64,000 nt of DNA, taken from positions 2,532-66,531 of the forward strand of contig JAGOON010000001.1 in NCBI GenBank assembly GCA_017992505.1, given 5' to 3'. The position numbers and the translations under genes were made by a program. A model generated the notes under the pieces. The model was not told the DNA's origin, did no database searches, and was given only the letters and a program-made list of their open reading frames with translations. This stretch comes from Minisyncoccota bacterium. GTDB lineage: Bacteria > Patescibacteriota > Minisyncoccia > Phycocordibacterales > UBA918. This document shows, piece after piece, positions 1-64,000 of the stretch. Every line of letters starts with the position of its first letter. Positions within the stretch are counted from its first letter, which is position 1.

Positions 1-123
1 ATGGCTCGGAAGATGGTTATAGACTACGGTATTGCTAAGACTGGAGAAGCATACATTCTGACCGCGGGTATTCCCTTTGGATCAGCTGGAGCTACCAATA
101 TGATGATTGTTGAGAAGGTCTAA
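1..123 (+). CDS. pyk: Pyruvate kinase, C-terminal fragment (gene starts upstream of window)
   Basis: The translation ARKMVIDYGIAKTGEAYILTAGIPFGSAGATNMMIVEKV* matches the conserved C-terminal end of pyruvate kinase. The stop TAA is at 121-123. Confidence 0.55.
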   Translation: MARKMVIDYGIAKTGEAYILTAGIPFGSAGATNMMIVEKV

Positions 124-130
124 GTAACAA

Positions 131-156
131 AAATACCCCGCTTCGGGGTATTTTTG
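131..156 (+). terminator. Rho-independent terminator after pyk
   Basis: Stem TACCCCG / CGGGGTA with loop CTTC, followed by a TTTTT run. Confidence 0.6.
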
Positions 157-184
157 AAATGAAACTTCTCCACTATCGTATATA

Positions 185-802
185 ATGTCATCTATGAAAA
201 AACAAACTGTTTTAGTCACAATTATGGTTTTACTGGTTGGAGTAATTGGCGGATATACCCTGAGCAAGACTGGGTTATATGGCTCTATCGTGGACAGATA
301 CAATAAAGACAATTCTCATAGCCAACCACCGAAAGAAACGTTTTCATCTGAGATGCACGGGATACATGACGCGGAAGTGCTGAGTGAGAAAAAGTTTATC
401 GAGGGAATGATTCCTCACCACAAGGAAGCCGTTGATACCGCTAACGAAGTCCTTGCCCGTGGAGAAAATGTCGAAGTACGAAAGCTCGCTGAAGCTATCG
501 TGACAGCGCAAGAAAAAGAAATCTCTAACATGAAGACGTGGTATACAGACTGGTATGGGGAAAGTTACATCGCAAAGAGCGACTATGTACCGATGATGCC
601 AGACCTTTCTACGCTCTCTGGAAAGGAACTTGATCGAGCGTTTCTGGAAGGAATGATAGAACACCATATGGGAGCACTGATGATGGCACAGCAAGTTTCA
701 AGAAGTGTCGAGCATCCAGAGATTACCGCACTCATACAAGCCATAGCGGAAACCCAATCCGCAGAAATTATAAACATGCGAATTCTTTTGAAGCAGGTGT
801 AA
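185..802 (+). CDS. DUF305-family protein (metal-resistance associated). N-terminal TM/signal. Probable real start is the ATG at 194, 7 nt after TATAAT
   Basis: Two DUF305 repeats with HH motifs (GMIPHHKEAV; GMIEHHMGALMMAQ). TATAAT at 181-186 overlaps the first ATG. Confidence 0.7.
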   Translation: MSSMKKQTVLVTIMVLLVGVIGGYTLSKTGLYGSIVDRYNKDNSHSQPPKETFSSEMHGIHDAEVLSEKKFIEGMIPHHKEAVDTANEVLARGENVEVRKLAEAIVTAQEKEISNMKTWYTDWYGESYIAKSDYVPMMPDLSTLSGKELDRAFLEGMIEHHMGALMMAQQVSRSVEHPEITALIQAIAETQSAEIINMRILLKQV

Positions 803-809
803 CGAAAAT

Positions 810-882
810 AAAAGAGCCCCGCAACGCCCCTTCGACGAAGCCGCTTCAAGTACCCTCGGGGTGGCCGGGGCTCTTTTATTTT
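810..882. terminator. Compound stem-loop between convergent genes (bidirectional terminator candidate)
   Basis: AGAGCCCCG at 813-821 pairs with CGGGGCTCT at 866-874. There is an internal CTTCG/CGAAG hairpin, and T-runs on both sides. Confidence 0.4.
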
Positions 883-1238
883 GCCTTACACTTCCCTCGC
901 ACCGTTACTTCAAGTTCATCAATAGCAAACGCCTCAAGTCCAAGAAGTTTAATGATTTTTGCATCGGGTGCCTTAAAATGAATCACTTTCTCACAGTCAC
1001 TGCAGATAGCATGGTGGTGTGGCTCGGGTTGGTACTCATAGAGTGCTTCATCAGTACCAAGTGATACCCGTCTAATGAGTTTCTCTTTAGCAAAAGCGTC
1101 CAGGTTTCGATAGATTGTTACCAAATCGATATCAGGAAGCATTTTGTGCACTGCTGAAGCCGAAAGCGCACCCTTCTCTCTTTGGAGTAGAACAAGAATC
1201 TTCTTTCTTTTATCGGTAAGTTTTATAGTCATATGCAA
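876..1238 (-). CDS. Fur-family metalloregulator (probably Zur)
   Basis: Winged-helix N-terminus plus HHHAICSDCEKV metal-binding motif, typical of Fur/Zur. Divergent from a ZIP transporter gene. Confidence 0.75.
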   Translation of the reverse strand: MHMTIKLTDKRKKILVLLQREKGALSASAVHKMLPDIDLVTIYRNLDAFAKEKLIRRVSLGTDEALYEYQPEPHHHAICSDCEKVIHFKAPDAKIIKLLGLEAFAIDELEVTVRGKCKAK

Positions 1239-1286
1239 ATTACTTGCATATTATCACAGCTTTGCTAGAATGCAAATTATTTGCAT
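1233..1286. promoter_or_regulatory. Two Fur/Zur-box-like palindromes in the divergent zur/ZIP promoter region
   Basis: ATGCAAATTACTTGCAT at 1233-1249 and ATGCAAATTATTTGCAT at 1270-1286. Both are near-perfect inverted repeats of ATGCAAAT. Confidence 0.6.
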
Positions 1287-2113
1287 TTATTTTTAGTATG
1301 ATTATTGACGCCCTTATTGCTTCCTTATTAGTCGCTGCAGCTTCACTGATTGGAGCTTTCATTTTTGGTAGTAACCAAACAATTGCTAAATCTGAGCGTG
1401 TCATTGTCCCGCTTGCGGTTGGAGTTTTTCTCGCTCTTGCGCTTTTTGAACTTATCCCCGAAACATTACTTTCCGCACCTGAACTTGGTGGTGTGGCGGT
1501 GATGGCTGGGTTTGTGACATTTTATATGCTTTCAAATTTCCTTCACAAACGATTCCATCACCTCGAGGCTGATGAGTGTGACAAAAAAGGCGCAGCCTCA
1601 CTCATTCTTATCGGCGACGCTGTTCACAATCTCGCCGATGGGTTCATTCTTGGCGGTGCGTTTTTGGTTGATCCTGCCGTAGGTGTTGCCGTCGCTTTTG
1701 GACTCGCGATTCATGAAATCCCACAGGAAATCGTTGAGTTCGGAGTACTCCTACGAGCTGGATACAATCGTACACAAGCAGCTATCCGAAACCTCATCTC
1801 TGCCAGTACTATTGTTTTTGGAACACTTATTATTATTTTGATTGCTGAGCACGCCGATGAATATGTTTGGCTTCTGACAGGGTTTGCAGCTGGTAACCTC
1901 CTCTACTTGGCAGCGTCAGATTTGCTTCCACGTATTCATGGACAACTCAAAGAGTATGGCGGTATGAATAAGGCTGCGATATTCATTGTAATTGGCTTCA
2001 TGGTAATGGCTGGTGTTATAGAATGGACACACGAAACATTTGGACACGGACATGAACACGTCGAGGATGCGGAAGAATCTGAAGACCATCCACATGAGGA
2101 TGAAACCCTGTAA
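1244..2113 (+). CDS. zupT: ZIP-family divalent metal (zinc) transporter. More likely start is the ATG at 1298
   Basis: ZIP signature HEIPQEIVEFGVLL, multiple TM helices and a His-rich C-terminal tail. The first ATG lies inside the Fur box. Confidence 0.75.
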   Translation: MHIITALLECKLFAFIFSMIIDALIASLLVAAASLIGAFIFGSNQTIAKSERVIVPLAVGVFLALALFELIPETLLSAPELGGVAVMAGFVTFYMLSNFLHKRFHHLEADECDKKGAASLILIGDAVHNLADGFILGGAFLVDPAVGVAVAFGLAIHEIPQEIVEFGVLLRAGYNRTQAAIRNLISASTIVFGTLIIILIAEHADEYVWLLTGFAAGNLLYLAASDLLPRIHGQLKEYGGMNKAAIFIVIGFMVMAGVIEWTHETFGHGHEHVEDAEESEDHPHEDETL

Positions 2114-2131
2114 GACTTTCATCATGAATAC

Positions 2132-2164
2132 AAAAGGCGCCGACTCTGTCGGCGCCTTTTGTAT
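2132..2164. terminator. Bidirectional terminator
   Basis: AAAGGCGCCGAC-TCT-GTCGGCGCCTTTT, a perfect 12-bp stem, between convergent ZIP and bcp genes. Confidence 0.7.
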
Positions 2165-2167
2165 TCC

Positions 2168-2689
2168 CTACCTCAATTGCTTCACATCATTCAAAATTTC
2201 AAGTGCGTGTGTGGCTGGGTCTACCTTTGGGTACACTCTTTTGATGCGACCGTCAGTACCTATGAGGTACGAAACTCGCGCAATACCCATAAATGAACGT
2301 CCAAACATTGATTTATTTTGCCATGCTCCATAGGCCTCAATACAGTCGCCCTTTGTATCTGAAAGTAATGTAAACGGAAGTTGGTATTTTTCTTTAAATT
2401 TCTTGTGTGACCTTGGCGAATCCTTACTCACTCCCAAGACACTAATTCCCAATGACTCAAAGTCTTTGTAGACGTCGGCAATCATACAGGCTTCTTTGGT
2501 ACACCCTGGAGTGTCATCTTTTGGATAAAAATACAACAATACTAGTTTTCCTTGATACTGATTAAGGGAGTGTAGTATTTCATTTTCATCGGGAAGAGAA
2601 AACGCAGGAGCCTTTGTGTTGATTTCGAGCATAGTATTATTTTCGTATAATCCATTCGTCATCTTGGCGAACAAGTAGTTCTGAAGCAT
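2168..2689 (-). CDS. bcp: Thiol peroxidase Bcp (peroxiredoxin Q family)
   Basis: FYPKDDTPGCTKEAC peroxiredoxin active-site motif. Length 173 aa. Confidence 0.8.
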   Translation of the reverse strand: MLQNYLFAKMTNGLYENNTMLEINTKAPAFSLPDENEILHSLNQYQGKLVLLYFYPKDDTPGCTKEACMIADVYKDFESLGISVLGVSKDSPRSHKKFKEKYQLPFTLLSDTKGDCIEAYGAWQNKSMFGRSFMGIARVSYLIGTDGRIKRVYPKVDPATHALEILNDVKQLR

Positions 2690-3929
2690 GGTTTGGGTCG
2701 GCCATTACCTCTTCCACAATTCTTTCCGCACGAATCCCTTGCGATGCTTTTACTAAAACCACATCTCCATACTGCAAAAGTGCCTGGAGTTCTCTCCCTG
2801 CCTGTGCACTGTCGTCATACTGGAGGATATTATCCTCAGGCATACCCATATTGAGCGCGCCTTCGGCTATCTTGCGAGCGCGGACACCAACAGTGAGGAG
2901 CATATCTGCGGAACGTGCTACCAGGGCACCAATTTTCTCATGCTCCTCTGAAGAAAAGCGCCCAAGCTCTAGCATGTCACCCAAGACCGCTATCTTACGC
3001 TTGGCGTGTTTCATTTCAGAAAGCGTTTGCAGTGCAAGCTCGCACGCAGTCGGTGAAGAGTTGTATGTGTCATCAATGATCATAGTGGACTTAATTCCTG
3101 GAATAAGTCGCGCTCGACCGTTTGGTGTTCGTAAATCCTTGAGTGAAGTCACTGCTTCTTCAAGTGAAATACCGAGCACATCAGCAACCGCAACTGCGGC
3201 TGCGCATGCGTATGCATGCTGAGTACCAACCGTTCCAGAAATTTGAAGTGGAATGGACTCTCCTGCGTGTGTAATAGTGCACTGCATTCCGACCGCGACA
3301 TCATCGGAATAAATAACCGCATCATCCGTCGCCATGTAGTCGGTTTCAATGTAGCGACTGAACCCAAGCGAGCGCTGCAAGACGTCTCCCAACTGTTGTT
3401 GTATGAGCATATCATCATGATTGTATACAAGTGTTCCATCAACTTTCAGCGCCGACACCAATTTCATTTTTTCTGTAATGACTGCTTCTGGGGTTTGAAA
3501 GTATTCAACATGTACTGGAACCGACGGAAGACGAGTGAGCACCACCACATCTGGTCTTATCCAACGAGAGAGTCGTTCCATGTCACCTGGTCTATCAATA
3601 CCCATTTCAAGTACGAGCACAGCTGGATACTCTTTGGAAAAGAACGCAATAAAAAAACCATCGAGGATATTCTTAATCCAAAGGAGTGGATTACCCCAGG
3701 CGTTATGGAGTCCGAGTACAGTGATTGGTACACCAATTTCAGAATTGAAACTTTTTTCACTCTTACGTGCTGAAACGGAATTCTTTATCGCAGAGTAAAT
3801 GGCGTCCTTGGTGGTCGTCTTACCGACATTACCAGTCACGCAGACAATGGTCGGTTTGTGGCGATTGAGAAGCACCTTTGCTTCATAGGAAAGAATTTTT
3901 ACAACAACAGACTTACAAAATGCTTTCAT
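2637..3929 (-). CDS. murF: Mur ligase, MurF-like (UDP-MurNAc-tripeptide--D-Ala-D-Ala ligase) lacking the usual N-terminal domain
   Basis: P-loop VTGNVGKTTTKDAI (GKTTTK is MurF-like) at residue ~33, followed by Mur ligase middle and C domains. Last gene of the dcw cluster, directly after ftsI. Confidence 0.55.
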   Translation of the reverse strand: MKAFCKSVVVKILSYEAKVLLNRHKPTIVCVTGNVGKTTTKDAIYSAIKNSVSARKSEKSFNSEIGVPITVLGLHNAWGNPLLWIKNILDGFFIAFFSKEYPAVLVLEMGIDRPGDMERLSRWIRPDVVVLTRLPSVPVHVEYFQTPEAVITEKMKLVSALKVDGTLVYNHDDMLIQQQLGDVLQRSLGFSRYIETDYMATDDAVIYSDDVAVGMQCTITHAGESIPLQISGTVGTQHAYACAAAVAVADVLGISLEEAVTSLKDLRTPNGRARLIPGIKSTMIIDDTYNSSPTACELALQTLSEMKHAKRKIAVLGDMLELGRFSSEEHEKIGALVARSADMLLTVGVRARKIAEGALNMGMPEDNILQYDDSAQAGRELQALLQYGDVVLVKASQGIRAERIVEEVMADPNHASELLVRQDDEWIIRK

Positions 3930-3932
3930 AGA

Positions 3933-5654
3933 TTATCGATCGGGAGGAATTGAATAATAGTTAATGAGAAACCGCGCAATCTCCATAAATGGGTCGGTAA
4001 GGGTTTCTGACGCGTATTCTACACCCTGTGGCTCAACTGTATACATAAACACGATAAATCGGGGTTCGTAGGCTGGGAAATAGCCAAAAAAGGAGTGTAG
4101 GTACTTGTCCTCATAGTATCCACCACCGTTAGGGTCTGCTATCTGGGCAGTTCCAGTTTTGGCACCAATTGAATAGTGTGGGAGGGCGACATTTCCACCT
4201 CGAAGAGCTTCATCCACAACGACCGTCAACATGCGTGAAATTTCCTCACTGGTAGATTCCTTGAGCACTTGTTTTGATTCCGGGTACTGTATCTTTTCTA
4301 TGGTGCCGTCATCATATTCAATTCTATCGGCGAGGTGTGGAGTTACGAGCCTGCCACCATTTGCCAAAGTTGATAGGGCTCTAATGGTTTCAATTGGCGT
4401 GAGTGCAATACCCTGTCCAAAAGAGGCAGTTGCATACTCGACATCTCGGGGAGATTTTAAGTTTTCGATGAGGCCATGTGCTTCGCCCGGGAGATCAATT
4501 CCGGTTGGTTCTCCGAGACCGTAGTTTATGAAGTAGTCACGGAAGCGTTCCTTGCCCATTTTCGACACAATATACGCTACACCGGTATTGAGTGACTGAT
4601 TGAGCACTTGTTGCATTGGTACTGTTCCGCGTCCTTTCTTATCAAAGTTACAAATTGTGTACGTATTCAAATCAATGCAACCTGGGTCGTAGTAGGTAGT
4701 GCCAGCATTCACAGTGCCAGCATCAAGGCCAGCTGCCATTGTGAGTGTCTTTATAATTGAACCCATTTCATAAACGTCTTCAACAAGCGGGTTTCTGAAC
4801 TGCTCAATAGTGGCGTCTTCACGGGAATTTAAGTCAAAGCTTGGCACCACATTCATCGCGTAAATCGCGCCAGTATTTGGATCCATAATAATCGCGCCAG
4901 TCATTTTACTCTTATACAGGTCGTTGGTTTGTAGAAGCACCGTATCAAGGAGTCGAGACACCGCTGGCTCAAGCGTCGTTACTACATCACCACTACGCTT
5001 TTGTTCACTTTTATCGACAAATTCACCGACATTACTAAAGAGTTCAGCAAAGAAATTAACTGACATCACTTCACGCTTGCGGTAGAGTACTTCGTCGTAT
5101 TGTCGTTCTAGACCAAACTTTCCGCGAAGTTCATTACCATCTTCGTCGGTATATCCCACAAAGCCCACCGAGCGCGCAGCGACAGAACCTCCTGGGTAAT
5201 AGCGCCACTGGTTGCGATATAAAAGCGCCCCTTCAACGTGCATTTTTTCCAGTTCTTCAGCCTGTTCATTGGAAAGTCTATCTTCAAGTTCAACGTAGGT
5301 TCGATTGTTGAGTGATGCACGCTCCACACAGAGGTCGCGTTCAATAGTAACGAAGTTTCTTATCTTTTCACAAAACTCAGACGCATCGACAACATGCTCG
5401 GGATTTACCGCAAGCAAGTATCCTGCCTGAACAGCAGCAGCGGAAAGTTTTTCGTTGTCTTTGGTGGTAAAAAGAATAGAACCACGCGAGTACAAATCAG
5501 ACTTCGTGTGCACATATTGTTTTTCTGCTTTTTCGCTATAGTAATCAGCGCGAGCAATTTGTAAATAATAGAGTCGACTTATCAAAAGCAGACCAATGAC
5601 AGCAACAACGACCGAGAGCAGCCTAATTCGGTTGGTAAGTTGCTGGCGTCGCAT
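3933..5654 (-). CDS. ftsI: Penicillin-binding protein, peptidoglycan D,D-transpeptidase FtsI
   Basis: N-terminal TM, SxxK (GSIIKT), SxN (SFGQG region) and KTGTA motifs. Sits in the dcw cluster after ftsL. Confidence 0.85.
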   Translation of the reverse strand: MRRQQLTNRIRLLSVVVAVIGLLLISRLYYLQIARADYYSEKAEKQYVHTKSDLYSRGSILFTTKDNEKLSAAAVQAGYLLAVNPEHVVDASEFCEKIRNFVTIERDLCVERASLNNRTYVELEDRLSNEQAEELEKMHVEGALLYRNQWRYYPGGSVAARSVGFVGYTDEDGNELRGKFGLERQYDEVLYRKREVMSVNFFAELFSNVGEFVDKSEQKRSGDVVTTLEPAVSRLLDTVLLQTNDLYKSKMTGAIIMDPNTGAIYAMNVVPSFDLNSREDATIEQFRNPLVEDVYEMGSIIKTLTMAAGLDAGTVNAGTTYYDPGCIDLNTYTICNFDKKGRGTVPMQQVLNQSLNTGVAYIVSKMGKERFRDYFINYGLGEPTGIDLPGEAHGLIENLKSPRDVEYATASFGQGIALTPIETIRALSTLANGGRLVTPHLADRIEYDDGTIEKIQYPESKQVLKESTSEEISRMLTVVVDEALRGGNVALPHYSIGAKTGTAQIADPNGGGYYEDKYLHSFFGYFPAYEPRFIVFMYTVEPQGVEYASETLTDPFMEIARFLINYYSIPPDR

Positions 5655-5659
5655 AGGAA

Positions 5660-5977
5660 TTAGTTGTCACGAAGCACGAGACTAGTCTCACCTCGAGTGA
5701 TAAAGATTTTTTCGGTATCAATGCTATAACCTTCAAGATTTGCAATACGGTCAGCAATTTTGTGTTGCGATTGGATGTACGTGGTTTCAAGCATAGCGAT
5801 TTCGGTACGGAGCTGATTACTTTCCTGAGTTGCCTCTTTACGCATCACCACATGCACCACAGAAAGGTTTAGAAAATACAAATATGCAACGACCGCCGTC
5901 ATTAATAACCCTACACAGAGCGCTGTCTGCTTAGATGGTGAAATTTTTATTGATTTGATAAGCGCGACGTTGTACAT
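5660..5977 (-). CDS. ftsL: Cell division protein FtsL-like (single TM plus coiled coil)
   Basis: 105-aa bitopic protein with a coiled coil, between rsmH and ftsI. Confidence 0.45.
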   Translation of the reverse strand: MYNVALIKSIKISPSKQTALCVGLLMTAVVAYLYFLNLSVVHVVMRKEATQESNQLRTEIAMLETTYIQSQHKIADRIANLEGYSIDTEKIFITRGETSLVLRDN

Positions 5978-5982
5978 GTTGG

Positions 5983-6864
5983 CTATAGTTTGGTGATTAC
6001 TCGTAATTTTGCGCTCCGTGCTCGAGGGTTCTGGCTAAGTTCTTCCCTCGTTGGAGCTATCGGTTTTTTGGTTGTTGGGTTGGCAAGACCCGCGTCTTTG
6101 AGAGTGCGGAAGTAGTGCTTTACTACTCTGTCCTCAAGGCTATGAAACGTGATAATGGCCATTCTTCCGCCAGTATCAAGGGCGGTAAAGCCATCTTTGA
6201 GAAACTGTTCGAGTGCTCCGAGCTCGTCGTTCACGGCGATACGGAGCGCTTGGAAGGTCTTGGTCGAAGGATTTACCTTGCGGTAGTGCATGGGTGGAAA
6301 GACTGATTCGATGATAGTGACAAGCTGTCCAGTAGTCTCAATTGGAGCTACTCTACGAGCGGTGACTATCGCCTTTGCTATCTTTCGAGCCATACGCTCC
6401 TCGCCGTATCCGAAGATAATGTCGGCAAGTGAGCTTTCTCCCCACTCATTCACCATGTCGCGAGCGGTGTACTCGTACTGCGAAGGAGCCCCAAAGGTCA
6501 TATGGAGTGGTTCATCATGCATAAAAGAGAATCCCTTTCCCCCTTCTGCAAACTGTTCCATTCTCCAACCTAAGTCGGCCAAGATGGCGTTCACGTTTTT
6601 AATATGTAAAGAACCTAGAATGTCGGTAATGTTCCGAAAATTGTTGTTGACCAAATGAATGGTCGGCTTCGCGTCAGTGAATGTTTTTCCCTCAAAGGCA
6701 GTTTCGTCTGCATCGATGCCGATGTAGGTACCTTCTGTGTTGAGACGTTTGATGATTTCCTTTGCATGTCCTCCTGCGCCAAAAGTTGCATCAACAACTA
6801 TGTCACTCGAACTGGGCGACAAAGCATCCACAGCTTCCTGCTGTAATACGGTAATGTGTTGCAT
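5983..6864 (-). CDS. rsmH: 16S rRNA (cytosine1402-N4)-methyltransferase RsmH (MraW)
   Basis: VDATFGAGGHA SAM-binding motif and a conserved C-terminal region. Follows mraZ. Confidence 0.9.
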   Translation of the reverse strand: MQHITVLQQEAVDALSPSSSDIVVDATFGAGGHAKEIIKRLNTEGTYIGIDADETAFEGKTFTDAKPTIHLVNNNFRNITDILGSLHIKNVNAILADLGWRMEQFAEGGKGFSFMHDEPLHMTFGAPSQYEYTARDMVNEWGESSLADIIFGYGEERMARKIAKAIVTARRVAPIETTGQLVTIIESVFPPMHYRKVNPSTKTFQALRIAVNDELGALEQFLKDGFTALDTGGRMAIITFHSLEDRVVKHYFRTLKDAGLANPTTKKPIAPTREELSQNPRARSAKLRVITKL

Positions 6865-6879
6865 ACCAACGGTGTGAAT

Positions 6880-7314
6880 TTAGAGGACGCCAATCTCTCC
6901 AAGCTTTTCTGCCAAAGCATCAGCTTGTTCTTCGATTGAGCGCTTGTAAGTCTCCCATCGTTTCTCATCCCAAATCTCGATACGACTATGGATACCAGCC
7001 AAGACTACACTTGACTCAAGTTTTCCAAATTCTTTCAAGAAGTCTGGCACGAGAATACGTCCAACTGAATCCACCTCCACCTCTGTGGCTCCTGACAAGA
7101 AGAATCGATTGAAGCTTCTTGTATCCGCCTGCCCGAGTGGGAGTTCACCGATTTTCGCAGTGATTTTCTCCCACTCCTTGAGCGGATATACGAAGAGACA
7201 GTTATCAAGTCCACGTGTGACGACAAGCCTTTTCCCAAGTTCCTCCCGCCATTTAGACGGTAAGGAGAGCCGTTTCTTAGGATCCAACGTATGCTTGTAT
7301 TCGCCAATTAACAT
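6880..7314 (-). CDS. mraZ: Transcriptional regulator MraZ. The ORF extends to 7350; likely start is MLIGEY at 7314
   Basis: Two MraZ DXXXR repeats (LDPKKRLSLP; VDSVGRILVP). N-terminus MLIGEYKH matches the canonical MraZ start. Confidence 0.85.
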   Translation of the reverse strand: MLIGEYKHTLDPKKRLSLPSKWREELGKRLVVTRGLDNCLFVYPLKEWEKITAKIGELPLGQADTRSFNRFFLSGATEVEVDSVGRILVPDFLKEFGKLESSVVLAGIHSRIEIWDEKRWETYKRSIEEQADALAEKLGEIGVL

Positions 7315-7327
7315 AAACTTGATAGTC

Positions 7328-7393
7328 GAGCTAGTTTGGTGACCAACCACAATCTAATGTGGAGAGGATTGTAGCGGGTCACCAAACTAGCTC
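7328..7393. promoter_or_regulatory. 17-bp perfect inverted repeat bracketing a TACAAT hexamer immediately upstream of mraZ (candidate operator of the dcw promoter)
   Basis: GAGCTAGTTTGGTGACC at 7328-7344 and its exact reverse complement at 7377-7393, with a 32-nt spacer. The spacer contains TACAAT (minus-strand sense, 7368-7373). Confidence 0.5.
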
Positions 7394-7563
7394 TGACATA
7401 CTACTTTCATAGTATACCACTATCTCCCACCACTCGTACATTCTATACCACTTTACCCCACCAGCAACCACAGTTATCCACCTTTTTATTTAAATAAACA
7501 AAAAAGCCGCCCAACCGACTTTTTCTAAAGTGGTGAGCGGTTGTTGGGAACCGAAAGACTGAC

Positions 7564-8130
7564 TTACGTCAGGAAGTCTACCTGTTGTTGACAGTCTTCA
7601 CTGTTCTTCCAGGCAGCATGCGCCATCGCAACTAAGATGTCGGCAACTATCCCCGCGATCAGTTTGTCGATGTGAGGCTGAACGCCAGAACAAGTAACAA
7701 CGATACCGCGCCGTTTGACACCGCCCCAGTAAGGCGTGTCACCTTTGAAAAGCAAGTGCGGAATGCAATCTGTTCGATCATCATTTCGGTCAGTCCAAAG
7801 CTGTGATGCTTTGCAACGAGCGATGCTATCGAAATCTGCCTCCAGCTTTTCTTGGCCGCCAAGAAAACTCTTCTCGTAGAGCAGAACAGGCTTCAACGGA
7901 TAGTCAGGCCAGTTCGGATAATCCTCCTCGCAGTGGTCAACCATGCCAGGCACAAGCACAACAACATGACACTGCTTTCGTTTTGGTTCAAGTTCCTGAC
8001 AAACCATAGACAGCGACACCAGGCCTGTCTGCGGTCCGTTCAGAATTATTTGAACTGCCGCGTCAACAGCCAACAAAGCCATCTCAGCCGTCATAAATTT
8101 TGGCGTGAGGAAAGGTTTTTCTTCGGTCAA
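7564..8130 (-). CDS. Hypothetical protein, possibly DUF336/GlcG-HbpS-like
   Basis: C-terminal GGVKRRGIVVTCSGVQPHIDKLIAGIVA resembles the GGxPIxxxGxxIGAIGVSG motif of the DUF336 family. Weak. Confidence 0.3.
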   Translation of the reverse strand: MTEEKPFLTPKFMTAEMALLAVDAAVQIILNGPQTGLVSLSMVCQELEPKRKQCHVVVLVPGMVDHCEEDYPNWPDYPLKPVLLYEKSFLGGQEKLEADFDSIARCKASQLWTDRNDDRTDCIPHLLFKGDTPYWGGVKRRGIVVTCSGVQPHIDKLIAGIVADILVAMAHAAWKNSEDCQQQVDFLT

Positions 8131-8214
8131 TGTACTTACTCCTTGTTAGGTAGGCTCAGGAAACTTCTCCTTGCACTAAGTTACAACGACTTCTATTAGC
8201 TGTCCACTATCTCT

Positions 8215-9798
8215 TTACTCTTCCCCCCTGAGTCGTTTTATCAAGAAATCTTTATCGAGGGTACTTAAAAACCAACCTACTTTTGGACCACTGTCTTTAC
8301 CAAGAAATACTGTGTAGATGGCACCAAAAAATTCTTTTGGTGAAAGCTCCGACTCACTTTTCACTTCGTGAATGAGTTCGTGGAGGATTTGTCCGTCAAT
8401 AGTTTCAAGTAATTCTATTTTGTCTGAAAGGAGTTTAAGCGCTGACTGTTGTACCTCTGTAAGTGACTGAGTTGCCTTGGGAATGTTTTGCTGTAGCGTA
8501 AAGATGAACTTGTCGTCTGCATACTCTTTGAGCCAACGCTTCGCGTACACGACTCGTTCGTCGAGTTCAGCCACATCAATATCAGTGAGTTCAGTCTCTT
8601 TCATTTTTGCTACCTCATCATAGATATCCATATGCGGCATTTGCACCAGAAAAGCTACTTGTGAGAAGCGTGGTAAATATCGTACAGGCAACTCCGCTCG
8701 TTCATCAGGCAAATGGATGAAGTTGAATACTTGTGAATCATCATCACGTACACCGCTCCAATACTTTTCTGCGAGCTTATCGTAGGTATCAAAGAGAACA
8801 GGAATTGCGTCCCCTTCTGGATCAAAATCAAGCTGACGATTGATTGGTGTCTTGAGTAGTAAGAGGCGCAAAATATGTGGTGGCAGAATATCTGTCATTT
8901 CTCGTGCTGAAGCAGCGTTTCCTTTTGAGGAAGACATTTTCTTTCCACCCACCAAGAAGAATTCGTTGAAGACACCGTATGGTGGCTCATGGTCAAAAAT
9001 TTCGCGACAAATCGCTTCAGCTACTTGCCTCGAACCACCCTTGGTGTAGTGGTCTTTTCCGCCCCCTTCGAAGTTCACATTCTGTGCAACAAACTTCGCC
9101 GCCCAATCGAGCTTCCATGGGAACTTGGCATTACCATTGTATGGCGACATGCGACCACTGTGACCACAACCCTTGGCCCACGCGATAGTGTCTGAACTAC
9201 AAGTATAGTCGACAAGCTCTCCATCAAAGCCGGTGATCTTAGTCGCGCTTAGGTTGCCACAATTTTCACAGATAACATTCAATGGATACCAGTCTTCTGG
9301 CTTCTCGCTCTTTGAAATACGAAAATATATATCACGAACAACGGCACGCCGTTCTAATGCCTTTTGAATCATCTCATTCATCGCACCACTGCGATAAAGT
9401 TCGCTCGCTCGATAGACTTCTGCGCCAAAGCCAATTTTCTTGAGCACTGATACATATTCTTGTCCGTAGTATTCAGCAAAATTATCAAATCCTGGTTCTG
9501 GTGACGGAATGTTGCAAAGTGGCACACCCATGTACTGCTCGTACGTCGCGGTATCGAGATAATTTGGAATACCATCCATGGGATCGAAGTCGTTGATCTC
9601 AAACAAAAACTTTACATTGTGACCTCGACTTTTGAGTACATCAGCAACAATGGCGTGCATTGACGCGCTACGCAGTGAACCAACGTGTACTTGTCCTGAA
9701 GCAGTCTTTTCGTCACGAATAACAATTGGTTGTCCAGACGAAATTAGCGACGCGTATCGTCGCTCAACCTCGTCAGCAATAGCATCTGCCCAAAACAT
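8215..9798 (-). CDS. lysK: Lysyl-tRNA synthetase, class I (archaeal type)
   Basis: HIGH-like motif HVGSLRS and KMSSSKGN (class I LysRS-specific KMSKS variant). Zinc knuckle CENCG. Length 527 aa. Confidence 0.75.
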   Translation of the reverse strand: MFWADAIADEVERRYASLISSGQPIVIRDEKTASGQVHVGSLRSASMHAIVADVLKSRGHNVKFLFEINDFDPMDGIPNYLDTATYEQYMGVPLCNIPSPEPGFDNFAEYYGQEYVSVLKKIGFGAEVYRASELYRSGAMNEMIQKALERRAVVRDIYFRISKSEKPEDWYPLNVICENCGNLSATKITGFDGELVDYTCSSDTIAWAKGCGHSGRMSPYNGNAKFPWKLDWAAKFVAQNVNFEGGGKDHYTKGGSRQVAEAICREIFDHEPPYGVFNEFFLVGGKKMSSSKGNAASAREMTDILPPHILRLLLLKTPINRQLDFDPEGDAIPVLFDTYDKLAEKYWSGVRDDDSQVFNFIHLPDERAELPVRYLPRFSQVAFLVQMPHMDIYDEVAKMKETELTDIDVAELDERVVYAKRWLKEYADDKFIFTLQQNIPKATQSLTEVQQSALKLLSDKIELLETIDGQILHELIHEVKSESELSPKEFFGAIYTVFLGKDSGPKVGWFLSTLDKDFLIKRLRGEE

Positions 9799-10020
9799 AC
9801 GTAATGCTTATCCTAGCGTATACATAACAAAAAAGAAAGGTTCCTTCTGCAGCTCGCTGCCGCCAGATTCAGGTCTAGGAATGGACCTGAATCGTGGCGA
9901 AGCGCCTGCATAAATTCGCAATAGTCGGCTACGCCTCGTTTGCTCATTCAAAAGAAAAGGCCAGAGCTAATGCACTAACCTTTTCTTCTTACCCTGATAC
10001 TTAAAATTGAGAAAGATGTT

Positions 10021-10110
10021 CGGATGCGAGGCGCGGGAGGAAAATTGTGTGAGGCGTACTTAATGTACGGTGAACATAATTTTACCGAACTACAACGAAG
10101 CAGACGGGCG
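10021..10110. repeat. Conserved ~80-nt intergenic element, copy A, immediately 3' of greA. Homologous to 18225-18320
   Basis: About 80% identity to copy B over roughly 75 nt. Shared blocks are GGAGGAAAA, CGTAC-N4/5-GTACG hairpin and TTTTACCGAAC-N-GCAAC-AAGC. Confidence 0.6.
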
Positions 10111-10112
10111 TC

Positions 10113-10580
10113 TTACTCAACTTTTAAGACTTTGTACTTTTGCTTTCCGAGTGGCGTTTCAAATTCAAATTCGTCTCCCTTCTTCTTCCCCATCAATGCT
10201 TCACCGAGCGGTGAAAGGTAAGAGAGCTTGTGCTCGTGGATATTTGCTTCGTCTGAGCCAACGATGGTGTACTCTCGCTTTTCTTTATCCTTGTCTTTTT
10301 GGATTGATACAACTGATCCGAGTCCAACGACGTCACCATGCTTTTCATGTGCGACAATCTTTGCTTCCTTGATAGTCTTTTCGAGGTAGCCAATACGTTC
10401 TTCGATTGCTGCCTGCATATCACGAGCTTCTTGGTACTCGGCATTTTCTGAGAGGTCACCGAGACTTCGAGCGTACTCAAGTGACTCTGCAACTTCCTTT
10501 CGACGAACGGTCTTTAGGTGATCGAGCTCTTTTTTTAATTCTTCGAATTTCTCTGGGGTCAGAAACGCTTGTGTATCCAT
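10113..10580 (-). CDS. greA: Transcription elongation factor GreA
   Basis: N-terminal coiled coil plus C-terminal FKBP-like domain (GDLSENAEY; TIVGSDEAN; SPLGEALMGKKKGDE). Confidence 0.9.
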   Translation of the reverse strand: MDTQAFLTPEKFEELKKELDHLKTVRRKEVAESLEYARSLGDLSENAEYQEARDMQAAIEERIGYLEKTIKEAKIVAHEKHGDVVGLGSVVSIQKDKDKEKREYTIVGSDEANIHEHKLSYLSPLGEALMGKKKGDEFEFETPLGKQKYKVLKVE

Positions 10581-10632
10581 AATGTAAAATTTTCCTAATT
10601 ATACGCACATAGTGCACTCGGTCAAATGGCGA

Positions 10633-12339
10633 TTATTGTGTAGTTTGAAGTTCTGATTCTGCCTTTAAATATTCGGGGCGATGTACACTCATCCACTCCA
10701 TGATTTCCCCCATAATACGGCCAGCTCCAAGCGCGTTACTACGGGGTGCATGGTCCATCATGAGGATATAAGCAAAGCGTGGTTCTTCATACGGCCAGAA
10801 GCCCGCTGACCACGAATTTACGTACGCATTGCCTGCACCCACTTCTGCGGTTCCAGATTTTGAGGCCACCGCCACATCTTTTCGCTCCATACCACGAGCA
10901 GTTCCGCCATCCATTGTCACCGTCTTTCGCATCCCCTCATGAATAATTTGAAGATACCCCTGGTTAAGGCCAATGTCTTTCCCTTCGACTGCAACACCTT
11001 TCTCAACGTGTGGTGTTAAGAGTGTGCCACCATTGGCGAGTGCCGCATACGCACGAAGCATTTGAATCGGGGTCGCCTGAAAACCGTACTGACCAATTGC
11101 TGTGAAATACGTATCACCAAGTCGCCAGTCGTCATCGAATGTTTCAAGCTTCCAGGCGGGATCTGGGACAATTCCTGCTTGTTCTTGGGCAAGAGTAATG
11201 CCAGTGAGTTCGCCCATGCCGAAGCGGCGATAATTTTCTGCCATTTTGGTAATCCCCAATCCAGGCTGGTCACCATAGCCACCACCGATGATGTAAAAAT
11301 AAACGTTTGAAGAAAAAGCGATGGCTTCTCGCATCGTCATTGCACCATGAGCACGCCAGTCGTTGAACCGACTTGGGTTGCTTGGGTTGTAAGGATTGGG
11401 TACCAATATGTACCCGTTACTCACTATTGTTTTATTAGGACTGATAATTCCCTCTTCAAGTGCTTTGTACGCCACAAACGGCTTCACAATCGAGCCAGGA
11501 GTGTATGCACCACCGACAATTTTATTAAGAAACGGAAGACGCTCATCGTTGTTGTATGAGTTAATTGTCTCAATATCATCACCGTCGGCCATTACCTCTG
11601 GGTCATACGAAGGGAAGCTGGTGAGAGCCAGGAGCTCGCCTGTTTTTACATCCATAATCGCCGCTGCCCCACTACGAAAACCAGCTCGCTCACTTGAACT
11701 CGCAATAATCTGATACATCGCTTCTGAGAGTTCGGCGTCAATTGAGAGGTGTAACTCCGCCCCACTCCCTGGGTGATTAATTTCAAATTCACTCACAACA
11801 TGATTGAGCGCATCGACTTCGACCACCTTACTACCATTTTCTCCTTTGAGGATATTGTCATACGCTAATTCGACACCACTTCTCCCGAGATAATCCGTGC
11901 GGAAGAAAAATCCCTTACTGTCTTTCTTTGGATAACTTACATACCCCAAGACCTGTCCCAACCCAAGTCGGTCAGTATAGGCACGAATTGGAAAATCGTA
12001 CTCTCCGGTAGTATCAACTTCATTCCACACAATCATTTCTCCTGTACGATCAAACACTACTCCACGTTCCGCAATAATGTGCACTTTGTCGACACGATTG
12101 TTTTCGGAAATTTGCTTATATTCCTCTCCTTTCACTATCTGCAGAGTGAAGATTTGATAGAAAAAAACAAAGGCAATACAAGAAAAAAGAATACCCACCG
12201 TACGTACACTTCCGCGTTTGATTGGGAGCTCACGCTTCCCTTCCATACGACCCTGATTGAACGAGAGCATATTCGAGGCATCAAGAAGCACTTCCTCCAC
12301 CTCAACATGTGACTGATAGCGATTACGTAGCTTCTTCAT
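10633..12339 (-). CDS. mrdA: Penicillin-binding protein 2 (elongation-specific transpeptidase)
   Basis: SxxK (GSIVKPF), SSN and KSGTA motifs. N-terminal TM. Downstream of mreBCD. Confidence 0.85.
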   Translation of the reverse strand: MKKLRNRYQSHVEVEEVLLDASNMLSFNQGRMEGKRELPIKRGSVRTVGILFSCIAFVFFYQIFTLQIVKGEEYKQISENNRVDKVHIIAERGVVFDRTGEMIVWNEVDTTGEYDFPIRAYTDRLGLGQVLGYVSYPKKDSKGFFFRTDYLGRSGVELAYDNILKGENGSKVVEVDALNHVVSEFEINHPGSGAELHLSIDAELSEAMYQIIASSSERAGFRSGAAAIMDVKTGELLALTSFPSYDPEVMADGDDIETINSYNNDERLPFLNKIVGGAYTPGSIVKPFVAYKALEEGIISPNKTIVSNGYILVPNPYNPSNPSRFNDWRAHGAMTMREAIAFSSNVYFYIIGGGYGDQPGLGITKMAENYRRFGMGELTGITLAQEQAGIVPDPAWKLETFDDDWRLGDTYFTAIGQYGFQATPIQMLRAYAALANGGTLLTPHVEKGVAVEGKDIGLNQGYLQIIHEGMRKTVTMDGGTARGMERKDVAVASKSGTAEVGAGNAYVNSWSAGFWPYEEPRFAYILMMDHAPRSNALGAGRIMGEIMEWMSVHRPEYLKAESELQTTQ

Positions 12340-12595
12340 ATCTCTTATATTGCATTAGAAGCTGTGGTCGGACAAATTCACTGGCGACATACCACAAAAT
12401 AGCTACCATGGTGATCATAGGGACGGAATAGAAGGCTCCAAAATATCCATCAATAAAGACCGCGAGTGGGATGAGCAATAGCGCACCTACCCGAAAGGTA
12501 AATACGACGACTAACAAAAATCCAACAATCAGGTGGTTCTGCATGACCATAAGTGCGATAAGTATAAAAAGTACGCAGTTTAAAAAGAATTTCAT
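12323..12595 (-). CDS. mreD: Rod shape-determining protein MreD-like small membrane protein
   Basis: 90-aa polytopic membrane protein between mreC and pbp2. Confidence 0.5.
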   Translation of the reverse strand: MKFFLNCVLFILIALMVMQNHLIVGFLLVVVFTFRVGALLLIPLAVFIDGYFGAFYSVPMITMVAILWYVASEFVRPQLLMQYKRYEEAT

Positions 12596-13521
12596 AACGA
12601 ACCAACGGTTGCGGTTGCAGTCGAAGTAGCGGTACTGCTCGCAAGATTAAAGTTTTTGGTATCAACAATAAGTGCGTCAGTGATGATGCGTCGGACTCGC
12701 TCTTCTATTTGTGGTGGTTCAACTGGAGTTACAATCTCACTAGCGACCGCGACATAACGAATCCCACTCACTGGACTAGGAAGAGTGATGTATCCATATT
12801 GCTCTGGTTGGGTCGGTCTGTTCTCGACATACTCCACTCGTCCAAACACCCCTGGATCAATACTTGGCACATGAACCAGATTGCCAACATTGAGTGGTAT
12901 TCCTTGCGGTACGCTGACGCGCGCCACACCACCGCCAAAGCCCTCTAGGGTCGTCATCACATTGGCACCACTAATGTATGCTGTGGCGCTAAATCCTGGA
13001 GTTGTAAAGAGCTCCACAAAAGAATAGTGTGCACTCGTATGCGTCACGATACCAATCACATTGTCTGCACCGATATATACAGGTGCACCCTCTATAATAC
13101 CGTCATCGGAACCACGATCGATTTGCATCAGATCGTAAGGGAGCTCTGTTGGACGCGCAATCACCGCTGCTGCGATACGCTCCTTTCCATCGACAGAAAG
13201 GAGTTGTCGTAACCACATGTTTTCTTCAAAGAGGCGCTGTTGGGTGAGGTCTGTACTCACCGCAATAGCGAGCTCGTTTTCAAGTGACTCGATATCTGTG
13301 ATGAGTTTCTGTTGATCACGAAGAAACATCGGTAAACGATCAGATGATGTGCGAATCCACTCACTGGTGAGATGAACTGGATATAGCGCAATACGTCCAA
13401 CAAGCGTGAACACAAACGGCAACGCAACACCAAGCAAGAGAATGACGATAGCAATAAAAAATACCTGCGTGATACGCTTCTGTTTATTAGTCTTAGAATT
13501 GTGTCGAGAATGAACCTTCAT
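12592..13521 (-). CDS. mreC: Rod shape-determining protein MreC. The ORF extends to 13611; start probably MKVH at 13521
   Basis: N-terminal TM, a coiled coil and a beta-rich periplasmic domain. Position between mreB and mreD. Confidence 0.7.
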   Translation of the reverse strand: MKVHSRHNSKTNKQKRITQVFFIAIVILLLGVALPFVFTLVGRIALYPVHLTSEWIRTSSDRLPMFLRDQQKLITDIESLENELAIAVSTDLTQQRLFEENMWLRQLLSVDGKERIAAAVIARPTELPYDLMQIDRGSDDGIIEGAPVYIGADNVIGIVTHTSAHYSFVELFTTPGFSATAYISGANVMTTLEGFGGGVARVSVPQGIPLNVGNLVHVPSIDPGVFGRVEYVENRPTQPEQYGYITLPSPVSGIRYVAVASEIVTPVEPPQIEERVRRIITDALIVDTKNFNLASSTATSTATATVGSL

Positions 13522-14566
13522 GATCAAGGAGAATTTCTTCGTACGCTTCAAGGTCTTCAACAACGATACCGGCACCGCGAATGACTGCCCGAAGTGGGTC
13601 TGGCACGACAATTACAGGTACCTGGAGAGCATGCTCAAGGAGGGCTGAAAGTCCTGGGATGAGCGCCCCACCCCCTGAGAGGTGGATACCGCGCTGCATC
13701 ACGTCAGCAAGCACTTCAGGCGGTGTAATCTCAAGGGCGGCGCGCACATTCTCTACAATCGTATCAATGTGTCCAGCTACCGCATCGCGCACGTCAGAGT
13801 CGGTAATAACCACCTCGCGAGGTAAACCAGTCACCACATCTCGACCACGAATGACAAAATCCTTACCGCCATTTTGTGAGTTTGAAATGGCGGTAAGTGC
13901 AATCTTTGCATCTTCTGCCGTTTTCTCTCCAACATGCACTTTGAATTGATCACGCACATATGAAGAAATAGCAGCATTGAGATGATCTCCTGCAATACGC
14001 AAGTTTTTTGACACGACGAGTCCATTGAGAGAGATGATGGCGATGTCAGTAGTACCACCACCAATATCAACAATCATACTCCCTACTGATTTTCCAATGG
14101 GAAGCTTAGCGCCGATCGCTGCCGCCATTGGCTCTTCAATCAAAAATACGTCACGTGCTCCAGCATTTTTAGCAGCATCGTGTGCAGCACGCATTTCAAC
14201 GTTGGTGATTCCCGACGGCACACCAATAAGCACTCTAGGAGCAATAAACGTACGTACTTCATTGCGTACTTTACTAATAAGATACGCCAACATCTCTTCA
14301 GTTACTTCAAAATCAGAAATGACTCCATCGACAAGTGGTCTGACAACTTCGATATGCGCTGGCGTTCGACCAAGCATGACCTTGGCTTCATTGCCGACCG
14401 CGACGAGCTGTCCCGTCTTTTTATTAATTGCAACAATGGTTGGTTCGTTAAGTAAAATTCCCTTCCCTTTGACGTAGACGAGTGTATTAGCGGTACCGAG
14501 GTCAATAGCGATATCGGTAGATAAGGCACAAAGCAGCGCGTTTAGTTGTCGCGTAAGAAAGTTCAT
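13493..14566 (-). CDS. mreB: Rod shape-determining actin homologue MreB
   Basis: IDLGTANTLVYVKGKGILLNEPTIVA and DIGGGTTDIAIISL actin-fold motifs. Length 357 aa. Confidence 0.9.
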   Translation of the reverse strand: MNFLTRQLNALLCALSTDIAIDLGTANTLVYVKGKGILLNEPTIVAINKKTGQLVAVGNEAKVMLGRTPAHIEVVRPLVDGVISDFEVTEEMLAYLISKVRNEVRTFIAPRVLIGVPSGITNVEMRAAHDAAKNAGARDVFLIEEPMAAAIGAKLPIGKSVGSMIVDIGGGTTDIAIISLNGLVVSKNLRIAGDHLNAAISSYVRDQFKVHVGEKTAEDAKIALTAISNSQNGGKDFVIRGRDVVTGLPREVVITDSDVRDAVAGHIDTIVENVRAALEITPPEVLADVMQRGIHLSGGGALIPGLSALLEHALQVPVIVVPDPLRAVIRGAGIVVEDLEAYEEILLDHEGSFSTQF

Positions 14567-14581
14567 GTGGCGGTAATTGTA

Positions 14582-15850
14582 CTACGAGGCGTCCTTCGGG
14601 GCAAAATCTGCGAAAAGTTGCTCTTCGGTGAGCTGTCGCACTTCACTGGTTGCGCGAGTGACGACTTCGAAGAGTCCGTTTTCCTTCCCTTTCTTACTCA
14701 CTACCACACGATACGGAATACCAATAAGATCACTGTCTCCAAATTTTTCGCCCGCTCGTGCTTCGACACGGTCATCAAAAAGTACTTCGACACCTGCATC
14801 CTTGAGTGATGTGTATACACCCTCTGCCCAATCTTTGATCTCATTATCTTCGAGATTGAGTCCCACAAGATGCACCTTGAATGGAGCAACTGCTTCTGGC
14901 CACACAAGACCCTTGTCATCACCGAGCACTTCAACGAGTGTACCCATGAGACGAGTTGGGCCAATGCCGTATGAACCCATGTAGACAGGAACATCTTCAC
15001 CAGCCTCATTTTTATAGGTGAGTCCAAGTGGTTCTGAGAACTTTGTACCAAGATGGAAAATATTTCCTGATTCAATTGCTTTCTTTTCTACTAAATCAAC
15101 TTTATTGAGACCGAGCTTCGCTATCACTTCATCGGTATACACTTCTTTATTGAGTGCAATGCCAGTTTTTTCGTCAACGTAAATTAAATCTTCTCCGGCG
15201 TCCGAAACTGTTTGGAATTCTTCTGAAAACTCACTGAAGATACCGCCTGAAGCGTAAGTGACATATGTAAGATGTCCCACTCCTACGCGTTCAAAAACGC
15301 GTTTGTACGCTTCGCGCATACGAGCATAAAATTCATTATGTTCAACTTCATCTCTAGAAAAATCGTAAAGATCCTTCATCATGAATTCACGACCGCGCAT
15401 AATACCACTCTTGGCACGAGTTTCGTTGCGAAACTTATTTTGGAACTGATACGCGTACTTTGGCAAATCACGATATGAAGAGATGTGATCTTTCATAATC
15501 CGAGTGAGCGGTTCTTCGTGTGTGATACTAAGTCCGAGTACGGTGCCGTTCTTGAGTTCAGTCTTAAACCAGTTATCGACCTTCGCGTCGTCCCAACGGT
15601 CAGTTTTTTCCCACACTTCACCATCTTGGAGCGCGGTCATAACGATTTCCTGTCCACCTTCGCGATTCATTTCTTCGCGAATGATTTGTACGATTTTATT
15701 AAGTACTCGCAATCCAAGCGGGAGATAGCTATACACCCCAGCCATTTCTTTATAGACATACCCTGCACGGATAAGAAGTTGGGCATTCTTTGCCACTTCA
15801 TCAGCCGGAGCTTCCTTTCGAGTTTTAGTAAATAGTTGTGTCTGTCTCAT
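14582..15850 (-). CDS. proS: Prolyl-tRNA synthetase (short form without an editing insertion)
   Basis: Class II aaRS motifs and a ProRS-like N-terminus (MRQTQLFTKTRKEAPADEVAKNAQLLIRAGY). Length 422 aa. Confidence 0.85.
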   Translation of the reverse strand: MRQTQLFTKTRKEAPADEVAKNAQLLIRAGYVYKEMAGVYSYLPLGLRVLNKIVQIIREEMNREGGQEIVMTALQDGEVWEKTDRWDDAKVDNWFKTELKNGTVLGLSITHEEPLTRIMKDHISSYRDLPKYAYQFQNKFRNETRAKSGIMRGREFMMKDLYDFSRDEVEHNEFYARMREAYKRVFERVGVGHLTYVTYASGGIFSEFSEEFQTVSDAGEDLIYVDEKTGIALNKEVYTDEVIAKLGLNKVDLVEKKAIESGNIFHLGTKFSEPLGLTYKNEAGEDVPVYMGSYGIGPTRLMGTLVEVLGDDKGLVWPEAVAPFKVHLVGLNLEDNEIKDWAEGVYTSLKDAGVEVLFDDRVEARAGEKFGDSDLIGIPYRVVVSKKGKENGLFEVVTRATSEVRQLTEEQLFADFAPKDAS

Positions 15851-15856
15851 GGAAAT

Positions 15857-16954
15857 TTAGAATAAGCGAACAATATCATTAAAAGTAACAGCTGCCATCA
15901 GTACCATAAGAAGCACGAAGCCGAGGAGATTGACCCAGCCCGTGACACGAGCAGGTACACGACGTTTTGTAATGGCCTCTACGACCACAAAGGCGAGTCT
16001 ACCGCCATCAAGCGCTGGAAATGGAAGGAGGTTCACCACAGCGAGATTAAGGGAGATAATAGCGGTAAACATAAGGAGTGGCGTGAGGCCGTATGAGGCT
16101 GCGTCGCCTACCATACCAACAATCCCGACCGGACCGGCAATCGTTGAAAAATCTGCCTCACCAATAAGTGATTCTTTGAGTAATGTACCGAGTCCGACCG
16201 TAATACTGACGAGTCCGTCTACCGTCATCATAAAACCATCGCCGATAGCATTGATGAATGATTCCTTTTTGACTTCAATAAGTGAAAGTGAAGCACCGAC
16301 CACGTACTTTGAAGCGTCTTCAGCAACCAAACCAGTCTTGGGAGTAAGTGAAACACTGACCATTTCATCATCGTGCTCGTATGTTACCGCGATCGCTTCT
16401 GGTGCGTGTTCGGAAACGAAGCTACTGAATGTACTTGGAGTTGGTGTTTTAAGAACATCGTTACCCGATTCTGCCTTTACGATTACCGAACCAACTGGGA
16501 GCACCCCTTCAGCTGGTGCTCCAGGGAGTGTTCCTGCAACAACAAGCTGTGAGTTTGCAGTCGCTTTTGATTCTTCAATAGCAGTTGGCACTCCGATAAT
16601 AAGCACCAGAGTAAAGAGGAGCCAAGCAAAGAGTATATTCATCGTAATACCCGCAACCAACACCACAGCCTGTGCCCACTTTGGGCGCTCATGGAACGCG
16701 CGTCCAACATCTGAAGGATTTCTTTCTTTTCCATCTTCTTCAGCATTCTCTCCGTATATTTTTACATACCCACCGATTGGTAAGAGGTTGAAGTTGTATT
16801 CTGTCTCCCCTCGTTTAATACCAAACATCTTCGGTGGGAACCCAATCGCAAACTCATCAACACGCATACCTGTCTTTTTGGCGGTGATGTAATGTCCCCA
16901 TTCGTGCACCAATACGAGCACGAAGAGAACAAGGAGAAACAAGAAAATGGACAT
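15857..16954 (-). CDS. rseP: RIP zinc metalloprotease RseP (site-2 protease)
   Basis: HEWGHYITAK HExxH motif in the first TM, a PDZ-like middle region and an LDGG motif near the C-terminus. Confidence 0.8.
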   Translation of the reverse strand: MSIFLFLLVLFVLVLVHEWGHYITAKKTGMRVDEFAIGFPPKMFGIKRGETEYNFNLLPIGGYVKIYGENAEEDGKERNPSDVGRAFHERPKWAQAVVLVAGITMNILFAWLLFTLVLIIGVPTAIEESKATANSQLVVAGTLPGAPAEGVLPVGSVIVKAESGNDVLKTPTPSTFSSFVSEHAPEAIAVTYEHDDEMVSVSLTPKTGLVAEDASKYVVGASLSLIEVKKESFINAIGDGFMMTVDGLVSITVGLGTLLKESLIGEADFSTIAGPVGIVGMVGDAASYGLTPLLMFTAIISLNLAVVNLLPFPALDGGRLAFVVVEAITKRRVPARVTGWVNLLGFVLLMVLMAAVTFNDIVRLF

Positions 16955-16957
16955 AGA

Positions 16958-17497
16958 TTATTTTTGTAGTTCGATTTCTTTTTGAGTAAAGAGCGCCTCT
17001 AATGATCGGTTAGCATCATCGACTTGATTTTGTACCTTTTCCTTTTGGGAAAATTTATCGTCTTCACTTATGTCACCGTCCTTTTGTGCCTTATCAATGG
17101 CTTTCATTGATTCGTCACGAACTGCACGAACTGAAATACGAGCGTCTTCAAGTTTTGACTTTGCGAGCTTAAGAAGCTGTACGCGACGCTCCGAGGTAAG
17201 GTCTGGAAAGATTACGCGAACCCCATCTGAATCTGAGGCAGTTGAGATACCGAGATTTGCTTCCTGAATGGCACGCTCAATAGCTGAGACAGCGCCCTTA
17301 TCCCAGACACTAATACGCAGTGTTCGAGCGTCTTCAATATTGACGCTCCCCACTTGGTTGATTGGTAAGTACGAGCCATAACTTTCTACCTTGACCCCAT
17401 CAAGCAACATCGGACTAGCCTGCCCAGTACGAATACCCGCGTACTCTTTTATGAGCCATTCATTAACTTCTTTTAATTTGTCAGAAATATTTTCCAT
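16958..17497 (-). CDS. frr: Ribosome recycling factor
   Basis: 179-aa full-length match to the RRF fold (IRTGQASPMLLDGVKVESYGS...). Confidence 0.9.
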   Translation of the reverse strand: MENISDKLKEVNEWLIKEYAGIRTGQASPMLLDGVKVESYGSYLPINQVGSVNIEDARTLRISVWDKGAVSAIERAIQEANLGISTASDSDGVRVIFPDLTSERRVQLLKLAKSKLEDARISVRAVRDESMKAIDKAQKDGDISEDDKFSQKEKVQNQVDDANRSLEALFTQKEIELQK

Positions 17498-17550
17498 ATC
17501 TATCTAAACGTTTTATGTATGTGCCAGTGTAGCACTTTTTTATGCCTATT

Positions 17551-18168
17551 TTAAGCGGGTAATACCAACGCTAGGTGTTCGAGTAAAAACTTATTTGAAG
17601 CACCACGAGTAAGGAGGAGTCTCGTCACATACTCTAGTTCAGACAGTGTTTCCTTGGGAAGTGTAATGGCGGACTCTTTGAGATACTGTATGAGGCCCTT
17701 TTTGATAGCGTTTTGCCAGATATGATCCTTTTGCTTGGTGGCTTGCTCAATCTGCGCCATGCGCTCACCATAGGAAGCATCTTTAAAAGAAGCAAACGCC
17801 TTGTAGTCAACAATCTCACTAACAGTCCCTACTCGTTCAAAACGAGACTCAAGTGTGGGTAAAAAGCTATATCCTTCTGGGATAATGAATACGAACATTG
17901 TCGAGCGTGGTGGTTCTTCGATAATCTTAAGCAACGCTTGCTGCGCCTCTTCAGTCACAAACTCAGTCGCGACAATAATCGTGCGCGTGTCGGTTTCTCC
18001 ATCTGGCCTGCGGTGGGCGTTTATGATGAGTGTGCGGACATCATCAATACCAAACTGCGCAGTTCGATACTGATCAGTTACGGGCACCGCACTATATGCA
18101 TCAATTGTCGCAATGAGTGGAGCTTCTGAAGAAAACAAAACAGCATGATGGGAATTCATGCCGTTCAT
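17551..18168 (-). CDS. holB: DNA polymerase III delta'-like (HolB-like) short clamp-loader subunit
   Basis: LLKIIEEPP motif (the LLKTLEEPP box of clamp-loader subunits). 205 aa, degenerate P-loop. Confidence 0.55.
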   Translation of the reverse strand: MNGMNSHHAVLFSSEAPLIATIDAYSAVPVTDQYRTAQFGIDDVRTLIINAHRRPDGETDTRTIIVATEFVTEEAQQALLKIIEEPPRSTMFVFIIPEGYSFLPTLESRFERVGTVSEIVDYKAFASFKDASYGERMAQIEQATKQKDHIWQNAIKKGLIQYLKESAITLPKETLSELEYVTRLLLTRGASNKFLLEHLALVLPA

Positions 18169-18173
18169 TATGG

Positions 18174-18179
18174 ATTGTA
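18174..18179 (-). promoter_or_regulatory. -10 hexamer TACAAT 5 nt upstream of the holB-like ATG (leaderless-type promoter). TTGACA lies 11 nt further upstream
   Basis: Minus strand reads TTGACAcatataccagaTACAATccataATG. Confidence 0.45.
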
Positions 18180-18224
18180 TCTGGTATATGTGTCAAAGGG
18201 CTCACAAATTAGAGCGTCACAAAA

Positions 18225-18320
18225 TAATCTGAGGCGAGGCGCTGGAGGAAAACAGATTGAGACGTACCTATGTACGGCGAAATTTTTTTTACCGAACAGC
18301 AACAAAGCTTCAGGTTATTT
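18225..18320. repeat. Conserved ~80-nt intergenic element, copy B, immediately 3' of the Pro-rich gene. Homologous to 10021-10110
   Basis: See copy A. On the minus strand it aligns GCTTTGTTGCTGTTCGGTAAAAAAAATTTCGCCGTACATAGGTACGTCTCAATCTGTTTTCCTCCAGCGCCTCGC with copy A. Confidence 0.6.
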
Positions 18321-18328
18321 TTGGCGTT

Positions 18329-19762
18329 CTAACCTTTTTGCAGATCGAGGATATGGCGTATAACTCGTCGCAGATAGTGTTCGAAGGTTTCGCCCTGTTG
18401 ATAGATTATACCTTGCTCGTAGCGCCATCCGTTCATATAGTCAGTAATACTTTGTTTGATTTCCTGCGTCGCCCCCTCAAAACGCCCAGCAAGTAGGAGT
18501 GGGATATGAAGCGGTGCAATCTTTTTAAAGAGTGGGTGCTCGTGACCTTTAGGACCAGTACCGAAAAGACCGCTCTTTTTAAATATAGACCATTCTGAGA
18601 GTAACTGTTCAAGACCATCATCAACTTCCTTATTAAAAAGTGGATCACCTGACGAAATCGCGGAAGCTTTGAGGGATGCAGTCGCCTGCAAATCTTCGAG
18701 AGTATGTGGCTTCTTTAAATCTGCAAGTGACGCGAAGCCAGCTGGTTGAGCTGGCGCTGGGGCCGGAGCAGCAGACGGAGCTGCTTCTTCATGCGACCAT
18801 GAAGGAGACGCCACTGTTGCAGGTTGTGGGAGAATATCTTTTTCACTTGGTTTATAGGCAGGAACTGGCTGAAACGGCTCACCAGTAGGAACGGCAGCGA
18901 CTCTATGCACTGGTTCGGCTTGAAGAACTGGAGTTTCTTCAACTGATATATTTACTTCCTGTACTGCTGGGGTGGTTTTTGGGCTCACAGCGACTACATT
19001 CACTGTACCGCCACTCGTCTGGTGGGTTTCAAGGGCCTTGAGTACCGATGCGTACGACTCCTCAAGACGCTTCATTGCTGAGGCAGCCGAAGAACCGCTA
19101 TTGAGTTTCTTCATCGCATCGAGGAGTGCTCCCATGTATTCACGCCCAACTTCATTATCAATATCGACAAGATTCACTGGGTTACCGACTTTTTCGTTTA
19201 CAGAGGCTTTAATCTCTCGAATACGAGTAAGGTACTCTCCAACATCAGCTACTGGAGTCACTGGCTCTGGAACAGCCGATACTACAGGAACTGGTTCAGG
19301 CACCTGTTGTGGAATTGGTGCCTCGACCACTGGTGCAGGCTGAACAACGGGCTCTGGGGTGGCTTGGTGTGGTGTCCAAGCTGGCTGTGCACTAAAGACT
19401 GGAATCGAAGAAACGGGCACCTGTTGTGGCGCACTTTGTGCTACGGGTGCAGGCGTGAAAGTCGGAGCAACACGAAACTTTCCGATAGTCGGTTGAGGTG
19501 GAAGTGTTTGGGTTGATTGAGGACTAATTTTTCTTGGTGCTGGGGTTACCCGATATGCGACTATTTTTTGTTCAAGCGCGAGACGAACAGTCTGATCCTT
19601 TCCGCCGTTTGTATACAAAAAAACCAAGTCACGGAGTTCGCTTTTTTGTGGAGCCCCAATTTCACTTGTTCGGATAGACGCAAGTAAATGCATCACTCCT
19701 GCTTGTGACTCAAAATCAAAGACGGCGTTCCCATTTATGGGCAAAGAACCAACACTCACCAT
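18329..19762 (-). CDS. Hypothetical Pro/Ala/Val/Gln-rich protein (third gene of the ATPase module)
   Basis: 477 aa. Three predicted globular segments separated by PxxP/PAPV low-complexity linkers. No signal peptide or TM seen. Confidence 0.5.
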   Translation of the reverse strand: MVSVGSLPINGNAVFDFESQAGVMHLLASIRTSEIGAPQKSELRDLVFLYTNGGKDQTVRLALEQKIVAYRVTPAPRKISPQSTQTLPPQPTIGKFRVAPTFTPAPVAQSAPQQVPVSSIPVFSAQPAWTPHQATPEPVVQPAPVVEAPIPQQVPEPVPVVSAVPEPVTPVADVGEYLTRIREIKASVNEKVGNPVNLVDIDNEVGREYMGALLDAMKKLNSGSSAASAMKRLEESYASVLKALETHQTSGGTVNVVAVSPKTTPAVQEVNISVEETPVLQAEPVHRVAAVPTGEPFQPVPAYKPSEKDILPQPATVASPSWSHEEAAPSAAPAPAPAQPAGFASLADLKKPHTLEDLQATASLKASAISSGDPLFNKEVDDGLEQLLSEWSIFKKSGLFGTGPKGHEHPLFKKIAPLHIPLLLAGRFEGATQEIKQSITDYMNGWRYEQGIIYQQGETFEHYLRRVIRHILDLQKG

Positions 19763-19830
19763 ATAGAGTTCATGATAGCATTTTTTAAAAAATGAAAAAC
19801 AAAAAAGTTATGAACAGGCTGTGTATTACA

Positions 19831-21357
19831 CTACGCAGCCATTGTCTCGTCATGTTGCAATAATGTTTCAAGTTCGGCACGAATGAAGAGCTCACCAAAT
19901 GTTATCGTCGGATGAGCATGGGTGATGTCTATCATTGAATTCAGTGAATCAATCCAATCAAGATAAACTTCATACTTAATATCGCGCTCTTGCAGTTTTG
20001 CTCTAACAACATCACGTGACTGACTATCAAAGTCGACCACTTCTTTTACAGTCATACTTCGGAGAAAATCATAGAAGGCGCTTTTGTATGCAAAACCAAA
20101 GGCAGAGTCAAATTTTGATGGCGCTTCGATTCCCTGAATCTCACGTCGCACCATTGCCTCAAACTGCGCTACCGATGGAAAGTTGTATGCAACGAACTTT
20201 CCATAACGAGGGATTGCCAAGACTTTTTCGATTACCCCACCCCATTCGCCCTTATAAGCTCTTTCAACGCGCTCGATTGAGGGTTTGGTTGGTGAATTAT
20301 GAATTGCCTTCGGTCGAGGCGGGTTGCTTGCTATGAGCTCTGGCTTTTTGACGAGTGTAATTGGAACAATTTTCTCTTCAGTTTCTGCTTCCTTTGCAAC
20401 TTCAATAGCACCAGTTGGTTGTCTTTTTATATCAATGTTAACGAGCGGAATTTCTTCGTCCTTTTCAAAGAAACCCCCAAGACCCTTATCGAGCTGAATG
20501 AGATTATCTGATATTTCATCTACTGCATCTTCAAAATGCTCGGACGTTAGTTCAGTGACTTTATCATCCCTATCGAGATACTCCCTGATACTTTTAAAAG
20601 TCGTTCGCGCACGGTCAGTGGTGATGACGAGTTGTTTGTAGTAGTGTTGCCCTACATTCAAAACAGCATCCGGAGATACTACCTCGTTAATTTCTTGGTA
20701 CTTTGCGAGAAGTGCTTCTGCTTGCTCAATGAGCATTTCAGTTTTTTCCTCAAGTGTATTCAATTTACTTTTCTCAACAGTGGCACTCTCATCAACAACC
20801 AACTCCTTATCAGGCTCAACTTGAGGACCGGCAACTATTTCTTCAATTTCTTTTATAACAATCTCTTCTTCCGCAACCATTACTTGTTCCACTTCTGGTT
20901 TTACAAAGTCTTGGGTCATACTGTCTTCAGGAACCAACTCAACGGGGACTGATTCGGAGACAGTTTTTATCGGTAAGGTGTCGACCACAATCGGTGTGAC
21001 TTCTGGCATTACCACCACCTCATTTTCTACGACCGCCTCAATGGATTCAATACCATCAAGAATATCAATGAGCTCGTTGTAATGGGTTTGAATTTCGTTC
21101 GCAAGCGTTTCATCTACATCACCCCCTTCATCTTTAAGTAAAAAGGCAGTATTGAGTTTTTCTTTCAGCGTCTCGTAGAGATGAGACACATTTTCTAATT
21201 GGTTGTGTGATGACTCACCCGAGTGAGCCTTGATGTACTCTATGAGTTCAGTATACGCATCTTCCGTGTGGCGCGAAAAAGCCTGTAGGCCTTCCCTAGT
21301 ATTGATATCAATATCTTCTTGCACCTCTTCGGCGGTGGTCATTCGTTCCATGCTCAT
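19831..21357 (-). CDS. Hypothetical highly acidic (Glu/Asp/Val-rich) protein, start overlapping the upstream ATPase stop
   Basis: 508 aa. Its ATG overlaps the stop of the upstream ATPase gene (ATGA). The acidic coiled N-terminal two-thirds are followed by a conserved-looking C-terminal domain (EWGGVIEKVLAIPRYGKFVAYNFPS...). Confidence 0.5.
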   Translation of the reverse strand: MSMERMTTAEEVQEDIDINTREGLQAFSRHTEDAYTELIEYIKAHSGESSHNQLENVSHLYETLKEKLNTAFLLKDEGGDVDETLANEIQTHYNELIDILDGIESIEAVVENEVVVMPEVTPIVVDTLPIKTVSESVPVELVPEDSMTQDFVKPEVEQVMVAEEEIVIKEIEEIVAGPQVEPDKELVVDESATVEKSKLNTLEEKTEMLIEQAEALLAKYQEINEVVSPDAVLNVGQHYYKQLVITTDRARTTFKSIREYLDRDDKVTELTSEHFEDAVDEISDNLIQLDKGLGGFFEKDEEIPLVNIDIKRQPTGAIEVAKEAETEEKIVPITLVKKPELIASNPPRPKAIHNSPTKPSIERVERAYKGEWGGVIEKVLAIPRYGKFVAYNFPSVAQFEAMVRREIQGIEAPSKFDSAFGFAYKSAFYDFLRSMTVKEVVDFDSQSRDVVRAKLQERDIKYEVYLDWIDSLNSMIDITHAHPTITFGELFIRAELETLLQHDETMAA

Positions 21358-24188
21358 ATCATATCAGGCATTGCCGAGATTGGTGGCGGTGGCGGTGGAA
21401 CGGGCTTTTGGTACCGTACACGTATTTCCTCTTCGATTTCGGCTCGTGCTCGCCCATAGCGAGCGTAACTTTGTTCAATCAACATTGCTACTCGTTCTGG
21501 ATTTGATGCTTGTGGCGGTAATGTTGAGAGACTAAATGGCGGTGTTGGCGTACCGTTGGCCAAAATGCGCATGTACGCACTGCGATTTGGAACATTCATA
21601 AGATCGCTTGCACTAAAGGTTGGTGCGTATTGTTGCTCCAAGAACTGCGCATCCTCAGGGCCCACCCTGAAAGCTGCAAGTGAGCCGACATTCCCGAAAA
21701 CTGCGTCTTTTATGTCTGGTTGAAGCTGAGCGATAAATTGGTGCGCCATAGTGAGTCCAAGTTTGTATTTACGAGCTTCTGAAAGAATCGCCGAGATAGA
21801 ATCCGTAGAAATATTCTGAAATTCGTCCATATGAAGGTAGAATGGTGGATATTTTTTGAGGGGGTCATCAACGCGCGAAAGCGCAGCCATGAGGAGTTTC
21901 CCTACAAAAATCATACCGATAAGATTGGCATTAATTTCACCAATACGACCTTTGGCAAGATTTACCAGCAAAATCTTTCGCTCATCCATAAGAAGGCGGA
22001 AATTGAAAGCGCTACGCTGCTGTCCGATAATTGGTCGCATATAGTCATTTGCGGTGAAGACGTCAAATTTTGAAACGATGTATGGCACGATGTTTTCGAG
22101 CGCAGCTTCCCCACCTGCCTTTGTTGCAATCTCTCGCCAGAACTGGACGACGACTGGGTTCGTTGCTTTTTCGAGTTTCTGTCGTCGATAGCGAGCATCG
22201 ACCATTACTCTTGAAATATCCATGAGTGTATTCCCACTTTCTGGATCTTCCATTACAAGCATAGTGGCATTGCGGAAATACTGCTCAAACATTGGACCCA
22301 TAGATTCTGGATTGCCACCGTAGAGCTTTTTAAAAATAGAAAAGAGTTCGTTGACCACAAACGTCTTTTGTTCTGGCTTTGAGTAATCAAACTCGAGCAT
22401 ATTGAGGCCAATGACTCGATCAAGACGAGCGGGATCAAAATAGATGACGTCCTGCTCTCGGTGTGGCGGAACGGCAGCGAGGACATCTTCGATGTCTGTG
22501 CCATGCGGATCAATCATACACACACCGTCACCACGCATAATATCTTGAACAATCATGTTCTTCATGAGTGTTGTCTTACCTGTCCCTGTCTGACCAATGA
22601 TATAAAAATGACGCAGACGGTCTTCAGCGGTGATGAAGATTTTTCTTTCCGTACCACGGTGAGCATTAATGCCAAGAACAGTACCTTCGATAGGCATAGT
22701 GGTGGGCGCTGGAGCTGTTTGTGCGTATGACTGCTTAAACTGAGGGGCCGCAGCGCCAGAAGCAGCATTTTGAGGGAAATGCACCAATGTCGCTAACTCT
22801 CGAATTGAGAGTGGCACAATCCCTTTCACAGATAACTCACGAAATGAAAATGCTCGAAGCGCCCGCTTCTGCGCCAGACCAGTGAGACGATTGAACACAA
22901 AGGCATTTCCATCAACTGAATTAAAAGCTAAAAATGTCGATTCTATTTCTGACATTATCTGTTTAGCCCGCACATCTGTCTTTGCCGAGACCACCATACG
23001 GATGTTTGTTTCAACAATATCGGTAGTGATTTTCTTGCGGAAGAGTTCGATGGAACGTGTGTCAATTTCTTTTGGTGGTACCTGCACCTCTTCCTTTTTC
23101 TTATTGGTGAAAAAGAGGTCAGTGACAGTATTTTTAAATTCACCAATCATTGAACTCCGTGCAATTGCGTCCGCTGGTTTCGTGCCTTTTTCAACTTCTT
23201 TAATGATAGATTCGTATGTACTGCGATACTTGTCATGTGGGTACCGCACAATAAACTGAAGCGCCGCTCCTCCACCTTCACGTTCGATTTTTGAGAAGGC
23301 GTTTAAAATAACTGAGAATGGGTCAGCAGTGAATTCATCATGTGGTTTCAAAGGATAGATGGGGTGCTTTCTGAGACTTACTTCAGAAACGAGTGCCACT
23401 CCACCATCGGCAAAAATATTATAATCATGCGGTTGAATTGTCAGTACTGCGTGTGGAAAGAGTGAGAGTGTCTGCTTTTCAAAAAGCGTCGCAAATTCAT
23501 TTGGCACTGCAACGTAGTACACGATATCGTCACTATTATCAGCAACCGCTACCTCGATGACGAAGTGATTCCCCGCTTGAACTGAACCAATCGTTCGAAG
23601 ACCCGCCAACAGTTGCTCCATAACGCCGACCAGTTGCGCAAGTTGTTGTGCATTTCCATCTGGAGTACTTTGTGACGGAAGTATCACTTCAAAGAGCGTC
23701 ATATGAAGGATGTGCCATGGTGGCAAGCCTTCGCGCAAATCCGCTATCTGTGCACCAGAGCGAATTTGTTCAATAAGTTGACGATGTACTTCGTCGACAA
23801 TGTAGGTGTTATTTGTTTGTTCGAGTACAGTGAGAGCATTTTTGATTCCCTTCTCGTATGCCAACTGCATAATATCCTCAACAGGATTATGTGACACTAC
23901 CACCGCTTCAACGGAACGATTGAGTTCGTCACCACTAAGTTCATAGTTTTTATCGAGCACCATTTTGGGGGTAAAGCTCATGTAGTTTTTTATCTCCTGT
24001 TTACCAAGCGTTTCGATGTCGGTGCGGTCAATGGAGGGCGTACGATCCAGCATCTGACGCTCCCGCTGTGCGATACGCGCACGCAAAAACTCAAGCTCTT
24101 CTTGAGGAGAGGAAAACTGCCTTGGCACACCTTCAATCATGCGTTCATTGTACACGCAAAAGGCGCGCCAAAGGCGCGCCTTAACCAC
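21354..24188 (-). CDS. Soluble TraG/TraD/VirD4-family (TraG-D_C-like) P-loop ATPase with a ~480-aa N-terminal domain of unknown function. Alternative start Met17 at 24140
   Basis: Walker A GQTGTGKTT and Walker B LHMDEFQN, then RKYKLGLTMAHQFIAQLQ...GNVGSLAAFRVGPEDAQ matching the VirD4/TraD C-terminal signature. No N-terminal TM helices. Poly-Pro C-terminus. Confidence 0.55.
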   Translation of the reverse strand: MVKARLWRAFCVYNERMIEGVPRQFSSPQEELEFLRARIAQRERQMLDRTPSIDRTDIETLGKQEIKNYMSFTPKMVLDKNYELSGDELNRSVEAVVVSHNPVEDIMQLAYEKGIKNALTVLEQTNNTYIVDEVHRQLIEQIRSGAQIADLREGLPPWHILHMTLFEVILPSQSTPDGNAQQLAQLVGVMEQLLAGLRTIGSVQAGNHFVIEVAVADNSDDIVYYVAVPNEFATLFEKQTLSLFPHAVLTIQPHDYNIFADGGVALVSEVSLRKHPIYPLKPHDEFTADPFSVILNAFSKIEREGGGAALQFIVRYPHDKYRSTYESIIKEVEKGTKPADAIARSSMIGEFKNTVTDLFFTNKKKEEVQVPPKEIDTRSIELFRKKITTDIVETNIRMVVSAKTDVRAKQIMSEIESTFLAFNSVDGNAFVFNRLTGLAQKRALRAFSFRELSVKGIVPLSIRELATLVHFPQNAASGAAAPQFKQSYAQTAPAPTTMPIEGTVLGINAHRGTERKIFITAEDRLRHFYIIGQTGTGKTTLMKNMIVQDIMRGDGVCMIDPHGTDIEDVLAAVPPHREQDVIYFDPARLDRVIGLNMLEFDYSKPEQKTFVVNELFSIFKKLYGGNPESMGPMFEQYFRNATMLVMEDPESGNTLMDISRVMVDARYRRQKLEKATNPVVVQFWREIATKAGGEAALENIVPYIVSKFDVFTANDYMRPIIGQQRSAFNFRLLMDERKILLVNLAKGRIGEINANLIGMIFVGKLLMAALSRVDDPLKKYPPFYLHMDEFQNISTDSISAILSEARKYKLGLTMAHQFIAQLQPDIKDAVFGNVGSLAAFRVGPEDAQFLEQQYAPTFSASDLMNVPNRSAYMRILANGTPTPPFSLSTLPPQASNPERVAMLIEQSYARYGRARAEIEEEIRVRYQKPVPPPPPPISAMPDMI
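24147..24152 (-). promoter_or_regulatory. -10 hexamer TACAAT 6 nt upstream of the Met17 ATG of the ATPase gene
   Basis: Minus strand reads GGCGCGCCttttgcgtgTACAATgaacgcATG. Confidence 0.4.
24160..24182. promoter_or_regulatory. Perfect GC palindrome GGCGCGCC-AAA-GGCGCGCC (candidate operator) abutting the ATPase-module promoter
   Basis: AAGGCGCGCCAAAGGCGCGCCTT. Each half is itself palindromic. It is located in the -35 region of the putative promoter. Confidence 0.45.
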
Positions 24189-24222
24189 ACCTCCAAATTT
24201 AAGAGCGTCCTAAAAAGTACCT

Positions 24223-24262
24223 ATCTACTTTGTATCCTTAAATACAAAGTAGATGAGTGCTC
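24223..24262 (-). terminator. Rho-independent terminator of the mreB-paralogue gene
   Basis: Minus strand ATCTACTTTGTA-tttaagga-TACAAAGTAGAT (12-bp perfect stem) followed by a T-run. Confidence 0.7.
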
Positions 24263-24274
24263 TTTGGGACGCGG

Positions 24275-25309
24275 TTATTTTTTGCTCAAGACTGCTCGTT
24301 TGTATACATCTAGGTGTTCGAGCGCCGTCCCGGTTCCTTTTACTACACAAAAGAGTGCTTGGTCGGCCACAACCGCCTTCACCCCCAAACGTCGGCGAAT
24401 GAGCTCTGGAAAATTACGGAGCTGAGACGTACCACCAGTCATGATAATACCCCCATCGATAATGTCTGCAGCAAGCTCTGGTGGAGTCTCTTGAAAAACA
24501 TCTCGTATTGCCTTTATCATTTCCTTCAATTCTTTTCCAATCGCACGTACAACTTCATTACTCTTGATTTCGGTTGTACGAGGCAAACCAGAAATCATGT
24601 CCCTTCCTTTAATTTCCATCACCAACTCTTCTTCAAGTGGAAGTGCTGAACCAACTTTAATTTTTATATCCTCAGCCGTCTTTTCACCAATCGCGAGATT
24701 TCGAGTCTTCTTCACATAGTCCACAATCGACATATCGATACGGTTGCCCGCGCACTTAACTGAGTTCGAGGCTACGATACCCCCAAGCGAAATTACTGCC
24801 ACATCGATAGTACCGCCACCGATATCAACAATCATATGTCCTTGCGCTTCATATATAGGTACACCTGCACCAATAGCAGCGAGAATTGGTTCTTTCACCA
24901 CAAACGCATTCTTGGCGCCCGCCCGCATGGCAGCTTCTACTACCGCCCGACGCTCAGTTGAAGTCACGCCCGCTGGCACCGACACCATCACATCTGGCCT
25001 AAAGAGGCTGTACTTACTCATGGATTTTTTGAGGAAGTATCGAAGCATCGCTTCAGTAACGCGATAATCAGCAATGACGCCGTCACGCATTGGACGATAG
25101 GCTCGAATACTATCGGGAGTACGTCCAATCATTTGCTTGGCTTCGGTTCCAACAGCAAGCACCTCGTTGTCCTCAGAAATAGCAACAACTGACGGCTCAT
25201 TAAGTACAATTCCTTGTCCTGGAATAAACACCAAAATACTGGTAGTACCAAGGTCGATGCCGATTTTAGGAGTTAAGCTACCAAACATGTTAGGCACATA
25301 TACTACCAC
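24275..25309 (-). CDS. Second MreB-family actin homologue (Mbl/MreBH-like paralogue)
   Basis: IGIDLGTTSILVFIPGQGIVLNEPSVVAI and VDIGGGTIDVAVISLGG. Length 344 aa. A distinct paralogue from the mreB at 13493-14566. Confidence 0.8.
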   Translation of the reverse strand: MVVYVPNMFGSLTPKIGIDLGTTSILVFIPGQGIVLNEPSVVAISEDNEVLAVGTEAKQMIGRTPDSIRAYRPMRDGVIADYRVTEAMLRYFLKKSMSKYSLFRPDVMVSVPAGVTSTERRAVVEAAMRAGAKNAFVVKEPILAAIGAGVPIYEAQGHMIVDIGGGTIDVAVISLGGIVASNSVKCAGNRIDMSIVDYVKKTRNLAIGEKTAEDIKIKVGSALPLEEELVMEIKGRDMISGLPRTTEIKSNEVVRAIGKELKEMIKAIRDVFQETPPELAADIIDGGIIMTGGTSQLRNFPELIRRRLGVKAVVADQALFCVVKGTGTALEHLDVYKRAVLSKK

Positions 25310-25339
25310 AAAGCCTATACCCAGCCCATGGATACACCT

Positions 25340-25357
25340 TATAGCATATCTGCTATA
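25340..25357. promoter_or_regulatory. Inverted repeat TATAGCA-tatc-TGCTATA upstream of the HTH-MurA gene (candidate autoregulatory operator overlapping a -10-like TATACT)
   Basis: 7-bp perfect arms sitting 12 nt upstream of the murA ATG. Confidence 0.4.
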
Positions 25358-25368
25358 CTCACCTTTGT

Positions 25369-26868
25369 ATGCAAGATATAGGAACCCGCATTGCGGACGT
25401 ACGAGAAACCCTCGGTCTTACTCAATCTGATTTAGCTAAAAAATTAAAAACTACCCAAAGTGCCATCGCTCGCATAGAGAGCGGAAAGCAAAATGTTAGT
25501 GCAGATATGCTTAAACGCATCGGCAAGGCGCTGGGGAAAAATCTCATCACCCTCTCCCCAGGTACGGTAAATGTTCAAGTAAACGGCGGAAAGAAGCTTT
25601 CCGGTACCATACAAACCAACACCTCTAAAAACGGTGCAGTAGGACTCCTTTGCGCTTCTCTTCTTAATAAAGGCACAACTACCCTTCATGGTATGCCACG
25701 TATCGAAGAGGTGCACCGTCTCATTGAAGTACTGCAAAGTATCGGCGTGAGGGTTGAGTGGATCAAAAACTCCGTTCGCATTACCCCTCCTGAGAAAATC
25801 AATCTTGCAAAAATTGATGTTGAAGCGGCCCGCCGTACTCGTAGTATCGTAATGTTCATCGGCCCCTTAATTCACCGTATGAACACCTTCGCACTTCCGC
25901 AGTCTGGCGGTTGTAAACTTGGTAGTCGAACAGTGCGACCGCACTTTTATGCACTCGAAGAATTCGGCGTTTATATCAATACCACCGACAGCGCCTATGA
26001 GGTGTCAGTAAAGCCCAAGCAACCTAAAGAAATTATCCTCTATGAATCAGGTGACACCGTGACCGAAAACGCACTCATGGCAGCGGCACTCTTTAAGGGC
26101 ACTACCACTATCAAGTATTGCTCAGCCAACTACATGGTGCAAGAAATGTGTGTATTTCTTCAGCATCTTGGTGTTCAGATTGAAGGAATTGGTACCACTA
26201 CACTCACTATCACGGGTTGTAAAGAAATCAAGCAGGATGTTGAGTACCACCTTGCGGAGGACCCAACCGATAGTATGTTTTTCTTGGCTACTGCAATTGT
26301 CACCAATTCTTCAATTACTATCACACGCTGTCCGATTGAGTTCCTTGAACTTGAGCTCCTCACACTCAAAAAGATGGGCTTCAAGTACACGCAGTCAAAG
26401 CCATACCTTGGTAAGAATGGTCAGGTGAAGTTGGTTGATATTGTAACCAAATCATCAAAGATGGTCGCAGTTTCCGAAAAAATCCACTCCCGTCCCTACC
26501 CTGGCATCAACGCCGATAACCTCCCTTTCTTTGCGGTCATCGCGACGCAAGTGAGCGGACAAACCCTTATTCACGACTGGATGTATGAAAAGCGAGCAAT
26601 TTACTTTACCGAACTTGATAAACTTGGTGGTGATACCGTCCTTGCTGACCCGCACCGTATCTACATTACTGGTCCAAGCAAGCTCCGCGCTAACGAACTC
26701 GTCTGTCCGCCCGCACTTCGTCCAGCGACTATTCTTTTGATTGCAATGCTCGGCGCCGAGGGGCGATCAATTCTTCGCAACATCTACAGCATTAATCGCG
26801 GCTACGAAAAGCTCGTCGAGCGACTTGAATCACTTGGCGCCAGCATCAGCTACCTTGACGAGTTCTAA
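25369..26868 (+). CDS. murA: UDP-N-acetylglucosamine 1-carboxyvinyltransferase MurA with an N-terminal XRE-type HTH domain
   Basis: The N-terminal ~65 aa are a Cro/C1-type HTH (LGLTQSDLAKKLKTTQSAIARIESGK). The rest is full MurA with the catalytic-Cys loop PQSGGCKLGSRTVRPH and C-terminal SINRGYEKLVERLESLGA. Confidence 0.8.
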   Translation: MQDIGTRIADVRETLGLTQSDLAKKLKTTQSAIARIESGKQNVSADMLKRIGKALGKNLITLSPGTVNVQVNGGKKLSGTIQTNTSKNGAVGLLCASLLNKGTTTLHGMPRIEEVHRLIEVLQSIGVRVEWIKNSVRITPPEKINLAKIDVEAARRTRSIVMFIGPLIHRMNTFALPQSGGCKLGSRTVRPHFYALEEFGVYINTTDSAYEVSVKPKQPKEIILYESGDTVTENALMAAALFKGTTTIKYCSANYMVQEMCVFLQHLGVQIEGIGTTTLTITGCKEIKQDVEYHLAEDPTDSMFFLATAIVTNSSITITRCPIEFLELELLTLKKMGFKYTQSKPYLGKNGQVKLVDIVTKSSKMVAVSEKIHSRPYPGINADNLPFFAVIATQVSGQTLIHDWMYEKRAIYFTELDKLGGDTVLADPHRIYITGPSKLRANELVCPPALRPATILLIAMLGAEGRSILRNIYSINRGYEKLVERLESLGASISYLDEF

Positions 26869-26924
26869 ATTCATGATATAAAAATACTAGTACATAGTTT
26901 CCAATCTCAGAAGAGGTGTAGCCA

Positions 26925-27197
26925 ATGAGCGCAAATAATAAACAACCCGTGACTATCCGGCTTAACCCAAAGCTGTACGAGCATCTCAAAACACTTGCCA
27001 AGGAAGGAGTCACTGTTTCTTACCTCATAAATCAGGCAGTTCAGGAGTTCCTAGATGGAAAAACAACAGAATCCGCAAAAGACAGGTCTGTTGTTGCAGA
27101 AGAAGTCGAGGCTGTGATTCCAGTGCTGAAGCTAATCGGAAAACCCATTCATGTCGATTTGTTTTTTGAATTAATCGAGACACAACAGGGTCGCTAG
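26925..27197 (+). CDS. Ribbon-helix-helix (CopG/Arc/MetJ-like) small DNA-binding protein
   Basis: PVTIRLNPKLYEHLKTLAKEGVTVSYLINQAVQEFL has the RHH beta-alpha-alpha pattern. Confidence 0.45.
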   Translation: MSANNKQPVTIRLNPKLYEHLKTLAKEGVTVSYLINQAVQEFLDGKTTESAKDRSVVAEEVEAVIPVLKLIGKPIHVDLFFELIETQQGR

Positions 27198-27210
27198 ACC
27201 TTCTTTCATC

Positions 27211-27242
27211 AAAACCCCGGTTCTCACGAGCCAGGGTTTTTT
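27211..27242 (+). terminator. Terminator after the RHH gene
   Basis: AAAACCCCGG-ttctcacgag-CCAGGGTTTTTT. Confidence 0.6.
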
Positions 27243-27244
27243 GC

Positions 27245-27250
27245 TATAAT
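27245..27250 (+). promoter_or_regulatory. TATAAT -10 box 7 nt upstream of the priA-like ATG (27258)
   Basis: ggttttttgcTATAATgccacccATG. Confidence 0.5.
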
Positions 27251-27257
27251 GCCACCC

Positions 27258-29150
27258 ATGTACGTCATTCAGGTTATTCCCCTCATCCGCGGCACCCAAC
27301 TTGAATCACTCTCTTATTTCTCAAGCATTACCTATAAGCCAGGGACTTTTCTCGAAGTGCCCATTCGTGGCAAAAACCAACGCGCGATAGTAACCAGTAG
27401 TGAACCAGTGAGTGCCACCAAAACAGCTTTAAAAGCAGCCACCTTCTCACTTCGTAAACTTCCCTCCCAACCAAATGCGACAAGTGTGCCCAGTGTTATT
27501 TATAAAACGGCCGAAACACTCGCAAAGCGCTATCCTGCTTCTATTGGATCCATTCTTTTTAACCTTCTCCCAAACGACATTCGAAACGGGACTCGTCTCT
27601 TTAAAAACACTACGACTATTATTCACGAAGAGGAGATAACACCGCAGGTTTTTCAAGCGCGTCTTGATGAACGTTTTCTCAGTTACCAAAGTCTAGTGCG
27701 AAGTAGTTTTGCAAAAAAAGGCTCAGTACTCTTTATTGTGCCAACTAATGCTGATATAAAATTCGCGGCCCAAAAACTAAGTCATGGCATTGAAGATCGA
27801 GTAGTTATCTTAAGTAATTCAACGAGCAAGAAAAAGACCGAAGTAATGATTCAAGCGCTTGAAGACACGATATACTCAAAACTAATCATTACCACTCCTG
27901 CCCACGCTTATACTGGACGACCTGATATTACCAGTATCGTCATTGAACAATCAGCGAATGCTCACTACGTCGATAGAGTACGGCCATATATCGATCATCG
28001 CGATGCGCTTATAGCCTATGCAAAACACGCTGGTGCCTGTGTGATACTTGGAGATACTGTTGTGCGTACCGAAGATGAAGCTAAGCGACGCGATGATATG
28101 TACCTCACTTACGGCGAAGACATTAAGCGGCTTGTGTTTCCTGCACCCCTCACCGTCATCACACAAACCGATAAGCCAAAGGTTGAAATGCCATTTCAGC
28201 TTTTTTCGCCAAGCCTTATTAAAAATATAACCACAACAATCGAAGGTAACGGTCATGTGTTTCTTTATTCTGCACGACGTGGACTGGCACCTGTTGTCGC
28301 GTGTATTGACTGCGGACACATCTTTCGCTGTCCCGATTCACACACCCCTTATTCATTGGTGCGAACCATGAAGAACGACGTTGAAGAGCGTTGGTTTATT
28401 TCGAGCACATCTGGTCGACGTGTTCGTGCAGCTGACACTTGTGACAACTGTGGTTCGTGGCGTTTACGCGAACGCGGTATTGGCATCCAGCAAGTATATG
28501 ATGAATGGAAAGAAAAAGTTCCTCACATCGACATCACTATTCTCGACCATACCGTCGCCCCAACGCCACTTAAGGCCCAGAAAATTGTTGATGGATTTTT
28601 TTCCAAAAAATCTGGAGTACTGCTTGGTACACAAATTGCACTTCCATACCTCAATCGCGGTGTAGAGCTTAGTGCAATTATTTCACTTGATGCCGCCCGC
28701 TCAACGCCAACCTGGCGCGCTGATGAATCGCTCTTCCGACTACTCATCAAGCTTCGGGAATGCACCGCTCGTGAAGTACTCGTACAAACCCGCAGTGAAC
28801 CAGACCCTCTTGTGGGGTATGCAGCCCGAGGCGCCGTCGAGCGTTTCTTTGATGATGAAATCGCACTTCGCAAGCAACTTAAATACCCTCCCTTTAGCAC
28901 TTTCATCCTGCTCACCTGGTCGGGAGCTCCTGAAGTTGTCGCTGAAGCAGAGAAGGTAATCAAAAACACGATTGATTCTCCGATTGCGCAGTACTACACG
29001 AACCCACACTCGAGTAAGGAGCAATGTCATCGCCACGCGCTTCTACGAATTGATATAAACGACAGCATAACCTATGAACAAATAATTGAGCGAATCAAGA
29101 AAGTACCTCCGTATGTAAAGATAGAAATCAATCCGGAGCGAATAGTGTAG
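27258..29150 (+). CDS. priA: Primosomal protein N' (PriA) homologue with degenerate helicase motifs
   Basis: Matches PriA in the region after Walker A (KKGSVLFIVPTNADIKFAAQKL), the Zn-finger region (CIDCG...CDNCGS) and the C-terminal domain (VLLGTQIALPYLNRGVELSAII...KYPPFSTFILLT). It has no GxGKT P-loop, and DEAH is replaced by IEQS. Confidence 0.6.
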   Translation: MYVIQVIPLIRGTQLESLSYFSSITYKPGTFLEVPIRGKNQRAIVTSSEPVSATKTALKAATFSLRKLPSQPNATSVPSVIYKTAETLAKRYPASIGSILFNLLPNDIRNGTRLFKNTTTIIHEEEITPQVFQARLDERFLSYQSLVRSSFAKKGSVLFIVPTNADIKFAAQKLSHGIEDRVVILSNSTSKKKTEVMIQALEDTIYSKLIITTPAHAYTGRPDITSIVIEQSANAHYVDRVRPYIDHRDALIAYAKHAGACVILGDTVVRTEDEAKRRDDMYLTYGEDIKRLVFPAPLTVITQTDKPKVEMPFQLFSPSLIKNITTTIEGNGHVFLYSARRGLAPVVACIDCGHIFRCPDSHTPYSLVRTMKNDVEERWFISSTSGRRVRAADTCDNCGSWRLRERGIGIQQVYDEWKEKVPHIDITILDHTVAPTPLKAQKIVDGFFSKKSGVLLGTQIALPYLNRGVELSAIISLDAARSTPTWRADESLFRLLIKLRECTAREVLVQTRSEPDPLVGYAARGAVERFFDDEIALRKQLKYPPFSTFILLTWSGAPEVVAEAEKVIKNTIDSPIAQYYTNPHSSKEQCHRHALLRIDINDSITYEQIIERIKKVPPYVKIEINPERIV

Positions 29151-29160
29151 TCTTGAAAGA

Positions 29161-29195
29161 GGCTGGATTTGCTTCGCAAATCCAGCCTCTTTTGC
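29161..29195 (+). terminator. Terminator after the priA-like gene
   Basis: AGGCTGGATTT-gcttcgc-AAATCCAGCCT followed by CTTTT. Confidence 0.65.
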
Positions 29196-29207
29196 TATAT
29201 TAAGCGC

Positions 29208-29744
29208 ATGGCAAAACTCGTCGCCCAAAACCACCCTGCGCTCCATACCATTTCGGAAGAAATCACTTCGGAGGAATTTTCTAATGGGACTGTAGCAAAA
29301 ATTCTCAAAGATATGAGGAAAGCTATAAAGGAATATAGTGTTGATGGGTTTTCGGCGGTTGCAATAGCTGCTCCTCAAATTGGGGTTGCTAAGCGAATGT
29401 TTCTGATTGAAGACCAAAGTGGTTCCGAAGAGGAACGTTTTCCGACTATTATTGCAATTAATCCTCATATCGTTAAAACTTCAAAGAGGACTCATGTTGT
29501 TGGTGAAGGTTGTCTATCTGTTCCCAAACTCTACGGTGTCGTAAAGCGCCACACAAACGTCACCCTCGAAGCGCTCGATGAAAATGGCAAGTCTTTTACT
29601 CGTGGTGCGGGTGGACTACTCGCTCAGATTATCCAGCACGAGTGTGACCACCTTGATGGGACACTCTTCATTGACCGTGCTGAAGATGCTTGGCCAGTTG
29701 AGAAGGAGCAAGCAAAACGTAAAGATGATAAAAGTCATGAGTAA
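29208..29744 (+). CDS. def: Peptide deformylase
   Basis: GVAKRMF / EGCLSVP / QHECDHL motifs, the three PDF signatures. Confidence 0.85.
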   Translation: MAKLVAQNHPALHTISEEITSEEFSNGTVAKILKDMRKAIKEYSVDGFSAVAIAAPQIGVAKRMFLIEDQSGSEEERFPTIIAINPHIVKTSKRTHVVGEGCLSVPKLYGVVKRHTNVTLEALDENGKSFTRGAGGLLAQIIQHECDHLDGTLFIDRAEDAWPVEKEQAKRKDDKSHE

Positions 29745-30612
29745 CCAGAAACTTAAGATTGCGTTTTTTGGTGGTGAACCTCTTGGACTCCCTGCTCTTA
29801 AGGCTCTTGTACATGCTGACCTTATTCCAACACTTGTTGTTTGTAATCCTGACCGCCAGGCTGGCCGTGGGCAGAAAGTGACCCCTTCCCTTATTAAGAC
29901 GTGGGCGACTGAACAGTCAATTGAGGTGTTTCAACCAACCACCTACAAAGAGCGAAACAATCTAACGAGACTGACTTCAGAAGAGTGGGATTTGTTTGTA
30001 GTCGTTGCATACAATTTTATTTTGCCAGAGTGGTTTTTAAAATTACCTAAGCACGGTGTTGTAAATGTTCACCCATCTCTCCTTCCCAAACTCCGTGGAG
30101 CGAGCCCCATTCGCACTGCTATTCTTAAAAATCTTCGCGAAGAGATTGGTGTCAGTATCATGCTAATGGACAAGGAGATGGATCATGGGCCGATTCTTAC
30201 CCAAACACCCCTCACCCTAAACGAATGGCCAATTGATGGCCCCCTCCTCGATGATATGTTGGCGCAAATTGGTGGTGAAATGCTTGCACGGACAATCCCC
30301 CGCTTTATAGCTGGAGAAATAACCCCTGTAGAGCAAGACCATTTGACTGCTACATACACCAAAAAATTTGAAAAGGCCGATGCCGAACTTCACCTCGATC
30401 CGCAGAACCTACCAACTGGTAACTTAGCTTTTGAAATACTTTGTAAAATAAAAGCCCTTGCTGGCATGTCCGATTGTTTCTTCTTTGACAATGGACTCCG
30501 TATTAAAATAAAAGCAGCCAACCTCAAAGAGGACGGTCAACTTCAGATTCTTCGTGTAATTCCAGAAGGCAAAAAAGAGGTTGATTTTGAAACCTATCTC
30601 CGTTCTCGCTAG
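29737..30612 (+). CDS. fmt: Methionyl-tRNA formyltransferase
   Basis: N-terminal formyltransferase fold (KIAFFGGEPLGLPALKAL...VVCNPDRQAGRG) plus a C-terminal domain. Its ATG overlaps the def stop (ATGAGTAA). Confidence 0.85.
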   Translation: MSNQKLKIAFFGGEPLGLPALKALVHADLIPTLVVCNPDRQAGRGQKVTPSLIKTWATEQSIEVFQPTTYKERNNLTRLTSEEWDLFVVVAYNFILPEWFLKLPKHGVVNVHPSLLPKLRGASPIRTAILKNLREEIGVSIMLMDKEMDHGPILTQTPLTLNEWPIDGPLLDDMLAQIGGEMLARTIPRFIAGEITPVEQDHLTATYTKKFEKADAELHLDPQNLPTGNLAFEILCKIKALAGMSDCFFFDNGLRIKIKAANLKEDGQLQILRVIPEGKKEVDFETYLRSR

Positions 30613-30971
30613 TTGTTTTGTAATTGCTCTTTCGCTTCTCTTTCAGCCACCCTATCGAGAGTGATGTGCTTATCTTTTGCGCGACTGAGTTCCTTATCTA
30701 GTTCGTTTCGTACTTCGTCAATCGCTGACTCAAAATTTTCCTCTGTCGCTTCCGCACGGTAAAGCACGCCGTCAACTGAAAGGTTCGCTTCTACCCGAAA
30801 GATACGACCATTGTGCTGTGTCGTCAGCTTTTGGAACTCGACTTCACAAAACGTACTTGCAGTCTCATTGATAAGACGTTCAAGTGGTGCCATTTTTTGA
30901 TCAACAATCGTTTCAAGTGACTTTGCTTCTTCAAGACCATTAAATTTATAGGTAATGATTGGAAATGTCAT
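30609..30971 (-). CDS. hpf: Ribosome hibernation promoting factor / RaiA family
   Basis: 120-aa YfiA/HPF fold (ANLSVDGVLYRAEATEENFESAIDEVRNELDKEL). Confidence 0.8.
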   Translation of the reverse strand: MTFPIITYKFNGLEEAKSLETIVDQKMAPLERLINETASTFCEVEFQKLTTQHNGRIFRVEANLSVDGVLYRAEATEENFESAIDEVRNELDKELSRAKDKHITLDRVAEREAKEQLQNN

Positions 30972-30979
30972 ATGTATTG

Positions 30980-31210
30980 TTATTTATCGCCTCTTATAAC
31001 CTCAAGGATTTTACTCGGACTATGGTGACCAGTTACAAAACGTACTGCACTCACGGGAACTTCATATTGCACTGCTATCAATTCCCTCACTCGAACATTT
31101 GCAAGATTTCGTTCAGCGGGGGCTTTTGTGATTACTTCAAAAGAATCTTCCCCTACTTTAGTAATTGACTCTTTCTTCATTCCTGGATACACCCGAACCT
31201 TTATGTACAT
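30980..31210 (-). CDS. DUF167 / YggU (UPF0235) family protein
   Basis: 76 aa. VKPGxKKxxI ... APAERNLANVRVRELIA pattern of DUF167. Confidence 0.65.
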   Translation of the reverse strand: MYIKVRVYPGMKKESITKVGEDSFEVITKAPAERNLANVRVRELIAVQYEVPVSAVRFVTGHHSPSKILEVIRGDK

Positions 31211-31212
31211 GA

Positions 31213-31521
31213 TTATCCTTCGCAGGATTCACACACAGAACCCCCAACATGGACTCGCGGTCTTGATACTGCAACCGGGGAACCTTGCCTTCCAAACTCG
31301 CGGAGATGATCAATGATATCACTCGACTCGTACATAGATACATTTCGTTCTGAATCAACAAGGAACGGGACCTCTCCCTTTCCACCAAGTGCAATCAGTT
31401 CTGACATGGCTTCTGCACTTTCAGAAACATCTTTAAGCTCTAGTGTTACATTGAAGTTTTCCGCCATTTGCAACACTCGTTGTGAGAATGCGCAAGATGG
31501 TTTGTAGTACAAGGTGAACAT
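31213..31521 (-). CDS. Glutaredoxin-like protein (monothiol CxxS). The ORF extends to 31662; likely start MFTLYYK at 31521
   Basis: YYKPSCAFSQRV thioredoxin-fold active site and GKGEVPFLV. C-terminal CESCEG tail. Confidence 0.55.
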   Translation of the reverse strand: MFTLYYKPSCAFSQRVLQMAENFNVTLELKDVSESAEAMSELIALGGKGEVPFLVDSERNVSMYESSDIIDHLREFGRQGSPVAVSRPRVHVGGSVCESCEG

Positions 31522-31603
31522 AGGTTTAGATGGATTAGATATTAATACTTTCATTATACTACGAATTACAAAATTGTTTATTTCACAAAAGTACCCACCC
31601 ACA

Positions 31604-32914
31604 ATGCCGTACAATGCTTGTATGCAGTCAATATTGAGCTGGTTTAGCCGAAGTACACCCATTGGGCTTTTGATATTAGGATTCTTGGTAGGCGTCGGTG
31701 GAGCCCTCGGTGCAGCCCTGTTTCATATTCTCATTTTCCTCTCCACCACCGCGTTTTATGGACTAAGTACCGATGTGGGTTTTATTGAAAACCTGGAATC
31801 AATGTCTGTTTGGCAGAGACTACTCATTCCTACTCTTGGTGGACTCTTGGTGGGGATTATTTACAAAATCTCAAGAGTCACTGAGGCAGAGGGTGAGGGT
31901 GTGCCAGAGGTAATGGAAGCACTTGCACACAAGCGCGGTAACATCCGACCAATTGTTGGGCCGATAAAGATTATTACCGCCGCCATTACGCTCGGTTCTG
32001 GAGGTTCTGCTGGTCGCGAAGGACCAGTTATCCAGATTGGTTCGGCAATTGGTTCTTCTATTGCGCAACTCTTTCGACAGGCGACTTCAGAAAAGAGTCT
32101 TCTCTTAGCTGCTGGTGCTGCAGCCGGTATCGGAGGCACTTTCGGTGCTCCCATCGCCGGAATACTCTTCACTATCGAAATCCTCCACCATCGACCAAAT
32201 CCTCTGCGTTCAACGATCCTTGTACTCGCCGCTTTTACTGGCGCTGTGGGCGCCCGTTTCCTAACTGGGTACGAGGGTCTTCGGTTTAAAATGGAGGAAA
32301 TTTTTACTTTTGAGCCTTACTCAATTGGTGGCGTCCTTGGACTTAGTGTTATAGCTGTTTTTGTGGCGCTTCTTTTTGGAAAAATTCTCAATCTCAGTCG
32401 AACCTTCCTTAAAAATCTAGAAATTCCACACATTATCAAACCCGCCTTTGGCGGACTGGTGATTGGAATCGTCGGACTCCTTGTTCCCCACATCCACGAA
32501 CCAGCCACCTACCCCCTTATGATTGATTTAATTTCACTCACTGCTCTTCCTCTTACCTTTTTAGTACTACTGCTCTTTATAAAAATGTTTGCAACGGGGG
32601 TCACACTTGGCTCAGGTGGATCGGGCGGTATTTTTGCACCACTACTTCTTATGGGGGCTCTAACGGGAAGTATTCTTGGTGGATTACTTGTACTGTTTGG
32701 ATCTGTACCTCTTACTTTTGTTCCTGTACTGATATTTACTGGTATGGCAACCGTTTTTGCGGCGGCGGCTCACGCATCTCTGACAGCTGCTTTTATCACC
32801 TACGAAATGACTGGCGAATTAACACTCCTTATTCCACTTCTCATCACCTGTCTCATCGCTAGTTTTCTTGCAAAACGAATCAAACCAGAAAGTGTTTACA
32901 ATCACAATATGTAA
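31604..32914 (+). CDS. ClC-family voltage-gated chloride channel / H+-Cl- antiporter. The ORF begins at 31514
   Basis: GSGGSAGREGP, GIGGTFGAPIAG and GSGGIFAP ClC selectivity-filter motifs. Confidence 0.8.
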   Translation: MPYNACMQSILSWFSRSTPIGLLILGFLVGVGGALGAALFHILIFLSTTAFYGLSTDVGFIENLESMSVWQRLLIPTLGGLLVGIIYKISRVTEAEGEGVPEVMEALAHKRGNIRPIVGPIKIITAAITLGSGGSAGREGPVIQIGSAIGSSIAQLFRQATSEKSLLLAAGAAAGIGGTFGAPIAGILFTIEILHHRPNPLRSTILVLAAFTGAVGARFLTGYEGLRFKMEEIFTFEPYSIGGVLGLSVIAVFVALLFGKILNLSRTFLKNLEIPHIIKPAFGGLVIGIVGLLVPHIHEPATYPLMIDLISLTALPLTFLVLLLFIKMFATGVTLGSGGSGGIFAPLLLMGALTGSILGGLLVLFGSVPLTFVPVLIFTGMATVFAAAAHASLTAAFITYEMTGELTLLIPLLITCLIASFLAKRIKPESVYNHNM

Positions 32915-32969
32915 AGAAAAAGCGAGGAGTGTAAGCTCCTCGCTTTTAGAATGTATTCTTCAATATATA

Positions 32970-34163
32970 TTACTTGTGCGGTGCATGTGGATGCCAGCCC
33001 AAAAGAAAAAGCGAAGCGAAGCCGATGATATACGCGACTGGAATAATCCAGGACTCTTTGATAAATGTCCGAGTGTCACGCATACGTGGATTGTCTTTTG
33101 CAAGTGCAACACCTGCAGAAGAACCAAACCACATCATCGAACCACCGAAGCCGACCGAGTAGGCCAACCAACCCCAGTCATACCCACCCTGTACCAGCGC
33201 GAGCTTGGTAAGTGGGATGTTGTCGAAGACAGCCGAAATAAAGCCAAGTGAGAACACCGTTTCTGGTGATGCGAATGGCAACGTCTCGACTGGCATTAGA
33301 CTAGCGCAGAGCACCAACGCCAACAGGAAGCAAGCATTGAGTGTTGCTGATGGCACATCTTCCCAGTGTGGTCTGCGATACAAAGCCGAAACGAGGATAG
33401 CCACCCAGAGACCTGCTGCGGGAAAATCAATGAGAATATTACCCGCAACCACACCGACAAGCATCGCCATGGCCACAAACACGCGCCCGTAGTCAACGAT
33501 AGCGTGATCCGAACCATGACTAGCGATTTCGTCTTTTACAATCGACTGGAAGCGTTGTTGTGCTTTTGAAAGCGGAATGCCAAAGACAAAGAGTGCCACT
33601 ACAGCTGGAAGAAAGGCATGTGTGACGTCAAGCCAACTCACTCCATCAATCCACATCATCGTCGTAGTCGTATCACCGATAACGCTTCCTGCACCACCCG
33701 CGTTGCTGGCAGCAACGATACCAGCAAGGTACCCGACACGTACTTTACCCTGGAAGACCACCTTAGCGAGTGAGCCACCAATCATTGCTGCTGCGATGTT
33801 GTCGAGAAAAATCGACAACACAAAGACGAGCATAAGGAGCACAAACGGCCCCTTCCAATCATCTGGCAAAATGGCTGGCGCTTTAAGTGCCAACTTTGAC
33901 CGCTGAAAATGATCAGCCATCAGTTCAAACCCAACCAAGAGTCCTAGTAGATTGAGAATGAGTGGTGTCTCATGAAGCGCGTGTGCGACAAGATTCACCT
34001 CGGTGAAAAACAGTTTGTACGTGACAATAGATGCGAGTCCAACCAATGCCACTTGCAAGTGCTTTCCGTGGAGTAACATGACCCCAAGGAGCGTAGCTCC
34101 AAAGAGTATGAATTCAAATGGAAACATCAGTATCCCCTTTATATTGAAGAATGGAAGGAACAA
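32970..34163 (-). CDS. ArsB/NhaD-superfamily ion permease
   Basis: 12-TM profile with IFLDNIAAAM and NAGGAGSVIGDTTT motifs typical of the ArsB/NhaD/CitMHS permease family. Confidence 0.5.
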   Translation of the reverse strand: MFLPFFNIKGILMFPFEFILFGATLLGVMLLHGKHLQVALVGLASIVTYKLFFTEVNLVAHALHETPLILNLLGLLVGFELMADHFQRSKLALKAPAILPDDWKGPFVLLMLVFVLSIFLDNIAAAMIGGSLAKVVFQGKVRVGYLAGIVAASNAGGAGSVIGDTTTTMMWIDGVSWLDVTHAFLPAVVALFVFGIPLSKAQQRFQSIVKDEIASHGSDHAIVDYGRVFVAMAMLVGVVAGNILIDFPAAGLWVAILVSALYRRPHWEDVPSATLNACFLLALVLCASLMPVETLPFASPETVFSLGFISAVFDNIPLTKLALVQGGYDWGWLAYSVGFGGSMMWFGSSAGVALAKDNPRMRDTRTFIKESWIIPVAYIIGFASLFLLGWHPHAPHK

Positions 34164-34245
34164 AAAGAGCGAAGTGGCAACACTATACTACGAAAATGGT
34201 TTTTGTAAATTAAAAACACCTTGGTTGTTACCAACCAACTCCATC

Positions 34246-35160
34246 TTAATCTTGTACCACCACCCCAGTTCCAAGTTCGGCCCATCCATAAAGCCTTTTT
34301 GCTTCCTTTGGTGGTAGGTTTACGCAACCATGTGAGTAGGGGCTACCAAAACTATCGTGCCAGTACGCCCCATGGATAACCGCCCCACCTTCAGTAAAGT
34401 AGAGATTCCATGGCACACCAGGCAGATCGTAGTACTGCTTATCAACCAGATATGGGAGTGGTCCCTGCATATATCTACTTGGTGTCTTTCTAAAGATATG
34501 GAAGATGCCTCGCGGTGTTGGTGTTAGTTCTAACCCCGTTGAAATACTTACCTCCATAAAGAGCACTTCTCCGTCATAGGCTCGAAGCGACTGTTCACTT
34601 CTGTCAACAATAATTTGCTTAGTTCCCGTCGCGTAGTCTGTTTCGTACTCGAGTGATCCATCATCATAAAAAATTTCTGTATATTCTCCAGATACATACC
34701 ACTCACCAACTATTCGCTCAGGATAACGAAGCCACTCATCAAAAATAATCCTATGCCACAATACCCCATCAACCTCTTTACTTTCATCGCTACGAAGTAC
34801 TATCCCCTTTCTGAGTCTACCGACAATAGGAAACTCCTTTCCTGGACCACTGCGAACTAACAGACAGTCTTCGCTATATCCGATTTCGCAACTATCCACA
34901 ATTTCAAGATATCGTAGTGTCCCTGTAGCAAAAGGTACTGCATTAAGGGGAATAATAACTTCATTGACCAGTTCAGTGATGACGGGTTCCTCCATATATT
35001 CAACCGAGACGACATCATTAGAAAGTACACCAAAGAATGTCAGAACACCGTCTGCAACAAGTCGAGAAAAAATAGCCACACTAAGCCCAATAATTAAAAG
35101 AATAATGAGTGTTCCGAGTACAAAAATTGAGCTCCTGTTCTTATAGGTACGGCTCGCCAT
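34246..35160 (-). CDS. L,D-transpeptidase (YkuD domain), membrane anchored
   Basis: Catalytic HGCVNLPPKEAKRLYGW motif (His/Cys of the YkuD fold) and an N-terminal TM. Confidence 0.75.
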   Translation of the reverse strand: MASRTYKNRSSIFVLGTLIILLIIGLSVAIFSRLVADGVLTFFGVLSNDVVSVEYMEEPVITELVNEVIIPLNAVPFATGTLRYLEIVDSCEIGYSEDCLLVRSGPGKEFPIVGRLRKGIVLRSDESKEVDGVLWHRIIFDEWLRYPERIVGEWYVSGEYTEIFYDDGSLEYETDYATGTKQIIVDRSEQSLRAYDGEVLFMEVSISTGLELTPTPRGIFHIFRKTPSRYMQGPLPYLVDKQYYDLPGVPWNLYFTEGGAVIHGAYWHDSFGSPYSHGCVNLPPKEAKRLYGWAELGTGVVVQD

Positions 35161-35235
35161 ACCCTATCGTAGGCTGTAGAGGGCTAATATGCAAAGGGGG
35201 CCAGTGCTTAAAGTGGTATGATGTAATAACAAACG

Positions 35236-35931
35236 ATGAAACGTGTTATTGAACTCATAGTCATGGCCTCCACTCTCGCTGCTATTGTCAGTACCTTTTT
35301 CCTATATCGCTCTCATGTTTTTTCACCACAACTTACCGCAAGCCTCATTCTCGCAGATACGCCTGACGAATCCGAAGCGGTAACAAAGGTGATGTTTTCT
35401 GAAACCGCAAGCTCAACACCATCATACGAACCCACACCCCAAAAGCCATCGGAAAAAACTGACATTTCAGAAAACAAAGAAAATAGTATCATTATTGAGA
35501 AACTTCCTATTACAATAAATGAGATTGAAACCCTGACTGCACAGATTCACTCACTCACCAATCTTTCTCGCTCGCAAAATAATCTCCCCACTTTTACACT
35601 CGACACTTCACTTTCTGCTATCGCTAAAAAACGTAGCGATGAGATGATTCAAAAAAATTATTTTTCTCACACATCACCCAGTGGTTGCGATATTTCGTGT
35701 CAGATAGAGGGTGCTAAATATCAGACGAAAGTCTGGGGCGAAAATCTTGCTCTCACAAATGACTATCACTTATATACCACCACCGAGCTCGCACAGACGT
35801 TCATCGAAAATTGGCTCAAAAGTTATACGCACCGAGACAATATACTGTCTAAAAAATTCACTCATCACGGTATTGGTATCGCCTCAGAGGGAGAACGAAT
35901 TATCATTACTGTCGTGTTCGCCGCCCCTTAA
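35236..35931 (+). CDS. CAP/SCP/PR-1-like extracellular domain protein with N-terminal TM anchor
   Basis: C-terminal CAP signature (HYTQ-like: FSHTSPSG...; NWLKSYTHRDNILSKKFTHHGIGIA). Confidence 0.65.
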   Translation: MKRVIELIVMASTLAAIVSTFFLYRSHVFSPQLTASLILADTPDESEAVTKVMFSETASSTPSYEPTPQKPSEKTDISENKENSIIIEKLPITINEIETLTAQIHSLTNLSRSQNNLPTFTLDTSLSAIAKKRSDEMIQKNYFSHTSPSGCDISCQIEGAKYQTKVWGENLALTNDYHLYTTTELAQTFIENWLKSYTHRDNILSKKFTHHGIGIASEGERIIITVVFAAP

Positions 35932-36012
35932 CAAAATCTGTTTCTAGATTAGCTTTATGCTTTTAATGTAAGTTCCTGTCAAGCTTTTGCAAGTCATTAT
36001 CTTCACGACCAA

Positions 36013-36564
36013 ATGATATACTGTCTACTCATGAAAAAATCATACGTTTGTTCGGCTTTTCTTCTTCTGTTCGCGAGTATCAGCATCACCAGCGAAGCTC
36101 ACGCCGGAACAGCAAGCACGATCCCTAAAGCCGTATATTCTCCGATCGAAGTAGAAAAAAAAGTTCGTGAATATTTTAAAGACACACCACAAATGATTGA
36201 AATCGCGCGCTGTGAATCGAAATTTCGCCAATTTACTGATGCTGGAAATGTCCTCCGTGGCGGGAGTGGTGGTGGCATGATTGGAGTATTTCAATTTTAT
36301 GAATCCATTCACGCACCAGCCGCCCAAACCCTTGGATTTGATCTCGCTACTCTTGAAGGCAACCTCGGCTACGCCAAACATGTACACAAAACACAAGGCA
36401 CAGCCCCTTGGAATTCGGCTAAGTATTGTTGGGATGTTCCCTTCATCTCACAAACCGCCACGGTGGCTGTAAGCACAGAGCGTGAAAGACTCCTTAAACA
36501 AATTGAGACCCTCACAAAACTCATCACACTCCTACAAAAGCAACTCAATACTAAGTCATCTTAA
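36013..36564 (+). CDS. Secreted transglycosylase-like (Rpf-like) domain protein
   Basis: Signal peptide, then IARCESKFRQF...GGSGGGMIGVFQF matching the transglycosylase-like CES...G...G(L/V)FQ core. C-terminal coiled coil. Confidence 0.55.
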   Translation: MIYCLLMKKSYVCSAFLLLFASISITSEAHAGTASTIPKAVYSPIEVEKKVREYFKDTPQMIEIARCESKFRQFTDAGNVLRGGSGGGMIGVFQFYESIHAPAAQTLGFDLATLEGNLGYAKHVHKTQGTAPWNSAKYCWDVPFISQTATVAVSTERERLLKQIETLTKLITLLQKQLNTKSS

Positions 36565-36595
36565 ATAACCTAATAGAACACTTAAAAATATAGAA

Positions 36596-36625
36596 AAAAG
36601 CGATGCACTCGTGCATCGCTTTTAA
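36596..36625. terminator. Bidirectional terminator
   Basis: AAAAGCGATGCAC-tcg-TGCATCGCTTTT, perfect stem. Confidence 0.7.
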
Positions 36626-36634
36626 GTTTACCGT

Positions 36635-37192
36635 TTAGCCGAGACAAAGCGCGATGAGAATTGAATTTGTTCCAATGGCTGTCCATGGAACAATTGTATT
36701 TGCTATGTCTCTTTTTTCAGCACCATAAATCGCCAGCATACAAGCCACCATTGACCATCCCCATACCCAAATAGTGTTTGGTTCAGGATGATGCCAAAAG
36801 TCGACAGCAAGTGGTAGGCCCGACAATAAGAATGCTAATAGGTAGGCAAATATTGCAATTCGAGCACTACACTTTAACCAAAGTGTCACCGCCAAGGCAC
36901 AAAGTAATACTGACAATGTTTCAATACTCCCCCAGTGCCACGGGCTGTCACTGAACAAAATAGCAAGAACGATACAAGCTGCGGCAACACACCATCCTAT
37001 CTGAAGATATGGCTTTTTGTTTCCACTTTTATAAACCAACGTAAGTCCAAGAAAGTCGAGAAAAAGTATCATAATCCATGTTGCAAGATTTTGTGGAATA
37101 TTTTCTTGAAAGATAATCCAAGCGAAGTAAGCTGGAATTAAAAATCCAAGCACACCGCTTCCGAATAATGCCCAGTTTTTTGAATGAGCCAT
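36635..37192 (-). CDS. Hypothetical polytopic membrane protein
   Basis: 185 aa with 5-6 predicted TM helices. No recognisable motif. Confidence 0.4.
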   Translation of the reverse strand: MAHSKNWALFGSGVLGFLIPAYFAWIIFQENIPQNLATWIMILFLDFLGLTLVYKSGNKKPYLQIGWCVAAACIVLAILFSDSPWHWGSIETLSVLLCALAVTLWLKCSARIAIFAYLLAFLLSGLPLAVDFWHHPEPNTIWVWGWSMVACMLAIYGAEKRDIANTIVPWTAIGTNSILIALCLG

Positions 37193-37304
37193 TCCACTCC
37201 CCTATGTTAAAGAACCTCAAACAATTTCTTGTGCATTAGAGCACATCTGACCCCTAAATCAAAATGTACTTAGCTACACGTTCCAAGTTAGACTAACTTT
37301 GTAG

Positions 37305-37712
37305 TTACTTCTTGTATCGTTTAACTTTTTTAAAGAAATAACGAATAGTTAACGCAAGGAGAGTCCAGTAGAAAAGAAATCCTATGCCAAAAAATGGTGG
37401 TGGGGTATCTGGTTCTTGTTTTAAGAAGTTAATATAAGGCATCAACGGTCCTATCAAAACAATTTTAATGGGCAAGATGGCAGTAGCCACTGTTCTCTTC
37501 CAGACTATGGGTGAATCGGCGCCAGTTTCGAGGACGGAGTCAGGATATTGAGGGAATCCCCGTGGACCCGTTGTTCCTAAAAGAGTGGTAGTAACAAAGA
37601 GAAAAGAAAAGCCACATACAAGAAAGGTGATAACAAACTTTGTCTTTGAAATACTCATACTGTTTAGAACGTCAGTTTTCTTGTCTTCGTTACAAAGCAA
37701 AATAAAAACCAT
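37305..37712 (-). CDS. Hypothetical membrane protein (start may be Met19 at 37658)
   Basis: Hydrophobic 135-aa ORF. The annotated start overlaps a terminator hairpin. Confidence 0.3.
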   Translation of the reverse strand: MVFILLCNEDKKTDVLNSMSISKTKFVITFLVCGFSFLFVTTTLLGTTGPRGFPQYPDSVLETGADSPIVWKRTVATAILPIKIVLIGPLMPYINFLKQEPDTPPPFFGIGFLFYWTLLALTIRYFFKKVKRYKK

Positions 37713-37735
37713 ACGTAGTATGGTTTTTATTTTTA
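37703..37735. terminator. Hairpin terminator downstream of tRNA-Asn and the small ORF
   Basis: AAAAACCATAC-gta-GTATGGTTTTTATTTTT. Confidence 0.55.
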
Positions 37736-37753
37736 TTGCCCCTATCTTTTGGT

Positions 37754-37879
37754 CTACTTCTTTCCGCCTCGACCAGCCTTTTTTGCAAGCATTTCTTTTT
37801 TTGCTTCCAAGCGCTTCGGTGATTTATAAGGTCGTTTAGATGTGTTCTTTTTGGGACTTAATGCAATTATTCGTGTCAT
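37754..37879 (-). CDS. Small basic ORF (41 aa), possibly a ribosomal or nucleic-acid-binding peptide
   Basis: MTRIIALSPKKNTSKRPYKSPKRLEAKKEMLAKKAGRGGKK. Lys/Arg-rich. Sits between tRNA-Asn and a terminator. Below the ORF-track size cutoff. Confidence 0.25.
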   Translation of the reverse strand: MTRIIALSPKKNTSKRPYKSPKRLEAKKEMLAKKAGRGGKK

Positions 37880-37926
37880 GACTGTGTATGTAGTTAAGGT
37901 GTTTTAAATAATAGTTCATTTCCTTG

Positions 37927-37998
37927 CTCCGCGAGTAGGATTCGAACCTACGACCAATCGCTTAACAGGCGACTGCTCTACCGCTGAGCTATCGCGGA
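37927..37998 (-). tRNA. tRNA-Asn (anticodon GTT)
   Basis: Minus-strand sequence TCCGCGATAGCTCAGCGGTAGAGCAGTCGCCTGTTAAGCGATTGGTCGTAGGTTCGAATCCTACTCGCGGAG folds as a cloverleaf with a 7-bp acceptor stem and GTTCGAATC T-loop. Anticodon loop is CTGTTAA. CCA is not encoded. Confidence 0.85.
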
Positions 37999-38078
37999 AG
38001 TGTAGCTCTGACTTACTCTCGTAAGTCGCACCATTGTACAGTTTTTTCGCTTCTTTTCAATGTTTATAAATGACACAG

Positions 38079-38648
38079 TTAAAAGACCCAAAAAGCCCCA
38101 CCTACCGTTGCCAAAAGATACGTAAAAGTGATATTTCCAGCGGTAAGTGCTGTAAGTACAAACCAATATGGCTGACGGGCCAAACCAAGCATAATAGTTA
38201 GTAAATCAGTAGGAAGTGGGGTGAAGCCCGTATACGTGTAGATAAAGAGACCAACAACAAGACGACTTCTGTCATTAAGCCAGATCGCAATTCTATCAAT
38301 CCTGGTGCTCATTTGAGGAGAGTCAATAATATGATGAGCATGATGCCCAATCCAAAAGAAGAGGCTATCGCTCATGGTAATACCGATACCTGAAGCAAGG
38401 GCAAGAAAAAGTGGATTAAGGCCACCAGCTGACAATGTTAACACTGTTGCAACAAACGAAACGCCCGTAAATGAGGAGACTCCGCCAAAGAGGGCGATCA
38501 GGAACATCACAATATACCCATTTCGAATACCAATTATATTAACGAGATCTTCGGGTGATAAATAGTGCAAAAGCAGGACCCACGCGGCGACCGAGAAAGA
38601 AAGTACGCAAAATACCAGAATGCCATGCTGATACGTACTGCGAGTCAT
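38079..38648 (-). CDS. Hypothetical membrane protein (DedA/VTT-like?)
   Basis: 189 aa, 5 TM. Weak resemblance only. Confidence 0.3.
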   Translation of the reverse strand: MTRSTYQHGILVFCVLSFSVAAWVLLLHYLSPEDLVNIIGIRNGYIVMFLIALFGGVSSFTGVSFVATVLTLSAGGLNPLFLALASGIGITMSDSLFFWIGHHAHHIIDSPQMSTRIDRIAIWLNDRSRLVVGLFIYTYTGFTPLPTDLLTIMLGLARQPYWFVLTALTAGNITFTYLLATVGGAFWVF

Positions 38649-38700
38649 GTACTAAGCGTATCACACAAAAACACCTCGCCTAGCGAGATGTTTGTTACTT

Positions 38701-39279
38701 TTATTTTTGCCGGGCTTCTTTAAGGGCTTGTCCCCACCACGCGAGTTGATCGAGCATACCCTTAAGTGAGTCGGTGTAAACATCAAGTGCACCTGTTTTT
38801 AGAGAGCCGTCTTCTTCAAGCAAAAACCATGGTGCTTGAATATGAACAGCATTTCGAGTAGAAGCCATTTGAAGCTCAACCGCTACCTGACGAAGCTGCT
38901 CAACCACGCGACCACCACCAACGCTCCCATATGACACAAAACCAACTGCTTTTTTATTCCATTCACCGTACACGACATCAAGCGCATTCTTAAGTACAGC
39001 AGTGTAACCATGATTGTATTCGGGAGCGATAATAAGGTACGCATCAGCTTCACCAATTTTCTTTGCCCAGGCATTTACGACATCGTTACCATACTCTCCA
39101 TTTTGAACATAGGCTGGACTCATCGGCATATCAAAATACGGAAGCTCATACTCACGCAAATCCAAAACCTCAATATTCATGTCATTTCGATTTCCTAATT
39201 CCGTCTCGAGCCACGGGAGTACCTTCTCACTAAAACGAGATGGTCTCGTACTTCCAACAATTACTTTTACATTTAACAT
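38701..39279 (-). CDS. NAD(P)H-dependent FMN reductase (flavodoxin-fold quinone/chromate reductase family)
   Basis: VIVGSTRPSRFS...LIIAPEYNHGYTAVLKNALD signature of the NADPH-dependent FMN reductase family. Confidence 0.75.
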   Translation of the reverse strand: MLNVKVIVGSTRPSRFSEKVLPWLETELGNRNDMNIEVLDLREYELPYFDMPMSPAYVQNGEYGNDVVNAWAKKIGEADAYLIIAPEYNHGYTAVLKNALDVVYGEWNKKAVGFVSYGSVGGGRVVEQLRQVAVELQMASTRNAVHIQAPWFLLEEDGSLKTGALDVYTDSLKGMLDQLAWWGQALKEARQK

Positions 39280-39320
39280 AACCTTTTTTAAATTTTATAA
39301 CTACATTGTTATGCAATTAC

Positions 39321-39380
39321 TTTACTTTGTAAAGTATATAACATATTTAGCAACACTAACTTTACATTGTAAAGTACGGG
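39321..39380. promoter_or_regulatory. Two palindromic operator candidates between the divergent FMN reductase and HxlR genes
   Basis: TTTACTTTGTAAAGTA and CTTTACATTGTAAAGTAC, with inverted arms TACTTT/AAAGTA and CTTTACA/TGTAAAG. Confidence 0.5.
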
Positions 39381-39394
39381 GACTATGGTATAGT

Positions 39395-39691
39395 ATGCAG
39401 ATGAAAGGTACGAAGACCACCTGCCCTATCACCAAAGTGGCGACCCTCCTCTCGGACACTTGGACGATGCTTATTATGCATGCGCTCACTGAGGGTCCGA
39501 AGCGTTTTTGCGAACTTGAAAACACACTTAGTGGTATCTCAACCCGCACTCTCACACTTAAGCTACAAAAACTAACTGCCGAAAATCTTATAGAAAAACA
39601 TAACAACCTGTACCGGGCAACAAAAAAAGGAGCTGGTCTCAAGATTATCGAAAAAGCCATGCGGAAGTATAGCGAGCAGTACTTAGACTAA
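39395..39691 (+). CDS. HxlR-family (MarR-like winged-helix) transcriptional regulator. The ORF track start 39179 is unlikely
   Basis: CPITKVATLLSDTWTMLIMHALTEGPKRFCELENTLSGISTRTLTLKLQKL is a full HxlR domain. Typical divergent partner of NAD(P)H oxidoreductases. Confidence 0.75.
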   Translation: MQMKGTKTTCPITKVATLLSDTWTMLIMHALTEGPKRFCELENTLSGISTRTLTLKLQKLTAENLIEKHNNLYRATKKGAGLKIIEKAMRKYSEQYLD

Positions 39692-39695
39692 TACC

Positions 39696-40559
39696 ATGCC
39701 CGAGCTACCTGAAGTCGAAACAGTTCGCCTCCAACTGAAACACAAGGTTACTGGTAAAGTTATTGATTCAGTAGAAGTTTTCCACCAAAAGACTGTCGAA
39801 CATAATCGAAGTATCGTAAAAAAACTTAAAGGCAAACAGATTTGTGATATTGACCGCGTAGGCAAATTGATGATCTTTTCTTTTACTAATGAGAACAATC
39901 TTTTTTTGCTTGCTCACCTTAAAATGACGGGGCAGTTCTTTTATGTAGACAAAAGGGGTATCGTCAGTGGCGGTGGCCATAGCATGACCGCCGCCGACAC
40001 TAATCTCCCCCACAAACACACGCGCGTCGCATTCCACTTCACCGATAATACTTCCCTCTTTTTTAATGACATGCGATTATTTGGTTACACCAAGCTCGCT
40101 ACTGCAAAGGAAGTGACCGAGGCTCGTCAAGGTTACGGCCCCGAACCAATCGATCCCGAGTTTAATATAGACTGGTTTACTACAGAGGTACGGAAACGAC
40201 GCTCTCCTATTAAGGCTGTCCTACTTGACCAGTCATTTATAGCTGGACTTGGTAACATCTATGTCGATGAAGCACTGTGGCGGGCACAAGTAAAACCAAT
40301 ACGACGAGCAAATACGCTCACGAAGAGAGAAGCTACAGAGATAATCAAAGCTTCTCGCGATGTTATGCTTGAATCAATTGCTGTTGGAGGTACCACTTTT
40401 CAGCACTTCATAGATACTGGTGGTAACAATGGAAACTTTACCGATTACCTTAATGTCTTTGGTAAGCAGGGCACACCATGTTCACGATGTGGTACCGTCA
40501 TCAAAAAAATTAGGTGTGCGGGTCGAGGGACTCACTACTGTCCGAAGTGTCAGAAATAA
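39696..40559 (+). CDS. mutM: Formamidopyrimidine-DNA glycosylase
   Basis: N-terminal MPELPEVE catalytic Pro2/Glu3, an H2TH domain and a C-terminal zinc finger CSRCG...CPKC. Confidence 0.85.
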   Translation: MPELPEVETVRLQLKHKVTGKVIDSVEVFHQKTVEHNRSIVKKLKGKQICDIDRVGKLMIFSFTNENNLFLLAHLKMTGQFFYVDKRGIVSGGGHSMTAADTNLPHKHTRVAFHFTDNTSLFFNDMRLFGYTKLATAKEVTEARQGYGPEPIDPEFNIDWFTTEVRKRRSPIKAVLLDQSFIAGLGNIYVDEALWRAQVKPIRRANTLTKREATEIIKASRDVMLESIAVGGTTFQHFIDTGGNNGNFTDYLNVFGKQGTPCSRCGTVIKKIRCAGRGTHYCPKCQK

Positions 40560-40580
40560 AATAGATATATAATAACGCTT

Positions 40581-41243
40581 ATGGAAATCAAACTCGAAGC
40601 AACATGGAAAAACGCTCTCCAAGCAGAATTTGAAAAGCCATATTTTCACAAACTTACCGAAAAAGTCCGAGCCGCCTACCTTACTGGTGGTGTCTATCCC
40701 CCGCCAAAGTTTGTCTTTAACGCCCTTAGTCTCTGCCCATTTAAAAATGTTCGAGTCGTCATCCTCGGACAAGACCCGTACCATGGCGACGGACAAGCGC
40801 ACGGACTTTCCTTTTCAGTTCCTGAAGGAGTACGAATTCCGCCTTCACTACAAAATATCTACAAAGAAATTGCGAGTGATCTAAATAAGCCAATTCCGCT
40901 TTCAGGTAACCTCGAACATTGGGCAACCCAGGGTGTCCTCCTTCTCAATGCCACACTCACTGTAGAGAGTAGCAAACCTGCCTCTCACCAAGGTTGGGGT
41001 TGGGAAATATTCACCGATGCGATTATTGAAACTATTTCCAAAAACAAGGAGCATGTGGTCTTTCTTCTCTGGGGAAACTACGCTCGTGCCAAAAGATCAC
41101 TTATCGATGGCACAAAGCATTTAATACTCGAGGCACCGCATCCCTCTCCCTTTTCAGCACATACTGGTTTTTTGGGGTGTAAACATTTTAGTAAAACAAA
41201 TGATTATTTGGCAAAGCATGACCTCCCAATAATTGAGTGGTAG
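40581..41243 (+). CDS. ung: Uracil-DNA glycosylase (family 1)
   Basis: ILGQDPYHG water-activating motif and HPSPFSA. TATAAT lies 7 nt upstream of the ATG. Confidence 0.85.
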   Translation: MEIKLEATWKNALQAEFEKPYFHKLTEKVRAAYLTGGVYPPPKFVFNALSLCPFKNVRVVILGQDPYHGDGQAHGLSFSVPEGVRIPPSLQNIYKEIASDLNKPIPLSGNLEHWATQGVLLLNATLTVESSKPASHQGWGWEIFTDAIIETISKNKEHVVFLLWGNYARAKRSLIDGTKHLILEAPHPSPFSAHTGFLGCKHFSKTNDYLAKHDLPIIEW

Positions 41244-41253
41244 ACTTTCCACT

Positions 41254-41826
41254 ATGCGAAATAGAATTATTCTTGGATGTATTCTTTTTACCATCATTAC
41301 TGGTGGCGGATATTATCTCTATCAAAAGTACAACCCTACCACCTACTACAGTGACAAAGTACACGTGCATTCTGACTTTATTATTGTTATCAACGACGAA
41401 CATGTACGCCTCACTGATGAAAAATATCAATCATCAGCTGAACATATTCGACACAAAAACATTCATGTTCATGACGGAAAGGACGATGTAGTACATCGAC
41501 ATGCTGAAGGTATTACATTTGCCGAATTTCTTCAATCAATCGGTTTTACCCTCACTGATACCTGTCTCACTAATGACAAGAATGAGACGTTCTGCACCGA
41601 TGACACCAATTCTCTCGTATTATTTGTAAATGGCGAACCTGCCTCCCCTACTACTTATATAAACCAAGAAGAAGACAGGATATTTCTTTACTACGGCACT
41701 CGCAACAATCCAAAATTGCAAGAGTACGACACACTCATTACCAACAACTCATGTTTTTACTCAGGCACTTGCCCCGAGCGTGGTATTGCTCCACCAGAGA
41801 GTTGCGGACTCACCTGTGAGTTATAG
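41254..41826 (+). CDS. Hypothetical membrane-anchored extracytoplasmic Cys/His-containing protein
   Basis: N-terminal TM, then a His-rich segment (HVHSDF...HIRHKNIHVHDGKDDVVHRH) and a C-terminal Cys cluster. No family recognised. Confidence 0.4.
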   Translation: MRNRIILGCILFTIITGGGYYLYQKYNPTTYYSDKVHVHSDFIIVINDEHVRLTDEKYQSSAEHIRHKNIHVHDGKDDVVHRHAEGITFAEFLQSIGFTLTDTCLTNDKNETFCTDDTNSLVLFVNGEPASPTTYINQEEDRIFLYYGTRNNPKLQEYDTLITNNSCFYSGTCPERGIAPPESCGLTCEL

Positions 41827-41828
41827 AA

Positions 41829-41860
41829 AAAAGCCGGCACTTGTGCCGGCTTTTTTCTAT
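41829..41860. terminator. Bidirectional terminator
   Basis: AAAAAAGCCGGCAC-ttgt-GCCGGCTTTTTTCT. Confidence 0.7.
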
Positions 41861-43389
41861 ACCGCTCCAGAAAAAAAATCTGTCTTAATCTGCTTTCGTG
41901 CTACACCTGCTTTCTGGAGGAGTTTCTTGTAGTTCTGCACCATACCTGGTGGACCTGAGATGTACCACGTTCGCTCCAAGAAATCTGGTGTGCGACGTAC
42001 CAACATATCGGCGGTTACAAAGCCCTTCTCAAAGGGTTCTGTAACCTCTTCTTTGGCAACCACTGGGATAAACGTGAATGCCATCTTCTCCGTCGCAGTA
42101 TTCCATAAGTCACCATACGCAACCTCATCTTTTGTGTTCACACAGTAATACAAAACGGTGTCATGTGACTTATCACTATCAATCATGTACTGCACATGAC
42201 TCCGAAACGGCGTCACCCCAATTCCACCAGCAATAAAACCAAGTTTTATGGAAGTCTTACCAGGAAGAAGAAAGTCTCCTGCTAATTGACTCGCAATAAC
42301 AGGCTTCTCAATATCAATTGACTGTAGTGTTTCTTTAAATGAACTTCTGTTTTCAAGAATCTTCATTGCCACTCGTAGCTCTGGTTCAGTCGGAGATGAT
42401 GCAATAGTGAAGTAGCGACGAATCCCCTTACTATCAGCGGGACTGTGTGGAAGCATCCATTCAAGATACTGTCCCGCTTCAAACGTAAAACCATGGGGTT
42501 TTTTGAAGGCAAACTCATAGGTATCTTTTGCCACTTTATATTTGGCCTCCAGTGAAAGAAAAAGTTTCTGCCGTAAGCGCCATGGAATCATCAATACATT
42601 TGCTACCACCAGAGCAAATTCAGGAGTAATGTGAATCAATCCCATAAACATTGAAGTATTGGAGAGAAACCCAACTATCCCACCGTACAAAAACTGCGCC
42701 TCCTTTTTGGCGGGCATGGTAAATGGTTCGGTCAGCATAAAGAATGCTAAAAAGAGCGTTGGCCATGAGGTAAAGAATGTCTTTACCGATGTCGTGATCA
42801 CGTCCCCATAACTCATTGCCTCAGCAAGGTAGATAATAATACTCACTCCCACAAAAGCCAGTACTGGCACCCACTTACGCACCTTCATCACTACCAAAAT
42901 ACCAAGTACCAACAACGGGATAAATAAGGTTGGATTTGCAACCCACCAACTAAACGTATAGAGGCCCGTCATACTAAGTACAGCAGCACCAAGTGCAGCT
43001 GGATTCATGAAGTGCTGCTTTTTGTAGACTAAGAAGTATTTTGAAGCAATACCAATTACTACCGCAGCAATCAGTGGCCACGTCGCAAAAATGTTCTCTT
43101 CTGGAAGCGCCAAAAAAAAGAGTATCAGTGCAGTAATAATTGCTGACTCATGATTAGCTGGAATTTTCAATATCCATGCCAATACAAAGTTACACACAAG
43201 CGCAACCAATATGGCTAGTGCTAAGGAAAAAATTTGACTCAGTCCACTGTACGGTAGCCAATCTAAAAACCCGAAGAGTATAGAGAGTGCCGCAAGTGTT
43301 GCAAGTGAACCAGAAACTAAGCGATACATTCCAATATTATCAACAAATTTTTGGGTAAGTGTGAATGGTTTTGAAATTAATGTAAACAT
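41857..43389 (-). CDS. Membrane-anchored FNR-like oxidoreductase (polytopic N-terminal domain fused to FAD- and NAD(P)-binding domains)
   Basis: About 270-aa multi-TM N-terminus, then RRYFTIASSP (FAD RxYS motif), GGIGVTPF (NAD-binding) and YISGPPGMV. Confidence 0.6.
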   Translation of the reverse strand: MFTLISKPFTLTQKFVDNIGMYRLVSGSLATLAALSILFGFLDWLPYSGLSQIFSLALAILVALVCNFVLAWILKIPANHESAIITALILFFLALPEENIFATWPLIAAVVIGIASKYFLVYKKQHFMNPAALGAAVLSMTGLYTFSWWVANPTLFIPLLVLGILVVMKVRKWVPVLAFVGVSIIIYLAEAMSYGDVITTSVKTFFTSWPTLFLAFFMLTEPFTMPAKKEAQFLYGGIVGFLSNTSMFMGLIHITPEFALVVANVLMIPWRLRQKLFLSLEAKYKVAKDTYEFAFKKPHGFTFEAGQYLEWMLPHSPADSKGIRRYFTIASSPTEPELRVAMKILENRSSFKETLQSIDIEKPVIASQLAGDFLLPGKTSIKLGFIAGGIGVTPFRSHVQYMIDSDKSHDTVLYYCVNTKDEVAYGDLWNTATEKMAFTFIPVVAKEEVTEPFEKGFVTADMLVRRTPDFLERTWYISGPPGMVQNYKKLLQKAGVARKQIKTDFFSGAV

Positions 43390-43470
43390 GGAACGTATAA
43401 CTTGGTGACGATAAATACTTGTATTATCAGGTAGTACGTCTCTTTATCTTTATAATTTCATCATTTTACC

Positions 43471-44076
43471 ATGCCCTACTTCATTGCCGTTCTCGCACTC
43501 ATTGTTGTGAGCGTTGGTTTTACACTTTTTAAATCTCCAATTGAAGTTGGGCAGACTACGACTGAACCAACATCGACAGAGTTTGTAAACGAGGCCGTAA
43601 ATGCACTTACGGCAACCAACACGCCCCAAACTAATACTGAGGAAGCAGTCGAAACAGTTAGAGTGGTTTCAAAAACAGAAGAGCCTACTTCGCAACCTGA
43701 GTCAACCATAGTGCCAGTGACACCAAAATCAACGACTCCGACACCCGTACCATCCCCGACACCGACACCGGTAATAACAACTGAGTACCGTAACGGTACC
43801 TATAATACCCAGACAAGCTATCGAACACCAGACGGAACCTACCGGATGGATGTCAGCCTTACTATCGCTAACGACAAAATTACCTCTACAAATCTAAGCT
43901 TTGATTCCAAAGGTGCGCGTGATGGGTATTCAAAGCGTTTTAGTAACTCATACCAAGGCCAGCTTATCGGACAAGACCTTGGGGATGTAAACTTGTCTCG
44001 AGTTGGTGGTGCTTCTCTAACCACAAAAGCATTTAACACTGCTATCGACTCCATCCGAAGCCAAGCCACATCTTAA
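43471..44076 (+). CDS. FMN-binding domain protein (ApbE substrate candidate), TM-anchored with Thr/Pro linker
   Basis: C-terminal FMN_bind-like domain (DGTYRMDVSLTIANDKITSTNLSFDS ... LSRVGGASLTTKAFNTAIDSI) with the flavinylation-type motif [S/T/G]GAS. N-terminal TM. Confidence 0.6.
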   Translation: MPYFIAVLALIVVSVGFTLFKSPIEVGQTTTEPTSTEFVNEAVNALTATNTPQTNTEEAVETVRVVSKTEEPTSQPESTIVPVTPKSTTPTPVPSPTPTPVITTEYRNGTYNTQTSYRTPDGTYRMDVSLTIANDKITSTNLSFDSKGARDGYSKRFSNSYQGQLIGQDLGDVNLSRVGGASLTTKAFNTAIDSIRSQATS

Positions 44077-44139
44077 GAGATTTTTAAAGAACAAAAATCT
44101 GTATTACAATGGCAGACATAAAATTAAATTAGTTATTGT

Positions 44140-44577
44140 ATGCCATACATTATTGCCGTTTTAGTTATTGCTGTTCTTGGAATCGGGTTTACACTCTTGC
44201 AATCAAATAAAGTAGAAGAGACCCCGACACCAGTAGTTCAAGAAGTAGCCGTTCCCAATACAGAAACCACTACCACCAATGATTACAGGGACGGAAGTCA
44301 CACTACTAAAGTTACCTATCTCACTCCAATGAAGAGTGAGTACATACTTGATGTAACTCTAATGGTCACAAATGACATCGTGACCGATGCACAGATTGTT
44401 TACAGTCAAGGTGCTGAGAATGACCCAAACGCACAGCGTTTTGAAACAGCTTACCGAACCGAAGTAATTGGAAAAGATATCGACACCCTCAATCTCTCTC
44501 GGGTTGGTGGAGCATCCCTCACAACCAGCGCATTCAACGAAGCACTTGCAAATATCAAGACCGACGCAAAGTCATAA
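44140..44577 (+). CDS. FMN-binding domain protein, paralogue of the preceding gene
   Basis: Same architecture and clear paralogy (N-terminal MPYIIAVLVIAV... and C-terminal NLSRVGGASLTTSAFNEALANI). Confidence 0.6.
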   Translation: MPYIIAVLVIAVLGIGFTLLQSNKVEETPTPVVQEVAVPNTETTTTNDYRDGSHTTKVTYLTPMKSEYILDVTLMVTNDIVTDAQIVYSQGAENDPNAQRFETAYRTEVIGKDIDTLNLSRVGGASLTTSAFNEALANIKTDAKS

Positions 44578-45458
44578 TGTCAAAACAATTCACATTTGAG
44601 GCCATTGGGACTCATTTTTGGATTGAGATTTTTGATGAAATATCAGACGAGGAGCTCAAGGCAACCCAAGGTCGCCTTGAGCTCCTTTCGTCTGTTTTTA
44701 ATCAGGAGTATTCACGCTTTCGTCCTGATTCATTTATCTCAGAACTAAACCGAGAACGTATTCTCCAAAATTCGACCAAAGAGTGTCGTGACCTACTCTC
44801 TCTTGGCAAAGAACTCTATACCCAAACGGAGGGCGTGTTTAATATCCTGACAGGACACATCCTTGAAGCACGTGGCTATGATGCCGAGTATTCGTTTAAA
44901 GCAAGGGAAGGAGTCGAGACACTTACCATGTGTAATCCACTTACTGATCTCAATATTTCTAAAAGTGAAATCACCCTCAGTTGTGGCAATGTTGATATTG
45001 GTGGTTACGGAAAAGGTTACTTGATTGACAAGCTCGCCCGTAACCTAAGAGGACATGGTATAAAATATTTTCTTGTGAACGGTGGAGGTGATATGTACGG
45101 GACAAGCAATCACGATGAACCAATCGAAATCTATCTTGAGCACCCGACCGAGGATAAGAAATACCTCACTAAAACAACACTTCTGAATCAGGGTTTCGCT
45201 GCTTCTTCACCATTCAAACGTCAGTGGAAACATGACGAGAAGACATACACGCATATTGTATCGAATAATGAGACGCCCAATCTCGCAGTATTTGTAAAAG
45301 CAGAAAATGGTGTTTTGGCTGACGCCTTTTCCAAGGCATGCCTACTTCTATCCGAAAACAATCTTCTTCAAATAGCAGAACCAGGGACTATTACATTCGC
45401 GAGATTTAATCCCGCCACTAACCAATTCTGGCAAACGAAAGGTTTTGATGCGATATAA
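44577..45458 (+). CDS. apbE: FAD:protein FMN transferase (ApbE family)
   Basis: DIGGYGKGYLIDKLA ApbE motif. Its start overlaps the stop of the preceding FMN-binding gene. Confidence 0.8.
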   Translation: MSKQFTFEAIGTHFWIEIFDEISDEELKATQGRLELLSSVFNQEYSRFRPDSFISELNRERILQNSTKECRDLLSLGKELYTQTEGVFNILTGHILEARGYDAEYSFKAREGVETLTMCNPLTDLNISKSEITLSCGNVDIGGYGKGYLIDKLARNLRGHGIKYFLVNGGGDMYGTSNHDEPIEIYLEHPTEDKKYLTKTTLLNQGFAASSPFKRQWKHDEKTYTHIVSNNETPNLAVFVKAENGVLADAFSKACLLLSENNLLQIAEPGTITFARFNPATNQFWQTKGFDAI

Positions 45459-45611
45459 TGCAAACATATGAAATTTGTCATACTTGCACTCGGTGCTGTG
45501 ATTCTTCTCATGATGGTAAACGCTCATCTGGGAGGGAGTCCGATTTAAAAAAGAGCCAGCCTTTGGGCTAGCTCTTTTCTTTTCTACAACTTACCGTAGT
45601 ATGCTTTCATT

Positions 45612-46427
45612 ATGGAGAAATATGCTGTACTCGAAAAAGAAGTCGGCGAAACCCCACTCTCATGCGCAGAGCGGTTTCGAGCGACCCGTCCTGACTTGAT
45701 AGGAATCCCACTCTCATATGCAGGACGTCTCGACCCAATGGCCTCGGGTAAGCTCCTCATCCTGATTGGTGAAGAATGCAAACACCAGACCGATTACCAT
45801 GGACTCGACAAGGAATACGAATTTTCTGTGCTCTTTGGTATTTACTCTGATACACAGGACGTGCTCGGTCGACTGCAAACTACTTCAAAAGAGAATAATG
45901 CACTGGAAGTGGTTGAACAAAATTTGACCCCAATCATTGACGCAATGATTGGGGAACTGACTTTCCCCTACCCCCTTTTTTCTGCGAAGACTGTCCAGGG
46001 TAAGCCACTCCACATGTGGACACTAGAAGGCCGACTTAATGAAATCGAAATCCCTATTCGCACTTCGGAAATCTATGAACTTGAACTTACCAAAATCGAA
46101 ACCAAGCCACGCCAAGAGATTGTTGCATCAGCATTACGAAAAATAAATACTATTCCTCCAGTCACCGACCCGCGAAAAGCGCTTGGTAACGATTTCCGAC
46201 GTGAAGATGTTCGCACTGATTGGCAAGACATTGCTACCAATTTTTCTCTTCCAACTGAATACACCATCGCACACTTTCGCTGTGTAGCAAGCTCTGGTGC
46301 ATACATGCGCACTCTAGCTACACTCATCGCGGAAAAAATGAACACGGTCGGATTGTCCTGGCACATTCATCGCACCACCATCGGTACCTACAACAGAAAC
46401 ACCCATTTGTGGGAACGAGTGTTTTAA
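45612..46427 (+). CDS. truB: tRNA pseudouridine(55) synthase
   Basis: GRLDPMASGKLLIL catalytic Asp motif of TruB. Length 271 aa. Confidence 0.85.
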   Translation: MEKYAVLEKEVGETPLSCAERFRATRPDLIGIPLSYAGRLDPMASGKLLILIGEECKHQTDYHGLDKEYEFSVLFGIYSDTQDVLGRLQTTSKENNALEVVEQNLTPIIDAMIGELTFPYPLFSAKTVQGKPLHMWTLEGRLNEIEIPIRTSEIYELELTKIETKPRQEIVASALRKINTIPPVTDPRKALGNDFRREDVRTDWQDIATNFSLPTEYTIAHFRCVASSGAYMRTLATLIAEKMNTVGLSWHIHRTTIGTYNRNTHLWERVF

Positions 46428-46655
46428 CTATTTTCCAAGGTCCTTTATTTCTTAAATATAAAGAAACATAGAGAATCACTTTCTCATCATCAATGATCAG
46501 ATCTCACTGAACACCTGACAGCCCTTCGGACCTGCTACTTTGTAGAACAAATCCCAAAAAAAATGCTTATTTTACGACCCGCGAAACCATGGCTATTCTA
46601 GGTTTTCACAGTACAAAAGTGCGTGAACGAACCTGATAATAAGCCTTTTGGGCGA

Positions 46656-46684
46656 TTGACCTTTCTGGTGCACTCTGGTACAAT
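46656..46684 (+). promoter_or_regulatory. Sigma-70-type promoter TTGACC-17-TACAAT, 10 nt upstream of the rpmG ATG
   Basis: TTGACCtttctggtgcactctggTACAATcgcggtcactATG. Confidence 0.6.
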
Positions 46685-46694
46685 CGCGGTCACT

Positions 46695-46874
46695 ATGTCA
46701 CAGGATTTACTTATCAAGATGGTGTCACAAGGCGACAAAAATGGCGTTGGGAAGGGTCACACCTACTACACCCGTTTTAATAATAAGAACAAAAAGGATC
46801 CGAGCAAGAAATACGAAGCGAAAAAGTTCAATCCTGTTGCCAAGACTCACACAGTCTACAAACAAAAGAAATAA
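46695..46874 (+). CDS. rpmG: 50S ribosomal protein L33 (Cys-less variant). The ORF track starts at 46623; start inferred from the promoter
   Basis: C-terminal YYTRFNNKNKKDPSKKYEAKKFNPVAKTHTVYKQKK matches the L33 pattern Y.T.KNKkN.P.kLE.KKy.P...kH.....K. Confidence 0.5.
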   Translation: MSQDLLIKMVSQGDKNGVGKGHTYYTRFNNKNKKDPSKKYEAKKFNPVAKTHTVYKQKK

Positions 46875-46876
46875 GA

Positions 46877-46908
46877 AAAGCGCCCCTCCTCGGGGCGCTT
46901 TTCTTTTA
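46877..46908. terminator. Bidirectional terminator
   Basis: AAAGCGCCCC-tcct-CGGGGCGCTTTTCTTTT. Confidence 0.7.
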
Positions 46909-47907
46909 GAGACGTCCTTGGCTGGCAAGACTGTTCTCTTTACAGTTATCAAGAAGGGCTTTTTGGGAGACATCTGCATTTTCTTTCTTCCCTCCCCACG
47001 CCATAAGCATAGGCTCTTCAATAGCTCGTGAAAAAGAATATGTAATCGGCCACGGTTGTGGGCCCATCTTGGCAATCGCGTTGAGGTTTTCAGTTGAACG
47101 TCGTGGTGTCTGTCCGCCTGAGAGAAATACAATACCAGCGACTTCATGAGGGACCGACATATGAAAAGTACGGAGGGTGGCATTGGCGACTTGTTCTGGT
47201 GTTGATACTTCCGAGTGTTTGCTTCCTGCGAGCACCATTGAAGATTTAAGAATAAGACCCGAGAGGTCGACACGATACTCCATGAGTGTCTGGAAGAGAA
47301 TCTGAAGAGCGCGAGTTGTAACCATTTCTGCCTTCGCGAGTGAATGGTCACCTTCAAAGATTACTTCTGGCTCTACGATAGGAACAATCCCCGCTTCTTG
47401 TGCAAGTTGAGAGTATCGAGCCAATGCCATTGCGTTCATACGAAGTGACGCATCGGTCGGAAGCTCATCTTCATCGATACTGACAACCATGCGCCATTTT
47501 GCAAAACGTGCACCGAGGTCATAATATTCTTCGAAGCGCTTATCGAGATCATCAAGACCCTGTGTCACCACTTCTCCTTTAAATCCATGTAAATCCTTTA
47601 CACCGAGGTCGACTTTGATTCCTGGAACAATTCCTCGAGCAGTGAGTAAATCAGCAAACGGTGTCCCGTCGCTTGTTTCGTCTTTAATGGTTGAATCATA
47701 AAAAATGACACCTGAAATGTATTCTTCGAGTCCTTCAGTGCCAAGCATAATCTCTCGCCACTCCCGACGATTTTCTGGAGTGTTTGGCAGATGCACCATA
47801 TCAAGGCGCTTGCCTGCAGTACTGTCACTTTCGTCAGCTGCTAAAATTCCTTTTCCTGGAGCTAAAAGTGCTGCAGCGATTTCATAAAGTTTGGTGTTCT
47901 TTTTCAT
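46906..47907 (-). CDS. fba: Fructose-bisphosphate aldolase, class I
   Basis: GKGILAADESDSTAGKRL class I aldolase motif. About 333 aa from MKKNTKLYEI. The ORF extends to 47931. Confidence 0.8.
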   Translation of the reverse strand: MKKNTKLYEIAAALLAPGKGILAADESDSTAGKRLDMVHLPNTPENRREWREIMLGTEGLEEYISGVIFYDSTIKDETSDGTPFADLLTARGIVPGIKVDLGVKDLHGFKGEVVTQGLDDLDKRFEEYYDLGARFAKWRMVVSIDEDELPTDASLRMNAMALARYSQLAQEAGIVPIVEPEVIFEGDHSLAKAEMVTTRALQILFQTLMEYRVDLSGLILKSSMVLAGSKHSEVSTPEQVANATLRTFHMSVPHEVAGIVFLSGGQTPRRSTENLNAIAKMGPQPWPITYSFSRAIEEPMLMAWGGKKENADVSQKALLDNCKENSLASQGRL

Positions 47908-48029
47908 ACTGAGATTAGTATAACAAAGCACGACGCCTTCGCCCTAATTTTTAAGAACACATCAGTGGACTATAAAAATGGAAGTACCCCTGGGGTGGCA
48001 GTCGTGCTTTTTAAAAAATGTAGATAACA

Positions 48030-48797
48030 CTACGCACGGATTTTCCAACCTCGACGAAAGAGTTGTGTAACAGTAAATCCAAGGACAATGACGAGACCAA
48101 TAATTACCACAAGTCCAACCGTACTATTCGCTTCACTATATCCAATCATGCTACTGCGCACACCGTCAGCGAAATAGAAGAATGGGTTAAAAAGCGTGAT
48201 TTGTTTTGCAAGTGGTGGTAGGAATGTAATCGAGTAGAAAATACCTCCAAGATATGTAAGCGGTGTGATTACAAATGTATTTAAGACTTGAAGTTGCTCA
48301 AATCCTTCTGCCCAGAGTGCGACCAAGATACCGAGCATCGCAAAGATGGCTGCGATGGCCGATACATAGAATACGAATCCTAGCGGATTCACTAGTGAGA
48401 CTGCACCAAATAGCGTACCTACTGCCAAAATCAGAAACGCCACCATAAGGGCACGAGTCACCGCACTTCCAACGAATCCAACCAACATTTCTAAATATGA
48501 GAATGGTGTGATTAGGATTTCTTCAATTCCTCGTGTAAAGCGCATAAAATATAGGGCTGAAGAAGCACTTTGAAACGAGGCATTAATAATAGAAAGCATA
48601 AGTACTCCCGGGAACACAAACGAAATGTATGGGACCCCCGCGAAGTCATCGATCTTTGTTCCGATGACTGTTCCGAAGATGAAGAGGTAGAGTGCTGCGG
48701 AAATTACTGGTGCGACCAGTGTCTGAATCACTACACGCAAGGTTCGCTCCACCTCACGTTTAAACATCGTATACAATCCAATCCAATTTGTTCCCAT
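48030..48797 (-). CDS. ABC-2 type transporter permease
   Basis: 6-TM ABC-2 permease pattern, adjacent to the ABC ATPase. Confidence 0.7.
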   Translation of the reverse strand: MGTNWIGLYTMFKREVERTLRVVIQTLVAPVISAALYLFIFGTVIGTKIDDFAGVPYISFVFPGVLMLSIINASFQSASSALYFMRFTRGIEEILITPFSYLEMLVGFVGSAVTRALMVAFLILAVGTLFGAVSLVNPLGFVFYVSAIAAIFAMLGILVALWAEGFEQLQVLNTFVITPLTYLGGIFYSITFLPPLAKQITLFNPFFYFADGVRSSMIGYSEANSTVGLVVIIGLVIVLGFTVTQLFRRGWKIRA

Positions 48798-48798
48798 A

Positions 48799-49533
48799 CT
48801 ATTTCTTTAACAATTCCAAATAACGCTCCTCGACCGATCTTCCACCTTCCATAAACTCTTCTTTACTCCCATGCCAGATAATATTGCCATGATTGATGAC
48901 TGCAATTTCGTTACAGAGTTGCTGAATTTCTTCGAGGTAGTGTGAGGTCAAGATGATTGTTTTACCTTGTTCATTCATTTCCTTAAGATACTCCCAAAGC
49001 GAATGCCTCTGCTCAACATCAACACCGGCGGTTGGCTCATCAAGAATAAGGAGTTCTGGTGTATGAATAAGTGCGCGAGCTAACATTGCACGACGCTTGA
49101 GTCCACCTGAGAGTTTTTGGAATTTTACCTTTCGGTGTTCTTGTAAATCAAAACGCTTAATGAGCTCGTTGGTTCGTATCTTTCTTTCTTCCGCTTCAAT
49201 ACCATAGTAACCACCCATGTAGTCAATGAGTTTTTCGACTGGCGCGAAAAAATCGAGATTGAATTCCTGTGGTGAAAGGCCGACTTTGGTGCGTGCAATT
49301 TTGTAATCCTTTACAACATCAATGCCGTCAATAAGAATCTCTCCACTCGTTGGTTGAGCAATTCCAGTAATACAGTGAATCGTGGTACTTTTGCCGGCAC
49401 CATTTGGACCAAGAAGTCCAAAGAAAGCACCTTTTTGTACCGTCAGTGAGATACCATCAACCGCAACTTTTTGTTCCTTTCCTGAATCGTACTTCTTTAT
49501 AAGATTTTTAATTTCTAACATTGGTGTAGACAT
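48799..49533 (-). CDS. ABC transporter ATP-binding protein
   Basis: Walker A GLLGPNGAGKSTT, signature LSGGLKRR, Walker B LLILDEPT. Confidence 0.85.
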   Translation of the reverse strand: MSTPMLEIKNLIKKYDSGKEQKVAVDGISLTVQKGAFFGLLGPNGAGKSTTIHCITGIAQPTSGEILIDGIDVVKDYKIARTKVGLSPQEFNLDFFAPVEKLIDYMGGYYGIEAEERKIRTNELIKRFDLQEHRKVKFQKLSGGLKRRAMLARALIHTPELLILDEPTAGVDVEQRHSLWEYLKEMNEQGKTIILTSHYLEEIQQLCNEIAVINHGNIIWHGSKEEFMEGGRSVEERYLELLKK

Positions 49534-49645
49534 AGCGACAAGTATAGCAAAAATTAAGTAATGCTCCCCACTTCATACATTTATAAAGAAGAAGAATTTC
49601 AATTATAAATATTGACATTCTAAATAATGAGAGCATAGTAATTTC

Positions 49646-50383
49646 ATGCCAAAAGAAGAGACCTGGCTTTTGAAGGAAAAATATCACGGCGAAAAGAGCG
49701 ACGCTTTTTTCGCTGATTGTAAGCGTCTTGCGCTTGGCGAACCGCTCGGGTACCTCATCGGGTATGTCCCCTTCCTCGACTGTAAAATCTGGCTTGATTC
49801 TCATCCGCTCATCCCACGCCCTGAAACTGAATTTTGGGTAGAGAAAGCCATTACTCAAATTGGCGCCGAAGCAACAAAATCACTCCGAATACTCGACCTT
49901 TGCGCTGGCTCGGGCTGTATAGGCGTTTCAGTCGCAAAAGCCATCTCAACATCAATCGTCGATTTCTCAGAAATTGACCTCTCACACCTCCCCACTATCA
50001 AAAAAAATATTACTGAAAATGATATTGCTCAGGAGCGCACAAGCATCTATCACACCAATCTATTTGATGGAATTGAGCGAACATATGACTATATATTGAG
50101 TAATCCTCCGTACATAGATTTAACACTCGGTCAGACTGACGAGAGTGTTCTTAAATACGAACCTTACGTCGCTCTCTCAGGTGGCCTCGCTGGACTTGAA
50201 GTAATTGAAGACATTATTAAGCGGGCGCCACTTTTTCTTAACCCACACGGTCAACTCTGGCTCGAACATGATCCCGAACAAACTAAAGCTATCAATGCTC
50301 TGGCTTCAGAAAGTGGTTTTTCTGTTACTACCCACAATGACCAATACGGGGTCAGCCGCTACACAATCCTGATGCTACAATAA
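49646..50383 (+). CDS. prmC: Release factor glutamine N5-methyltransferase PrmC (HemK)
   Basis: ILSNPPYI (NPPY) motif and DLCAGSGCIG SAM-binding motif. Confidence 0.8.
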   Translation: MPKEETWLLKEKYHGEKSDAFFADCKRLALGEPLGYLIGYVPFLDCKIWLDSHPLIPRPETEFWVEKAITQIGAEATKSLRILDLCAGSGCIGVSVAKAISTSIVDFSEIDLSHLPTIKKNITENDIAQERTSIYHTNLFDGIERTYDYILSNPPYIDLTLGQTDESVLKYEPYVALSGGLAGLEVIEDIIKRAPLFLNPHGQLWLEHDPEQTKAINALASESGFSVTTHNDQYGVSRYTILMLQ

Positions 50384-50387
50384 TTAC

Positions 50388-50633
50388 ATGGATTCAACAC
50401 CTACCGTCGCGCTTCCAGACATTTCATATCTCCCCGTAATTCCAGGAGTTGACTTGGTAATGCTATTTTTTTATCTCGTGCTAGGTTTCTATGCAATATT
50501 CACTGGTATCTTCTATTACCACTGGAGCGCCTACTCAAGTGACGTAAAGGTCTCACTTGCGACATATGTCGCCTACGCAGCCATTACCATTCCACTCATG
50601 CTTGTGATGATTGGAAGTCTCTTCGCTATCTAA
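50388..50633 (+). CDS. Small 2-TM membrane protein
   Basis: 81 aa, two hydrophobic helices. Co-oriented with the following bPH_2 gene. Confidence 0.35.
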   Translation: MDSTPTVALPDISYLPVIPGVDLVMLFFYLVLGFYAIFTGIFYYHWSAYSSDVKVSLATYVAYAAITIPLMLVMIGSLFAI

Positions 50634-50637
50634 TTAT

Positions 50638-51225
50638 ATGTTGTTCGAAAAACTAGACTTGGAAGCTGACGAAGAGGTACTACGTATCGTCCGTAAACAC
50701 TGGTTTATTATTGTGAGTGAACTCATTGGTGTAGCCGTCTTTGCACTCACACCAATTATTCTTCTTTTTATTGGTCTTGAACTTCCAAAAATCCTTGGCG
50801 GGTTTGACGTTCATGCTGAACGATTTACCGCGTATATCACTTTTGTAATCGCTACCTGGTTGCTACTTTCTGTACTTAGTGGATTTGTCGTCTGGACACA
50901 CTATTACCTCGACCTTTGGATCATCACTGACCGTCGCATTATCGCGGTTGAACAAGTCCACTTCTTCAACCGTAGCGTAGCTATCTTTCGTCTTGAACGA
51001 TTACAAGACATCGAATTTTCAGTAAAAGGCCTCCTGCAAACATTTTTTAACTTCGGTACGCTCAGTGCTCAGACTGCTGGTCACAACGAGGCGAATTTTA
51101 AATCCACTGGAATGCCAAGTCCCGACGAACTTCAAGCGATTATTCAAAAGGCAATGGATGCTCGTTTGGGCGAACTTAACAACCGACCAAATCTCTCCGC
51201 AGCTATTGAATCTTCTGGCGAATAA
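50638..51225 (+). CDS. Bacterial PH-domain (bPH_2/YdbS-YdbT-like) membrane protein. The ORF begins at 50611
   Basis: Two TM helices, then a YdbS-like PH domain (DLWIITDRRIIAVEQ...). Confidence 0.5.
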   Translation: MLFEKLDLEADEEVLRIVRKHWFIIVSELIGVAVFALTPIILLFIGLELPKILGGFDVHAERFTAYITFVIATWLLLSVLSGFVVWTHYYLDLWIITDRRIIAVEQVHFFNRSVAIFRLERLQDIEFSVKGLLQTFFNFGTLSAQTAGHNEANFKSTGMPSPDELQAIIQKAMDARLGELNNRPNLSAAIESSGE

Positions 51226-51252
51226 TCAGATGCCCATAAGCTTTTTGAACAT

Positions 51253-51281
51253 TTGATTTAAGCTCATTTCTCCCCTACAAT
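51253..51281 (+). promoter_or_regulatory. Promoter TTGATT-17-TACAAT, 6 nt upstream of the hisS ATG (leaderless-type)
   Basis: TTGATTtaagctcatttctccccTACAATctccctATG. Confidence 0.55.
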
Positions 51282-51287
51282 CTCCCT

Positions 51288-52613
51288 ATGAGCAACAAAC
51301 ACCTCCCGACCGACTCCTATAAAGGTGTCCGTGATTTTTACCCAGAAGATATGGCGATTCAGCGCTATATTTTTGATACTTGGGCTAAGACTGCTGAGAA
51401 GTTTGGTTTTGAACGCTACGATGCTTCTATTCTTGAGCCTGCCGACCTGTACAAGGCCAAAGGGGCTGAAAACGCGGAACTGGTGAACGAGCAGACTTAT
51501 ACCTTCACTGACCGTGGTGAACGTGAAGTGACACTCCGTCCTGAAATGACCCCGACGGTTGCACGTATGGTGGCAGCCAAACACCGTGAACTTTCGTTTC
51601 CGCTTCGCTGGTACTCAATTCCAAACCTTTTTCGCTACGAAAACACACAGAAAGGGCGACTTCGTGAGCACTGGCAACTTAACTGTGATATCTTTGGCGC
51701 AACTGACTACACGGCTGATATTGAGATTATTGCGCTCGCATATCAGACACTAATTGATTTTGGAGCAACGCCAGATATGTTTGAGATTCAAATCAATGAT
51801 CGAAAACTCATGAATCGTCTTTACACCGCACTTGGAGTAAAGGAAGCAATGATTCCAGCCATCACCCGCCTTAACGATCGTCGCGAAAAAATCGACCCCC
51901 AAGCATATAGAACTGAACTAAAAGAAATTGTTGGTGGTGACGGCCTCATGGTAGAAAAAATCATCATGATGCTCGATAATAGTGACGAACAAACAGACGT
52001 TGTCGTTGGTCTTGCAGAACTTGGTATATCAAATGTTGTCTTCAATAAAAGTCTGGCTCGCGGTTTCGATTATTACACTGGAACTATTTTTGAAATTAAA
52101 GACACTTCTGGTGAAAATAAGCGTTCTCTACTTGGTGGTGGTCGCTATGACAATCTTACCTCTCTCTTTACTGACGAAATCGTTTCTGGAATTGGCTTTG
52201 GAATGGGTGACGTAACAATGCGAGATTTCTTAAAAACTCACAGTCTTCTTAATACAAGATATAAACTTTTTAAAAACTATATTGACTTAGTCATTATACC
52301 CGCAGAAAAAGAATATAACCTGTGTTCACAAAAAATCGCTCAAGAATTCAGAAGTAATGGAATCAATTGTTATGTTGATATCTCAAGTAAAAAACAAAAC
52401 AAGAAAGAGCAGGCAGCCATAAAACTAAGTGAATCTATTAATTCTTTTTTCTCTGACAAGAAAGTGGCTTCTTTTATCGTCGTCGACAAAACAACTTCAA
52501 AAACAAAGAAGTTTATCGTAGGAGGAAAGAAGCTATCTATTAGTTCACTTTCAAAGAAAATAAGTAAAAATAGAAAGGACTCTCAAAAATATCTTAATTT
52601 TCTGAACAAATAG
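51288..52613 (+). CDS. hisS: Histidyl-tRNA synthetase with a Lys-rich C-terminal extension
   Basis: Class II motifs (YKGVRDFYPED; RYDNLTSLF...GFGMGD), HisRS-specific HisA/HisB regions and an anticodon-binding domain. Confidence 0.85.
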   Translation: MSNKHLPTDSYKGVRDFYPEDMAIQRYIFDTWAKTAEKFGFERYDASILEPADLYKAKGAENAELVNEQTYTFTDRGEREVTLRPEMTPTVARMVAAKHRELSFPLRWYSIPNLFRYENTQKGRLREHWQLNCDIFGATDYTADIEIIALAYQTLIDFGATPDMFEIQINDRKLMNRLYTALGVKEAMIPAITRLNDRREKIDPQAYRTELKEIVGGDGLMVEKIIMMLDNSDEQTDVVVGLAELGISNVVFNKSLARGFDYYTGTIFEIKDTSGENKRSLLGGGRYDNLTSLFTDEIVSGIGFGMGDVTMRDFLKTHSLLNTRYKLFKNYIDLVIIPAEKEYNLCSQKIAQEFRSNGINCYVDISSKKQNKKEQAAIKLSESINSFFSDKKVASFIVVDKTTSKTKKFIVGGKKLSISSLSKKISKNRKDSQKYLNFLNK

Positions 52614-52641
52614 CAACTTTGTATATTGGCACTATAGCCAT

Positions 52642-52649
52642 GCTACAAT
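52642..52649 (+). promoter_or_regulatory. Extended -10 (TGcTACAAT) 10 nt upstream of the exonuclease ATG
   Basis: catgcTACAATctccccacttATG. Confidence 0.4.
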
Positions 52650-52659
52650 CTCCCCACTT

Positions 52660-53235
52660 ATGCGATACGTTGTCTTTGACCTCGAAACCCAAAATATCTT
52701 TCAGGAAGTAGGTTCAAGTGACCCGACCGATCTCGATATTTCGGTTGCCTCTGCGTACGATAGTGCGTCTGATACCTATACTACAGTCACTCATGATGAG
52801 ATACACAAACTTTGGCCAATCATTGAAAAGGCTGACGCTCTGGTAGGATATAACAGCAATCACTTTGATATTCCCCTTTTAAATAAATACTACCCCGGTG
52901 ATTTAACCACTATTAAAAGTATCGACTTGCTTGAAGATATCAAGAATGCGCTTGGTCGTAGATTACGGCTCGACAGTGTGGCGCAAGCAACCATCGGTGC
53001 AAAAAAATCAGCAGACGGTCTGCAAGCTGTTCGCTGGTGGCGCGAAGGAAAGATTAAGGAAATTATGAAATATTGCGAACAGGACGTAAAAGTCACAAAG
53101 CAGGTGTTTGAGTACGCGCGAAAGAATGGTCATATAAAATTTAAAGACGGTGCTCGCAATCGTGAACTTGTACTTAACACTACTCACTGGGAAGAGCTAG
53201 ACGACGAAGCTGCAATGACGCACTCGATGTTCTAA
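52660..53235 (+). CDS. DEDDy-type 3'-5' exonuclease (DnaQ/RNase D-like)
   Basis: Exo I FDLET, Exo II NSNHFDIPLL, Exo III YCEQDV. Confidence 0.6.
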   Translation: MRYVVFDLETQNIFQEVGSSDPTDLDISVASAYDSASDTYTTVTHDEIHKLWPIIEKADALVGYNSNHFDIPLLNKYYPGDLTTIKSIDLLEDIKNALGRRLRLDSVAQATIGAKKSADGLQAVRWWREGKIKEIMKYCEQDVKVTKQVFEYARKNGHIKFKDGARNRELVLNTTHWEELDDEAAMTHSMF

Positions 53236-54041
53236 GAAATAAGGGACACATACCCAACAAGCGCTGAGAGAATCACGCTGTACCAAATAAATGGCCATAG
53301 TGTGTAACGACGGATGAAGGCCAAGAAAAAGTGAATCACAATAAAGGCAGTCACCGCAGCGACGCCAGCACCAATCAGAATCACTCCCCAGTCAACACTT
53401 CCACCGTTTTGTAATAAGTCGATGGATTTTTTACATCCGACACCAAGCGTGATTGGGATCGCGAGAAGAAATGAGAATCTCGACGCTTCATAGCGCGACA
53501 TTCCAAGCATCATACCACCTGCAATAGTTGCACCCGAACGTGAGAATCCAGGGAGCAACGCAAGCGCCTGAAAAAGCCCCACTAAAAATCCTCGCTTAGC
53601 CGTGACAGTCCCGTGAGTTGGACGTAAATAGTATCGCCACTCAACATACATAAAAAAGACAGAGGCCATAAAGAGCATAAGCGCCACAAGTCCAGTTGAT
53701 TGGGTATTTTTATCAAAGAATGGTTCAAGAGCGACCCCAAGTATGACAGCGGGTACCGTACCGATAGCAAGAGCATAAAAGAGCGTCAAGTCTTTTTGAT
53801 TAACAGGAAGCCTACCAAGCTTTCGAAGCATTGCTTGTATCAGTACCCACAAATCATTTCGGAAATAGACAATGACTGCGAGCGTAGTCGAAAGATGCAG
53901 GACTGCATCATACGCAAGCGCGTTTGTGGCATCTATTGAAAGGAGATCACGAACCAAAATGAGGTGTCCCGAAGATGAAATGGGAAGAAATTCTGTTATC
54001 CCTTGTACCAGACCAAGCACTACCGAATCGAATATGTCCAT
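53232..54041 (-). CDS. uppP: Undecaprenyl-diphosphate phosphatase UppP (BacA). The ORF extends to 54092
   Basis: GITEFLPISSSGHLIL and PGFSRSGATI motifs. 8 TM. Confidence 0.85.
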   Translation of the reverse strand: MDIFDSVVLGLVQGITEFLPISSSGHLILVRDLLSIDATNALAYDAVLHLSTTLAVIVYFRNDLWVLIQAMLRKLGRLPVNQKDLTLFYALAIGTVPAVILGVALEPFFDKNTQSTGLVALMLFMASVFFMYVEWRYYLRPTHGTVTAKRGFLVGLFQALALLPGFSRSGATIAGGMMLGMSRYEASRFSFLLAIPITLGVGCKKSIDLLQNGGSVDWGVILIGAGVAAVTAFIVIHFFLAFIRRYTLWPFIWYSVILSALVGYVSLIS

Positions 54042-54114
54042 ATATCTGAGTATAGCATGAGAGCAATATGCTATACTTTTTCTGTTACACACAGTAATTT
54101 ACTCAGCATATTTT

Positions 54115-54879
54115 ATGGAACCCTCATCCTCAAATCAGAGTCATCCAGCTATTCCTCTCGCGATTATTATTGGTTTCGCGATGATTGCCATAGCAATCTT
54201 TTTTACTAGTGGCGGCTCAAAATCAAAACTCACTGCAGAAGATATCGCAACAACAACCCCAAATATGACGGGGATTCCGCGCCCAATAGATGCGAGTGAC
54301 TACATCAAAGGTAATCCAAATGCACCAATTCTAATTGTTGAATACTCTGATTATGACTGTCCGTACTGTAAGCAGTATCACACTACACTCAAGCAAATCA
54401 TGGATGAATATGCGATTAACGGTCGTGTCGCGTGGGTCTACCGACAATTCCCAATTCAGCAACTCCACCCAAACTCACCAAAAATCTCTGAGGCAGCGCT
54501 CTGTGCAGGGTCTCTTGGTGGTAACGACGCGTTTTGGAAATTCACTGATTTAGTGTTTGAAGAGCGAGAGATTGACGAACCAACCAACTCTATCAAACTT
54601 CCCGAGTACGCAGAAAAAGCTGGTGTAAATCGTTCGGAGTTTGAGGCCTGTGTCTCTAGTGGAAAAATGGAAGAACAAGTACGCAATAGTGTAGAAGATG
54701 CCTTCGATATCGGTGCGCGTGGTACCCCATATACAGTGATTATGGTTGGTAGTGAACAAGCCGTCATAAATGGCGCCCAGTCTTACGAAACAGTAAAAGG
54801 AATTCTCGACAACCTTATAGGCCAACTCGACGGAACACTCAATACCGCCCCCCCTGCACAAGGAGTCCCAGTACAATAA
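54115..54879 (+). CDS. DsbA-family thiol:disulfide oxidoreductase, membrane anchored
   Basis: N-terminal TM. CPYC active site in a thioredoxin fold (YSDYDCPYCKQYH). Confidence 0.7.
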   Translation: MEPSSSNQSHPAIPLAIIIGFAMIAIAIFFTSGGSKSKLTAEDIATTTPNMTGIPRPIDASDYIKGNPNAPILIVEYSDYDCPYCKQYHTTLKQIMDEYAINGRVAWVYRQFPIQQLHPNSPKISEAALCAGSLGGNDAFWKFTDLVFEEREIDEPTNSIKLPEYAEKAGVNRSEFEACVSSGKMEEQVRNSVEDAFDIGARGTPYTVIMVGSEQAVINGAQSYETVKGILDNLIGQLDGTLNTAPPAQGVPVQ

Positions 54880-54909
54880 AAAAAGCCTCTCCTAAGAGAG
54901 GCTTTTTAT
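54879..54909. terminator. Bidirectional terminator
   Basis: AAAAAAGCCTCTC-ctaa-GAGAGGCTTTTTAT. Confidence 0.7.
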
Positions 54910-57902
54910 ATTTGCCAAACTGAGACCAAATCACAATAATGGCAGTGTTCACTGTCGCATACCACCGCCAACGCCTTACCACCTACAATCTCCTTAGTGA
55001 CTCTAATCAATGTTTCCTTTAGTTCAGCAATCTCTTCATCGGTTATGATAAAGGTCTCTTCTTTGATTACACCATTGGTGTCCGGCTCAACAAATGATAG
55101 TACTCCCGTTCGACAATGAACGCTTGAGTCTTTTTGTAACGAAAGTAAGAGTGCATAAAAAACAAGCTGTCGCTTATAATCACCATCACTACTTGCTGTC
55201 TTACCCTCAATGTGATTTCGAGTCTTTGGTTTGCCGGTTTTGTAATCAATAACCCGTGACAAAACACCATCCTTAAAATCAACACGGTCTAAATTACCAT
55301 TAAGTTTTAATTCTGGGTATTCAGATAATCCCGTTTCCATAAGCGCCTCGAGATGATATTCCGTCTTGCTGTCTTTTAGATTAGTTTGGTGCATATGTGA
55401 TAAATATGCCACTAGCGCATTGGTACCACGCTCATGCAGGCGTACAAATTCTTCGTCTGAGATAGCTTCCTTATCGAGTGATTGCTTAAGCAGCGAAGGT
55501 ACTGTATTCAGCCATTCATCAAGTGTTTCATTACTATGAAAACGAACGAGTACATCAAGGACACCGTGTATTGCTGTTCCGAATTGTAATTCAGTGGTTT
55601 TAATTTGTGGAATACGAAGGACATTACGGAAGAAATATTCCCATGGGCTTTTTAAGTAGTTATTGAGTGCGGTCGGCGAAAGACCTCGCTCACTGAGCAC
55701 TGAGAGCATAATCTCTGTAGCCATGGATTGTGGTAGGGCACCCGAAAATGAATCGAGTGCTGAAAATGATTCGGTGAATGCGGTAGTATCGACGGTTGTT
55801 ATCAAATCAATTGGAACCACTCCCAAGAAACGTGAGGTGAGTTGCTCCTTACCCGAGATAGACATGGTAGCAGAAGTGAATACCAACTTACGCTTGGCAC
55901 GAGTCATTGCTACATAAAAAAGTCTCCGTTCATCTTCTTCTGCCATATCTGTGTCTTTTGTATCGAAGCGGATGATTGGCAAATTAAACAAATCACGAGA
56001 TGTTTTACCCCCCCATGTTTTGTCGGTTACGTGTGGAATATACACTGCCTCATATTCAAGACCTTTTGATTTGTGCGCGGTGAGAACTTGAACAGCTGAT
56101 GTTCCATAAGAGACGAATGGTGCGGGGAGCGGAACGTTATATGTTATATGAAGCGCAAACTGTGTGGCGACATCCGCAAGTGAATCGACCTCTCTTCGCT
56201 CAACCATTCCTTCAACCTCATCATACAAACGACGAAGCACGCGCACCCCTTCCTCGGGGTCGTATTTGAGCACATGTGAGACGAGCCCACTCTCAACCAA
56301 AAGCAACTCCAAGAGCCTGTGTGGTGGTGTAGTGATGGATTTCTTTTGAAGCCCGAGCAAGAGTGGTACCACCTTTCGAACGGCAGCCTCAGCCCCAATA
56401 CCAAGTTCATCAAGAGCCGTATCTGAAGCGAGCAGAGTTCCAAGTGGCTTGCTTCGCGAAACAGCTTTTAGAAGTATCCCTAAGTCTGCCGGTGCAATAT
56501 TCCAAAATGGTTCATGGATAGTTCTGGTCAATAGTGCGTCGTTGGTAGGATTTTGAAGTAAGCACATCAGTCTATTTACACTCCCAAGAAGCGGGTGATC
56601 AAGAATATCACTATCAGCTGACGGAGCTACGGTTATTCCCTTCTTTCGTAAAGCAATAGTAAATTCTTCCACTTCACGATTAGTTCGTACAATGACCGCA
56701 ATCTCCTCTGGTGATACCCCCGATGAAATGTCTGTCTGAATAGAATCAACTAGCCAGTCAAGCTCGATTGCGCTATGGGAAAATTCCGCAACTTCGATGA
56801 GCGCTAAATCGGCGGTCGTAGCAGTAAGTGGAACACGCAATTTCGCTAGTGATTCATCGTCAGTCGCAATTACTTCTTGTGACACATCAAGAATAGACTG
56901 TCCTGAACGATAATTTTCTGTAAGCGAGATGAGTTTTGCGTCAGGAAAAACTTCCTCGAAGTACAAAAAATTTTCAAGTGAGGCTCCTTGGAAACGATAA
57001 ATTGCTTGTTTCTCATCTCCCACCACAAAGAGATTTGGGTGGTCATGAAAATTCACCAGCAATTCAAGAATTTTGTTTTGAGCTCCATTTACATCTTGAT
57101 GTTCGTCAGCAAGCACATAGTGGTATTGCTCCTGTAAATCACGAAGCATTTCTTCGTTGCTTTCAAGCGCATGGACGGTTTCAAGAATCATGTCATCAAA
57201 GTCATAGCGTTTTTTGTCACGAAGGAGTTGTTCATAAAGACGGTATACTTGGAGTAATTCAAAATTTCGTTCAAGATGTTTTTTTGCTTCCTTGTATTCA
57301 CCACGCTCCTTTCCTTTGTGTGCACCCTTATCATGGTACTGATCAATTTCTTGCAGTCCTTGTTCTTGAATTCTAATTGCCGATGCAAAAGCGTCAGGAG
57401 TAACGTTCTCTTGCTTAAGGGTTTGAATTGCTCGCAGAAGTGGCTGCACATAAAAAGAGGGGTCTCCGCTTGGACGAACGGATTTGAAACTAGTATCCAT
57501 TAGAATCTGTTCAATGATTTGAATTCGTTCAATTGTAGACGCGGCTTTCCCTCCAATAATTTTTGGATATGCTTCTGGATAGCGAGACACCAAACTATCA
57601 GCAAGTGCATGGAAGGTGGAAATGTTTACATCGTAGGCTTCATCTCCAATAAGACCATTAAGGCGATTTCGCATCGCCTTAGCACCAGCATCAGTAAAGG
57701 TGATGGCGAGAATATTTGAGGCTTTTGAATCTGTTTGTCTCAGGATGTTCGCAATACGAAGCGTGAGAATTTGTGTCTTCCCTGTTCCTGGGCCAGCGAT
57801 AACCATTACTGGCCCCTCAATCGTATCGACAGCTTCTCTTTGAGCAGTGTTTAACGAGGTATATGCCTCGTTAAATGCCACCCTATCGCCCTGTTTTTTC
57901 AT
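54906..57902 (-). CDS. UvrD/PcrA/AddA-family ATP-dependent DNA helicase with C-terminal PD-(D/E)xK nuclease and Cys cluster
   Basis: Walker A GPGTGKTQ, a UvrD-like helicase core (DEHQDVN Walker B; FTSATMS region) and a C-terminal Cas4/AddB-like nuclease region ending CDSEHCHYCDL. Confidence 0.7.
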   Translation of the reverse strand: MKKQGDRVAFNEAYTSLNTAQREAVDTIEGPVMVIAGPGTGKTQILTLRIANILRQTDSKASNILAITFTDAGAKAMRNRLNGLIGDEAYDVNISTFHALADSLVSRYPEAYPKIIGGKAASTIERIQIIEQILMDTSFKSVRPSGDPSFYVQPLLRAIQTLKQENVTPDAFASAIRIQEQGLQEIDQYHDKGAHKGKERGEYKEAKKHLERNFELLQVYRLYEQLLRDKKRYDFDDMILETVHALESNEEMLRDLQEQYHYVLADEHQDVNGAQNKILELLVNFHDHPNLFVVGDEKQAIYRFQGASLENFLYFEEVFPDAKLISLTENYRSGQSILDVSQEVIATDDESLAKLRVPLTATTADLALIEVAEFSHSAIELDWLVDSIQTDISSGVSPEEIAVIVRTNREVEEFTIALRKKGITVAPSADSDILDHPLLGSVNRLMCLLQNPTNDALLTRTIHEPFWNIAPADLGILLKAVSRSKPLGTLLASDTALDELGIGAEAAVRKVVPLLLGLQKKSITTPPHRLLELLLVESGLVSHVLKYDPEEGVRVLRRLYDEVEGMVERREVDSLADVATQFALHITYNVPLPAPFVSYGTSAVQVLTAHKSKGLEYEAVYIPHVTDKTWGGKTSRDLFNLPIIRFDTKDTDMAEEDERRLFYVAMTRAKRKLVFTSATMSISGKEQLTSRFLGVVPIDLITTVDTTAFTESFSALDSFSGALPQSMATEIMLSVLSERGLSPTALNNYLKSPWEYFFRNVLRIPQIKTTELQFGTAIHGVLDVLVRFHSNETLDEWLNTVPSLLKQSLDKEAISDEEFVRLHERGTNALVAYLSHMHQTNLKDSKTEYHLEALMETGLSEYPELKLNGNLDRVDFKDGVLSRVIDYKTGKPKTRNHIEGKTASSDGDYKRQLVFYALLLSLQKDSSVHCRTGVLSFVEPDTNGVIKEETFIITDEEIAELKETLIRVTKEIVGGKALAVVCDSEHCHYCDLVSVWQI

Positions 57903-58021
57903 ACCTGCCTAGTATACCAAATCCGACACAAAACCCTGTATAAACAAGCTTGCAAAGGGCCTACAGCAGGCGTATATTTTGGGCCGACCTCTGCGCGAGG
58001 TTCTATTAAATAATAATCTTT

Positions 58022-60094
58022 ATGTTAACCATCGGTTCAACGCTCGCGATTTTTCTCATTCTCGGCATTTCGAGCTTGGCACTTTTCTGGGCAAAACGGC
58101 TCAACCTGCCACACACAGTATTACTTGTCATTATCGGTATGGGACTTGGTCTTTTAAGCTACACACATACCTTTGCATTTTTTGGCGAATTCAACCTCAC
58201 CCCAGAGCTACTCTTTTATCTTCTCCTTCCAACTTTAATTTTTGAATCTGCATACAACATCAATGCTAGACGGATGGTGGAAGACGCCCCCATTATTCTT
58301 ATTCTCGCGATCATCGGACTATTGGTATCAACTGGGCTTATAGCGGGTGGACTCTATTACCTCTTGCCATTCCTTGGTATGGAAATTCCGTTTATGGTGG
58401 CTCTCCTTTTTGGAGCGTTGATTTCGGCAACTGACCCAGTAGCAGTACTTGCACTCTTTAAGGAATACGGGGCCCCTCGCCGACTCTCACTTATCTTCGA
58501 AGGCGAAAGCCTCTTCAATGACGCGACAGCAGTCGCACTCTTCCTCATTCTTCTTGAGGTAGCACGCTTCGGTTACCATGGTGTTGATACGATTGTCGAA
58601 GGCACACTCACCTTTCTCTCAATGCTCATCGGTGGTGTTATTTTCGGTATCATCATCGGCGCTGTCTTCGCCAAAATCGTTGGTTGGTCACGCGAAAACG
58701 AAGTCGCTTCAATTACCCTCACCATCGTCCTCGCGCATATAACCTTTATCATGGCTGAACTCCTCTCACACCATCTCGTGATTGGCGGCTTCCACTTCTA
58801 TCTTTCACCAATTATTGCCACCACCATTGCAGCCCTTCTCATGGGTAACTACGGACGGAGCAAGATTCATCCACGCGCCGAGGAATTCGTGGAAAAGCTC
58901 TGGGGTCAGCTCGCTTTCTGGGCCAACTCGCTCATATTCATTCTCATTGGTGTTCTCTTTGTGGGTATTCCAAGTTTGAGTACAGACATGATTATTGTGG
59001 TACTAGTGACTATCCTTGTAGTAGCTATCGCTCGTGCTATTTCTATCTACCCAGTGGTGGAAGCATTTAATGCGTTTGTTGGAAAAGAAACTAAAGTACC
59101 AATGAGTTGGCAACATCTCCTCTCATGGGGATCACTCCGTGGTGCACTTGCAGTCACAATGGTACTGCTTATTCCTGACGACCTTACCTTTGAAGGTTGG
59201 ACACTAGCGCTTTCTCCAAAAGAATTCTTACTCGCACTTACGGTGGGGTGTATTGCCGCGACATTGTTTATAAAAGCCACGACTATTCAGAAGGTGATGA
59301 AAAAACTAAAGCTTGACGTCCTCACAGATATCGAGAAAGTTGAAGCGAAGGAGGCTCGGGCACTCATCCACCACGAGGTGCAAGAACGAATAAAGACATA
59401 CGAGGAACGTGGTTACGTTGATCCTATAGTGGCAGCAAAGCTCTATAAGCAACACCAGGATGAATTCTTGGCTGCATGTGCAGACCTTAACGCACAGGAT
59501 ACAAAAGAGCTTGCCTTACGAGTACTTCGCATGTACGCGGTTGGTATAGAGAAAATGCACCTCAAGCAGCTCTACCACTACAACGAAGTAAACGAGCGGG
59601 TCTTCCGCCGCCTCACTGGCAAGCTTCAACTTCAACTTGAAGCAGTTGAAGTAGGTAATCTTGCGCCAAATATGTCGATTCACTCAGACGGAAAAGACGT
59701 GTTTGAACACATGGCAAATAAATTCCGTGCTATCTTTGAGACAGAAACTGAAGAACAGAAGGTAGACAACAACTACCTTTACTACCGTGCGCAGACTATT
59801 ATTTCTCGAAAAGTGCTTAAGGAGCTACAAACAATTGACACTGACAGTGCAGAGCACATCTTTACCAAAGAAGCGCTGACACACGTGCTTGAGCTCTATA
59901 CCACCTTCAAGAACCAATCTGAAAAGAAGATGAACGAATTAGCATCTGCGCACCCAGAACGCTACCGTGCTCTTTCAGAAAAACTTGCTCTCTACGGCAT
60001 CAACAAAATTGAAGAACACACACTTACTGAACTCTACGAACGACAACTTATTACCCCAAAGCTCTACATCACATTAGCAGAGGAACTGAAGTAA
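58022..60094 (+). CDS. CPA1-family Na+/H+ antiporter (NhaP-type) with cytoplasmic C-terminal domain
   Basis: 12-13 TM with ATDPVAVLALFKE exchanger motif. About 280-aa soluble C-terminal tail. Confidence 0.7.
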   Translation: MLTIGSTLAIFLILGISSLALFWAKRLNLPHTVLLVIIGMGLGLLSYTHTFAFFGEFNLTPELLFYLLLPTLIFESAYNINARRMVEDAPIILILAIIGLLVSTGLIAGGLYYLLPFLGMEIPFMVALLFGALISATDPVAVLALFKEYGAPRRLSLIFEGESLFNDATAVALFLILLEVARFGYHGVDTIVEGTLTFLSMLIGGVIFGIIIGAVFAKIVGWSRENEVASITLTIVLAHITFIMAELLSHHLVIGGFHFYLSPIIATTIAALLMGNYGRSKIHPRAEEFVEKLWGQLAFWANSLIFILIGVLFVGIPSLSTDMIIVVLVTILVVAIARAISIYPVVEAFNAFVGKETKVPMSWQHLLSWGSLRGALAVTMVLLIPDDLTFEGWTLALSPKEFLLALTVGCIAATLFIKATTIQKVMKKLKLDVLTDIEKVEAKEARALIHHEVQERIKTYEERGYVDPIVAAKLYKQHQDEFLAACADLNAQDTKELALRVLRMYAVGIEKMHLKQLYHYNEVNERVFRRLTGKLQLQLEAVEVGNLAPNMSIHSDGKDVFEHMANKFRAIFETETEEQKVDNNYLYYRAQTIISRKVLKELQTIDTDSAEHIFTKEALTHVLELYTTFKNQSEKKMNELASAHPERYRALSEKLALYGINKIEEHTLTELYERQLITPKLYITLAEELK

Positions 60095-60197
60095 AATGTT
60101 TTTAGAAAGGCGCGTCACAAAGACGCGCCTTTTTATTTACAAAAATGACTTTTAATGTATAATACTTCAGGTATCTTCCACAACAAGGACTGTATAA

Positions 60198-60689
60198 ATG
60201 AGTTCAATCCCCATTATTTCTGATGAAGCACTTTTAATCGCACTCGTCAGAAAACTTAGAGTTCAAGAGACCTCCAATCAAAGCGATCAATTGGCCGTGG
60301 GAGGAACACATTTTGACTCACTGTTTGCAACCGCAGTTACCACCTCTCTTTTCAAACAAGAAGCGTTCGACAGTATCATGCGTAAACTCGTCCTTGATGG
60401 GACGCTCGTACTTACAGGACGACTTTCTTTCCATGACGGAGAGGATCGGAAGATTAAAAATTCGGAGCATGGGCGTATCACAACACTTCACCCCGAAGGA
60501 CCCACACTCGAACATCAGTTCTTTACAGAAAACTGGACTCCGATAATCGCACATCGAAGCAAAGAGACAAATCGTCGACTCTACCCGCTCGACAACATGT
60601 CATACTACCGTCTTAAAATCATGATGGTATATATTGCCTCTGACGGACTACCGACTGTGGACACTCCAGTCATTTACCCCGTCACCTGA
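60198..60689 (+). CDS. Hypothetical protein
   Basis: 163-aa ORF with its own terminator. No recognisable motifs. Confidence 0.35.
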   Translation: MSSIPIISDEALLIALVRKLRVQETSNQSDQLAVGGTHFDSLFATAVTTSLFKQEAFDSIMRKLVLDGTLVLTGRLSFHDGEDRKIKNSEHGRITTLHPEGPTLEHQFFTENWTPIIAHRSKETNRRLYPLDNMSYYRLKIMMVYIASDGLPTVDTPVIYPVT

Positions 60690-60695
60690 CGGCAT

Positions 60696-60732
60696 AAAAA
60701 ATCGCGACCCTTGCAGGTCGCGATTTCTTTTT
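60696..60732. terminator. Bidirectional terminator
   Basis: AAAAAATCGCGACC-cttgcag-GTCGCGATTTCTTTTT. Confidence 0.75.
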
Positions 60733-60735
60733 ATC

Positions 60736-62136
60736 TTAGTAAGATTTCAGTCTGCGAGCCTTATCGTGTTGTCGGATTTTTTCCAAGGCTTTTGCTTCAA
60801 TCTGACGGATACGTTCGCGGGTCACGCCAAATTCCTTTCCTACCTCTTCAAGTGTGTGGTATGTACCATCTAGAAGTCCGTGACGCATCTCAAGAATCTT
60901 ACGTTCCTTCTCAGACAAGGTGTCGAGAATTTCCATAATTTGATCCGTGAGAATACTGTGTGCAACTTCTTGGTCTGGTGAAATAATCTTGTCGTCTGAG
61001 ATAAAGTCAGAGAGTCGTGAACGATCGTCATCGTCTCCAACGGGAAGTTCAAGTGAGATGGTGTCCTGGGAAATCTTTTCGATTTGATAAATCTTTTCAA
61101 CTTCAACATTCATTTCAGTAGCGATTTCTTCTGGCATCGGATCGCGACCGAGGTCTTGCGCGAGACGTCGAGAAACCTGCTTATACTTTGCCATCGTTTC
61201 TACCATGTGTACTGGAATACGAATCGTTCGTGACTGATCAGCAAGTGCGCGGGTAATCGCTTGGCGAATCCACCACGTTGCGTAGGTAGAAAACTTAAAA
61301 CCTTTGGTGAAGTCGAATTTATCAACCGCTTTGAAAAGACCCAGGTTCCCTTCTTGAATGAGGTCAAGGAGTGTCAAATCTGGTGAACGTCCGACGTACT
61401 TCTTGGCGATTGAAACCACAAGACGCAGGTTGGCGCGAGCGAGGAGGTTACGAGCCTCTTCATCACCATCGACGATACGTTTAGCGAGCACACGCTCTTC
61501 GTGAGCGTTAAGAAGTGGGTACTGGCCAATTTCGCGGAGATACATCTGAATTGAGTCGTAGCTTGAATCGCTTCGCTTGAACGCATTCTTTTGTGCGAGA
61601 ATGGCATCACTTGGATCATCGCCGAGCATACCGCCTGAGGCGAGCACATCAATACCCGCGATAGTAAATCGTTCATAGAGCACATCGAGGAATTCGACAT
61701 CCTTTTCAATTTCTGGGAATGAACGGAGGAGCTCGTCATGTGTGACGTACCCACGAGTCTTTCCCATTTGCATCAAATCAGCCGCCTTAGCTTCAAGTAG
61801 TTTTTCACTTCGAGTAAGCGCACGTGGTGGGGCTACTTTTTTTGGAACCTCCTTCTTTGGTACGACTGTTTTTTTGGCAACTGGTTTTACTACTTTTTTA
61901 GCGACAATTTTCTTCGAGACTTTTTTAGGTACAGCTTTTACCGCTTTTTTAGGAGCGGTCTTTTTTGGTGCAGCTTTTTTAACTAGCTTCTTTGCTGGCG
62001 TCTTTTTGGCGACAGCTTTTTTAGCAACGGCTTTTTTGGCTACTGGAGCCTTCTTCACGGTTGCTTTTTTTATTGGTTTAACGGCTTTTTTTACCGCTTT
62101 TTTGACAACTTTTTTTGTGGCCTTTTTGGTTGCCAT
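60736..62136 (-). CDS. rpoD: RNA polymerase sigma-70 factor RpoD with a Lys/Ala/Val/Pro-rich histone-H1-like N-terminal tail
   Basis: Regions 1.2 to 4 are present ([11 protein letters not shown]; [14 protein letters not shown]; region 4 [20 protein letters not shown]). The N-terminal ~100 aa are KKAVKK-type repeats. Confidence 0.85.
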
Positions 62137-62171
62137 AATGCCCCCAACTATACAGAAAAACCTTAAAAAGT

Positions 62172-63971
62172 CTAGTCCTTTTTACCACTGAAGAATTCCG
62201 GTGTGTATGGTGGCAATTTTCGCCTCTGATGGAGAAGATTGGTCTTTTCTAGAGTCGCATGGTACATCTCTTCATCTCCGGTTGCCTGTGCCTCATCAAG
62301 AAGCTGTCGGTGCATCGCCAACTGCCTACGAGTGAGCCCGTCACGAAACTGATTTAATCGCGCTACCACCTCTTCTTCGATTGCCTGCTTCGGTAACTTG
62401 CCAAATTGCTGTTCAAGTGAAAAAGTAACACCAGCTAACTCTGATTCTTCTATAGATATCTCATCTTCATCAGAAAGCAACGCTTCGATGGTTTCTTTAA
62501 GCCTCGCTGAGGACGACTCTTCAAGCACTTCAACCGCGCCACGAAGATACAGATAGACACTTCGCACTGGATCTGGCTTTTCTTGACCTTGTCGTACCAC
62601 CTCTTCAACAAGTTCACGATGCGAGAGTGGTCCTTGTTTGGTTTCCTCTCTCAGTCGCTCCACCTCAAAGCGGACAGCATCAGTGGTGCTGTGTATTGCT
62701 TTAGCTACAACACCAATGAAGTGTTCTTGGTCAATGCGATCTGGGAGTAGGAGTAGAAACGGAAGAATTTCGCTGCGGGTACGGCGTTTGAGACTTCGTT
62801 CGTCATCTTCTTCACGAGTAAGAACATGGAGAAGGAACTCAATCACATGAACTGACTTCCCTACGATTTGTTTAAATTGCGCTACGTCTTCTTTAATAAT
62901 ATCTGCAGGGTCTTTTCCTAGTGGCATTTCTGCAACCTTCACATCAACACCTCGTCTGAGCATCAAATCCGCCGCACGCTTCATAGCTGCTATTCCTGCT
63001 CTATCGGCATCAAGTGCAAGTACTACGCGGTCCGAAAGACGCTCCAGAAGCTGTACATGGTGCAACGTAAGTGCAGTTCCTGATACCGCCACCGTATTGC
63101 TGTACCCCGCTTGATGCGCCATCACCACATCAAACTGCCCTTCCACAATAAGTGAGAAGTTAAACTGACGAATGCCCTGCCGAGCTTTGTCATAGCCGAA
63201 AAGGAGTTCTGATTTTTTGTATAGTTCGGTTTCAGGAGAGTTTACGTATTTAGGAGCATCACTGTCCTTACTAAGAATACGCCCCGAGAACGCGACAATT
63301 TTTCCGTTCTGGTCAGCCATCGGAAACATGATGCGATCGCGAAAGACATCAAAAGGTTCCTTGCCTCCCCCAGCACTTTTGATAAGTCCTACTTTGAAGA
63401 GTTCTTCGTTTGTATACCCCTTACTCACAAGATGATCTTTCACGACTCGCCAACCATGTGTTGGTGGCCCAGGCGCAAAACCAATCTGCCATTTCAGGAG
63501 GGTCGCTTTGGTAACGCCACGGTTCTCAAGGTACTCAAGCGCCACAGGCTCCTTGTCTAGTGCGCTAACATAGAATGCAGTTGCATCGTGCATCGCTGCA
63601 TACCACCGTTCACGCTCGGTCTTTTTCTTTGGATCTTCGGCGACCAATTCCACTCCTGCTTTCTCAGCCAGTATCTTAAGCGACTCCTTAAAGTCCACCC
63701 CTTCCATTGTCTGAATGAAGGTAAACATATCGCCACCTTGCGAAGTTGAGAAGCAGTAGTACATACCCCGATCTGGTGAGACATAGAAAGACGGCGTCTT
63801 CTCCGCAGTAAATGGCGACTTCCCCTTAAAGTTCTTCCCCGCCCGATGCAACTCCACATACGGCGAAATCACATCGAGAATACTTAGCCTGTCTTTGATT
63901 TGCTGAATCGAGTCGCTCATACTTGCCGTGTAGCTGACTTTAGCCAGCTGTGTGGTGTCAGTAGTATACAA
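62172..63971 (-). CDS. dnaG: DNA primase
   Basis: CHC2 zinc finger ([13 protein letters not shown]), an RNA-polymerase domain and Toprim (LIVEGQFDV; ALDADRAG). Classic dnaG-rpoD arrangement. Confidence 0.85.
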
Positions 63972-64000
63972 GACGGTTTAAGTTTGAGCGAAATCATTGA

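What the first reader, a model, noticed from the sequence alone, without database searches (positions are those of the whole stretch)
18329..24188. Uncharacterised three-gene module: soluble VirD4/TraG-like ATPase with a novel N-terminal domain, coupled to an acidic protein and a Pro-rich protein
The 944-aa protein has a C-terminal half that matches the type IV coupling-protein / TraG-D_C ATPase family. The evidence is Walker A GQTGTGKTT, Walker B LHMDEFQN, and the RKYKLGLTMAHQ...AAFRVGPEDAQ signature.

Unlike conjugative coupling proteins it has no N-terminal transmembrane helices. Instead it carries a roughly 480-aa N-terminal domain that I cannot assign to any family.

Its stop overlaps (ATGA) the start of a 508-aa extremely acidic protein. 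A 477-aa protein follows, built of short globular segments joined by PAPV/PxxP low-complexity linkers. Neither partner has recognisable domains, signal peptides or other T4SS components nearby. This is therefore not a canonical conjugation or T4SS locus.

The unit has its own TACAAT promoter, a GC-palindrome operator candidate, and a conserved 3' element (copy B of the intergenic repeat). A second MreB paralogue sits just upstream.

Possible functions for such an ATPase with two partners are DNA or protein translocation, or a defence or epibiont-interaction role.
Basis: partly seen in the sequence, partly recalled or inferred. Interest (0 to 1): 0.78.

Follow-up and report, generated by a model that had tools for sequence, protein, structure and literature searches.

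The report
Orphan soluble VirB4/VirD4-like ATPase operon
This is a chromosomal three-gene operon of a Patescibacteria (Paceibacteria) genome, built around a very conserved, membrane-free motor ATPase descended from conjugation machinery, and it matters because this ATPase family is near-universal in these tiny bacteria yet sits outside any secretion locus and has no known job.

Summary
The three minus-strand genes are real and co-directional, and the module recurs in every close relative examined. The first gene is most likely 928 aa (ATG at 24140), not 944.

**The ATPase**
- Its C-terminal half is a type IV coupling-protein-like P-loop motor with intact Walker A and B motifs.
- Its "unassignable" N-terminus is already catalogued as Pfam DUF8128.
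- The family has at least 600 matches in Patescibacteria genomes and comes in two forms:
  - membrane-anchored proteins of about 800 aa, each preceded by a small separate gene;
  - soluble proteins of about 920 aa in which that small protein is fused to the N-terminus. The window holds a soluble one.

**The partners**
- The Pro-rich and acidic partner genes accompany only one subclade, with ATPases at least 64% identical to this one.
- Other soluble members sit alone in ribosomal-protein or cell-division gene clusters.

**Context**
- Published work already noted about two orphan coupling-protein homologues per Patescibacteria genome, found more widely than VirB4.
- Function remains unknown. 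My best reading is a coupling-protein-like hexameric motor with lineage-specific adaptor or tether proteins.

It is a new variant of a known kind, of moderate interest.

The parts
24195..24282 (-). Long hairpin between the MreB-paralogue stop and the ATPase start. The inner 14-bp stem at 24223-24254, followed by a U-run, is terminator-like.
   Evidence: (I2) and 95: MFE -36.7 kcal/mol, z = -6.5. Strong GC hairpins with U-runs occupy the same position in L092 and L014.
24162..24180 (-). GGCGCGCC-TTT-GGCGCGCC, two 8-bp palindromes. Candidate operator; function untested.
   Evidence: Read directly from the sequence. Conservation in relatives was not examined.
24147..24152 (-). TACAAT, a -10-like hexamer 6 nt upstream of the ATG with no Shine-Dalgarno sequence. 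Implies a leaderless or near-leaderless mRNA.
   Evidence: The identical TACAAT, or TATACT/TACACT/TAATAT, lies 5-9 nt before the orthologous ATG in L092, L093, L003, L014 and L001.
21354..24140 (-). Gene 1: 928-aa soluble DUF8128 / T4CP-like ATPase (class S, subclade S1). The maximal ORF from the GTG at 24188 is 944 aa.
23706..24140 (-). N-terminal extension (residues 1-145). Helical, with motifs FSSPQEELEFLR (9-20) and EKGIKNAL (96-103). Homologous to a separate 130-150-aa gene that precedes the membrane-anchored paralogues.
   Evidence: BLASTP 1e-6 to 1e-4 to residues 15-126.
22773..23705 (-). DUF8128 core (about residues 146-456). An alpha/beta domain predicted to resemble the VirB4 N-terminal domain.
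21501..22685 (-). P-loop motor domain (about residues 486-880) of the VirD4/TraD/HerA-FtsK kind. Walker A at 22572-22595, Walker B at 21813-21836, RKYKLGLTMAHQ at 21738-21773.
   Evidence: The motif residues are invariant in alignments A1 and A3.
19831..21357 (-). Gene 2: acidic 508-aa protein (506 aa in the public annotation). Helical N-terminal block, acidic variable middle, C-terminal domain of about 150 aa. Fast-evolving.
   Evidence: Positional orthologues range from 268 to 1260 aa. No gene 2 homologue is present in L013.
18329..19762 (-). Gene 3: 477-aa protein with three conserved helical blocks (about 15-75, 174-249, 370-477) joined by variable Pro-rich linkers. The C-terminal block is almost invariant.
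   Evidence: It follows the ATPase in every S1 locus that has enough downstream sequence.
18270..18308 (-). Copy B of a 39-nt two-copy repeat (copy A at 10063-10101), 21-59 nt downstream of the gene 3 stop codon. Significance doubtful.
   Evidence: D3, 79% identity. Folding is not above shuffles. The g3-holB spacer is only 2-24 nt in relatives.
24275..25309 (-). Upstream MreB-like paralogue. A neighbour, transcribed separately.
   Evidence: A terminator separates it from gene 1.

Best explanation
**Identity (well supported)**
- Gene 1 is the soluble ('class S') member of a Patescibacteria-wide family of ATPases.
- The family joins a VirB4-type N-terminal domain (Pfam DUF8128) to a type IV coupling-protein (VirD4/TraD)-type P-loop motor.
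- It descends from monoderm conjugation machinery. Its closest relatives outside the phylum are soluble 886-aa 'DUF87' proteins placed next to the relaxase-like gene in Tcp-type conjugation loci of small Bacillus plasmids.
- In Patescibacteria the family is chromosomal and has left the T4SS locus. The tree, which groups the soluble members by gene context, suggests vertical inheritance (not tested against a species tree).
- The family comes in two forms:
  - a single-pass membrane-anchored form, preceded by a small soluble protein;
  - a soluble form in which that small protein is fused to the N-terminus.
- In the subclade to which this window belongs, the soluble ATPase heads its own transcription unit, probably leaderless.
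- That unit also carries a variable acidic protein (gene 2) and a strongly conserved protein of three small helical domains on long Pro-rich linkers (gene 3).

**Mechanism (inferred, not shown)**
- Like its relatives, the protein assembles as a hexameric ring and uses ATP to engage and move a polymer (DNA or an unfolded protein), or to recruit cargo. That is, it works like a coupling protein.
- The VirB4-like N domain and the N-terminal extension act as docking surfaces.
- Gene 3, and the variable gene 2, act as dedicated multivalent adaptors or tethers, or as cargo, for the motor.
- The exit route, if any, would be the chromosomal T4SS encoded elsewhere or the membrane-anchored paralogue.
For: **Motor domain**
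- Pfam: DUF87 above its cut-off, TrwB_AAD_bind above its cut-off; TraG-D_C and T4SS-DNA_transf just below.
- NCBIfam: SXT_TraD 8.7e-16; the VirD4-like CD1115 family aligns across residues 503-837.
- Best PDB sequence hits are TrwB and DotL.
- Walker A and B residues and the R790/K791/Q801 block are invariant across 26 close and 14 distant homologues.

**N domain**
- DUF8128 by precomputed annotation.
- VirB4/TrwK is the top structural match by two methods.

**Two architectures and the fusion**
-.

**Relatives in conjugation loci**
- Bacillus plasmid NZ_CP032854.1 has the order: DUF87 protein, replication-relaxation protein, conjugal transfer, TcpE, second ATPase.
- BLASTP to that DUF87 protein is 3.9e-40 over residues 204-876, and it also lacks a transmembrane helix.

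**Operon**
- ATGA overlap, 68-nt g2-g3 gap, terminator upstream, conserved -10 element.
- The order ATPase, variable gene, g3 recurs in all close relatives: L001-L006, L011, L014, L092, L093. L013 lacks gene 2.

**Literature**
- Patescibacterial T4SS loci lack a coupling protein in cis (PMC10633639).
- 5,713 VirD4-type homologues were found in 2,918 of 3,035 genomes, only 148 of them near virB4 (PMC12102498).
- Adaptor-rich coupling complexes are an established precedent (DotL with DotM/N, IcmS/W, LvgA). This is my own knowledge; the DotL PDB hit is.
Against: **No interaction evidence**
- The ATPase half of the AF2 model is unreliable (pLDDT below 50), so hexamer and pore features are assumed from homology.

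**Weak family scores**
- T4CP family models are matched only weakly. NCBIfam scores are far below their cut-offs.

**Doubts about a T4SS link**
- Coupling-protein homologues occur in more genomes (96%) than VirB4 (80%) (PMC12102498).
- The 921-aa homologue SEML1_0293 of Southlakia epibionticum is dispensable in co-culture, while the T4SS is essential (PMC10633639, supplementary file 1). I could not establish whether it is orthologous to this class.

**Features more typical of core machinery**
- The ATPase alignment has 74% mean column identity, and the gene 3 C-terminal domain is nearly invariant. Such conservation, together with purely housekeeping neighbours, is more typical of core cell machinery than of secretion adaptors or effectors.
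- Distant soluble orthologues lack genes 2 and 3 altogether, so these partners cannot be essential to the family's basic function.
Confidence: 0.45

Rival explanations
1. Full exaptation to a cell-envelope or cell-cycle housekeeping role. The motor, with gene 3 as a flexible tether, works with the MreB paralogue or the elongasome/divisome (for example positioning or remodelling a cytoskeletal or wall-synthesis complex) and no longer has anything to do with secretion.
For: - The S1 operon always lies in the block MurA | MreB2 | ATPase-g2-g3 | HolB-RRF-RseP-ProRS | MreB-MreC-(MreD)-PBP2.
- Other soluble orthologues sit directly after mraZ-mraW-ftsL-ftsI(-murE) (L010, L015, L041, L067) or inside secY-adk-map/ndk.
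- A membrane-anchored member lies next to a POTRA/FtsQ-like gene (L007).
- Sequence conservation is extreme.
- The family is more widespread than VirB4 (PMC12102498).
- Long Pro-rich linkers between small domains are typical of division and tethering proteins such as ZipA and FtsK (my own knowledge).
Against: - The whole block is syntenic across the clade, so adjacency to MreB may only reflect low genome rearrangement.
- MreB2 is separated from the operon by a terminator, and in L001 by two unrelated genes.
- Three different housekeeping contexts give no single functional pointer.
- Neither partner shows any domain link to the cytoskeleton or the wall.
Confidence: 0.25
2. A cytoplasmic DNA translocase for chromosome handling or DNA uptake, acting as an FtsK/HerA/ComFA-like function carried out by a T4CP-derived ring.
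For: - The protein belongs to the HerA-FtsK/VirD4 superfamily.
- Its Bacillus relatives sit beside a relaxase-like gene, implying a DNA substrate ancestrally.
- Patescibacteria are naturally competent (PMC10633639).
Against: - The FtsK_SpoIIIE Pfam score is below its cut-off, and no FtsK_gamma match was reported in the Pfam scan.
- No NurA, Mre11/Rad50 or com genes lie nearby.
- A Saccharibacterium already has an annotated ftsK (PMC10768705).
- No DNA-binding domain is detectable in genes 2 or 3.
Confidence: 0.12
3. An anti-phage defence module built on a HerA/VirD4-like ATPase.
For: - PADLOC mad8 (6.4e-13) and weak HerA/DndH hits, all confined to the ATPase domain.
Against: - Genes 2 and 3 have no defence-family hits, and there is no nuclease, sirtuin or methylase partner.
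- The gene is near-universal, apparently vertically inherited, 67-91% identical across named candidate phyla, and fixed in a housekeeping block. This is the opposite of the patchy, island-borne pattern of defence systems.
Confidence: 0.04
4. A remnant of an integrated conjugative or phage element.
For: - Homologues occur on Bacillus, Clostridium, Streptomyces and archaeal plasmids and in SPO1-like phages.
- phrog_5156 matches at 1.8e-70.
Against: - GC content and skew are the same as in the flanks.
- No integrase, relaxase, VirB4 or other transfer genes turned up among the ORFs scanned, and the single tRNA gene is about 14 kb away.
- The chromosomal position is identical in many genomes.
Confidence: 0.03

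Closest known systems
Type IV coupling proteins (VirD4 / TrwB / TraD / TraG)
   Same: - P-loop motor of the same superfamily, with T4CP-type signatures from Walker A to the TraG-D_C region.
- A helical insertion is predicted between Walker A and Walker B.
- Relatives sit next to a relaxase-like gene in Bacillus conjugation loci.
   Different: - No transmembrane anchor.
- A 485-aa N-terminal region with a VirB4-like fold plus an extra helical module.
- No T4SS or relaxase found among the scanned genes of the 64-kb window.
- Scores are far below NCBIfam cut-offs.
VirB4 / TrwK ATPases of type IV secretion systems
   Same: - Overall two-domain architecture, N-terminal alpha/beta domain followed by a C-terminal P-loop domain.
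   Different: - No sequence-level match of the N domain to VirB4.
- VirB4 models touch only the P-loop.
- No VirB3/6/8 neighbours.
- Patescibacteria carry a separate, bona fide VirB4 (PMC12102498).
Orphan T4CP homologues of Patescibacteria (Quinonero-Coronel et al. 2025, PMC12102498; SEML1_0142 and SEML1_0293 in Wang et al. 2023, PMC10633639)
   Same: - Same phylum, about two copies per genome, encoded far from virB4, and suggested to be 'exapted for other functions'.
- Sizes are of the same order (921 and 1019 aa). A 139-aa gene immediately upstream of SEML1_0142 resembles the small gene that precedes the membrane-anchored class here.
   Different: - Those papers, as far as I read them, do not describe the N-terminal domain, the soluble versus membrane-anchored split, the fusion, or the two partner genes.
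- Orthology of SEML1_0293 or SEML1_0142 to this protein was not testable here.
Bacillus small-plasmid 'DUF87 domain-containing protein' (e.g. WP_121549396.1 on NZ_CP032854.1), SPO1 gp27.4 and phrog_5156
   Same: - Shares the DUF8128 core plus the motor (residues 204-876 align, E 3.9e-40).
- Also lacks a transmembrane helix.
   Different: - Lacks the N-terminal extension and carries a long acidic C-terminal tail.
- Sits in a plasmid conjugation locus or a phage genome rather than a housekeeping chromosomal block.
- Only 22-24% identical.
EccE of mycobacterial ESX type VII secretion systems
   Different: - EccE is a separate membrane protein, not fused to an ATPase.
- There is no sequence similarity, and no other T7SS parts are present.

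Membership tests
Type IV coupling protein (VirD4/TraG/TraD/TrwB) | N-terminal transmembrane anchor (usually two helices) | tested here: not met
   Kyte-Doolittle scan: no hydrophobic window in residues 1-480. All class S homologues have a maximum below 1.25, against 1.9-3.4 for most class M proteins.
Type IV coupling protein (VirD4/TraG/TraD/TrwB) | T4CP-type nucleotide-binding domain reaching curated family thresholds | tested here: inconclusive
   TrwB_AAD_bind scores 24.3 against a cut-off of 20.5, but over only 46 residues. T4SS-DNA_transf scores 16.7 (cut-off 20.1) and TraG-D_C 18.8 (cut-off 22). NCBIfam TraD/VirD4 models give E-values of 1e-6 to 9e-16 but bit scores far below their cut-offs.
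Type IV coupling protein (VirD4/TraG/TraD/TrwB) | All-alpha domain inserted in the nucleotide-binding domain | tested here: inconclusive
   Helices are predicted between Walker A and Walker B (about 590-760), but the model's pLDDT there is below 50.
Type IV coupling protein (VirD4/TraG/TraD/TrwB) | Encoded with a T4SS (VirB4 etc.) and/or a relaxase | tested here: not met
   None found among the ORFs scanned in the 64-kb window or in the relatives' loci; smaller window ORFs were not scanned. The literature reports only 148 of 5,713 homologues near virB4 (PMC12102498).
VirB4 ATPases | Two-domain fold: VirB4-type N-terminal domain plus C-terminal P-loop domain | tested here: met
VirB4 ATPases | Sequence membership (CagE_TrbE_VirB / AAA_10 / TIGR00929) | tested here: not met
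   AAA_10 scores 13.7 against a cut-off of 27.5. VirB4_CagE scores 17.8 against 643, over the P-loop only. The N-domain profile finds no VirB4 chain in the PDB.
VirB4 ATPases | Neighbouring VirB3/VirB6/VirB8-type membrane components | tested here: not met
   Neighbours are MreB, HolB, RRF, RseP, ProRS and MurA.
Pfam DUF8128 (PF26449) | Match to the family model | tested here: met
   Precomputed Pfam annotation lists it for the identical protein P0001 and for nearly all homologues and in locus tables. The local Pfam copy lacks this model, so I could not re-score it.
HerA (DUF87) helicases | DUF87/HerA central domain, with a HAS-barrel and a NurA partner | tested here: inconclusive
   DUF87 scores 30.6 against a cut-off of 23.2, but covers only residues 525-602 in 944-aa ORF numbering. 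No NurA-like neighbour is present. The N domain matches VirB4, not a HAS-barrel.
FtsK/SpoIIIE translocases | FtsK_SpoIIIE motor domain, gamma domain and membrane anchor | tested here: not met
   FtsK_SpoIIIE scores 14.9 against a cut-off of 24. There is no transmembrane helix, and no FtsK_gamma match was reported in the Pfam scan.
Anti-phage defence systems (PADLOC) | Full set of system genes in one locus | tested here: not met
   Only a mad8 hit on the ATPase domain. Genes 2 and 3 have no hits.

The most novel reading that the evidence does not exclude
**Proposal.** Patescibacteria have domesticated a conjugation-derived VirB4-fold/VirD4-type motor into a phylum-wide, T4SS-independent core machine.

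- In the Paceibacteria subclade seen here, the soluble form works with a nearly invariant three-domain tether protein (gene 3), and with the MreB paralogue next door.
- Together they would form a previously unknown cytoplasmic apparatus for cell-envelope growth, division or chromosome handling.

**Evolutionary reading.** The family may also be a surviving intermediate between VirB4 and coupling proteins, since it combines a VirB4 N domain with a T4CP motor.
Probability: 0.22. Interest if true: 0.8.

Novelty: new variant of a known kind. Interest (0 to 1): 0.55.

Why it matters
**An open question it bears on**
- Patescibacteria make up a large share of bacterial diversity, and their T4SS is essential in the one genetically tractable species.
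- That T4SS has no coupling protein in cis, while about two orphan coupling-protein homologues per genome remain unexplained.

**What this analysis adds**
- It gives those orphans an anatomy: a VirB4-like N domain, soluble and membrane-anchored forms, and a fusion that links a small protein to the motor.
- It identifies a clade in which the soluble form has two dedicated partner genes.

**What becomes testable**
- Does the motor bind genes 2 and 3?
- Does the motor dock on the membrane-anchored paralogue or on the T4SS?
- Is the substrate DNA or protein?

If the motor proves independent of secretion, it would be a clear case of conjugation machinery recruited to core cell biology.

Tried and rejected
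**Searches that found nothing**
- Sequence profiles of gene 2, gene 3 and the N domain against all PDB chains gave nothing meaningful.
- Foldseek of the gene 3 model against the PDB gave no hit below E = 1. The model's C-terminal domain is poorly predicted.
- Pfam, NCBIfam, PADLOC and PHROGs on genes 2 and 3 gave nothing significant.
- Rfam on 17400-25500 gave only a chance miRNA-like match to the hairpin.
- A full-text search for 'DUF8128' returned no papers.
- The afdb50 fold library was not available.

**Ideas tested and dropped**
- Genes 2 and 3 as paralogues: hhalign probability 0.6%, so rejected.
- 'Replaces a missing FtsK': weakened, because TM7x has an annotated ftsK. This was not tested in Paceibacteria.
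- The shared GACGCTCT..AATTTG motif that I noticed in both intergenic regions is at chance level.
- The 39-nt repeat does not fold better than shuffled sequence and is absent from relatives.
- Family 34 proteins, which lie downstream of the ATPase in the sister clade, are not gene 2 or gene 3 homologues.

**Limits of the structure work**
- The full-length AF2 model used a shallow alignment (at least 67% identity), so the ATPase half was unusable.
- Deeper homologues from the representative search could not be submitted to the structure tool.

Full report
**1. What is in the sequence**

Three co-directional minus-strand ORFs occupy 21354-24188, 19831-21357 and 18329-19762.

- The gene 1 stop overlaps the gene 2 start as ATGA. 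Genes 2 and 3 are 68 nt apart.
- GC content and skew match the flanks.
- The quoted ATPase motifs are present.
- None of the three proteins has a transmembrane-like segment. The only hydrophobic peak lies inside the ATPase core.
- Gene 2 has pI 4.5 and 21% Asp+Glu. Gene 3 is 11% Pro.

- The public annotation of the identical protein and all homologues of about 920 aa start there.
- The GTG at 24188 lies 1 nt after GGAGG.
- A -10-like hexamer is conserved 5-9 nt upstream of the orthologous ATG in six related loci. It is TACAAT here and in L092 and L093. This points to a leaderless or near-leaderless mRNA.

A long hairpin lies between the upstream MreB paralogue and gene 1 (-36.7 kcal/mol, z = -6.5; inner 14-bp stem followed by U's). 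L092 and L014 have strong GC-rich hairpins with U-runs at the same place. The operon is therefore its own transcription unit.

**2. The ATPase domain**

- Pfam gives DUF87/HerA (30.6 bits, above its cut-off) and TrwB_AAD_bind (above its cut-off, but over only 46 residues). TraG-D_C and T4SS-DNA_transf fall just below.
- NCBIfam gives conjugative TraD/VirD4 models. SXT_TraD scores 8.7e-16, and the CD1115 VirD4-like family aligns over residues 503-837. All are far below the equivalog cut-offs. VirB4 models touch only the P-loop.
- The best PDB sequence matches are TrwB and DotL.
- PADLOC gives only mad8 and HerA hits, confined to the motor.
- Walker A, Walker B and the RKY...HQ block are invariant in close and distant homologues.

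The motor is thus a T4CP-type member of the HerA-FtsK superfamily and is probably active.

**3. The N-terminal 485 residues**

This region is not unassigned. The precomputed annotation of the identical protein and of nearly all homologues lists Pfam PF26449, named DUF8128 in the locus tables.

An AlphaFold2 model built on 26 homologues is poor in the motor (pLDDT below 50) but good (70-90) over residues about 165-455, an alpha/beta domain.

- Foldseek independently lists nine TrwK/VirB4 chains as its nine best hits (E 1.6e-6 to 5e-4, probability 0.99-1.00).
- A sequence profile of the domain finds no VirB4 chain in the PDB, so the likeness is structural only.

The protein therefore combines a VirB4-like N domain, and VirB4-like overall architecture, with T4CP-like motor sequence.

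**4. The family and its two architectures**

- An exhaustive search with the N-terminal region found 765 representative clusters at E <= 1e-3. Those that carry names are from Parcubacteria or Minisyncoccia.
- A genome scan found at least 600 matches. All 80 loci kept are metagenome bins, most titled Patescibacteria/Parcubacteria; a few carry other taxon labels that I take to be mislabelled.
- Long members (885-1120 aa) have no transmembrane helix. They begin with a conserved helical module, F-x-x-P-E-E-E-I-x-Y-L-R ... EKGI-x-NAL ... D-x-F-H-R.
- Short members (790-840 aa) lack the first roughly 145 residues and nearly all start instead with one strong transmembrane helix.
- Immediately upstream of the short, membrane-anchored genes lies a separate ORF of 130-150 aa. 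It is homologous to residues about 15-126 of the long form (BLASTP 1e-6 to 1e-4).
- The soluble form is therefore a fusion of that small protein with the DUF8128-motor body minus the anchor, a Rosetta-stone relation implying that the small protein and the motor work together.
- In a neighbour-joining tree rooted on the Bacillus relative, the soluble proteins form one clade and the anchored ones lie outside it.

**5. Relatives outside the phylum**

- tblastn finds 'DUF87 domain-containing proteins' on 24-31-kb Bacillus plasmids, covering residues 195-859 at 22-23% identity. It also finds SPO1-like Bacillus phages (gp27.4), and the motor alone on Clostridium, Streptomyces, haloarchaeal and Sulfolobus plasmids.
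- phrog_5156, of unknown function, matches residues 191-906 at 1.8e-70.
- On B. subtilis plasmid NZ_CP032854.1 the 886-aa homologue (BLASTP 3.9e-40) has no transmembrane helix and an acidic tail.
- It is the first gene of a Tcp-like transfer locus: a replication-relaxation protein, conjugal transfer proteins, TcpE and a second 848-aa ATPase follow.
- This places the family's origin in monoderm conjugation systems, at the coupling-protein position. It also shows that a soluble form is not unique to Patescibacteria.

**6. The partner genes and the synteny test**

Gene 3:
- It has more than 850 homologues.
- Its alignment shows three conserved blocks (about 1-75, 175-245, 370-477) joined by Pro-rich linkers of very variable length. 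The C-terminal block is nearly invariant.
- AF2 predicts confident small helical bundles for the first two blocks, disordered linkers, and a low-confidence helical C-terminal domain.
- No structural or sequence relative was found.

Gene 2:
- It evolves fast, with only seven word-seeded hits.
- Positional orthologues nevertheless share its C-terminal domain of about 140 aa (1e-12 to 3e-8) and, weakly, its N-terminal block.
- Its length ranges from 268 to 1260 aa, and it is absent in L013.
- Genes 2 and 3 are not detectably related.

Synteny:
- The order MreB2 | ATPase | gene 2 | gene 3 | HolB | RRF | RseP | ProRS | MreB (| MreC | PBP2 ...) recurs in every locus whose ATPase is at least 64% identical to this one and has enough flank. 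These are L001-L006, L011, L013, L014, L092 and L093.
- About 28 of the top-120 hits for gene 1 and for gene 3 share the same longest-contig length.
- These loci form one subclade, S1.
- Soluble orthologues at 42-50% identity have neither partner.
  - Most sit between secY-adk-map and ndk in the ribosomal-protein region.
  - Others sit after mraZ-mraW-ftsL-ftsI(-murE).
  - A sister clade is followed by an unrelated large membrane protein.
- The three-gene module is therefore real but lineage-specific. The ATPase is the ancient part.

**7. What the literature adds**

Quinonero-Coronel et al. 2025 (PMC12102498):
- They found 5,713 VirD4-type homologues in 2,918 of 3,035 Patescibacteria genomes, only 148 of them near virB4.
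- VirB4 itself was found in 2,417 genomes.
- They state that exaptation 'cannot be ruled out'.

Wang et al. 2023 (PMC10633639):
- They report that the essential T4SS of Southlakia epibionticum lacks a recognisable coupling protein and relaxase.

Their supplementary Tn-seq table:
- SEML1_0293 (921 aa, 'T4SS DNA-binding domain') is listed as non-essential.
- SEML1_0142 (1019 aa, 'TraM recognition domain') is listed as essential, and the 139-aa SEML1_0141 immediately upstream as growth-defective or essential.
- The pairing of a small gene with an ATPase mirrors the arrangement I see for the anchored class. I could not obtain those sequences, so the orthology is untested.
- No paper mentions DUF8128.

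**8. How it most likely works**

Shown:
- a conserved, probably active T4CP-type motor;
- a VirB4-like N domain, by prediction;
- solubility;
- a fusion link to a small protein;
- an autonomous operon with two linker-rich helical proteins in one clade;
- purely housekeeping surroundings.

Inferred:
- ring assembly and polymer or cargo engagement, as in VirD4, VirB4 and FtsK;
- docking through the N domain;
- genes 2 and 3 acting as adaptors, tethers or cargo;
- possible hand-over to the T4SS or to the anchored paralogue.

I put this coupling-protein-like reading at about 0.45.

The main rival, at about 0.25, is complete exaptation to envelope or cell-cycle housekeeping.
- For it: the three housekeeping contexts, the extreme conservation (74% mean column identity), and the family's wider distribution than VirB4.
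- Against it: clade-wide synteny could explain the MreB adjacency without any functional link.

Roles as a DNA translocase, a defence system or a mobile-element remnant are less likely, for the reasons listed under the rival explanations.

**9. Novelty and verdict**

- The gene family is catalogued as a DUF and has been noticed in bulk as orphan T4CP homologues.
- As far as I can tell, the following are not described: the VirB4-like fold of DUF8128, the split into soluble and anchored forms with the fused small protein, the different chromosomal homes of the soluble form, and the gene 2 / gene 3 operon of the S1 clade.
- It is a new variant of a known kind, with unknown function and moderate interest (0.55).

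Noticed in passing
window 24147-24152 and 18174-18179 (minus strand); L092, L093, L003, L014, L001 upstream of the ATPase ATG: A -10-like hexamer (TACAAT or a close variant) lies 5-9 nt upstream of the start codon with no Shine-Dalgarno sequence, for both the ATPase and holB. This suggests that leaderless mRNAs are common in this lineage.
   Followed up: partly
L071, L073-L076, L083-L087, L089, L069 (ORF immediately upstream of the membrane-anchored ATPase); L007 9479-9967: A separate acidic ORF of 130-150 aa is homologous to the first roughly 125 residues of the soluble ATPase. This is a fusion/fission pair that predicts a physical complex in the membrane-anchored system.
   Followed up: partly
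window 25369-26868 (+): MurA (EPSP_synthase family) carries an N-terminal XRE-type helix-turn-helix domain. The fusion is conserved in L001, L003, L005 and L092 but absent in L093, where MurA is 436 aa. A DNA-binding domain on a cell-wall enzyme is unusual.
   Followed up: no
window 27249-29150 (+): A 633-aa ORF is conserved at about 630 aa in L001, L005 and L093 and has no Pfam hit at E <= 1e-5. It contains CxxC...CxxC motifs and may be a divergent PriA-like protein.
   Followed up: no
window 10063-10101 and 18270-18308: A 39-nt two-copy repeat (79% identity). Both copies lie just 3' of minus-strand genes and share a small CGUAC...GUACG hairpin. Folding is not above shuffled sequence, and the repeat is absent from related loci.
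   Followed up: partly
L011 6475-6774, L014 13421-13720, L092 8642-8938; L021, L031, L048, L049 and L063 (family 35): A very acidic ORF of about 100 aa sits between the gene 2 and gene 3 orthologues in some relatives. A similar small acidic ORF follows the large downstream gene in the sister clade. The window itself has no such ORF.
   Followed up: no
window about 8215-25309; L092 and L093: A long conserved block holds two MreB paralogues flanking the operon, followed by MreC, a small ORF (MreD?), PBP2, GreA and LysRS. The window also has a second PBP-type transpeptidase at 3933-5654.
   Followed up: partly
Bacillus phage SPO1 gp27.4 (NC_011421.1 93023-94558) and relatives; phrog_5156: SPO1-like phages and phage Nachito encode uncharacterised relatives of the motor. 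In Nachito the match also covers the DUF8128 core. The role of a coupling-protein-like ATPase in a lytic phage is unexplained.
   Followed up: no

Follow-up and report, generated by a model that had tools for sequence, protein, structure and literature searches.

An XRE-type helix-turn-helix domain fused to MurA, with a conserved operator-like palindrome at the promoter of the fusion gene

Introduction

Why would MurA, the first committed enzyme of peptidoglycan precursor synthesis, carry an XRE-type helix-turn-helix (HTH) domain, and why would an inverted repeat stand in the promoter of the same gene? Cell-wall homeostasis and the action of fosfomycin both hinge on how MurA is controlled, and the present case comes from the candidate phyla radiation (CPR), whose members have a small and largely uncharted regulatory repertoire. 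The gene lies in a stretch of 64,000 nucleotides, here called the window, for which a preliminary description had proposed the fusion and a nearby palindrome that might serve as an autoregulatory operator. The answer that we consider likely is that the fusion protein (HTH-MurA) is an autorepressing enzyme-repressor, whose HTH domain would bind the palindrome on its own promoter.

Results

Domain architecture of HTH-MurA

The protein begins with an XRE/Cro-C1 HTH domain (aa 4-60), which a linker of 9 aa connects to a complete MurA (aa 70-499; Table 1). This agrees with the architecture given in the preliminary description: Pfam HTH_3 and EPSP_synthase and the NCBIfam MurA subfamily NF006873 all match, and the catalytic residues are present. 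The sequence is 100% identical to the annotated MurA of a Candidatus Pacebacteria/Paceibacterota MAG, and the database labels of HTH-MurA proteins are simply MurA or HTH protein. No second murA occurs within the 64-kb window.

Table 1. Features of the HTH-MurA locus, with positions counted from the first nucleotide of the window
Feature	Position	Strand	Basis
mreB, divergent neighbor (probable ATG at 25288)	24275-25288	-	MreB_Mbl, E 3e-129
Operator-like palindrome TATAGCA-tatc-TGCTATA	25340-25357		Exact inverted repeat, conserved upstream of orthologues
Extended -10 element TGcTATACT	25351-25359	+	Overlaps the right arm of the palindrome; column conservation in 80 sites
HTH-MurA fusion gene	25369-26868	+	499 aa plus stop; Pfam and NCBIfam matches
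XRE/Cro-C1 HTH domain, aa 4-60	25378-25548	+	HTH_3 match, likeness to solved DNA binders, modeled helices
Linker LTLSPGTVN, aa 61-69	25549-25575	+	Start codon absent; direct sequence reading, pLDDT <50 at aa 61-64
MurA (UDP-GlcNAc 1-carboxyvinyltransferase) domain, aa 70-499	25576-26865	+	Profile, residue and fold matches
Catalytic Cys182 codon	25912-25914	+	Loop SGGC182KLGSR187

The MurA part is matched by EPSP_synthase at aa 71-486 (E 4e-45) over the entire profile (positions 1-417 of 417), and it scores 321 bits against NF006873 (aa 69-495; cut-off 297), which makes it a member of the MurA subfamily. The score against the stricter equivalog TIGR01072 falls below the cut-off (319.6 vs 392.7), so we regard HTH-MurA as a divergent subfamily of MurA. 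Seven catalytic or substrate-binding residues, K87, R158, C182, R187, D383, R409 and R451, correspond to E. coli K22, R91, C115, R120, D305, R371 and R397 (mapped at the motif level, via an alignment to C. jejuni MurA 5ujs), and all seven are invariant in 81 orthologues. The AlphaFold2 model (overall pLDDT 86.6) has the MurA fold, a two-domain inside-out alpha/beta barrel, and matches solved MurA structures in Foldseek with E values of 1e-36 to 1e-40 and target-normalized TM scores of 0.87-0.93. With all catalytic residues present, the enzyme is predicted to be catalytically competent.

The N-terminal part matches Pfam HTH_3 (PF01381) at aa 8-59 (E 1e-13 with the full protein), and the isolated domain scores 55.4 bits against a cut-off of 23, which places it among XRE/Cro-C1 domains. 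Its nearest solved structures are DNA binders, among them MBF1 and a designed protein that binds DNA (E 2e-7), as well as the 434 repressor (E 1e-5). The recognition helix is TTQSAIARIESG (aa 28-39), within which TTQSAIARIESGK aligns with TTQQSIEQLENGK in the recognition helix of the 434 repressor. In the model, aa 4-55 fold into a bundle of four helices, and the linker is of low confidence at aa 61-64. None of the solved structures searched joins an HTH and a MurA domain.

Distribution and conservation of the fusion

The spread of the fusion, which had been left to a survey, proves to be broad. A scan of GTDB, with one genome per species, confirmed 278 relatives, and the best 80 of these (71-91% identity, all from Patescibacteria-type MAGs) were used for the analysis of loci; the fusion thus occurs in at least 80 GTDB species representatives. 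In a separate set, the best 120 protein clusters (90% identity level) are 78-100% identical to the query and equal to it in length, and both Pfam domains are present in every cluster bar one that is N-terminally truncated. These clusters come from NCBI, JGI, ENA and Logan assemblies.

The two halves of the protein are kept to a similar degree. Open reading frames are 498-505 aa long in 80 of the 81 sequences (80 loci plus the window), the mean column conservation in the 81 orthologues is 0.79 for the HTH domain vs 0.84 for MurA, and the recognition-helix residues TTQSA are at least 95% conserved. Recurrence, length and conservation together argue that the fusion is real, old within the clade and under selection in both halves.

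These data bear on the possibility that the architecture is an artefact of annotation or assembly, either a wrong start, for which the preliminary description had allowed, or a frameshift that joins a small XRE gene to murA. We found no point in its favor. The frame is continuous, and with neither ATG nor GTG nor TTG in the junction LITLSPGTVNV (around aa 60-70), a separate start for the MurA part is lacking. The same architecture recurs in at least 120 clusters and 80 independent genomes, and in complete genomes of Nonomuraea (see below). A wrong start or frameshift, which we consider next to impossible, is ruled out by the absence of an alternative start together with the recurrence in independent assemblies. 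The concern about a wrong start is thus answered by a start-free junction, a uniform length across species and an HTH domain that is conserved like MurA; the fusion architecture is real, full-length and kept across many species.

The palindrome and the promoter

The palindrome consists of the arms TATAGCA (25340-25346) and TGCTATA (25351-25357), with a 6-4-6 core, ATAGCA-N4-TGCTAT (25341-25356), whose half-site centers are 10 bp apart. The repeat is exact, as the preliminary description stated; the distance to the ATG is 11 nt and not the 12 nt given there. The -10-like hexamer TATACT that was said to overlap the repeat is likewise present (25354-25359), within the right arm in part, and 9 nt separate it from the ATG. 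The exact core occurs once in the 64-kb window, and further sites in the window with up to two mismatches are at chance level, with no signal of a regulon. As a 7+7 repeat in a spacer of ~60 nt, the palindrome alone is only mildly unlikely by chance; its significance comes from conservation across species.

That conservation, the point on which the preliminary description had staked its operator, is nearly complete. When the 80 species-representative loci were searched for the exact pattern ATAGC-N6-GCTAT, it was found upstream of the orthologue in 79, mostly starting 25-30 nt before the ATG; in the eightieth the available sequence stops 16 nt short of the start codon. No further exact site occurs in the 562,502 bases of these loci, so that there is one per locus. 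Aligned together with the site of the window (n = 80), the 79 sites have the consensus yATAGCR-tata-TGCTATAnT.

Columns outside the search pattern are informative as to the role of the right arm. The T of the TG is present in 80 of 80 sites, hexamer position 4 is A in 73 of 80, and the final T occurs in 75 of 80, which identifies the right arm as an extended -10 element; across the aligned sites it ends 6-11 nt before the ATG. A two-hexamer promoter scan upstream of the HTH-MurA gene found no -35/-10 pair, a result that is to be expected, and hence uninformative, where the promoter is of the extended -10 type. The gene is not preceded by a Shine-Dalgarno sequence, and with the hexamer only 9 nt from the ATG the leader would be ~0-4 nt long, so that the HTH-MurA transcript is probably leaderless or nearly so.

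The right arm therefore owes its conservation in part to the -10 element. This raises the alternative that the whole palindrome is promoter architecture, with back-to-back divergent -10 elements, or else an RNA hairpin, and that the HTH domain has other target genes or is vestigial. In most loci the site does lie in a divergent intergenic region, which together with the clear extended -10 would suit such a reading, but the left side does not behave accordingly. The left arm is as invariant as the right one, and its flank matches the mirrored -10 consensus in few sites: the position that corresponds to the essential final T of a mirrored -10 has the required A in just 18 of 80. One locus (L020) has a perfect palindrome even though the gene upstream of it is co-directional. 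From these columns, the left arm is without apparent role in the HTH-MurA promoter and is not a mirrored mreB -10. As to a hairpin, the arms are invariant in the 80 aligned sites, the 4-nt spacer varies and there are no compensatory changes, a pattern typical of a protein-recognized DNA site and not of an RNA stem. Divergent -10 elements are thus ruled out by the asymmetric flank statistics and the co-directional loci, and a hairpin by sequence-invariant arms that lack covariation. A vestigial HTH would also be hard to reconcile with the strong purifying selection on this domain. We consider this alternative as a whole unlikely, and the distant relatives and metagenomic sites described below weigh further against it.

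Neighboring genes

The gene upstream of HTH-MurA and divergent from it is mreB in 78 of the 80 loci, mostly adjacent and at variable distance. This neighborhood recalls RodZ, which is composed of an HTH_25 domain and a membrane segment, and whose XRE-like HTH binds MreB. The HTH domain of HTH-MurA could by analogy be a RodZ-like module that tethers MurA to MreB filaments, in which case the palindrome would be an unrelated promoter sequence. The domain itself argues otherwise, as it scores 17.2 bits against the RodZ-type HTH_25 profile (PF13413), below the cut-off of 24.6, vs the 55 bits for HTH_3. Moreover, the HTH runs straight into MurA with no membrane segment after it, so the protein is not of the RodZ type.

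The linkage to mreB is also looser than the linkage to the palindrome. At least eight loci have mreB at a distance of 400-1000 nt or beyond another gene, and where mreB is distant or separated in this manner the palindrome stays with the HTH-MurA gene; two distant groups that retain HTH and palindrome, Nonomuraea and a pseudo-MurA clade, have no mreB nearby at all. The low HTH_25 score, the lack of a segment that could span the membrane and the absence of a linked mreB in other clades rule out the MreB tether, which we regard as very doubtful. Between the palindrome and the start of mreB lie ~50 to 90 nt, depending on the locus; co-regulation of mreB by the palindrome is possible, but the geometry does not support it. 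Judged by its distribution, the operator-like palindrome goes with the HTH gene and not with the neighboring mreB.

Distant fused relatives and unfused controls

A search of 1.84 billion representative proteins recovered full-length fused relatives down to 31% identity, along with close unfused MurA proteins. The 6-4-6 design is found upstream of three distant fused groups, namely Nonomuraea, CPR clades at 52-61% identity and the pseudo-MurA clade, and palindromes with altered half-sites precede fused genes from two phyla whose products are 34-52% identical. Two other distant fused loci, one operonic (L086) and one with an uncertain start (L087), have no clear 6-4-6 palindrome.

In Nonomuraea (Actinomycetota), a cultured genus with complete genomes, the fused relative is 52% identical and is named in RefSeq either "helix-turn-helix domain-containing protein" or MurA. 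In three species, ATCTCA-tatg-TGAGAT stands 28-29 nt before the start, with TAtggT and then 7 nt after it. Downstream there is an integrase gene. The upstream gene is co-directional, so these loci, like L020, keep the palindrome intact in a place where divergent -10 elements would not be expected.

The pseudo-MurA clade (34-40% identity) has lost K22, C115, R120 and R397 while the HTH domain and the fold are kept. Four loci have ATATCA-N4-TGATAT or ATAACA-tata-TGCTAT (ATAACA-tata-TGCTATACT) at the same position. Three of these non-catalytic proteins (P0132, P0133 and P0140) are encoded between a genuine murA that is unfused and accompanied by either murB or a Mur ligase gene, on one side, and ddl or Mur-ligase genes on the other, and a further one (P0245) is downstream of murB and a relA/spoT-like gene. 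Half-site positions 3-4 are AG, CT or AT, and they vary together with the recognition helix (TTQS vs TSQS).

Unfused relatives (n = 3 only) have no palindrome. The most informative of them (L085, 60% identity) still has a divergent mreB and a -10 that reads TGCTATACT, yet its left arm matches at only 3 of 6 positions; this again speaks against an origin of the palindrome in promoter architecture.

The same palindrome in other genetic contexts

Metagenome contigs were searched for the exact 18-mer TATAGCATATATGCTATA, and we retained 120 loci that have it. About one third adjoin HTH-MurA genes, including those of the clades at 52-61% identity, in which the catalytic Cys and the helix TTQSxIARxE are kept. 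In at least 20 others, the 18-mer lies 7-42 nt (in one case 81 nt) before a Gp49/HigB-like toxin gene, which is usually followed by an XRE antitoxin gene, and several of these toxin-antitoxin promoters read TTGACA-n4-palindrome. Many of the linked antitoxins have the helix TTQS[AV][VI]AR[IM]E; some have other helices (TKQANISR and TTTSVVGR), so the code that relates helix to site must be loose.

Overall, an XRE-HTH open reading frame is found within 1 kb of the 18-mer in 78 of 120 loci (65%), vs 6 of 288 control windows from the same contigs (2%). This association with XRE genes in otherwise unrelated operons marks the palindrome as a probable XRE-type operator, which is not what promoter architecture or a hairpin would lead one to expect. 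The HTH-operator module of HTH-MurA and the toxin-antitoxin promoter probably share descent.

The free-standing antitoxins beside an identical 18-mer bring up one more alternative, that a separate XRE regulator of the same specificity, for example a HigA-like antitoxin, binds the site while the fused HTH has its targets elsewhere. Against this, the half-sites covary with the fused HTH across three clades, each locus has just one exact site, and no such antitoxin gene is conserved beside murA; a gene for a ribbon-helix-helix (RHH) protein that neighbors it in the window is absent from all 80 orthologue loci. We hold a separate regulator to be quite improbable, and prefer HTH-MurA itself as the protein that would bind the palindrome.

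Discussion

Proposed mechanism

In the mechanism that we propose, the HTH domains of HTH-MurA, presumably as a dimer, would bind the half-sites of ATAGCA-N4-TGCTAT, which are one helical turn apart. The bound protein would cover the spacer and the extended -10 element of its own near-leaderless promoter, and RNA polymerase would be excluded. The rate of murA transcription would then be governed by how much MurA protein is present, and the first committed step of peptidoglycan precursor synthesis would be under direct negative autoregulation. A point that weighs against the dimer is that MurA enzymes are usually monomers. DNA binding by the HTH, repression, dimerization and the leaderless start are all steps that we infer from the sequences compared here.

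More speculatively, DNA binding may respond to ligands of the MurA body (UDP-GlcNAc, PEP or UDP-MurNAc), which would make the protein a one-component feedback sensor. This idea is suggested by the non-catalytic sister proteins that sit in mur clusters, and by the known tight UDP-MurNAc/PEP complexes of MurA (PDB 3swd and 3su9, both among the Foldseek matches of the model).

A joint reading of these observations can be offered tentatively. The enolpyruvyl-transferase body might be the ligand sensor of an unrecognized family of one-component regulators for peptidoglycan precursor synthesis. In the Paceibacteria clade and Nonomuraea, the enzyme would report UDP-GlcNAc/PEP/UDP-MurNAc occupancy to its own promoter, and in the sister clade a duplicated dead copy would be a dedicated sensor-repressor of murA-murB and ddl/mur-ligase operons. 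The HTH-operator module would in this scheme have been captured from a mobile toxin-antitoxin promoter.

Significance

A full-text literature search found no account of an HTH-MurA fusion, and the combination with a promoter palindrome seems to be previously undescribed. If the proposal is correct, a MurA with its own repressor domain is a transcriptional feedback loop built into the enzyme and kept in hundreds of CPR species, and the locus would provide one of the first confidently predicted promoter/operator pairs of Patescibacteria, with an extended -10 element and a leaderless start. The catalytically dead relatives in mur clusters suggest that the family of regulators may be wider, and the homologues in cultured Nonomuraea put the idea within reach of the bench.

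Comparison with known systems

With RodZ (reviewed in PMC9804626), HTH-MurA has in common an XRE-like HTH and a cell-wall context beside mreB; it is set apart by the sub-threshold HTH_25 score, the lack of a membrane segment and the conserved DNA palindrome that accompanies the gene.

Canonical MurA enzymes are controlled by ClpCP/ReoM-dependent proteolysis in Firmicutes and by UDP-MurNAc feedback inhibition, all of which is post-translational. HTH-MurA resembles them in fold, in catalytic residues and in the need to throttle the first committed step, and differs in having a transcription-factor domain, of which none was found on solved MurA structures or in the literature searched.

The 434 repressor and HigA are similar to HTH-MurA in their HTH_3 domain and in a palindrome with half-site centers 10 bp apart that fills the -35/-10 spacer, and HigA-type antitoxins additionally in the identical 18-mer and near-identical helices of HigB/Gp49-like operons. 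Unlike these regulators, HTH-MurA has as its C-terminal partner a 430-aa enzyme and not a domain for dimerization, cleavage or toxin binding. Nor is it a HigA-like antitoxin by context: its neighbors in the window are mreB, the RHH gene and a PriA-like gene, and there is no adjacent toxin gene.

The closest functional parallels are bifunctional enzyme-repressors, or trigger enzymes, such as BirA (biotin ligase and bio repressor), PutA (proline dehydrogenase with an RHH domain) and NadR; ligand control of DNA binding has been demonstrated for BirA and PutA. HTH-MurA has the architecture of this group: a single chain joins a metabolic enzyme to a DNA-binding domain, and a candidate operator, here predicted, lies at a promoter of the same pathway. 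The enzyme would likewise feed back directly on its own transcription. It differs from these three in that the enzyme is MurA, with the enolpyruvyl transferase fold, that the DNA-binding domain is an XRE HTH, and that it seems to target just one site, which lies on its own promoter.

Relatives of the fused HTH-MurA protein

Four HTH-MurA-like proteins (34–40% identity) lack the catalytic Cys loop as well as K22, R120 and R397, and appear to be pseudo-enzymes that serve as dedicated regulators of peptidoglycan genes. Three of the genes (L082, L215 and L216) have an unfused, genuine murA, together with murB or a Mur ligase gene, on one flank and ddl/Mur-ligase genes on the other, while the fourth (L088) is preceded by murB and a relA/spoT-like gene. 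All four carry a palindrome of the 6-4-6 (arm-spacer-arm) type upstream of the start.

The fusion also occurs in cultured Nonomuraea, where its neighbors are, on one side, a gene for a formyltransferase/enoyl-CoA-hydratase fusion and, on the other, one for a phage-type integrase, and where it is presumably an extra MurA paralogue. The Nonomuraea protein is 52% identical to its CPR counterpart, a sequence similarity which suggests that the fusion moved between phyla by horizontal transfer.

Features outside and within the window (palindrome positions relative to the murA ATG)
Feature	Locus	Position	Strand	Remark
Region with HTH-MurA-like gene, catalytic residues gone	L082	2624-5503
	L215	2558-5530
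	L216	95-5003
	L088	388-4467
Region with HTH-MurA fused gene	L081	4001-6605		Nonomuraea
	L091	3001-5657		Nonomuraea
	L093	3001-5677		Nonomuraea
18-mer in toxin-antitoxin promoters	L096, L133, L141, L148, L185, L194, others			metagenome loci
Two 18-mer copies	L172	959-976, 2013-2030		metagenome contig
	L174	498-515, 531-548		metagenome contig
Distant palindrome	L053	-270
	L055	-148
	L018, L026, L031	about -131
Ribbon-helix-helix gene (RHH_3/CopG-like), 90 aa	window	26925-27197	+	between murA and PriA-like gene
ATPase, 944 aa	window	21354-24188	-	HerA/DUF87, TrwB/TraG-D, T4SS-DNA_transf matches; adjoins mreB

The palindrome and its surroundings

At metagenome loci, an 18-mer identical to the murA palindrome, TATAGCATATATGCTATA, occupies the spacer between TTGACA and the -10 element in promoters of operons that encode a Gp49/HigB-like toxin (109–128 aa) and an XRE antitoxin. 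The HTH-operator module seems to be common to MurA and toxin-antitoxin systems. Two contigs have paired copies, spaced by 1 kb (L172) or 33 nt (L174); their surroundings, out to 1 kb, yielded no XRE ORF.

A few orthologous loci have the palindrome 75–270 nt upstream of the ATG, so that either a long leader or an inserted segment is implied there, as opposed to the probably near-leaderless majority. At the most distant (L053), no ORF of at least 30 aa lies between palindrome and ATG.

Approximately half of the orthologous loci (the best 80 of 278 confirmed relatives) have a second conserved motif, cTTTTCCmCAA...ACAAAG, about 20–30 nt upstream of the palindrome and at a fixed distance from it (e.g., L011, L013–L015, L017 and L024). 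The motif is also present at loci without an adjoining mreB (L020, L048), and is not found in the window itself. In another group of these loci, TTGTCAATGTTTATA replaces it at the same position.

Neighbors of murA and mreB in the window

The ribbon-helix-helix gene is missing from all 80 orthologous loci, while the PriA-like gene is kept in 75, and the former is probably a strain-specific insertion. The ATPase appears to be a coupling protein for type IV secretion, of a kind already described in Patescibacteria.

Follow-up and report, generated by a model that had tools for sequence, protein, structure and literature searches.

A PriA homologue of Paceibacteria without ATP-binding motifs is probably a conserved pseudohelicase

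The primosomal protein PriA generally counts as a helicase with motifs "well conserved among bacteria", from which Deinococcus-Thermus stands out as an exception. In the PriA of D. radiodurans, an arginine stands where Walker A has its lysine; the protein is without ATPase and helicase activity and binds ssDNA, replication forks and DnaB, and for this organism neither a priB nor a dnaT homologue was reported (Lopper, Boone & Morrow 2015, PMC4504706). In E. coli, the single change K230R abolishes the ATPase of PriA, and the K230R protein still supports primosome assembly and viability (as cited in PMC4504706). PriA-PriB restart in vivo was also found not to require the ATPase and helicase activities of PriA (PMC10175261). 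A literature search on PriA in Patescibacteria, the candidate phyla radiation or Parcubacteria returned nothing relevant.

The window analysed here is a whole stretch of 64 kb from a genome of ~1 Mb, and all positions are counted within it. A single priA-like ORF was identified at 27249/27258-29150 on the + strand. The start was placed at the ATG at 27258, where all homologues and a 100% identical database copy from a Candidatus Pacebacteria MAG (P0001) also begin, and the product has 630 aa. The gene is probably the priA orthologue of Paceibacteria (Parcubacteria, candidate phyla radiation) and its product a PriA pseudohelicase, a PriA fold that would neither bind nor hydrolyse ATP and therefore neither translocate on DNA nor unwind it. 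As in Deinococcus-Thermus, the protein is a PriA orthologue whose Walker A lysine has become arginine and whose motif II matches poorly. Unlike the D. radiodurans protein as published, the whole glycine-rich P-loop is erased and not the lysine alone, the Q-motif, motifs III and VI and the winged-helix domain are missing, one zinc site is gone in the subclade of the query, and the phylum is Patescibacteria. The coding sequence and its domains are as follows.

27258..29150, + strand: priA-like coding sequence, 630 aa plus stop; the second ATG is the start, and homologues do not use the in-frame ATG at 27249
27258..27587, + strand: 3' DNA-binding domain (3'BD), aa 1-110, from a weak PF17764 match (E=0.08), the column profile and the fold match
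27588..27644, + strand: short unstructured linker, aa 111-129, replacing the E. coli winged-helix domain and Q-motif helix
28293..28466, + strand: cysteine-rich region (CRR), aa 346-403, with outer CxxC pairs kept and inner pairs degenerate
28890..29147, + strand: C-terminal domain (CTD), aa 545-630, from TIGR00595 (to model position 497 of 509), alignment and fold match

The homology of the 27258-29150 product to PriA is far beyond chance and bears out its initial annotation as a PriA homologue. The NCBIfam priA model TIGR00595 matched residues 146-621 over model positions 14-497 of 509 with E=1.4e-40. The score of 139.4 bits is under the curated cut-off of 230.35 for the full family, and all scores with the PRK05580 sub-models were far under their own cut-offs. 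A phmmer search against PriA chains of the PDB gave E about 1e-15, BLASTP against E. coli PriA gave 3e-18, and the profile of the family matched the PriA structure 4NL4 with E=6.6e-69, aligning the family arginine to the lysine of GSGKT. The AlphaFold model (pLDDT 85, pTM 0.84) contained a bilobed RecA-like SF2 core according to Foldseek, and its top nine matches in the PDB were all PriA (TM 0.60-0.75), led by E. coli PriA 8FAK (8fak_H; TM 0.75, E=3.6e-35). These were followed by other SF2 helicases (Mfd, Brr2 and DbpA) at TM 0.27-0.41. The protein is annotated as primosomal protein N' by JGI and only as a hypothetical protein by NCBI; family proteins carry the latter label because their scores fall under the TIGR00595 cut-off.

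The helicase motifs were registered with BLASTP, MAFFT and HMMER, which were in agreement. The following slots were located.

27648..27686, + strand: former Walker A / motif I slot, aa 131-143, VFQARLDERFLSY, without the glycine-rich loop and with Arg139 for the catalytic lysine K230
27717..27758, + strand: motif Ia region, aa 154-167, KGSVLFIVPTNAD, a retained DNA-contact motif with Ser156 and Pro162 conserved
27936..27959, + strand: former motif II / DExH slot, aa 227-234, IVIEQSAN against E. coli IVIDEEHD
28044..28067, + strand: former motif III slot, aa 263-270, ILGDTVVR against E. coli ILGSATPA
28620..28634, + strand: motif V remnant, aa 455-459, LLGTQ, with Gly457 and Thr458 conserved
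28737..28772, + strand: former motif VI slot, aa 494-505, RLLIKLRECTAR, with a 5-residue deletion against QVAGRAGRAG

At the P-loop slot, E. coli GVTGSGKTEVY is opposed by QARLDERFLSY, in which the P-loop glycines are gone and Arg139 occupies the slot of the Walker lysine K230. The reported lack of a P-loop was thus reproduced by all three methods, with QARLDERF standing at GxGKT. For the DEAH box, which had been read as IEQS, the loss of DExH stood and the register was one residue off; IVIDEEHD aligns with IVIEQSAN and therefore the DEEH slot reads EQSA. Motif III has changed from GSATP to GDTVV, and QVAGRAGR of motif VI is cut by the 5-residue deletion. A pattern search of the entire protein showed neither [AG]xxxxGK[ST] nor DExH, and other NTPases encoded in the same window carry canonical Walker A motifs (AGPGTGKT, GQTGTGKT and GPNGAGKS). 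The possibility that an intact GxGKT or DExH was overlooked by mis-registration was rejected because the three alignment methods agree. Judged from the motif loss, which these alignments and the structure prediction support, the protein is very probably ATPase-dead, as had been proposed. Overall, the degeneration is wider than the initial annotation had described, since motifs III and VI, the Q-motif, the winged-helix domain and a second CxxC pair are lost as well.

The same degenerate motifs are shared by orthologues, which makes them a lineage trait and not a one-off. Among 145 full-length representatives of 50%-identity clusters, none had GxGK[ST] at the P-loop slot, 144 had arginine at the K230 slot and all 145 had the 5-residue deletion in motif VI. 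The motif II slot reads E/D-x-E-S/N in most relatives, and the histidine of DExH, absent from the five most frequent residues at this slot, is missing in all but a few; one exception at least is the representative P0142, which reads EREH. Arg139 and the acidic residues at 138 and 230 are almost invariant across the family, the invariant Trp401, Arg139, Arg148 and Pro243 are new compared with canonical PriA, and a total of 46 positions are conserved at ≥90%. Intact ORFs of 625-650 aa were found in 762 clusters (50% identity) at E≤1e-30. A genome scan with a closer alignment (A1), which counts the single-zinc subfamily only, showed at least 134 species genomes of Paceibacteria, Kaiserbacteria and Nomurabacteria carrying it. 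Median identity over 80 species was 52% for the priA-like gene, 50% for fmt, 45% for hpf and 67% for def, and dN was 0.15-0.26 for the priA-like gene with dS saturated, so that no ratio is given. The priA-like gene is as conserved as fmt and is under purifying selection no weaker than that on fmt.

Conservation of DNA-contact and fork-recognition elements was found for Pro162, Thr213, Arg340, Gly342, Gly457, Thr458 and Tyr20, and motifs Ia, Ib, IV and V are retained. Tyr20 corresponds to the 3'-end stacking residue Tyr18 of E. coli and was kept in 144 of the 145 relatives, and the position of E. coli Asp17 is Ser/Thr in the family. PF17764 is precomputed on several family members, and the fold match to PriA covers the whole length of the protein. 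The segment after the former P-loop had been noted as PriA-like, and KKGSVLFIVPTNADIKF indeed aligns to motif Ia (GKQALVMVPEIGLTPQ). The winged-helix domain and the Q-motif helix are absent; E. coli residues about 105-221 have ~22 aligned partners in the column profile, and no secondary structure was predicted at aa 110-129 in the AlphaFold model. The N-terminal region varies between PriAs (PMC4504706), so that the winged-helix domain is not universal. As this domain aids fork binding in E. coli PriA, fork recognition may differ from that of the E. coli protein.

At the other end of the protein, the suggested C-terminal similarity to PriA was recovered, with the TIGR00595 alignment running to within twelve model positions of its end and the fold match in agreement. 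The CTD forms a beta-alpha-beta unit at aa 547-624 in the AlphaFold model and ends with the family motif INPERIV (VDPIEG in E. coli), and the alignment showed a terminal motif xDPxxI common to the query and the PriAs of E. coli, Bacillus and Tsukamurella. No reliable counterpart of K. pneumoniae PriA Arg697, which binds the SSB tail, was placed, as the alignment of the CTD is too loose.

The cysteine-rich region aligns to that of PriA as had been stated, and both outer CxxC pairs were recovered (C349-I-D-C352 and C395-D-N-C398-G-S-W401). The degeneracy previously seen in one pair (CPDSH) was correct for C358-P-D-S361, but the third pair (S382-S-T-S385) is lost too, which brings the count to two of four. 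The query thus keeps five of the eight cysteines, both outer pairs and one orphan inner cysteine, whereas all eight were kept in 119 of the 145 relatives and the outer four in 145 of 145. The inner zinc site was lost repeatedly within the family. The pattern of co-retention and co-loss (CC....CC vs CCCCCCCC) suggests one zinc site made of the outer pairs and a second made of the inner pairs, and the query is predicted to have one Zn site instead of two. The most conserved patch of the family is C349-x-D351-C352 ... C395-xx-C398-G-S-W401, with the four cysteines and Trp401 in 145/145 and Asp351 in 143/145. This patch aligns with D438, S481, T482 and H483, the PriB-docking residues of E. coli PriA (PMC10175261).

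Overall, the protein has the architecture of canonical PriA from E. coli and K. pneumoniae (4NL4, 6DGD and 8FAK), with a 3'BD, two RecA-like lobes, a CRR in lobe 2 and a CTD, and shares with it the stacking tyrosine, motifs Ia, Ib, IV and V, the outer CxxC pairs and a gene order as in Bacillus. It differs in having no ATP motifs, no winged-helix domain and 4-5 of the 8 zinc-binding cysteines, and in being about 100 residues shorter, and its identity to canonical PriA is 21%. Comparison loci of Tsukamurella and Bacillus were obtained by tblastn of E. coli PriA against a plasmid collection, in which the same search found no Deinococcus-Thermus record. The actinobacterial PriA of Tsukamurella tyrosinosolvens (WP_068739079.1, 663 aa; PRK14873 type) resembles the query in having no GxGKT and no DExH, degenerate motifs III, V and VI and a shortened N-terminal region, and it is annotated as primosomal protein N'. 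Unlike the query, it has all eight CRR cysteines, and its P-loop slot reads GEDWAARL. BLASTP of the query against Tsukamurella PriA gave 1e-10, weaker than against Bacillus (1e-26) or E. coli PriA, and therefore the parcubacterial and actinobacterial degenerate families are not specially related. In addition, the eight-cysteine relative P0139 had no BLASTP match with Tsukamurella PriA, and the PRK14873 models scored the query at 33-48 bits, under their membership cut-offs of 812-980. For the PriA of M. tuberculosis, UniProt carries the remark that helicase activity is probably absent; no statement on the motifs of mycobacterial PriA was found in the literature.

The initial annotation regarded an ATPase-dead PriA as an unusual configuration for replication restart; it is not without precedent, given the PriA of D. 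radiodurans, with the same Lys-to-Arg exchange, and the motif-less Tsukamurella PriA. The engineered K230R and K230A proteins of E. coli are functional analogues, since primosome assembly, viability and DnaB loading are all still supported by a PriA without ATPase, and the E. coli winged-helix deletion protein (PDB 6DCR) was the second-best structural match of the AlphaFold model. These variants were made in the laboratory from a helicase that is otherwise intact and uses PriB and DnaT, whereas the PriA described here is a natural, long-fixed state in a lineage for which neither PriB nor DnaT was detected in the window. The loss is common to a whole class with tiny genomes and therefore adds a further example of the PriA pseudohelicase known from Deinococcus, and a link between motif loss and genome reduction is plausible.

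The genes downstream of the priA-like ORF were identified as follows.

29169..29744, + strand: def (peptide deformylase), directly downstream, part of the conserved priA-def-fmt
29737..30612, + strand: fmt (methionyl-tRNA formyltransferase), start inferred at MSNQKLKIAFFG, part of priA-def-fmt

The order mreB / HTH-murA / priA / def / fmt / hpf was conserved in about 75 of 80 (74-76) related species genomes. In Bacillus velezensis the order is coaBC-priA-def-fmt-rsmB, and the query, upstream of def-fmt, has a Bacillota-like priA position. A Pfam search of essentially all ORFs of the window found no PriB, DnaT, DnaB, DnaC, DnaI, DciA, DnaD or SSB, resembling D. radiodurans as regards PriB and DnaT, and only the DnaG primase was seen there. 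As the window covers 64 kb of a genome of roughly 1 Mb, the absence of these partners carries little weight.

The protein is most likely a motor-less scaffold for fork recognition and primosome assembly. From the E. coli K230R/K230A and D. radiodurans data we infer that the ATPase has been lost, and the D. radiodurans PriA together with the primosome-assembling, ATPase-dead E. coli PriA suggests that fork binding and helicase recruitment would be retained. An abandoned fork or D-loop would be recognised by the 3'-end-binding domain and by motifs Ia, Ib, IV and V of the RecA-like lobes. The cysteine-rich region, held together by the outer zinc site that is left to it, and the C-terminal domain would then offer a docking surface. 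To this surface the next factor of restart would be recruited, be it the replicative helicase DnaB itself or an adaptor specific to the lineage.

It is rather unlikely that the protein has instead been repurposed outside restart as a PriA-derived DNA-binding protein, such as a structure-specific regulator or a recombination accessory factor, in a lineage that has a different way of restarting forks or none. The loss of the winged-helix domain, the Q-motif and all ATP motifs, the repeated loss of the inner zinc site, the new invariant residues Trp401, Arg139, Arg148 and Pro243 and the score under the TIGR00595 cut-off are in line with such a change of role; however, the full PriA domain order, the priA-def-fmt position and the 3'-end stacking tyrosine are all kept, and restart-type activities persist in D. 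radiodurans PriA and in mutant E. coli PriA, both ATPase-dead. That a canonical, ATP-hydrolysing PriA is encoded elsewhere, with the present copy as an accessory, regulatory or dominant-negative partner, is very unlikely. Thousands of weaker PriA matches of unassigned origin in the representative search could accommodate such a paralogue, but the ancestral priA-def-fmt slot is occupied by this gene in about 75 of the 80 species and, according to JGI, the primosomal protein N' of these genomes is this very protein. Most bacteria have a single copy of PriA, and paralogues are rarely kept in the Paceibacteria, whose genomes measure about 1 Mb.

The near-invariance of Arg139 and of the acidic residues at 138 and 230 reveals constraint on the former active-site region, and an NTPase with a non-canonical site, in which these residues took over phosphate and metal binding, could be imagined. 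This is barely credible for a protein that has no phosphate-wrapping glycine-rich loop and no Q-motif, in which the arginine-finger segment of motif VI is deleted and motif III is changed, given that K230R alone abolishes the ATPase of E. coli PriA and that the arginine-bearing D. radiodurans PriA has no measurable ATPase. Loss of catalytic motifs in a small-genome lineage might also be taken for the decay of a gene that is becoming a pseudogene as the genome is reduced. That reading has practically no probability left and is effectively refuted by the conservation data, namely intact ORFs of full length, present in 762 clusters (50% identity) and in no fewer than 134 species genomes, conservation equal to that of fmt, dN far under the saturated dS and the 46 positions conserved at ≥90%.

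Within the pseudohelicase reading, a more specific proposal can be made tentatively, with somewhat more doubt than confidence. Paceibacteria / Parcubacteria may restart replication through a nucleotide-free, conformationally fixed PriA fork sensor that arose independently of the degenerate PriAs of Deinococcus-Thermus and Actinobacteria. A conserved network of Arg139 and acidic residues would occupy what was once the ATP site, and the invariant outer zinc knuckle (CxDC...CxxCGSW), as the counterpart of the E. coli PriB-docking surface, would recruit a lineage-specific adaptor or DnaB. The inner zinc site, part of the helicase wedge of the CRR, would be dispensable, which would explain its repeated loss. 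If this proposal is true, three independent origins would indicate that the essential, ancestral job of PriA is scaffolding and not unwinding.

The PriA pseudohelicase is already known, and what is added here is a more thoroughly disarmed form that is fixed in a large, environmentally abundant radiation. A loss on this scale lends further support to the idea that PriA is indispensable for recognising forks and nucleating primosomes and not for unwinding. A natural minimal PriA with no winged-helix domain, no motor and one predicted zinc site would be useful for structural and mechanistic work, and the CxDC...CxxCGSW knuckle is a candidate docking surface for a partner in a restart pathway lacking PriB and DnaT. 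In addition, a dedicated profile model would correct the "hypothetical" annotation in thousands of MAGs.

Finally, one promoter-like site was found ahead of the gene.

27221..27250, + strand: promoter-like site TTCTCA-18-TATAAT with an extended -10 TG, a consensus match only (1 found, 1.0 expected by chance)

From the end of the site to the ATG at 27258 the distance is 8 nt, and the priA mRNA may therefore be leaderless or nearly so.

A single long ORF was found at positions 27249-29150 (+), and translation from its second ATG at 27258 produced a protein of 630 aa, as in a 100%-identical database copy (Candidatus Pacebacteria MAG) and more than 100 close homologues, in agreement with the coordinates of the initial annotation (27258-29150). 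The window, with a G+C content of about 45%, is part of a chromosome from the Patescibacteria (candidate phyla radiation). Its genes are of the usual housekeeping kind: mraZ, mraW, PBPs, two copies of mreB, mreC, frr and greA, as well as several aminoacyl-tRNA synthetases, fpg, udg, rpoD, dnaG and an AddA-like helicase-nuclease. The gene was followed directly by def and then fmt. About 75 of the 80 related species genomes share the gene order mreB / HTH-murA / priA / def / fmt / hpf, and Bacillus velezensis has the order coaBC-priA-def-fmt-rsmB, which places the gene in the ancestral priA slot. The features flanking the gene were:

25369-26868 (+), MurA-type enolpyruvyl transferase (EPSP_synthase fold) with an N-terminal XRE-type helix-turn-helix domain (aa 8-59)
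26925-27197 (+), RHH_3 (ribbon-helix-helix) ORF of 90 aa between HTH-murA and priA
27219-27242 (+), terminator-like hairpin with a T-run upstream of the priA ATG
27221-27250 (+), promoter-like TTCTCA-18-TATAAT with an extended -10 TG, ending 8 nt 5' of the priA ATG
29578-29744 (+), overlap of 167 nt between def and the mechanical fmt ORF from ATG 29578

Full-length HTH-MurA was found upstream of priA in 76 of the 80 related genomes with a median identity of 76%. The RHH_3 ORF, which may encode an orphan antitoxin or a CopG-like protein, was not recovered by tblastn at any of the 80 related loci, in which murA and priA nearly adjoin, and thus looks like a strain-specific insertion. The promoter-like match was no better than chance expectation and no Shine-Dalgarno sequence was present before the priA ATG (27219-27258); the mRNA may be leaderless. 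Homology of fmt begins at about aa 54 of the mechanical ORF (MSNQKLKIAFFG), therefore its real start is probably 29737, which would leave an 8-nt overlap with the def stop.

Sequence, fold and position all identify the protein as PriA. NCBIfam TIGR00595 (priA) matched residues 146-621 at model positions 14-497 of 509 (E=1.4e-40), with a score of 139 bits, below the curated cut-off of 230 bits, which accounts for the name "hypothetical" at NCBI and primosomal protein N' at JGI. BLASTP with E. coli PriA gave 3e-18, a phmmer search of the PDB returned PriA chains only (E ~1e-15), and a profile built from 40 diverse members of the family matched K. pneumoniae PriA at E=6.6e-69. The nine best PDB matches of the AlphaFold2 model (pLDDT 85, pTM 0.84) were all PriA chains, with TM 0.75 (E=3.6e-35) for fork-bound E. 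coli PriA 8FAK and 0.67 for the WH (winged-helix)-deletion protein 6DCR and apo 4NL4, and other SF2 helicases ranked far below. The model was nearer the fork-bound than the apo form, to which, as a predicted conformation, little weight is given.

The motif slots were registered by BLASTP, MAFFT and HMMER profile alignment, which were concordant at every slot and rule out mis-registration, so that the initial description of a PriA homologue without Walker A and DEAH motifs was upheld. The slots read as follows:

Motif I (Walker A): E. coli PriA GVTGSGKTEVY, query QARLDERFLSY, with Arg139 at the K230 (Walker A Lys) slot and without the glycine-rich loop
Motif II: E. coli PriA IVIDEEHD, query IVIEQSAN
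Motif III: E. coli PriA ILGSATPA, query ILGDTVVR
Motif VI: E. coli PriA QVAGRAGRAG, query KL-----RECT, with a 5-residue deletion

In addition, the Q-motif helix and WH domain (E. coli residues ~105-221) were replaced by an unstructured linker of about 20 residues. The losses first listed were therefore right but incomplete, as motifs III and VI, the Q-motif, the WH domain and another inner CxxC pair are also gone; the DEAH box is indeed absent, but its reading as IEQS was off by one residue in register. Canonical P-loops are intact in other NTPases of the window, hence the motif loss is not a peculiarity of the genome as a whole.

Among 1.84 billion cluster representatives searched, 762 clusters matched at E<=1e-30, and nearly all of the best 150 had lengths of 620-660 aa. 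Family members go by the names Parcubacteria, Pacebacteria/Paceibacterota, Kaiserbacteria, Nomurabacteria and Yonathbacteria. The relatives share the degenerate motifs: GxGK[ST] was absent from the motif I slot of all 145 full-length representatives, 144 had Arg at the Lys position with an acidic residue just before it in 125, motif II was E/D-x-E-S/N in most, and all 145 had the motif VI deletion and no WH domain. Median identity across 80 species was 52% for the PriA-like protein, 50% for fmt, 45% for hpf and 67% for def, and dN was 0.15-0.26 with saturated dS. Gene decay, which would also erase motifs, was rejected on this conservation and on dN against saturated dS; the loss is a lineage trait under selection.

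SF1/SF2 motifs Ia, Ib, IV and V are nucleic-acid-contact motifs, and here Ser156 and Pro162 (Ia), Thr213 (Ib), Arg340-x-Gly342 (motif IV RRG) and Gly457-Thr458 (V) survive. In the 3' DNA-binding domain the equivalent of E. coli Tyr18, which stacks on the terminal sugar of the nascent leading strand, was present in 144 of 145 representatives, and Asp17 was changed to Ser/Thr. The outer pairs of the cysteine-rich region (CRR) persist as C349-I-D-C352 and C395-D-N-C398; the inner pairs read C358-P-D-S361, the degenerate pair initially noted as CPDSH, and S382-S-T-S385. The outer knuckle C-x-D-C ... C-x-x-C-G-S-W was the best-conserved patch of the family (four Cys and Trp401 in 145/145, Asp351 in 143/145), and its columns align with E. 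coli PriA D438, S481, T482 and H483, the PriB docking surface after fork binding (PMC10175261). The inner pairs, which frame an element implicated in E. coli strand separation (PMC10175261), are missing from a clade of 15 representative clusters to which the query belongs, and at least nine further scattered lineages have lost all or part of them. With four ligands per zinc, the CC....CC pattern suggests one site built from the outer pairs and a single bound zinc in the query's subclade.

The protein is most likely a PriA pseudohelicase that would sense forks and serve as an assembly platform without a motor, which supports the initial reading of a likely ATPase-dead primosome protein. This builds on the observed homology and fold, the erased ATP machinery, the DNA-contact and zinc-knuckle elements that remain, the signs of purifying selection and the orthologous position. 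The family would lack ATPase activity by analogy with E. coli, where K230R alone is described as abolishing it, and with D. radiodurans PriA, which has Arg at that position and no measurable ATPase or helicase activity (PMC4504706). Function without the motor would likewise be feasible: ATPase-dead E. coli PriA is described as assembling primosomes and supporting viability (PMC4504706), and in vivo PriA-PriB restart is independent of ATPase (PMC10175261). In the absence of PriB and DnaT, as in D. radiodurans (PMC4504706), DnaB could possibly be contacted directly. DnaG was the sole primosome component found within the 64-kb window. More speculatively, conserved Arg139 and the acidic residues might occupy the pocket that once held the nucleotide, and partners might dock at the Trp401 knuckle.

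A PriA unable to hydrolyse ATP had been considered an unusual restart configuration, but PriA pseudohelicases already have a published precedent in Deinococcus-Thermus (PMC4504706). Tsukamurella tyrosinosolvens PriA (WP_068739079.1, 663 aa, annotated primosomal protein N', 2940-4931 of locus L082) similarly has neither GxGKT nor DExH, and its motifs III, V and VI are degenerate; unlike the query, it keeps all eight CRR cysteines. Its record NZ_LR134460.1 is titled "plasmid 18" and looks like a chromosome fragment, since gmk-rpoZ-coaBC-metK-priA is aboard. M. tuberculosis PriA is also said, in a UniProt caution, to be probably without helicase activity. The query matched canonical PriA of Bacillus (1e-26) and E. 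coli more strongly than actinobacterial PriA (1e-10), and the eight-Cys family member P0139 had no match with Tsukamurella PriA. The Paceibacteria family thus lies closer to canonical PriA, and its degeneration was probably independent of the actinobacterial one. A literature search found no mention of PriA in Patescibacteria or CPR. Overall, the family is a lineage-wide and unusually thorough addition to a known class, not a new kind of system, and would not greatly surprise a specialist. The protein offers a natural minimal PriA, and the family is evidence for the scaffold role as the part of PriA that selection preserves.

Other genes of the window were:

8215-9798 (-), lysyl-tRNA synthetase of class I (PF01921, archaeal type), uncommon among bacteria
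13493-14566 and 24275-25309 (-), two full-length MreB paralogues
17551-18168 (-), 205-aa protein without a P-loop, whose match to the DNA_pol3_delta2 profile is confined to the profile's C-terminal half
21354-24188 (-), 944-aa protein with a HerA/TrwB-like P-loop (GQTGTGKT at aa 532) and an N-terminal ResIII-like fragment
19831-21357 and 18329-19762 (-), proteins of 508 and 477 aa downstream of the 944-aa protein, with no Pfam match
54906-57902 and 60736-63971 (-), AddA-like UvrD helicase / PD-(D/E)XK nuclease fusion and dnaG-rpoD pair

The 205-aa protein may be a minimal clamp-loader delta' subunit. The ResIII-like fragment has DEVH at aa 132 and no Walker A of its own, and 51 of the 80 related loci have the 944-aa protein close to priA. 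The AddA-like protein has an intact Walker A (AGPGTGKT). Finally, MreC, two PBP2-type transpeptidases and an L,D-transpeptidase besides the two MreB make a cell-shape set that is rich for a small genome.
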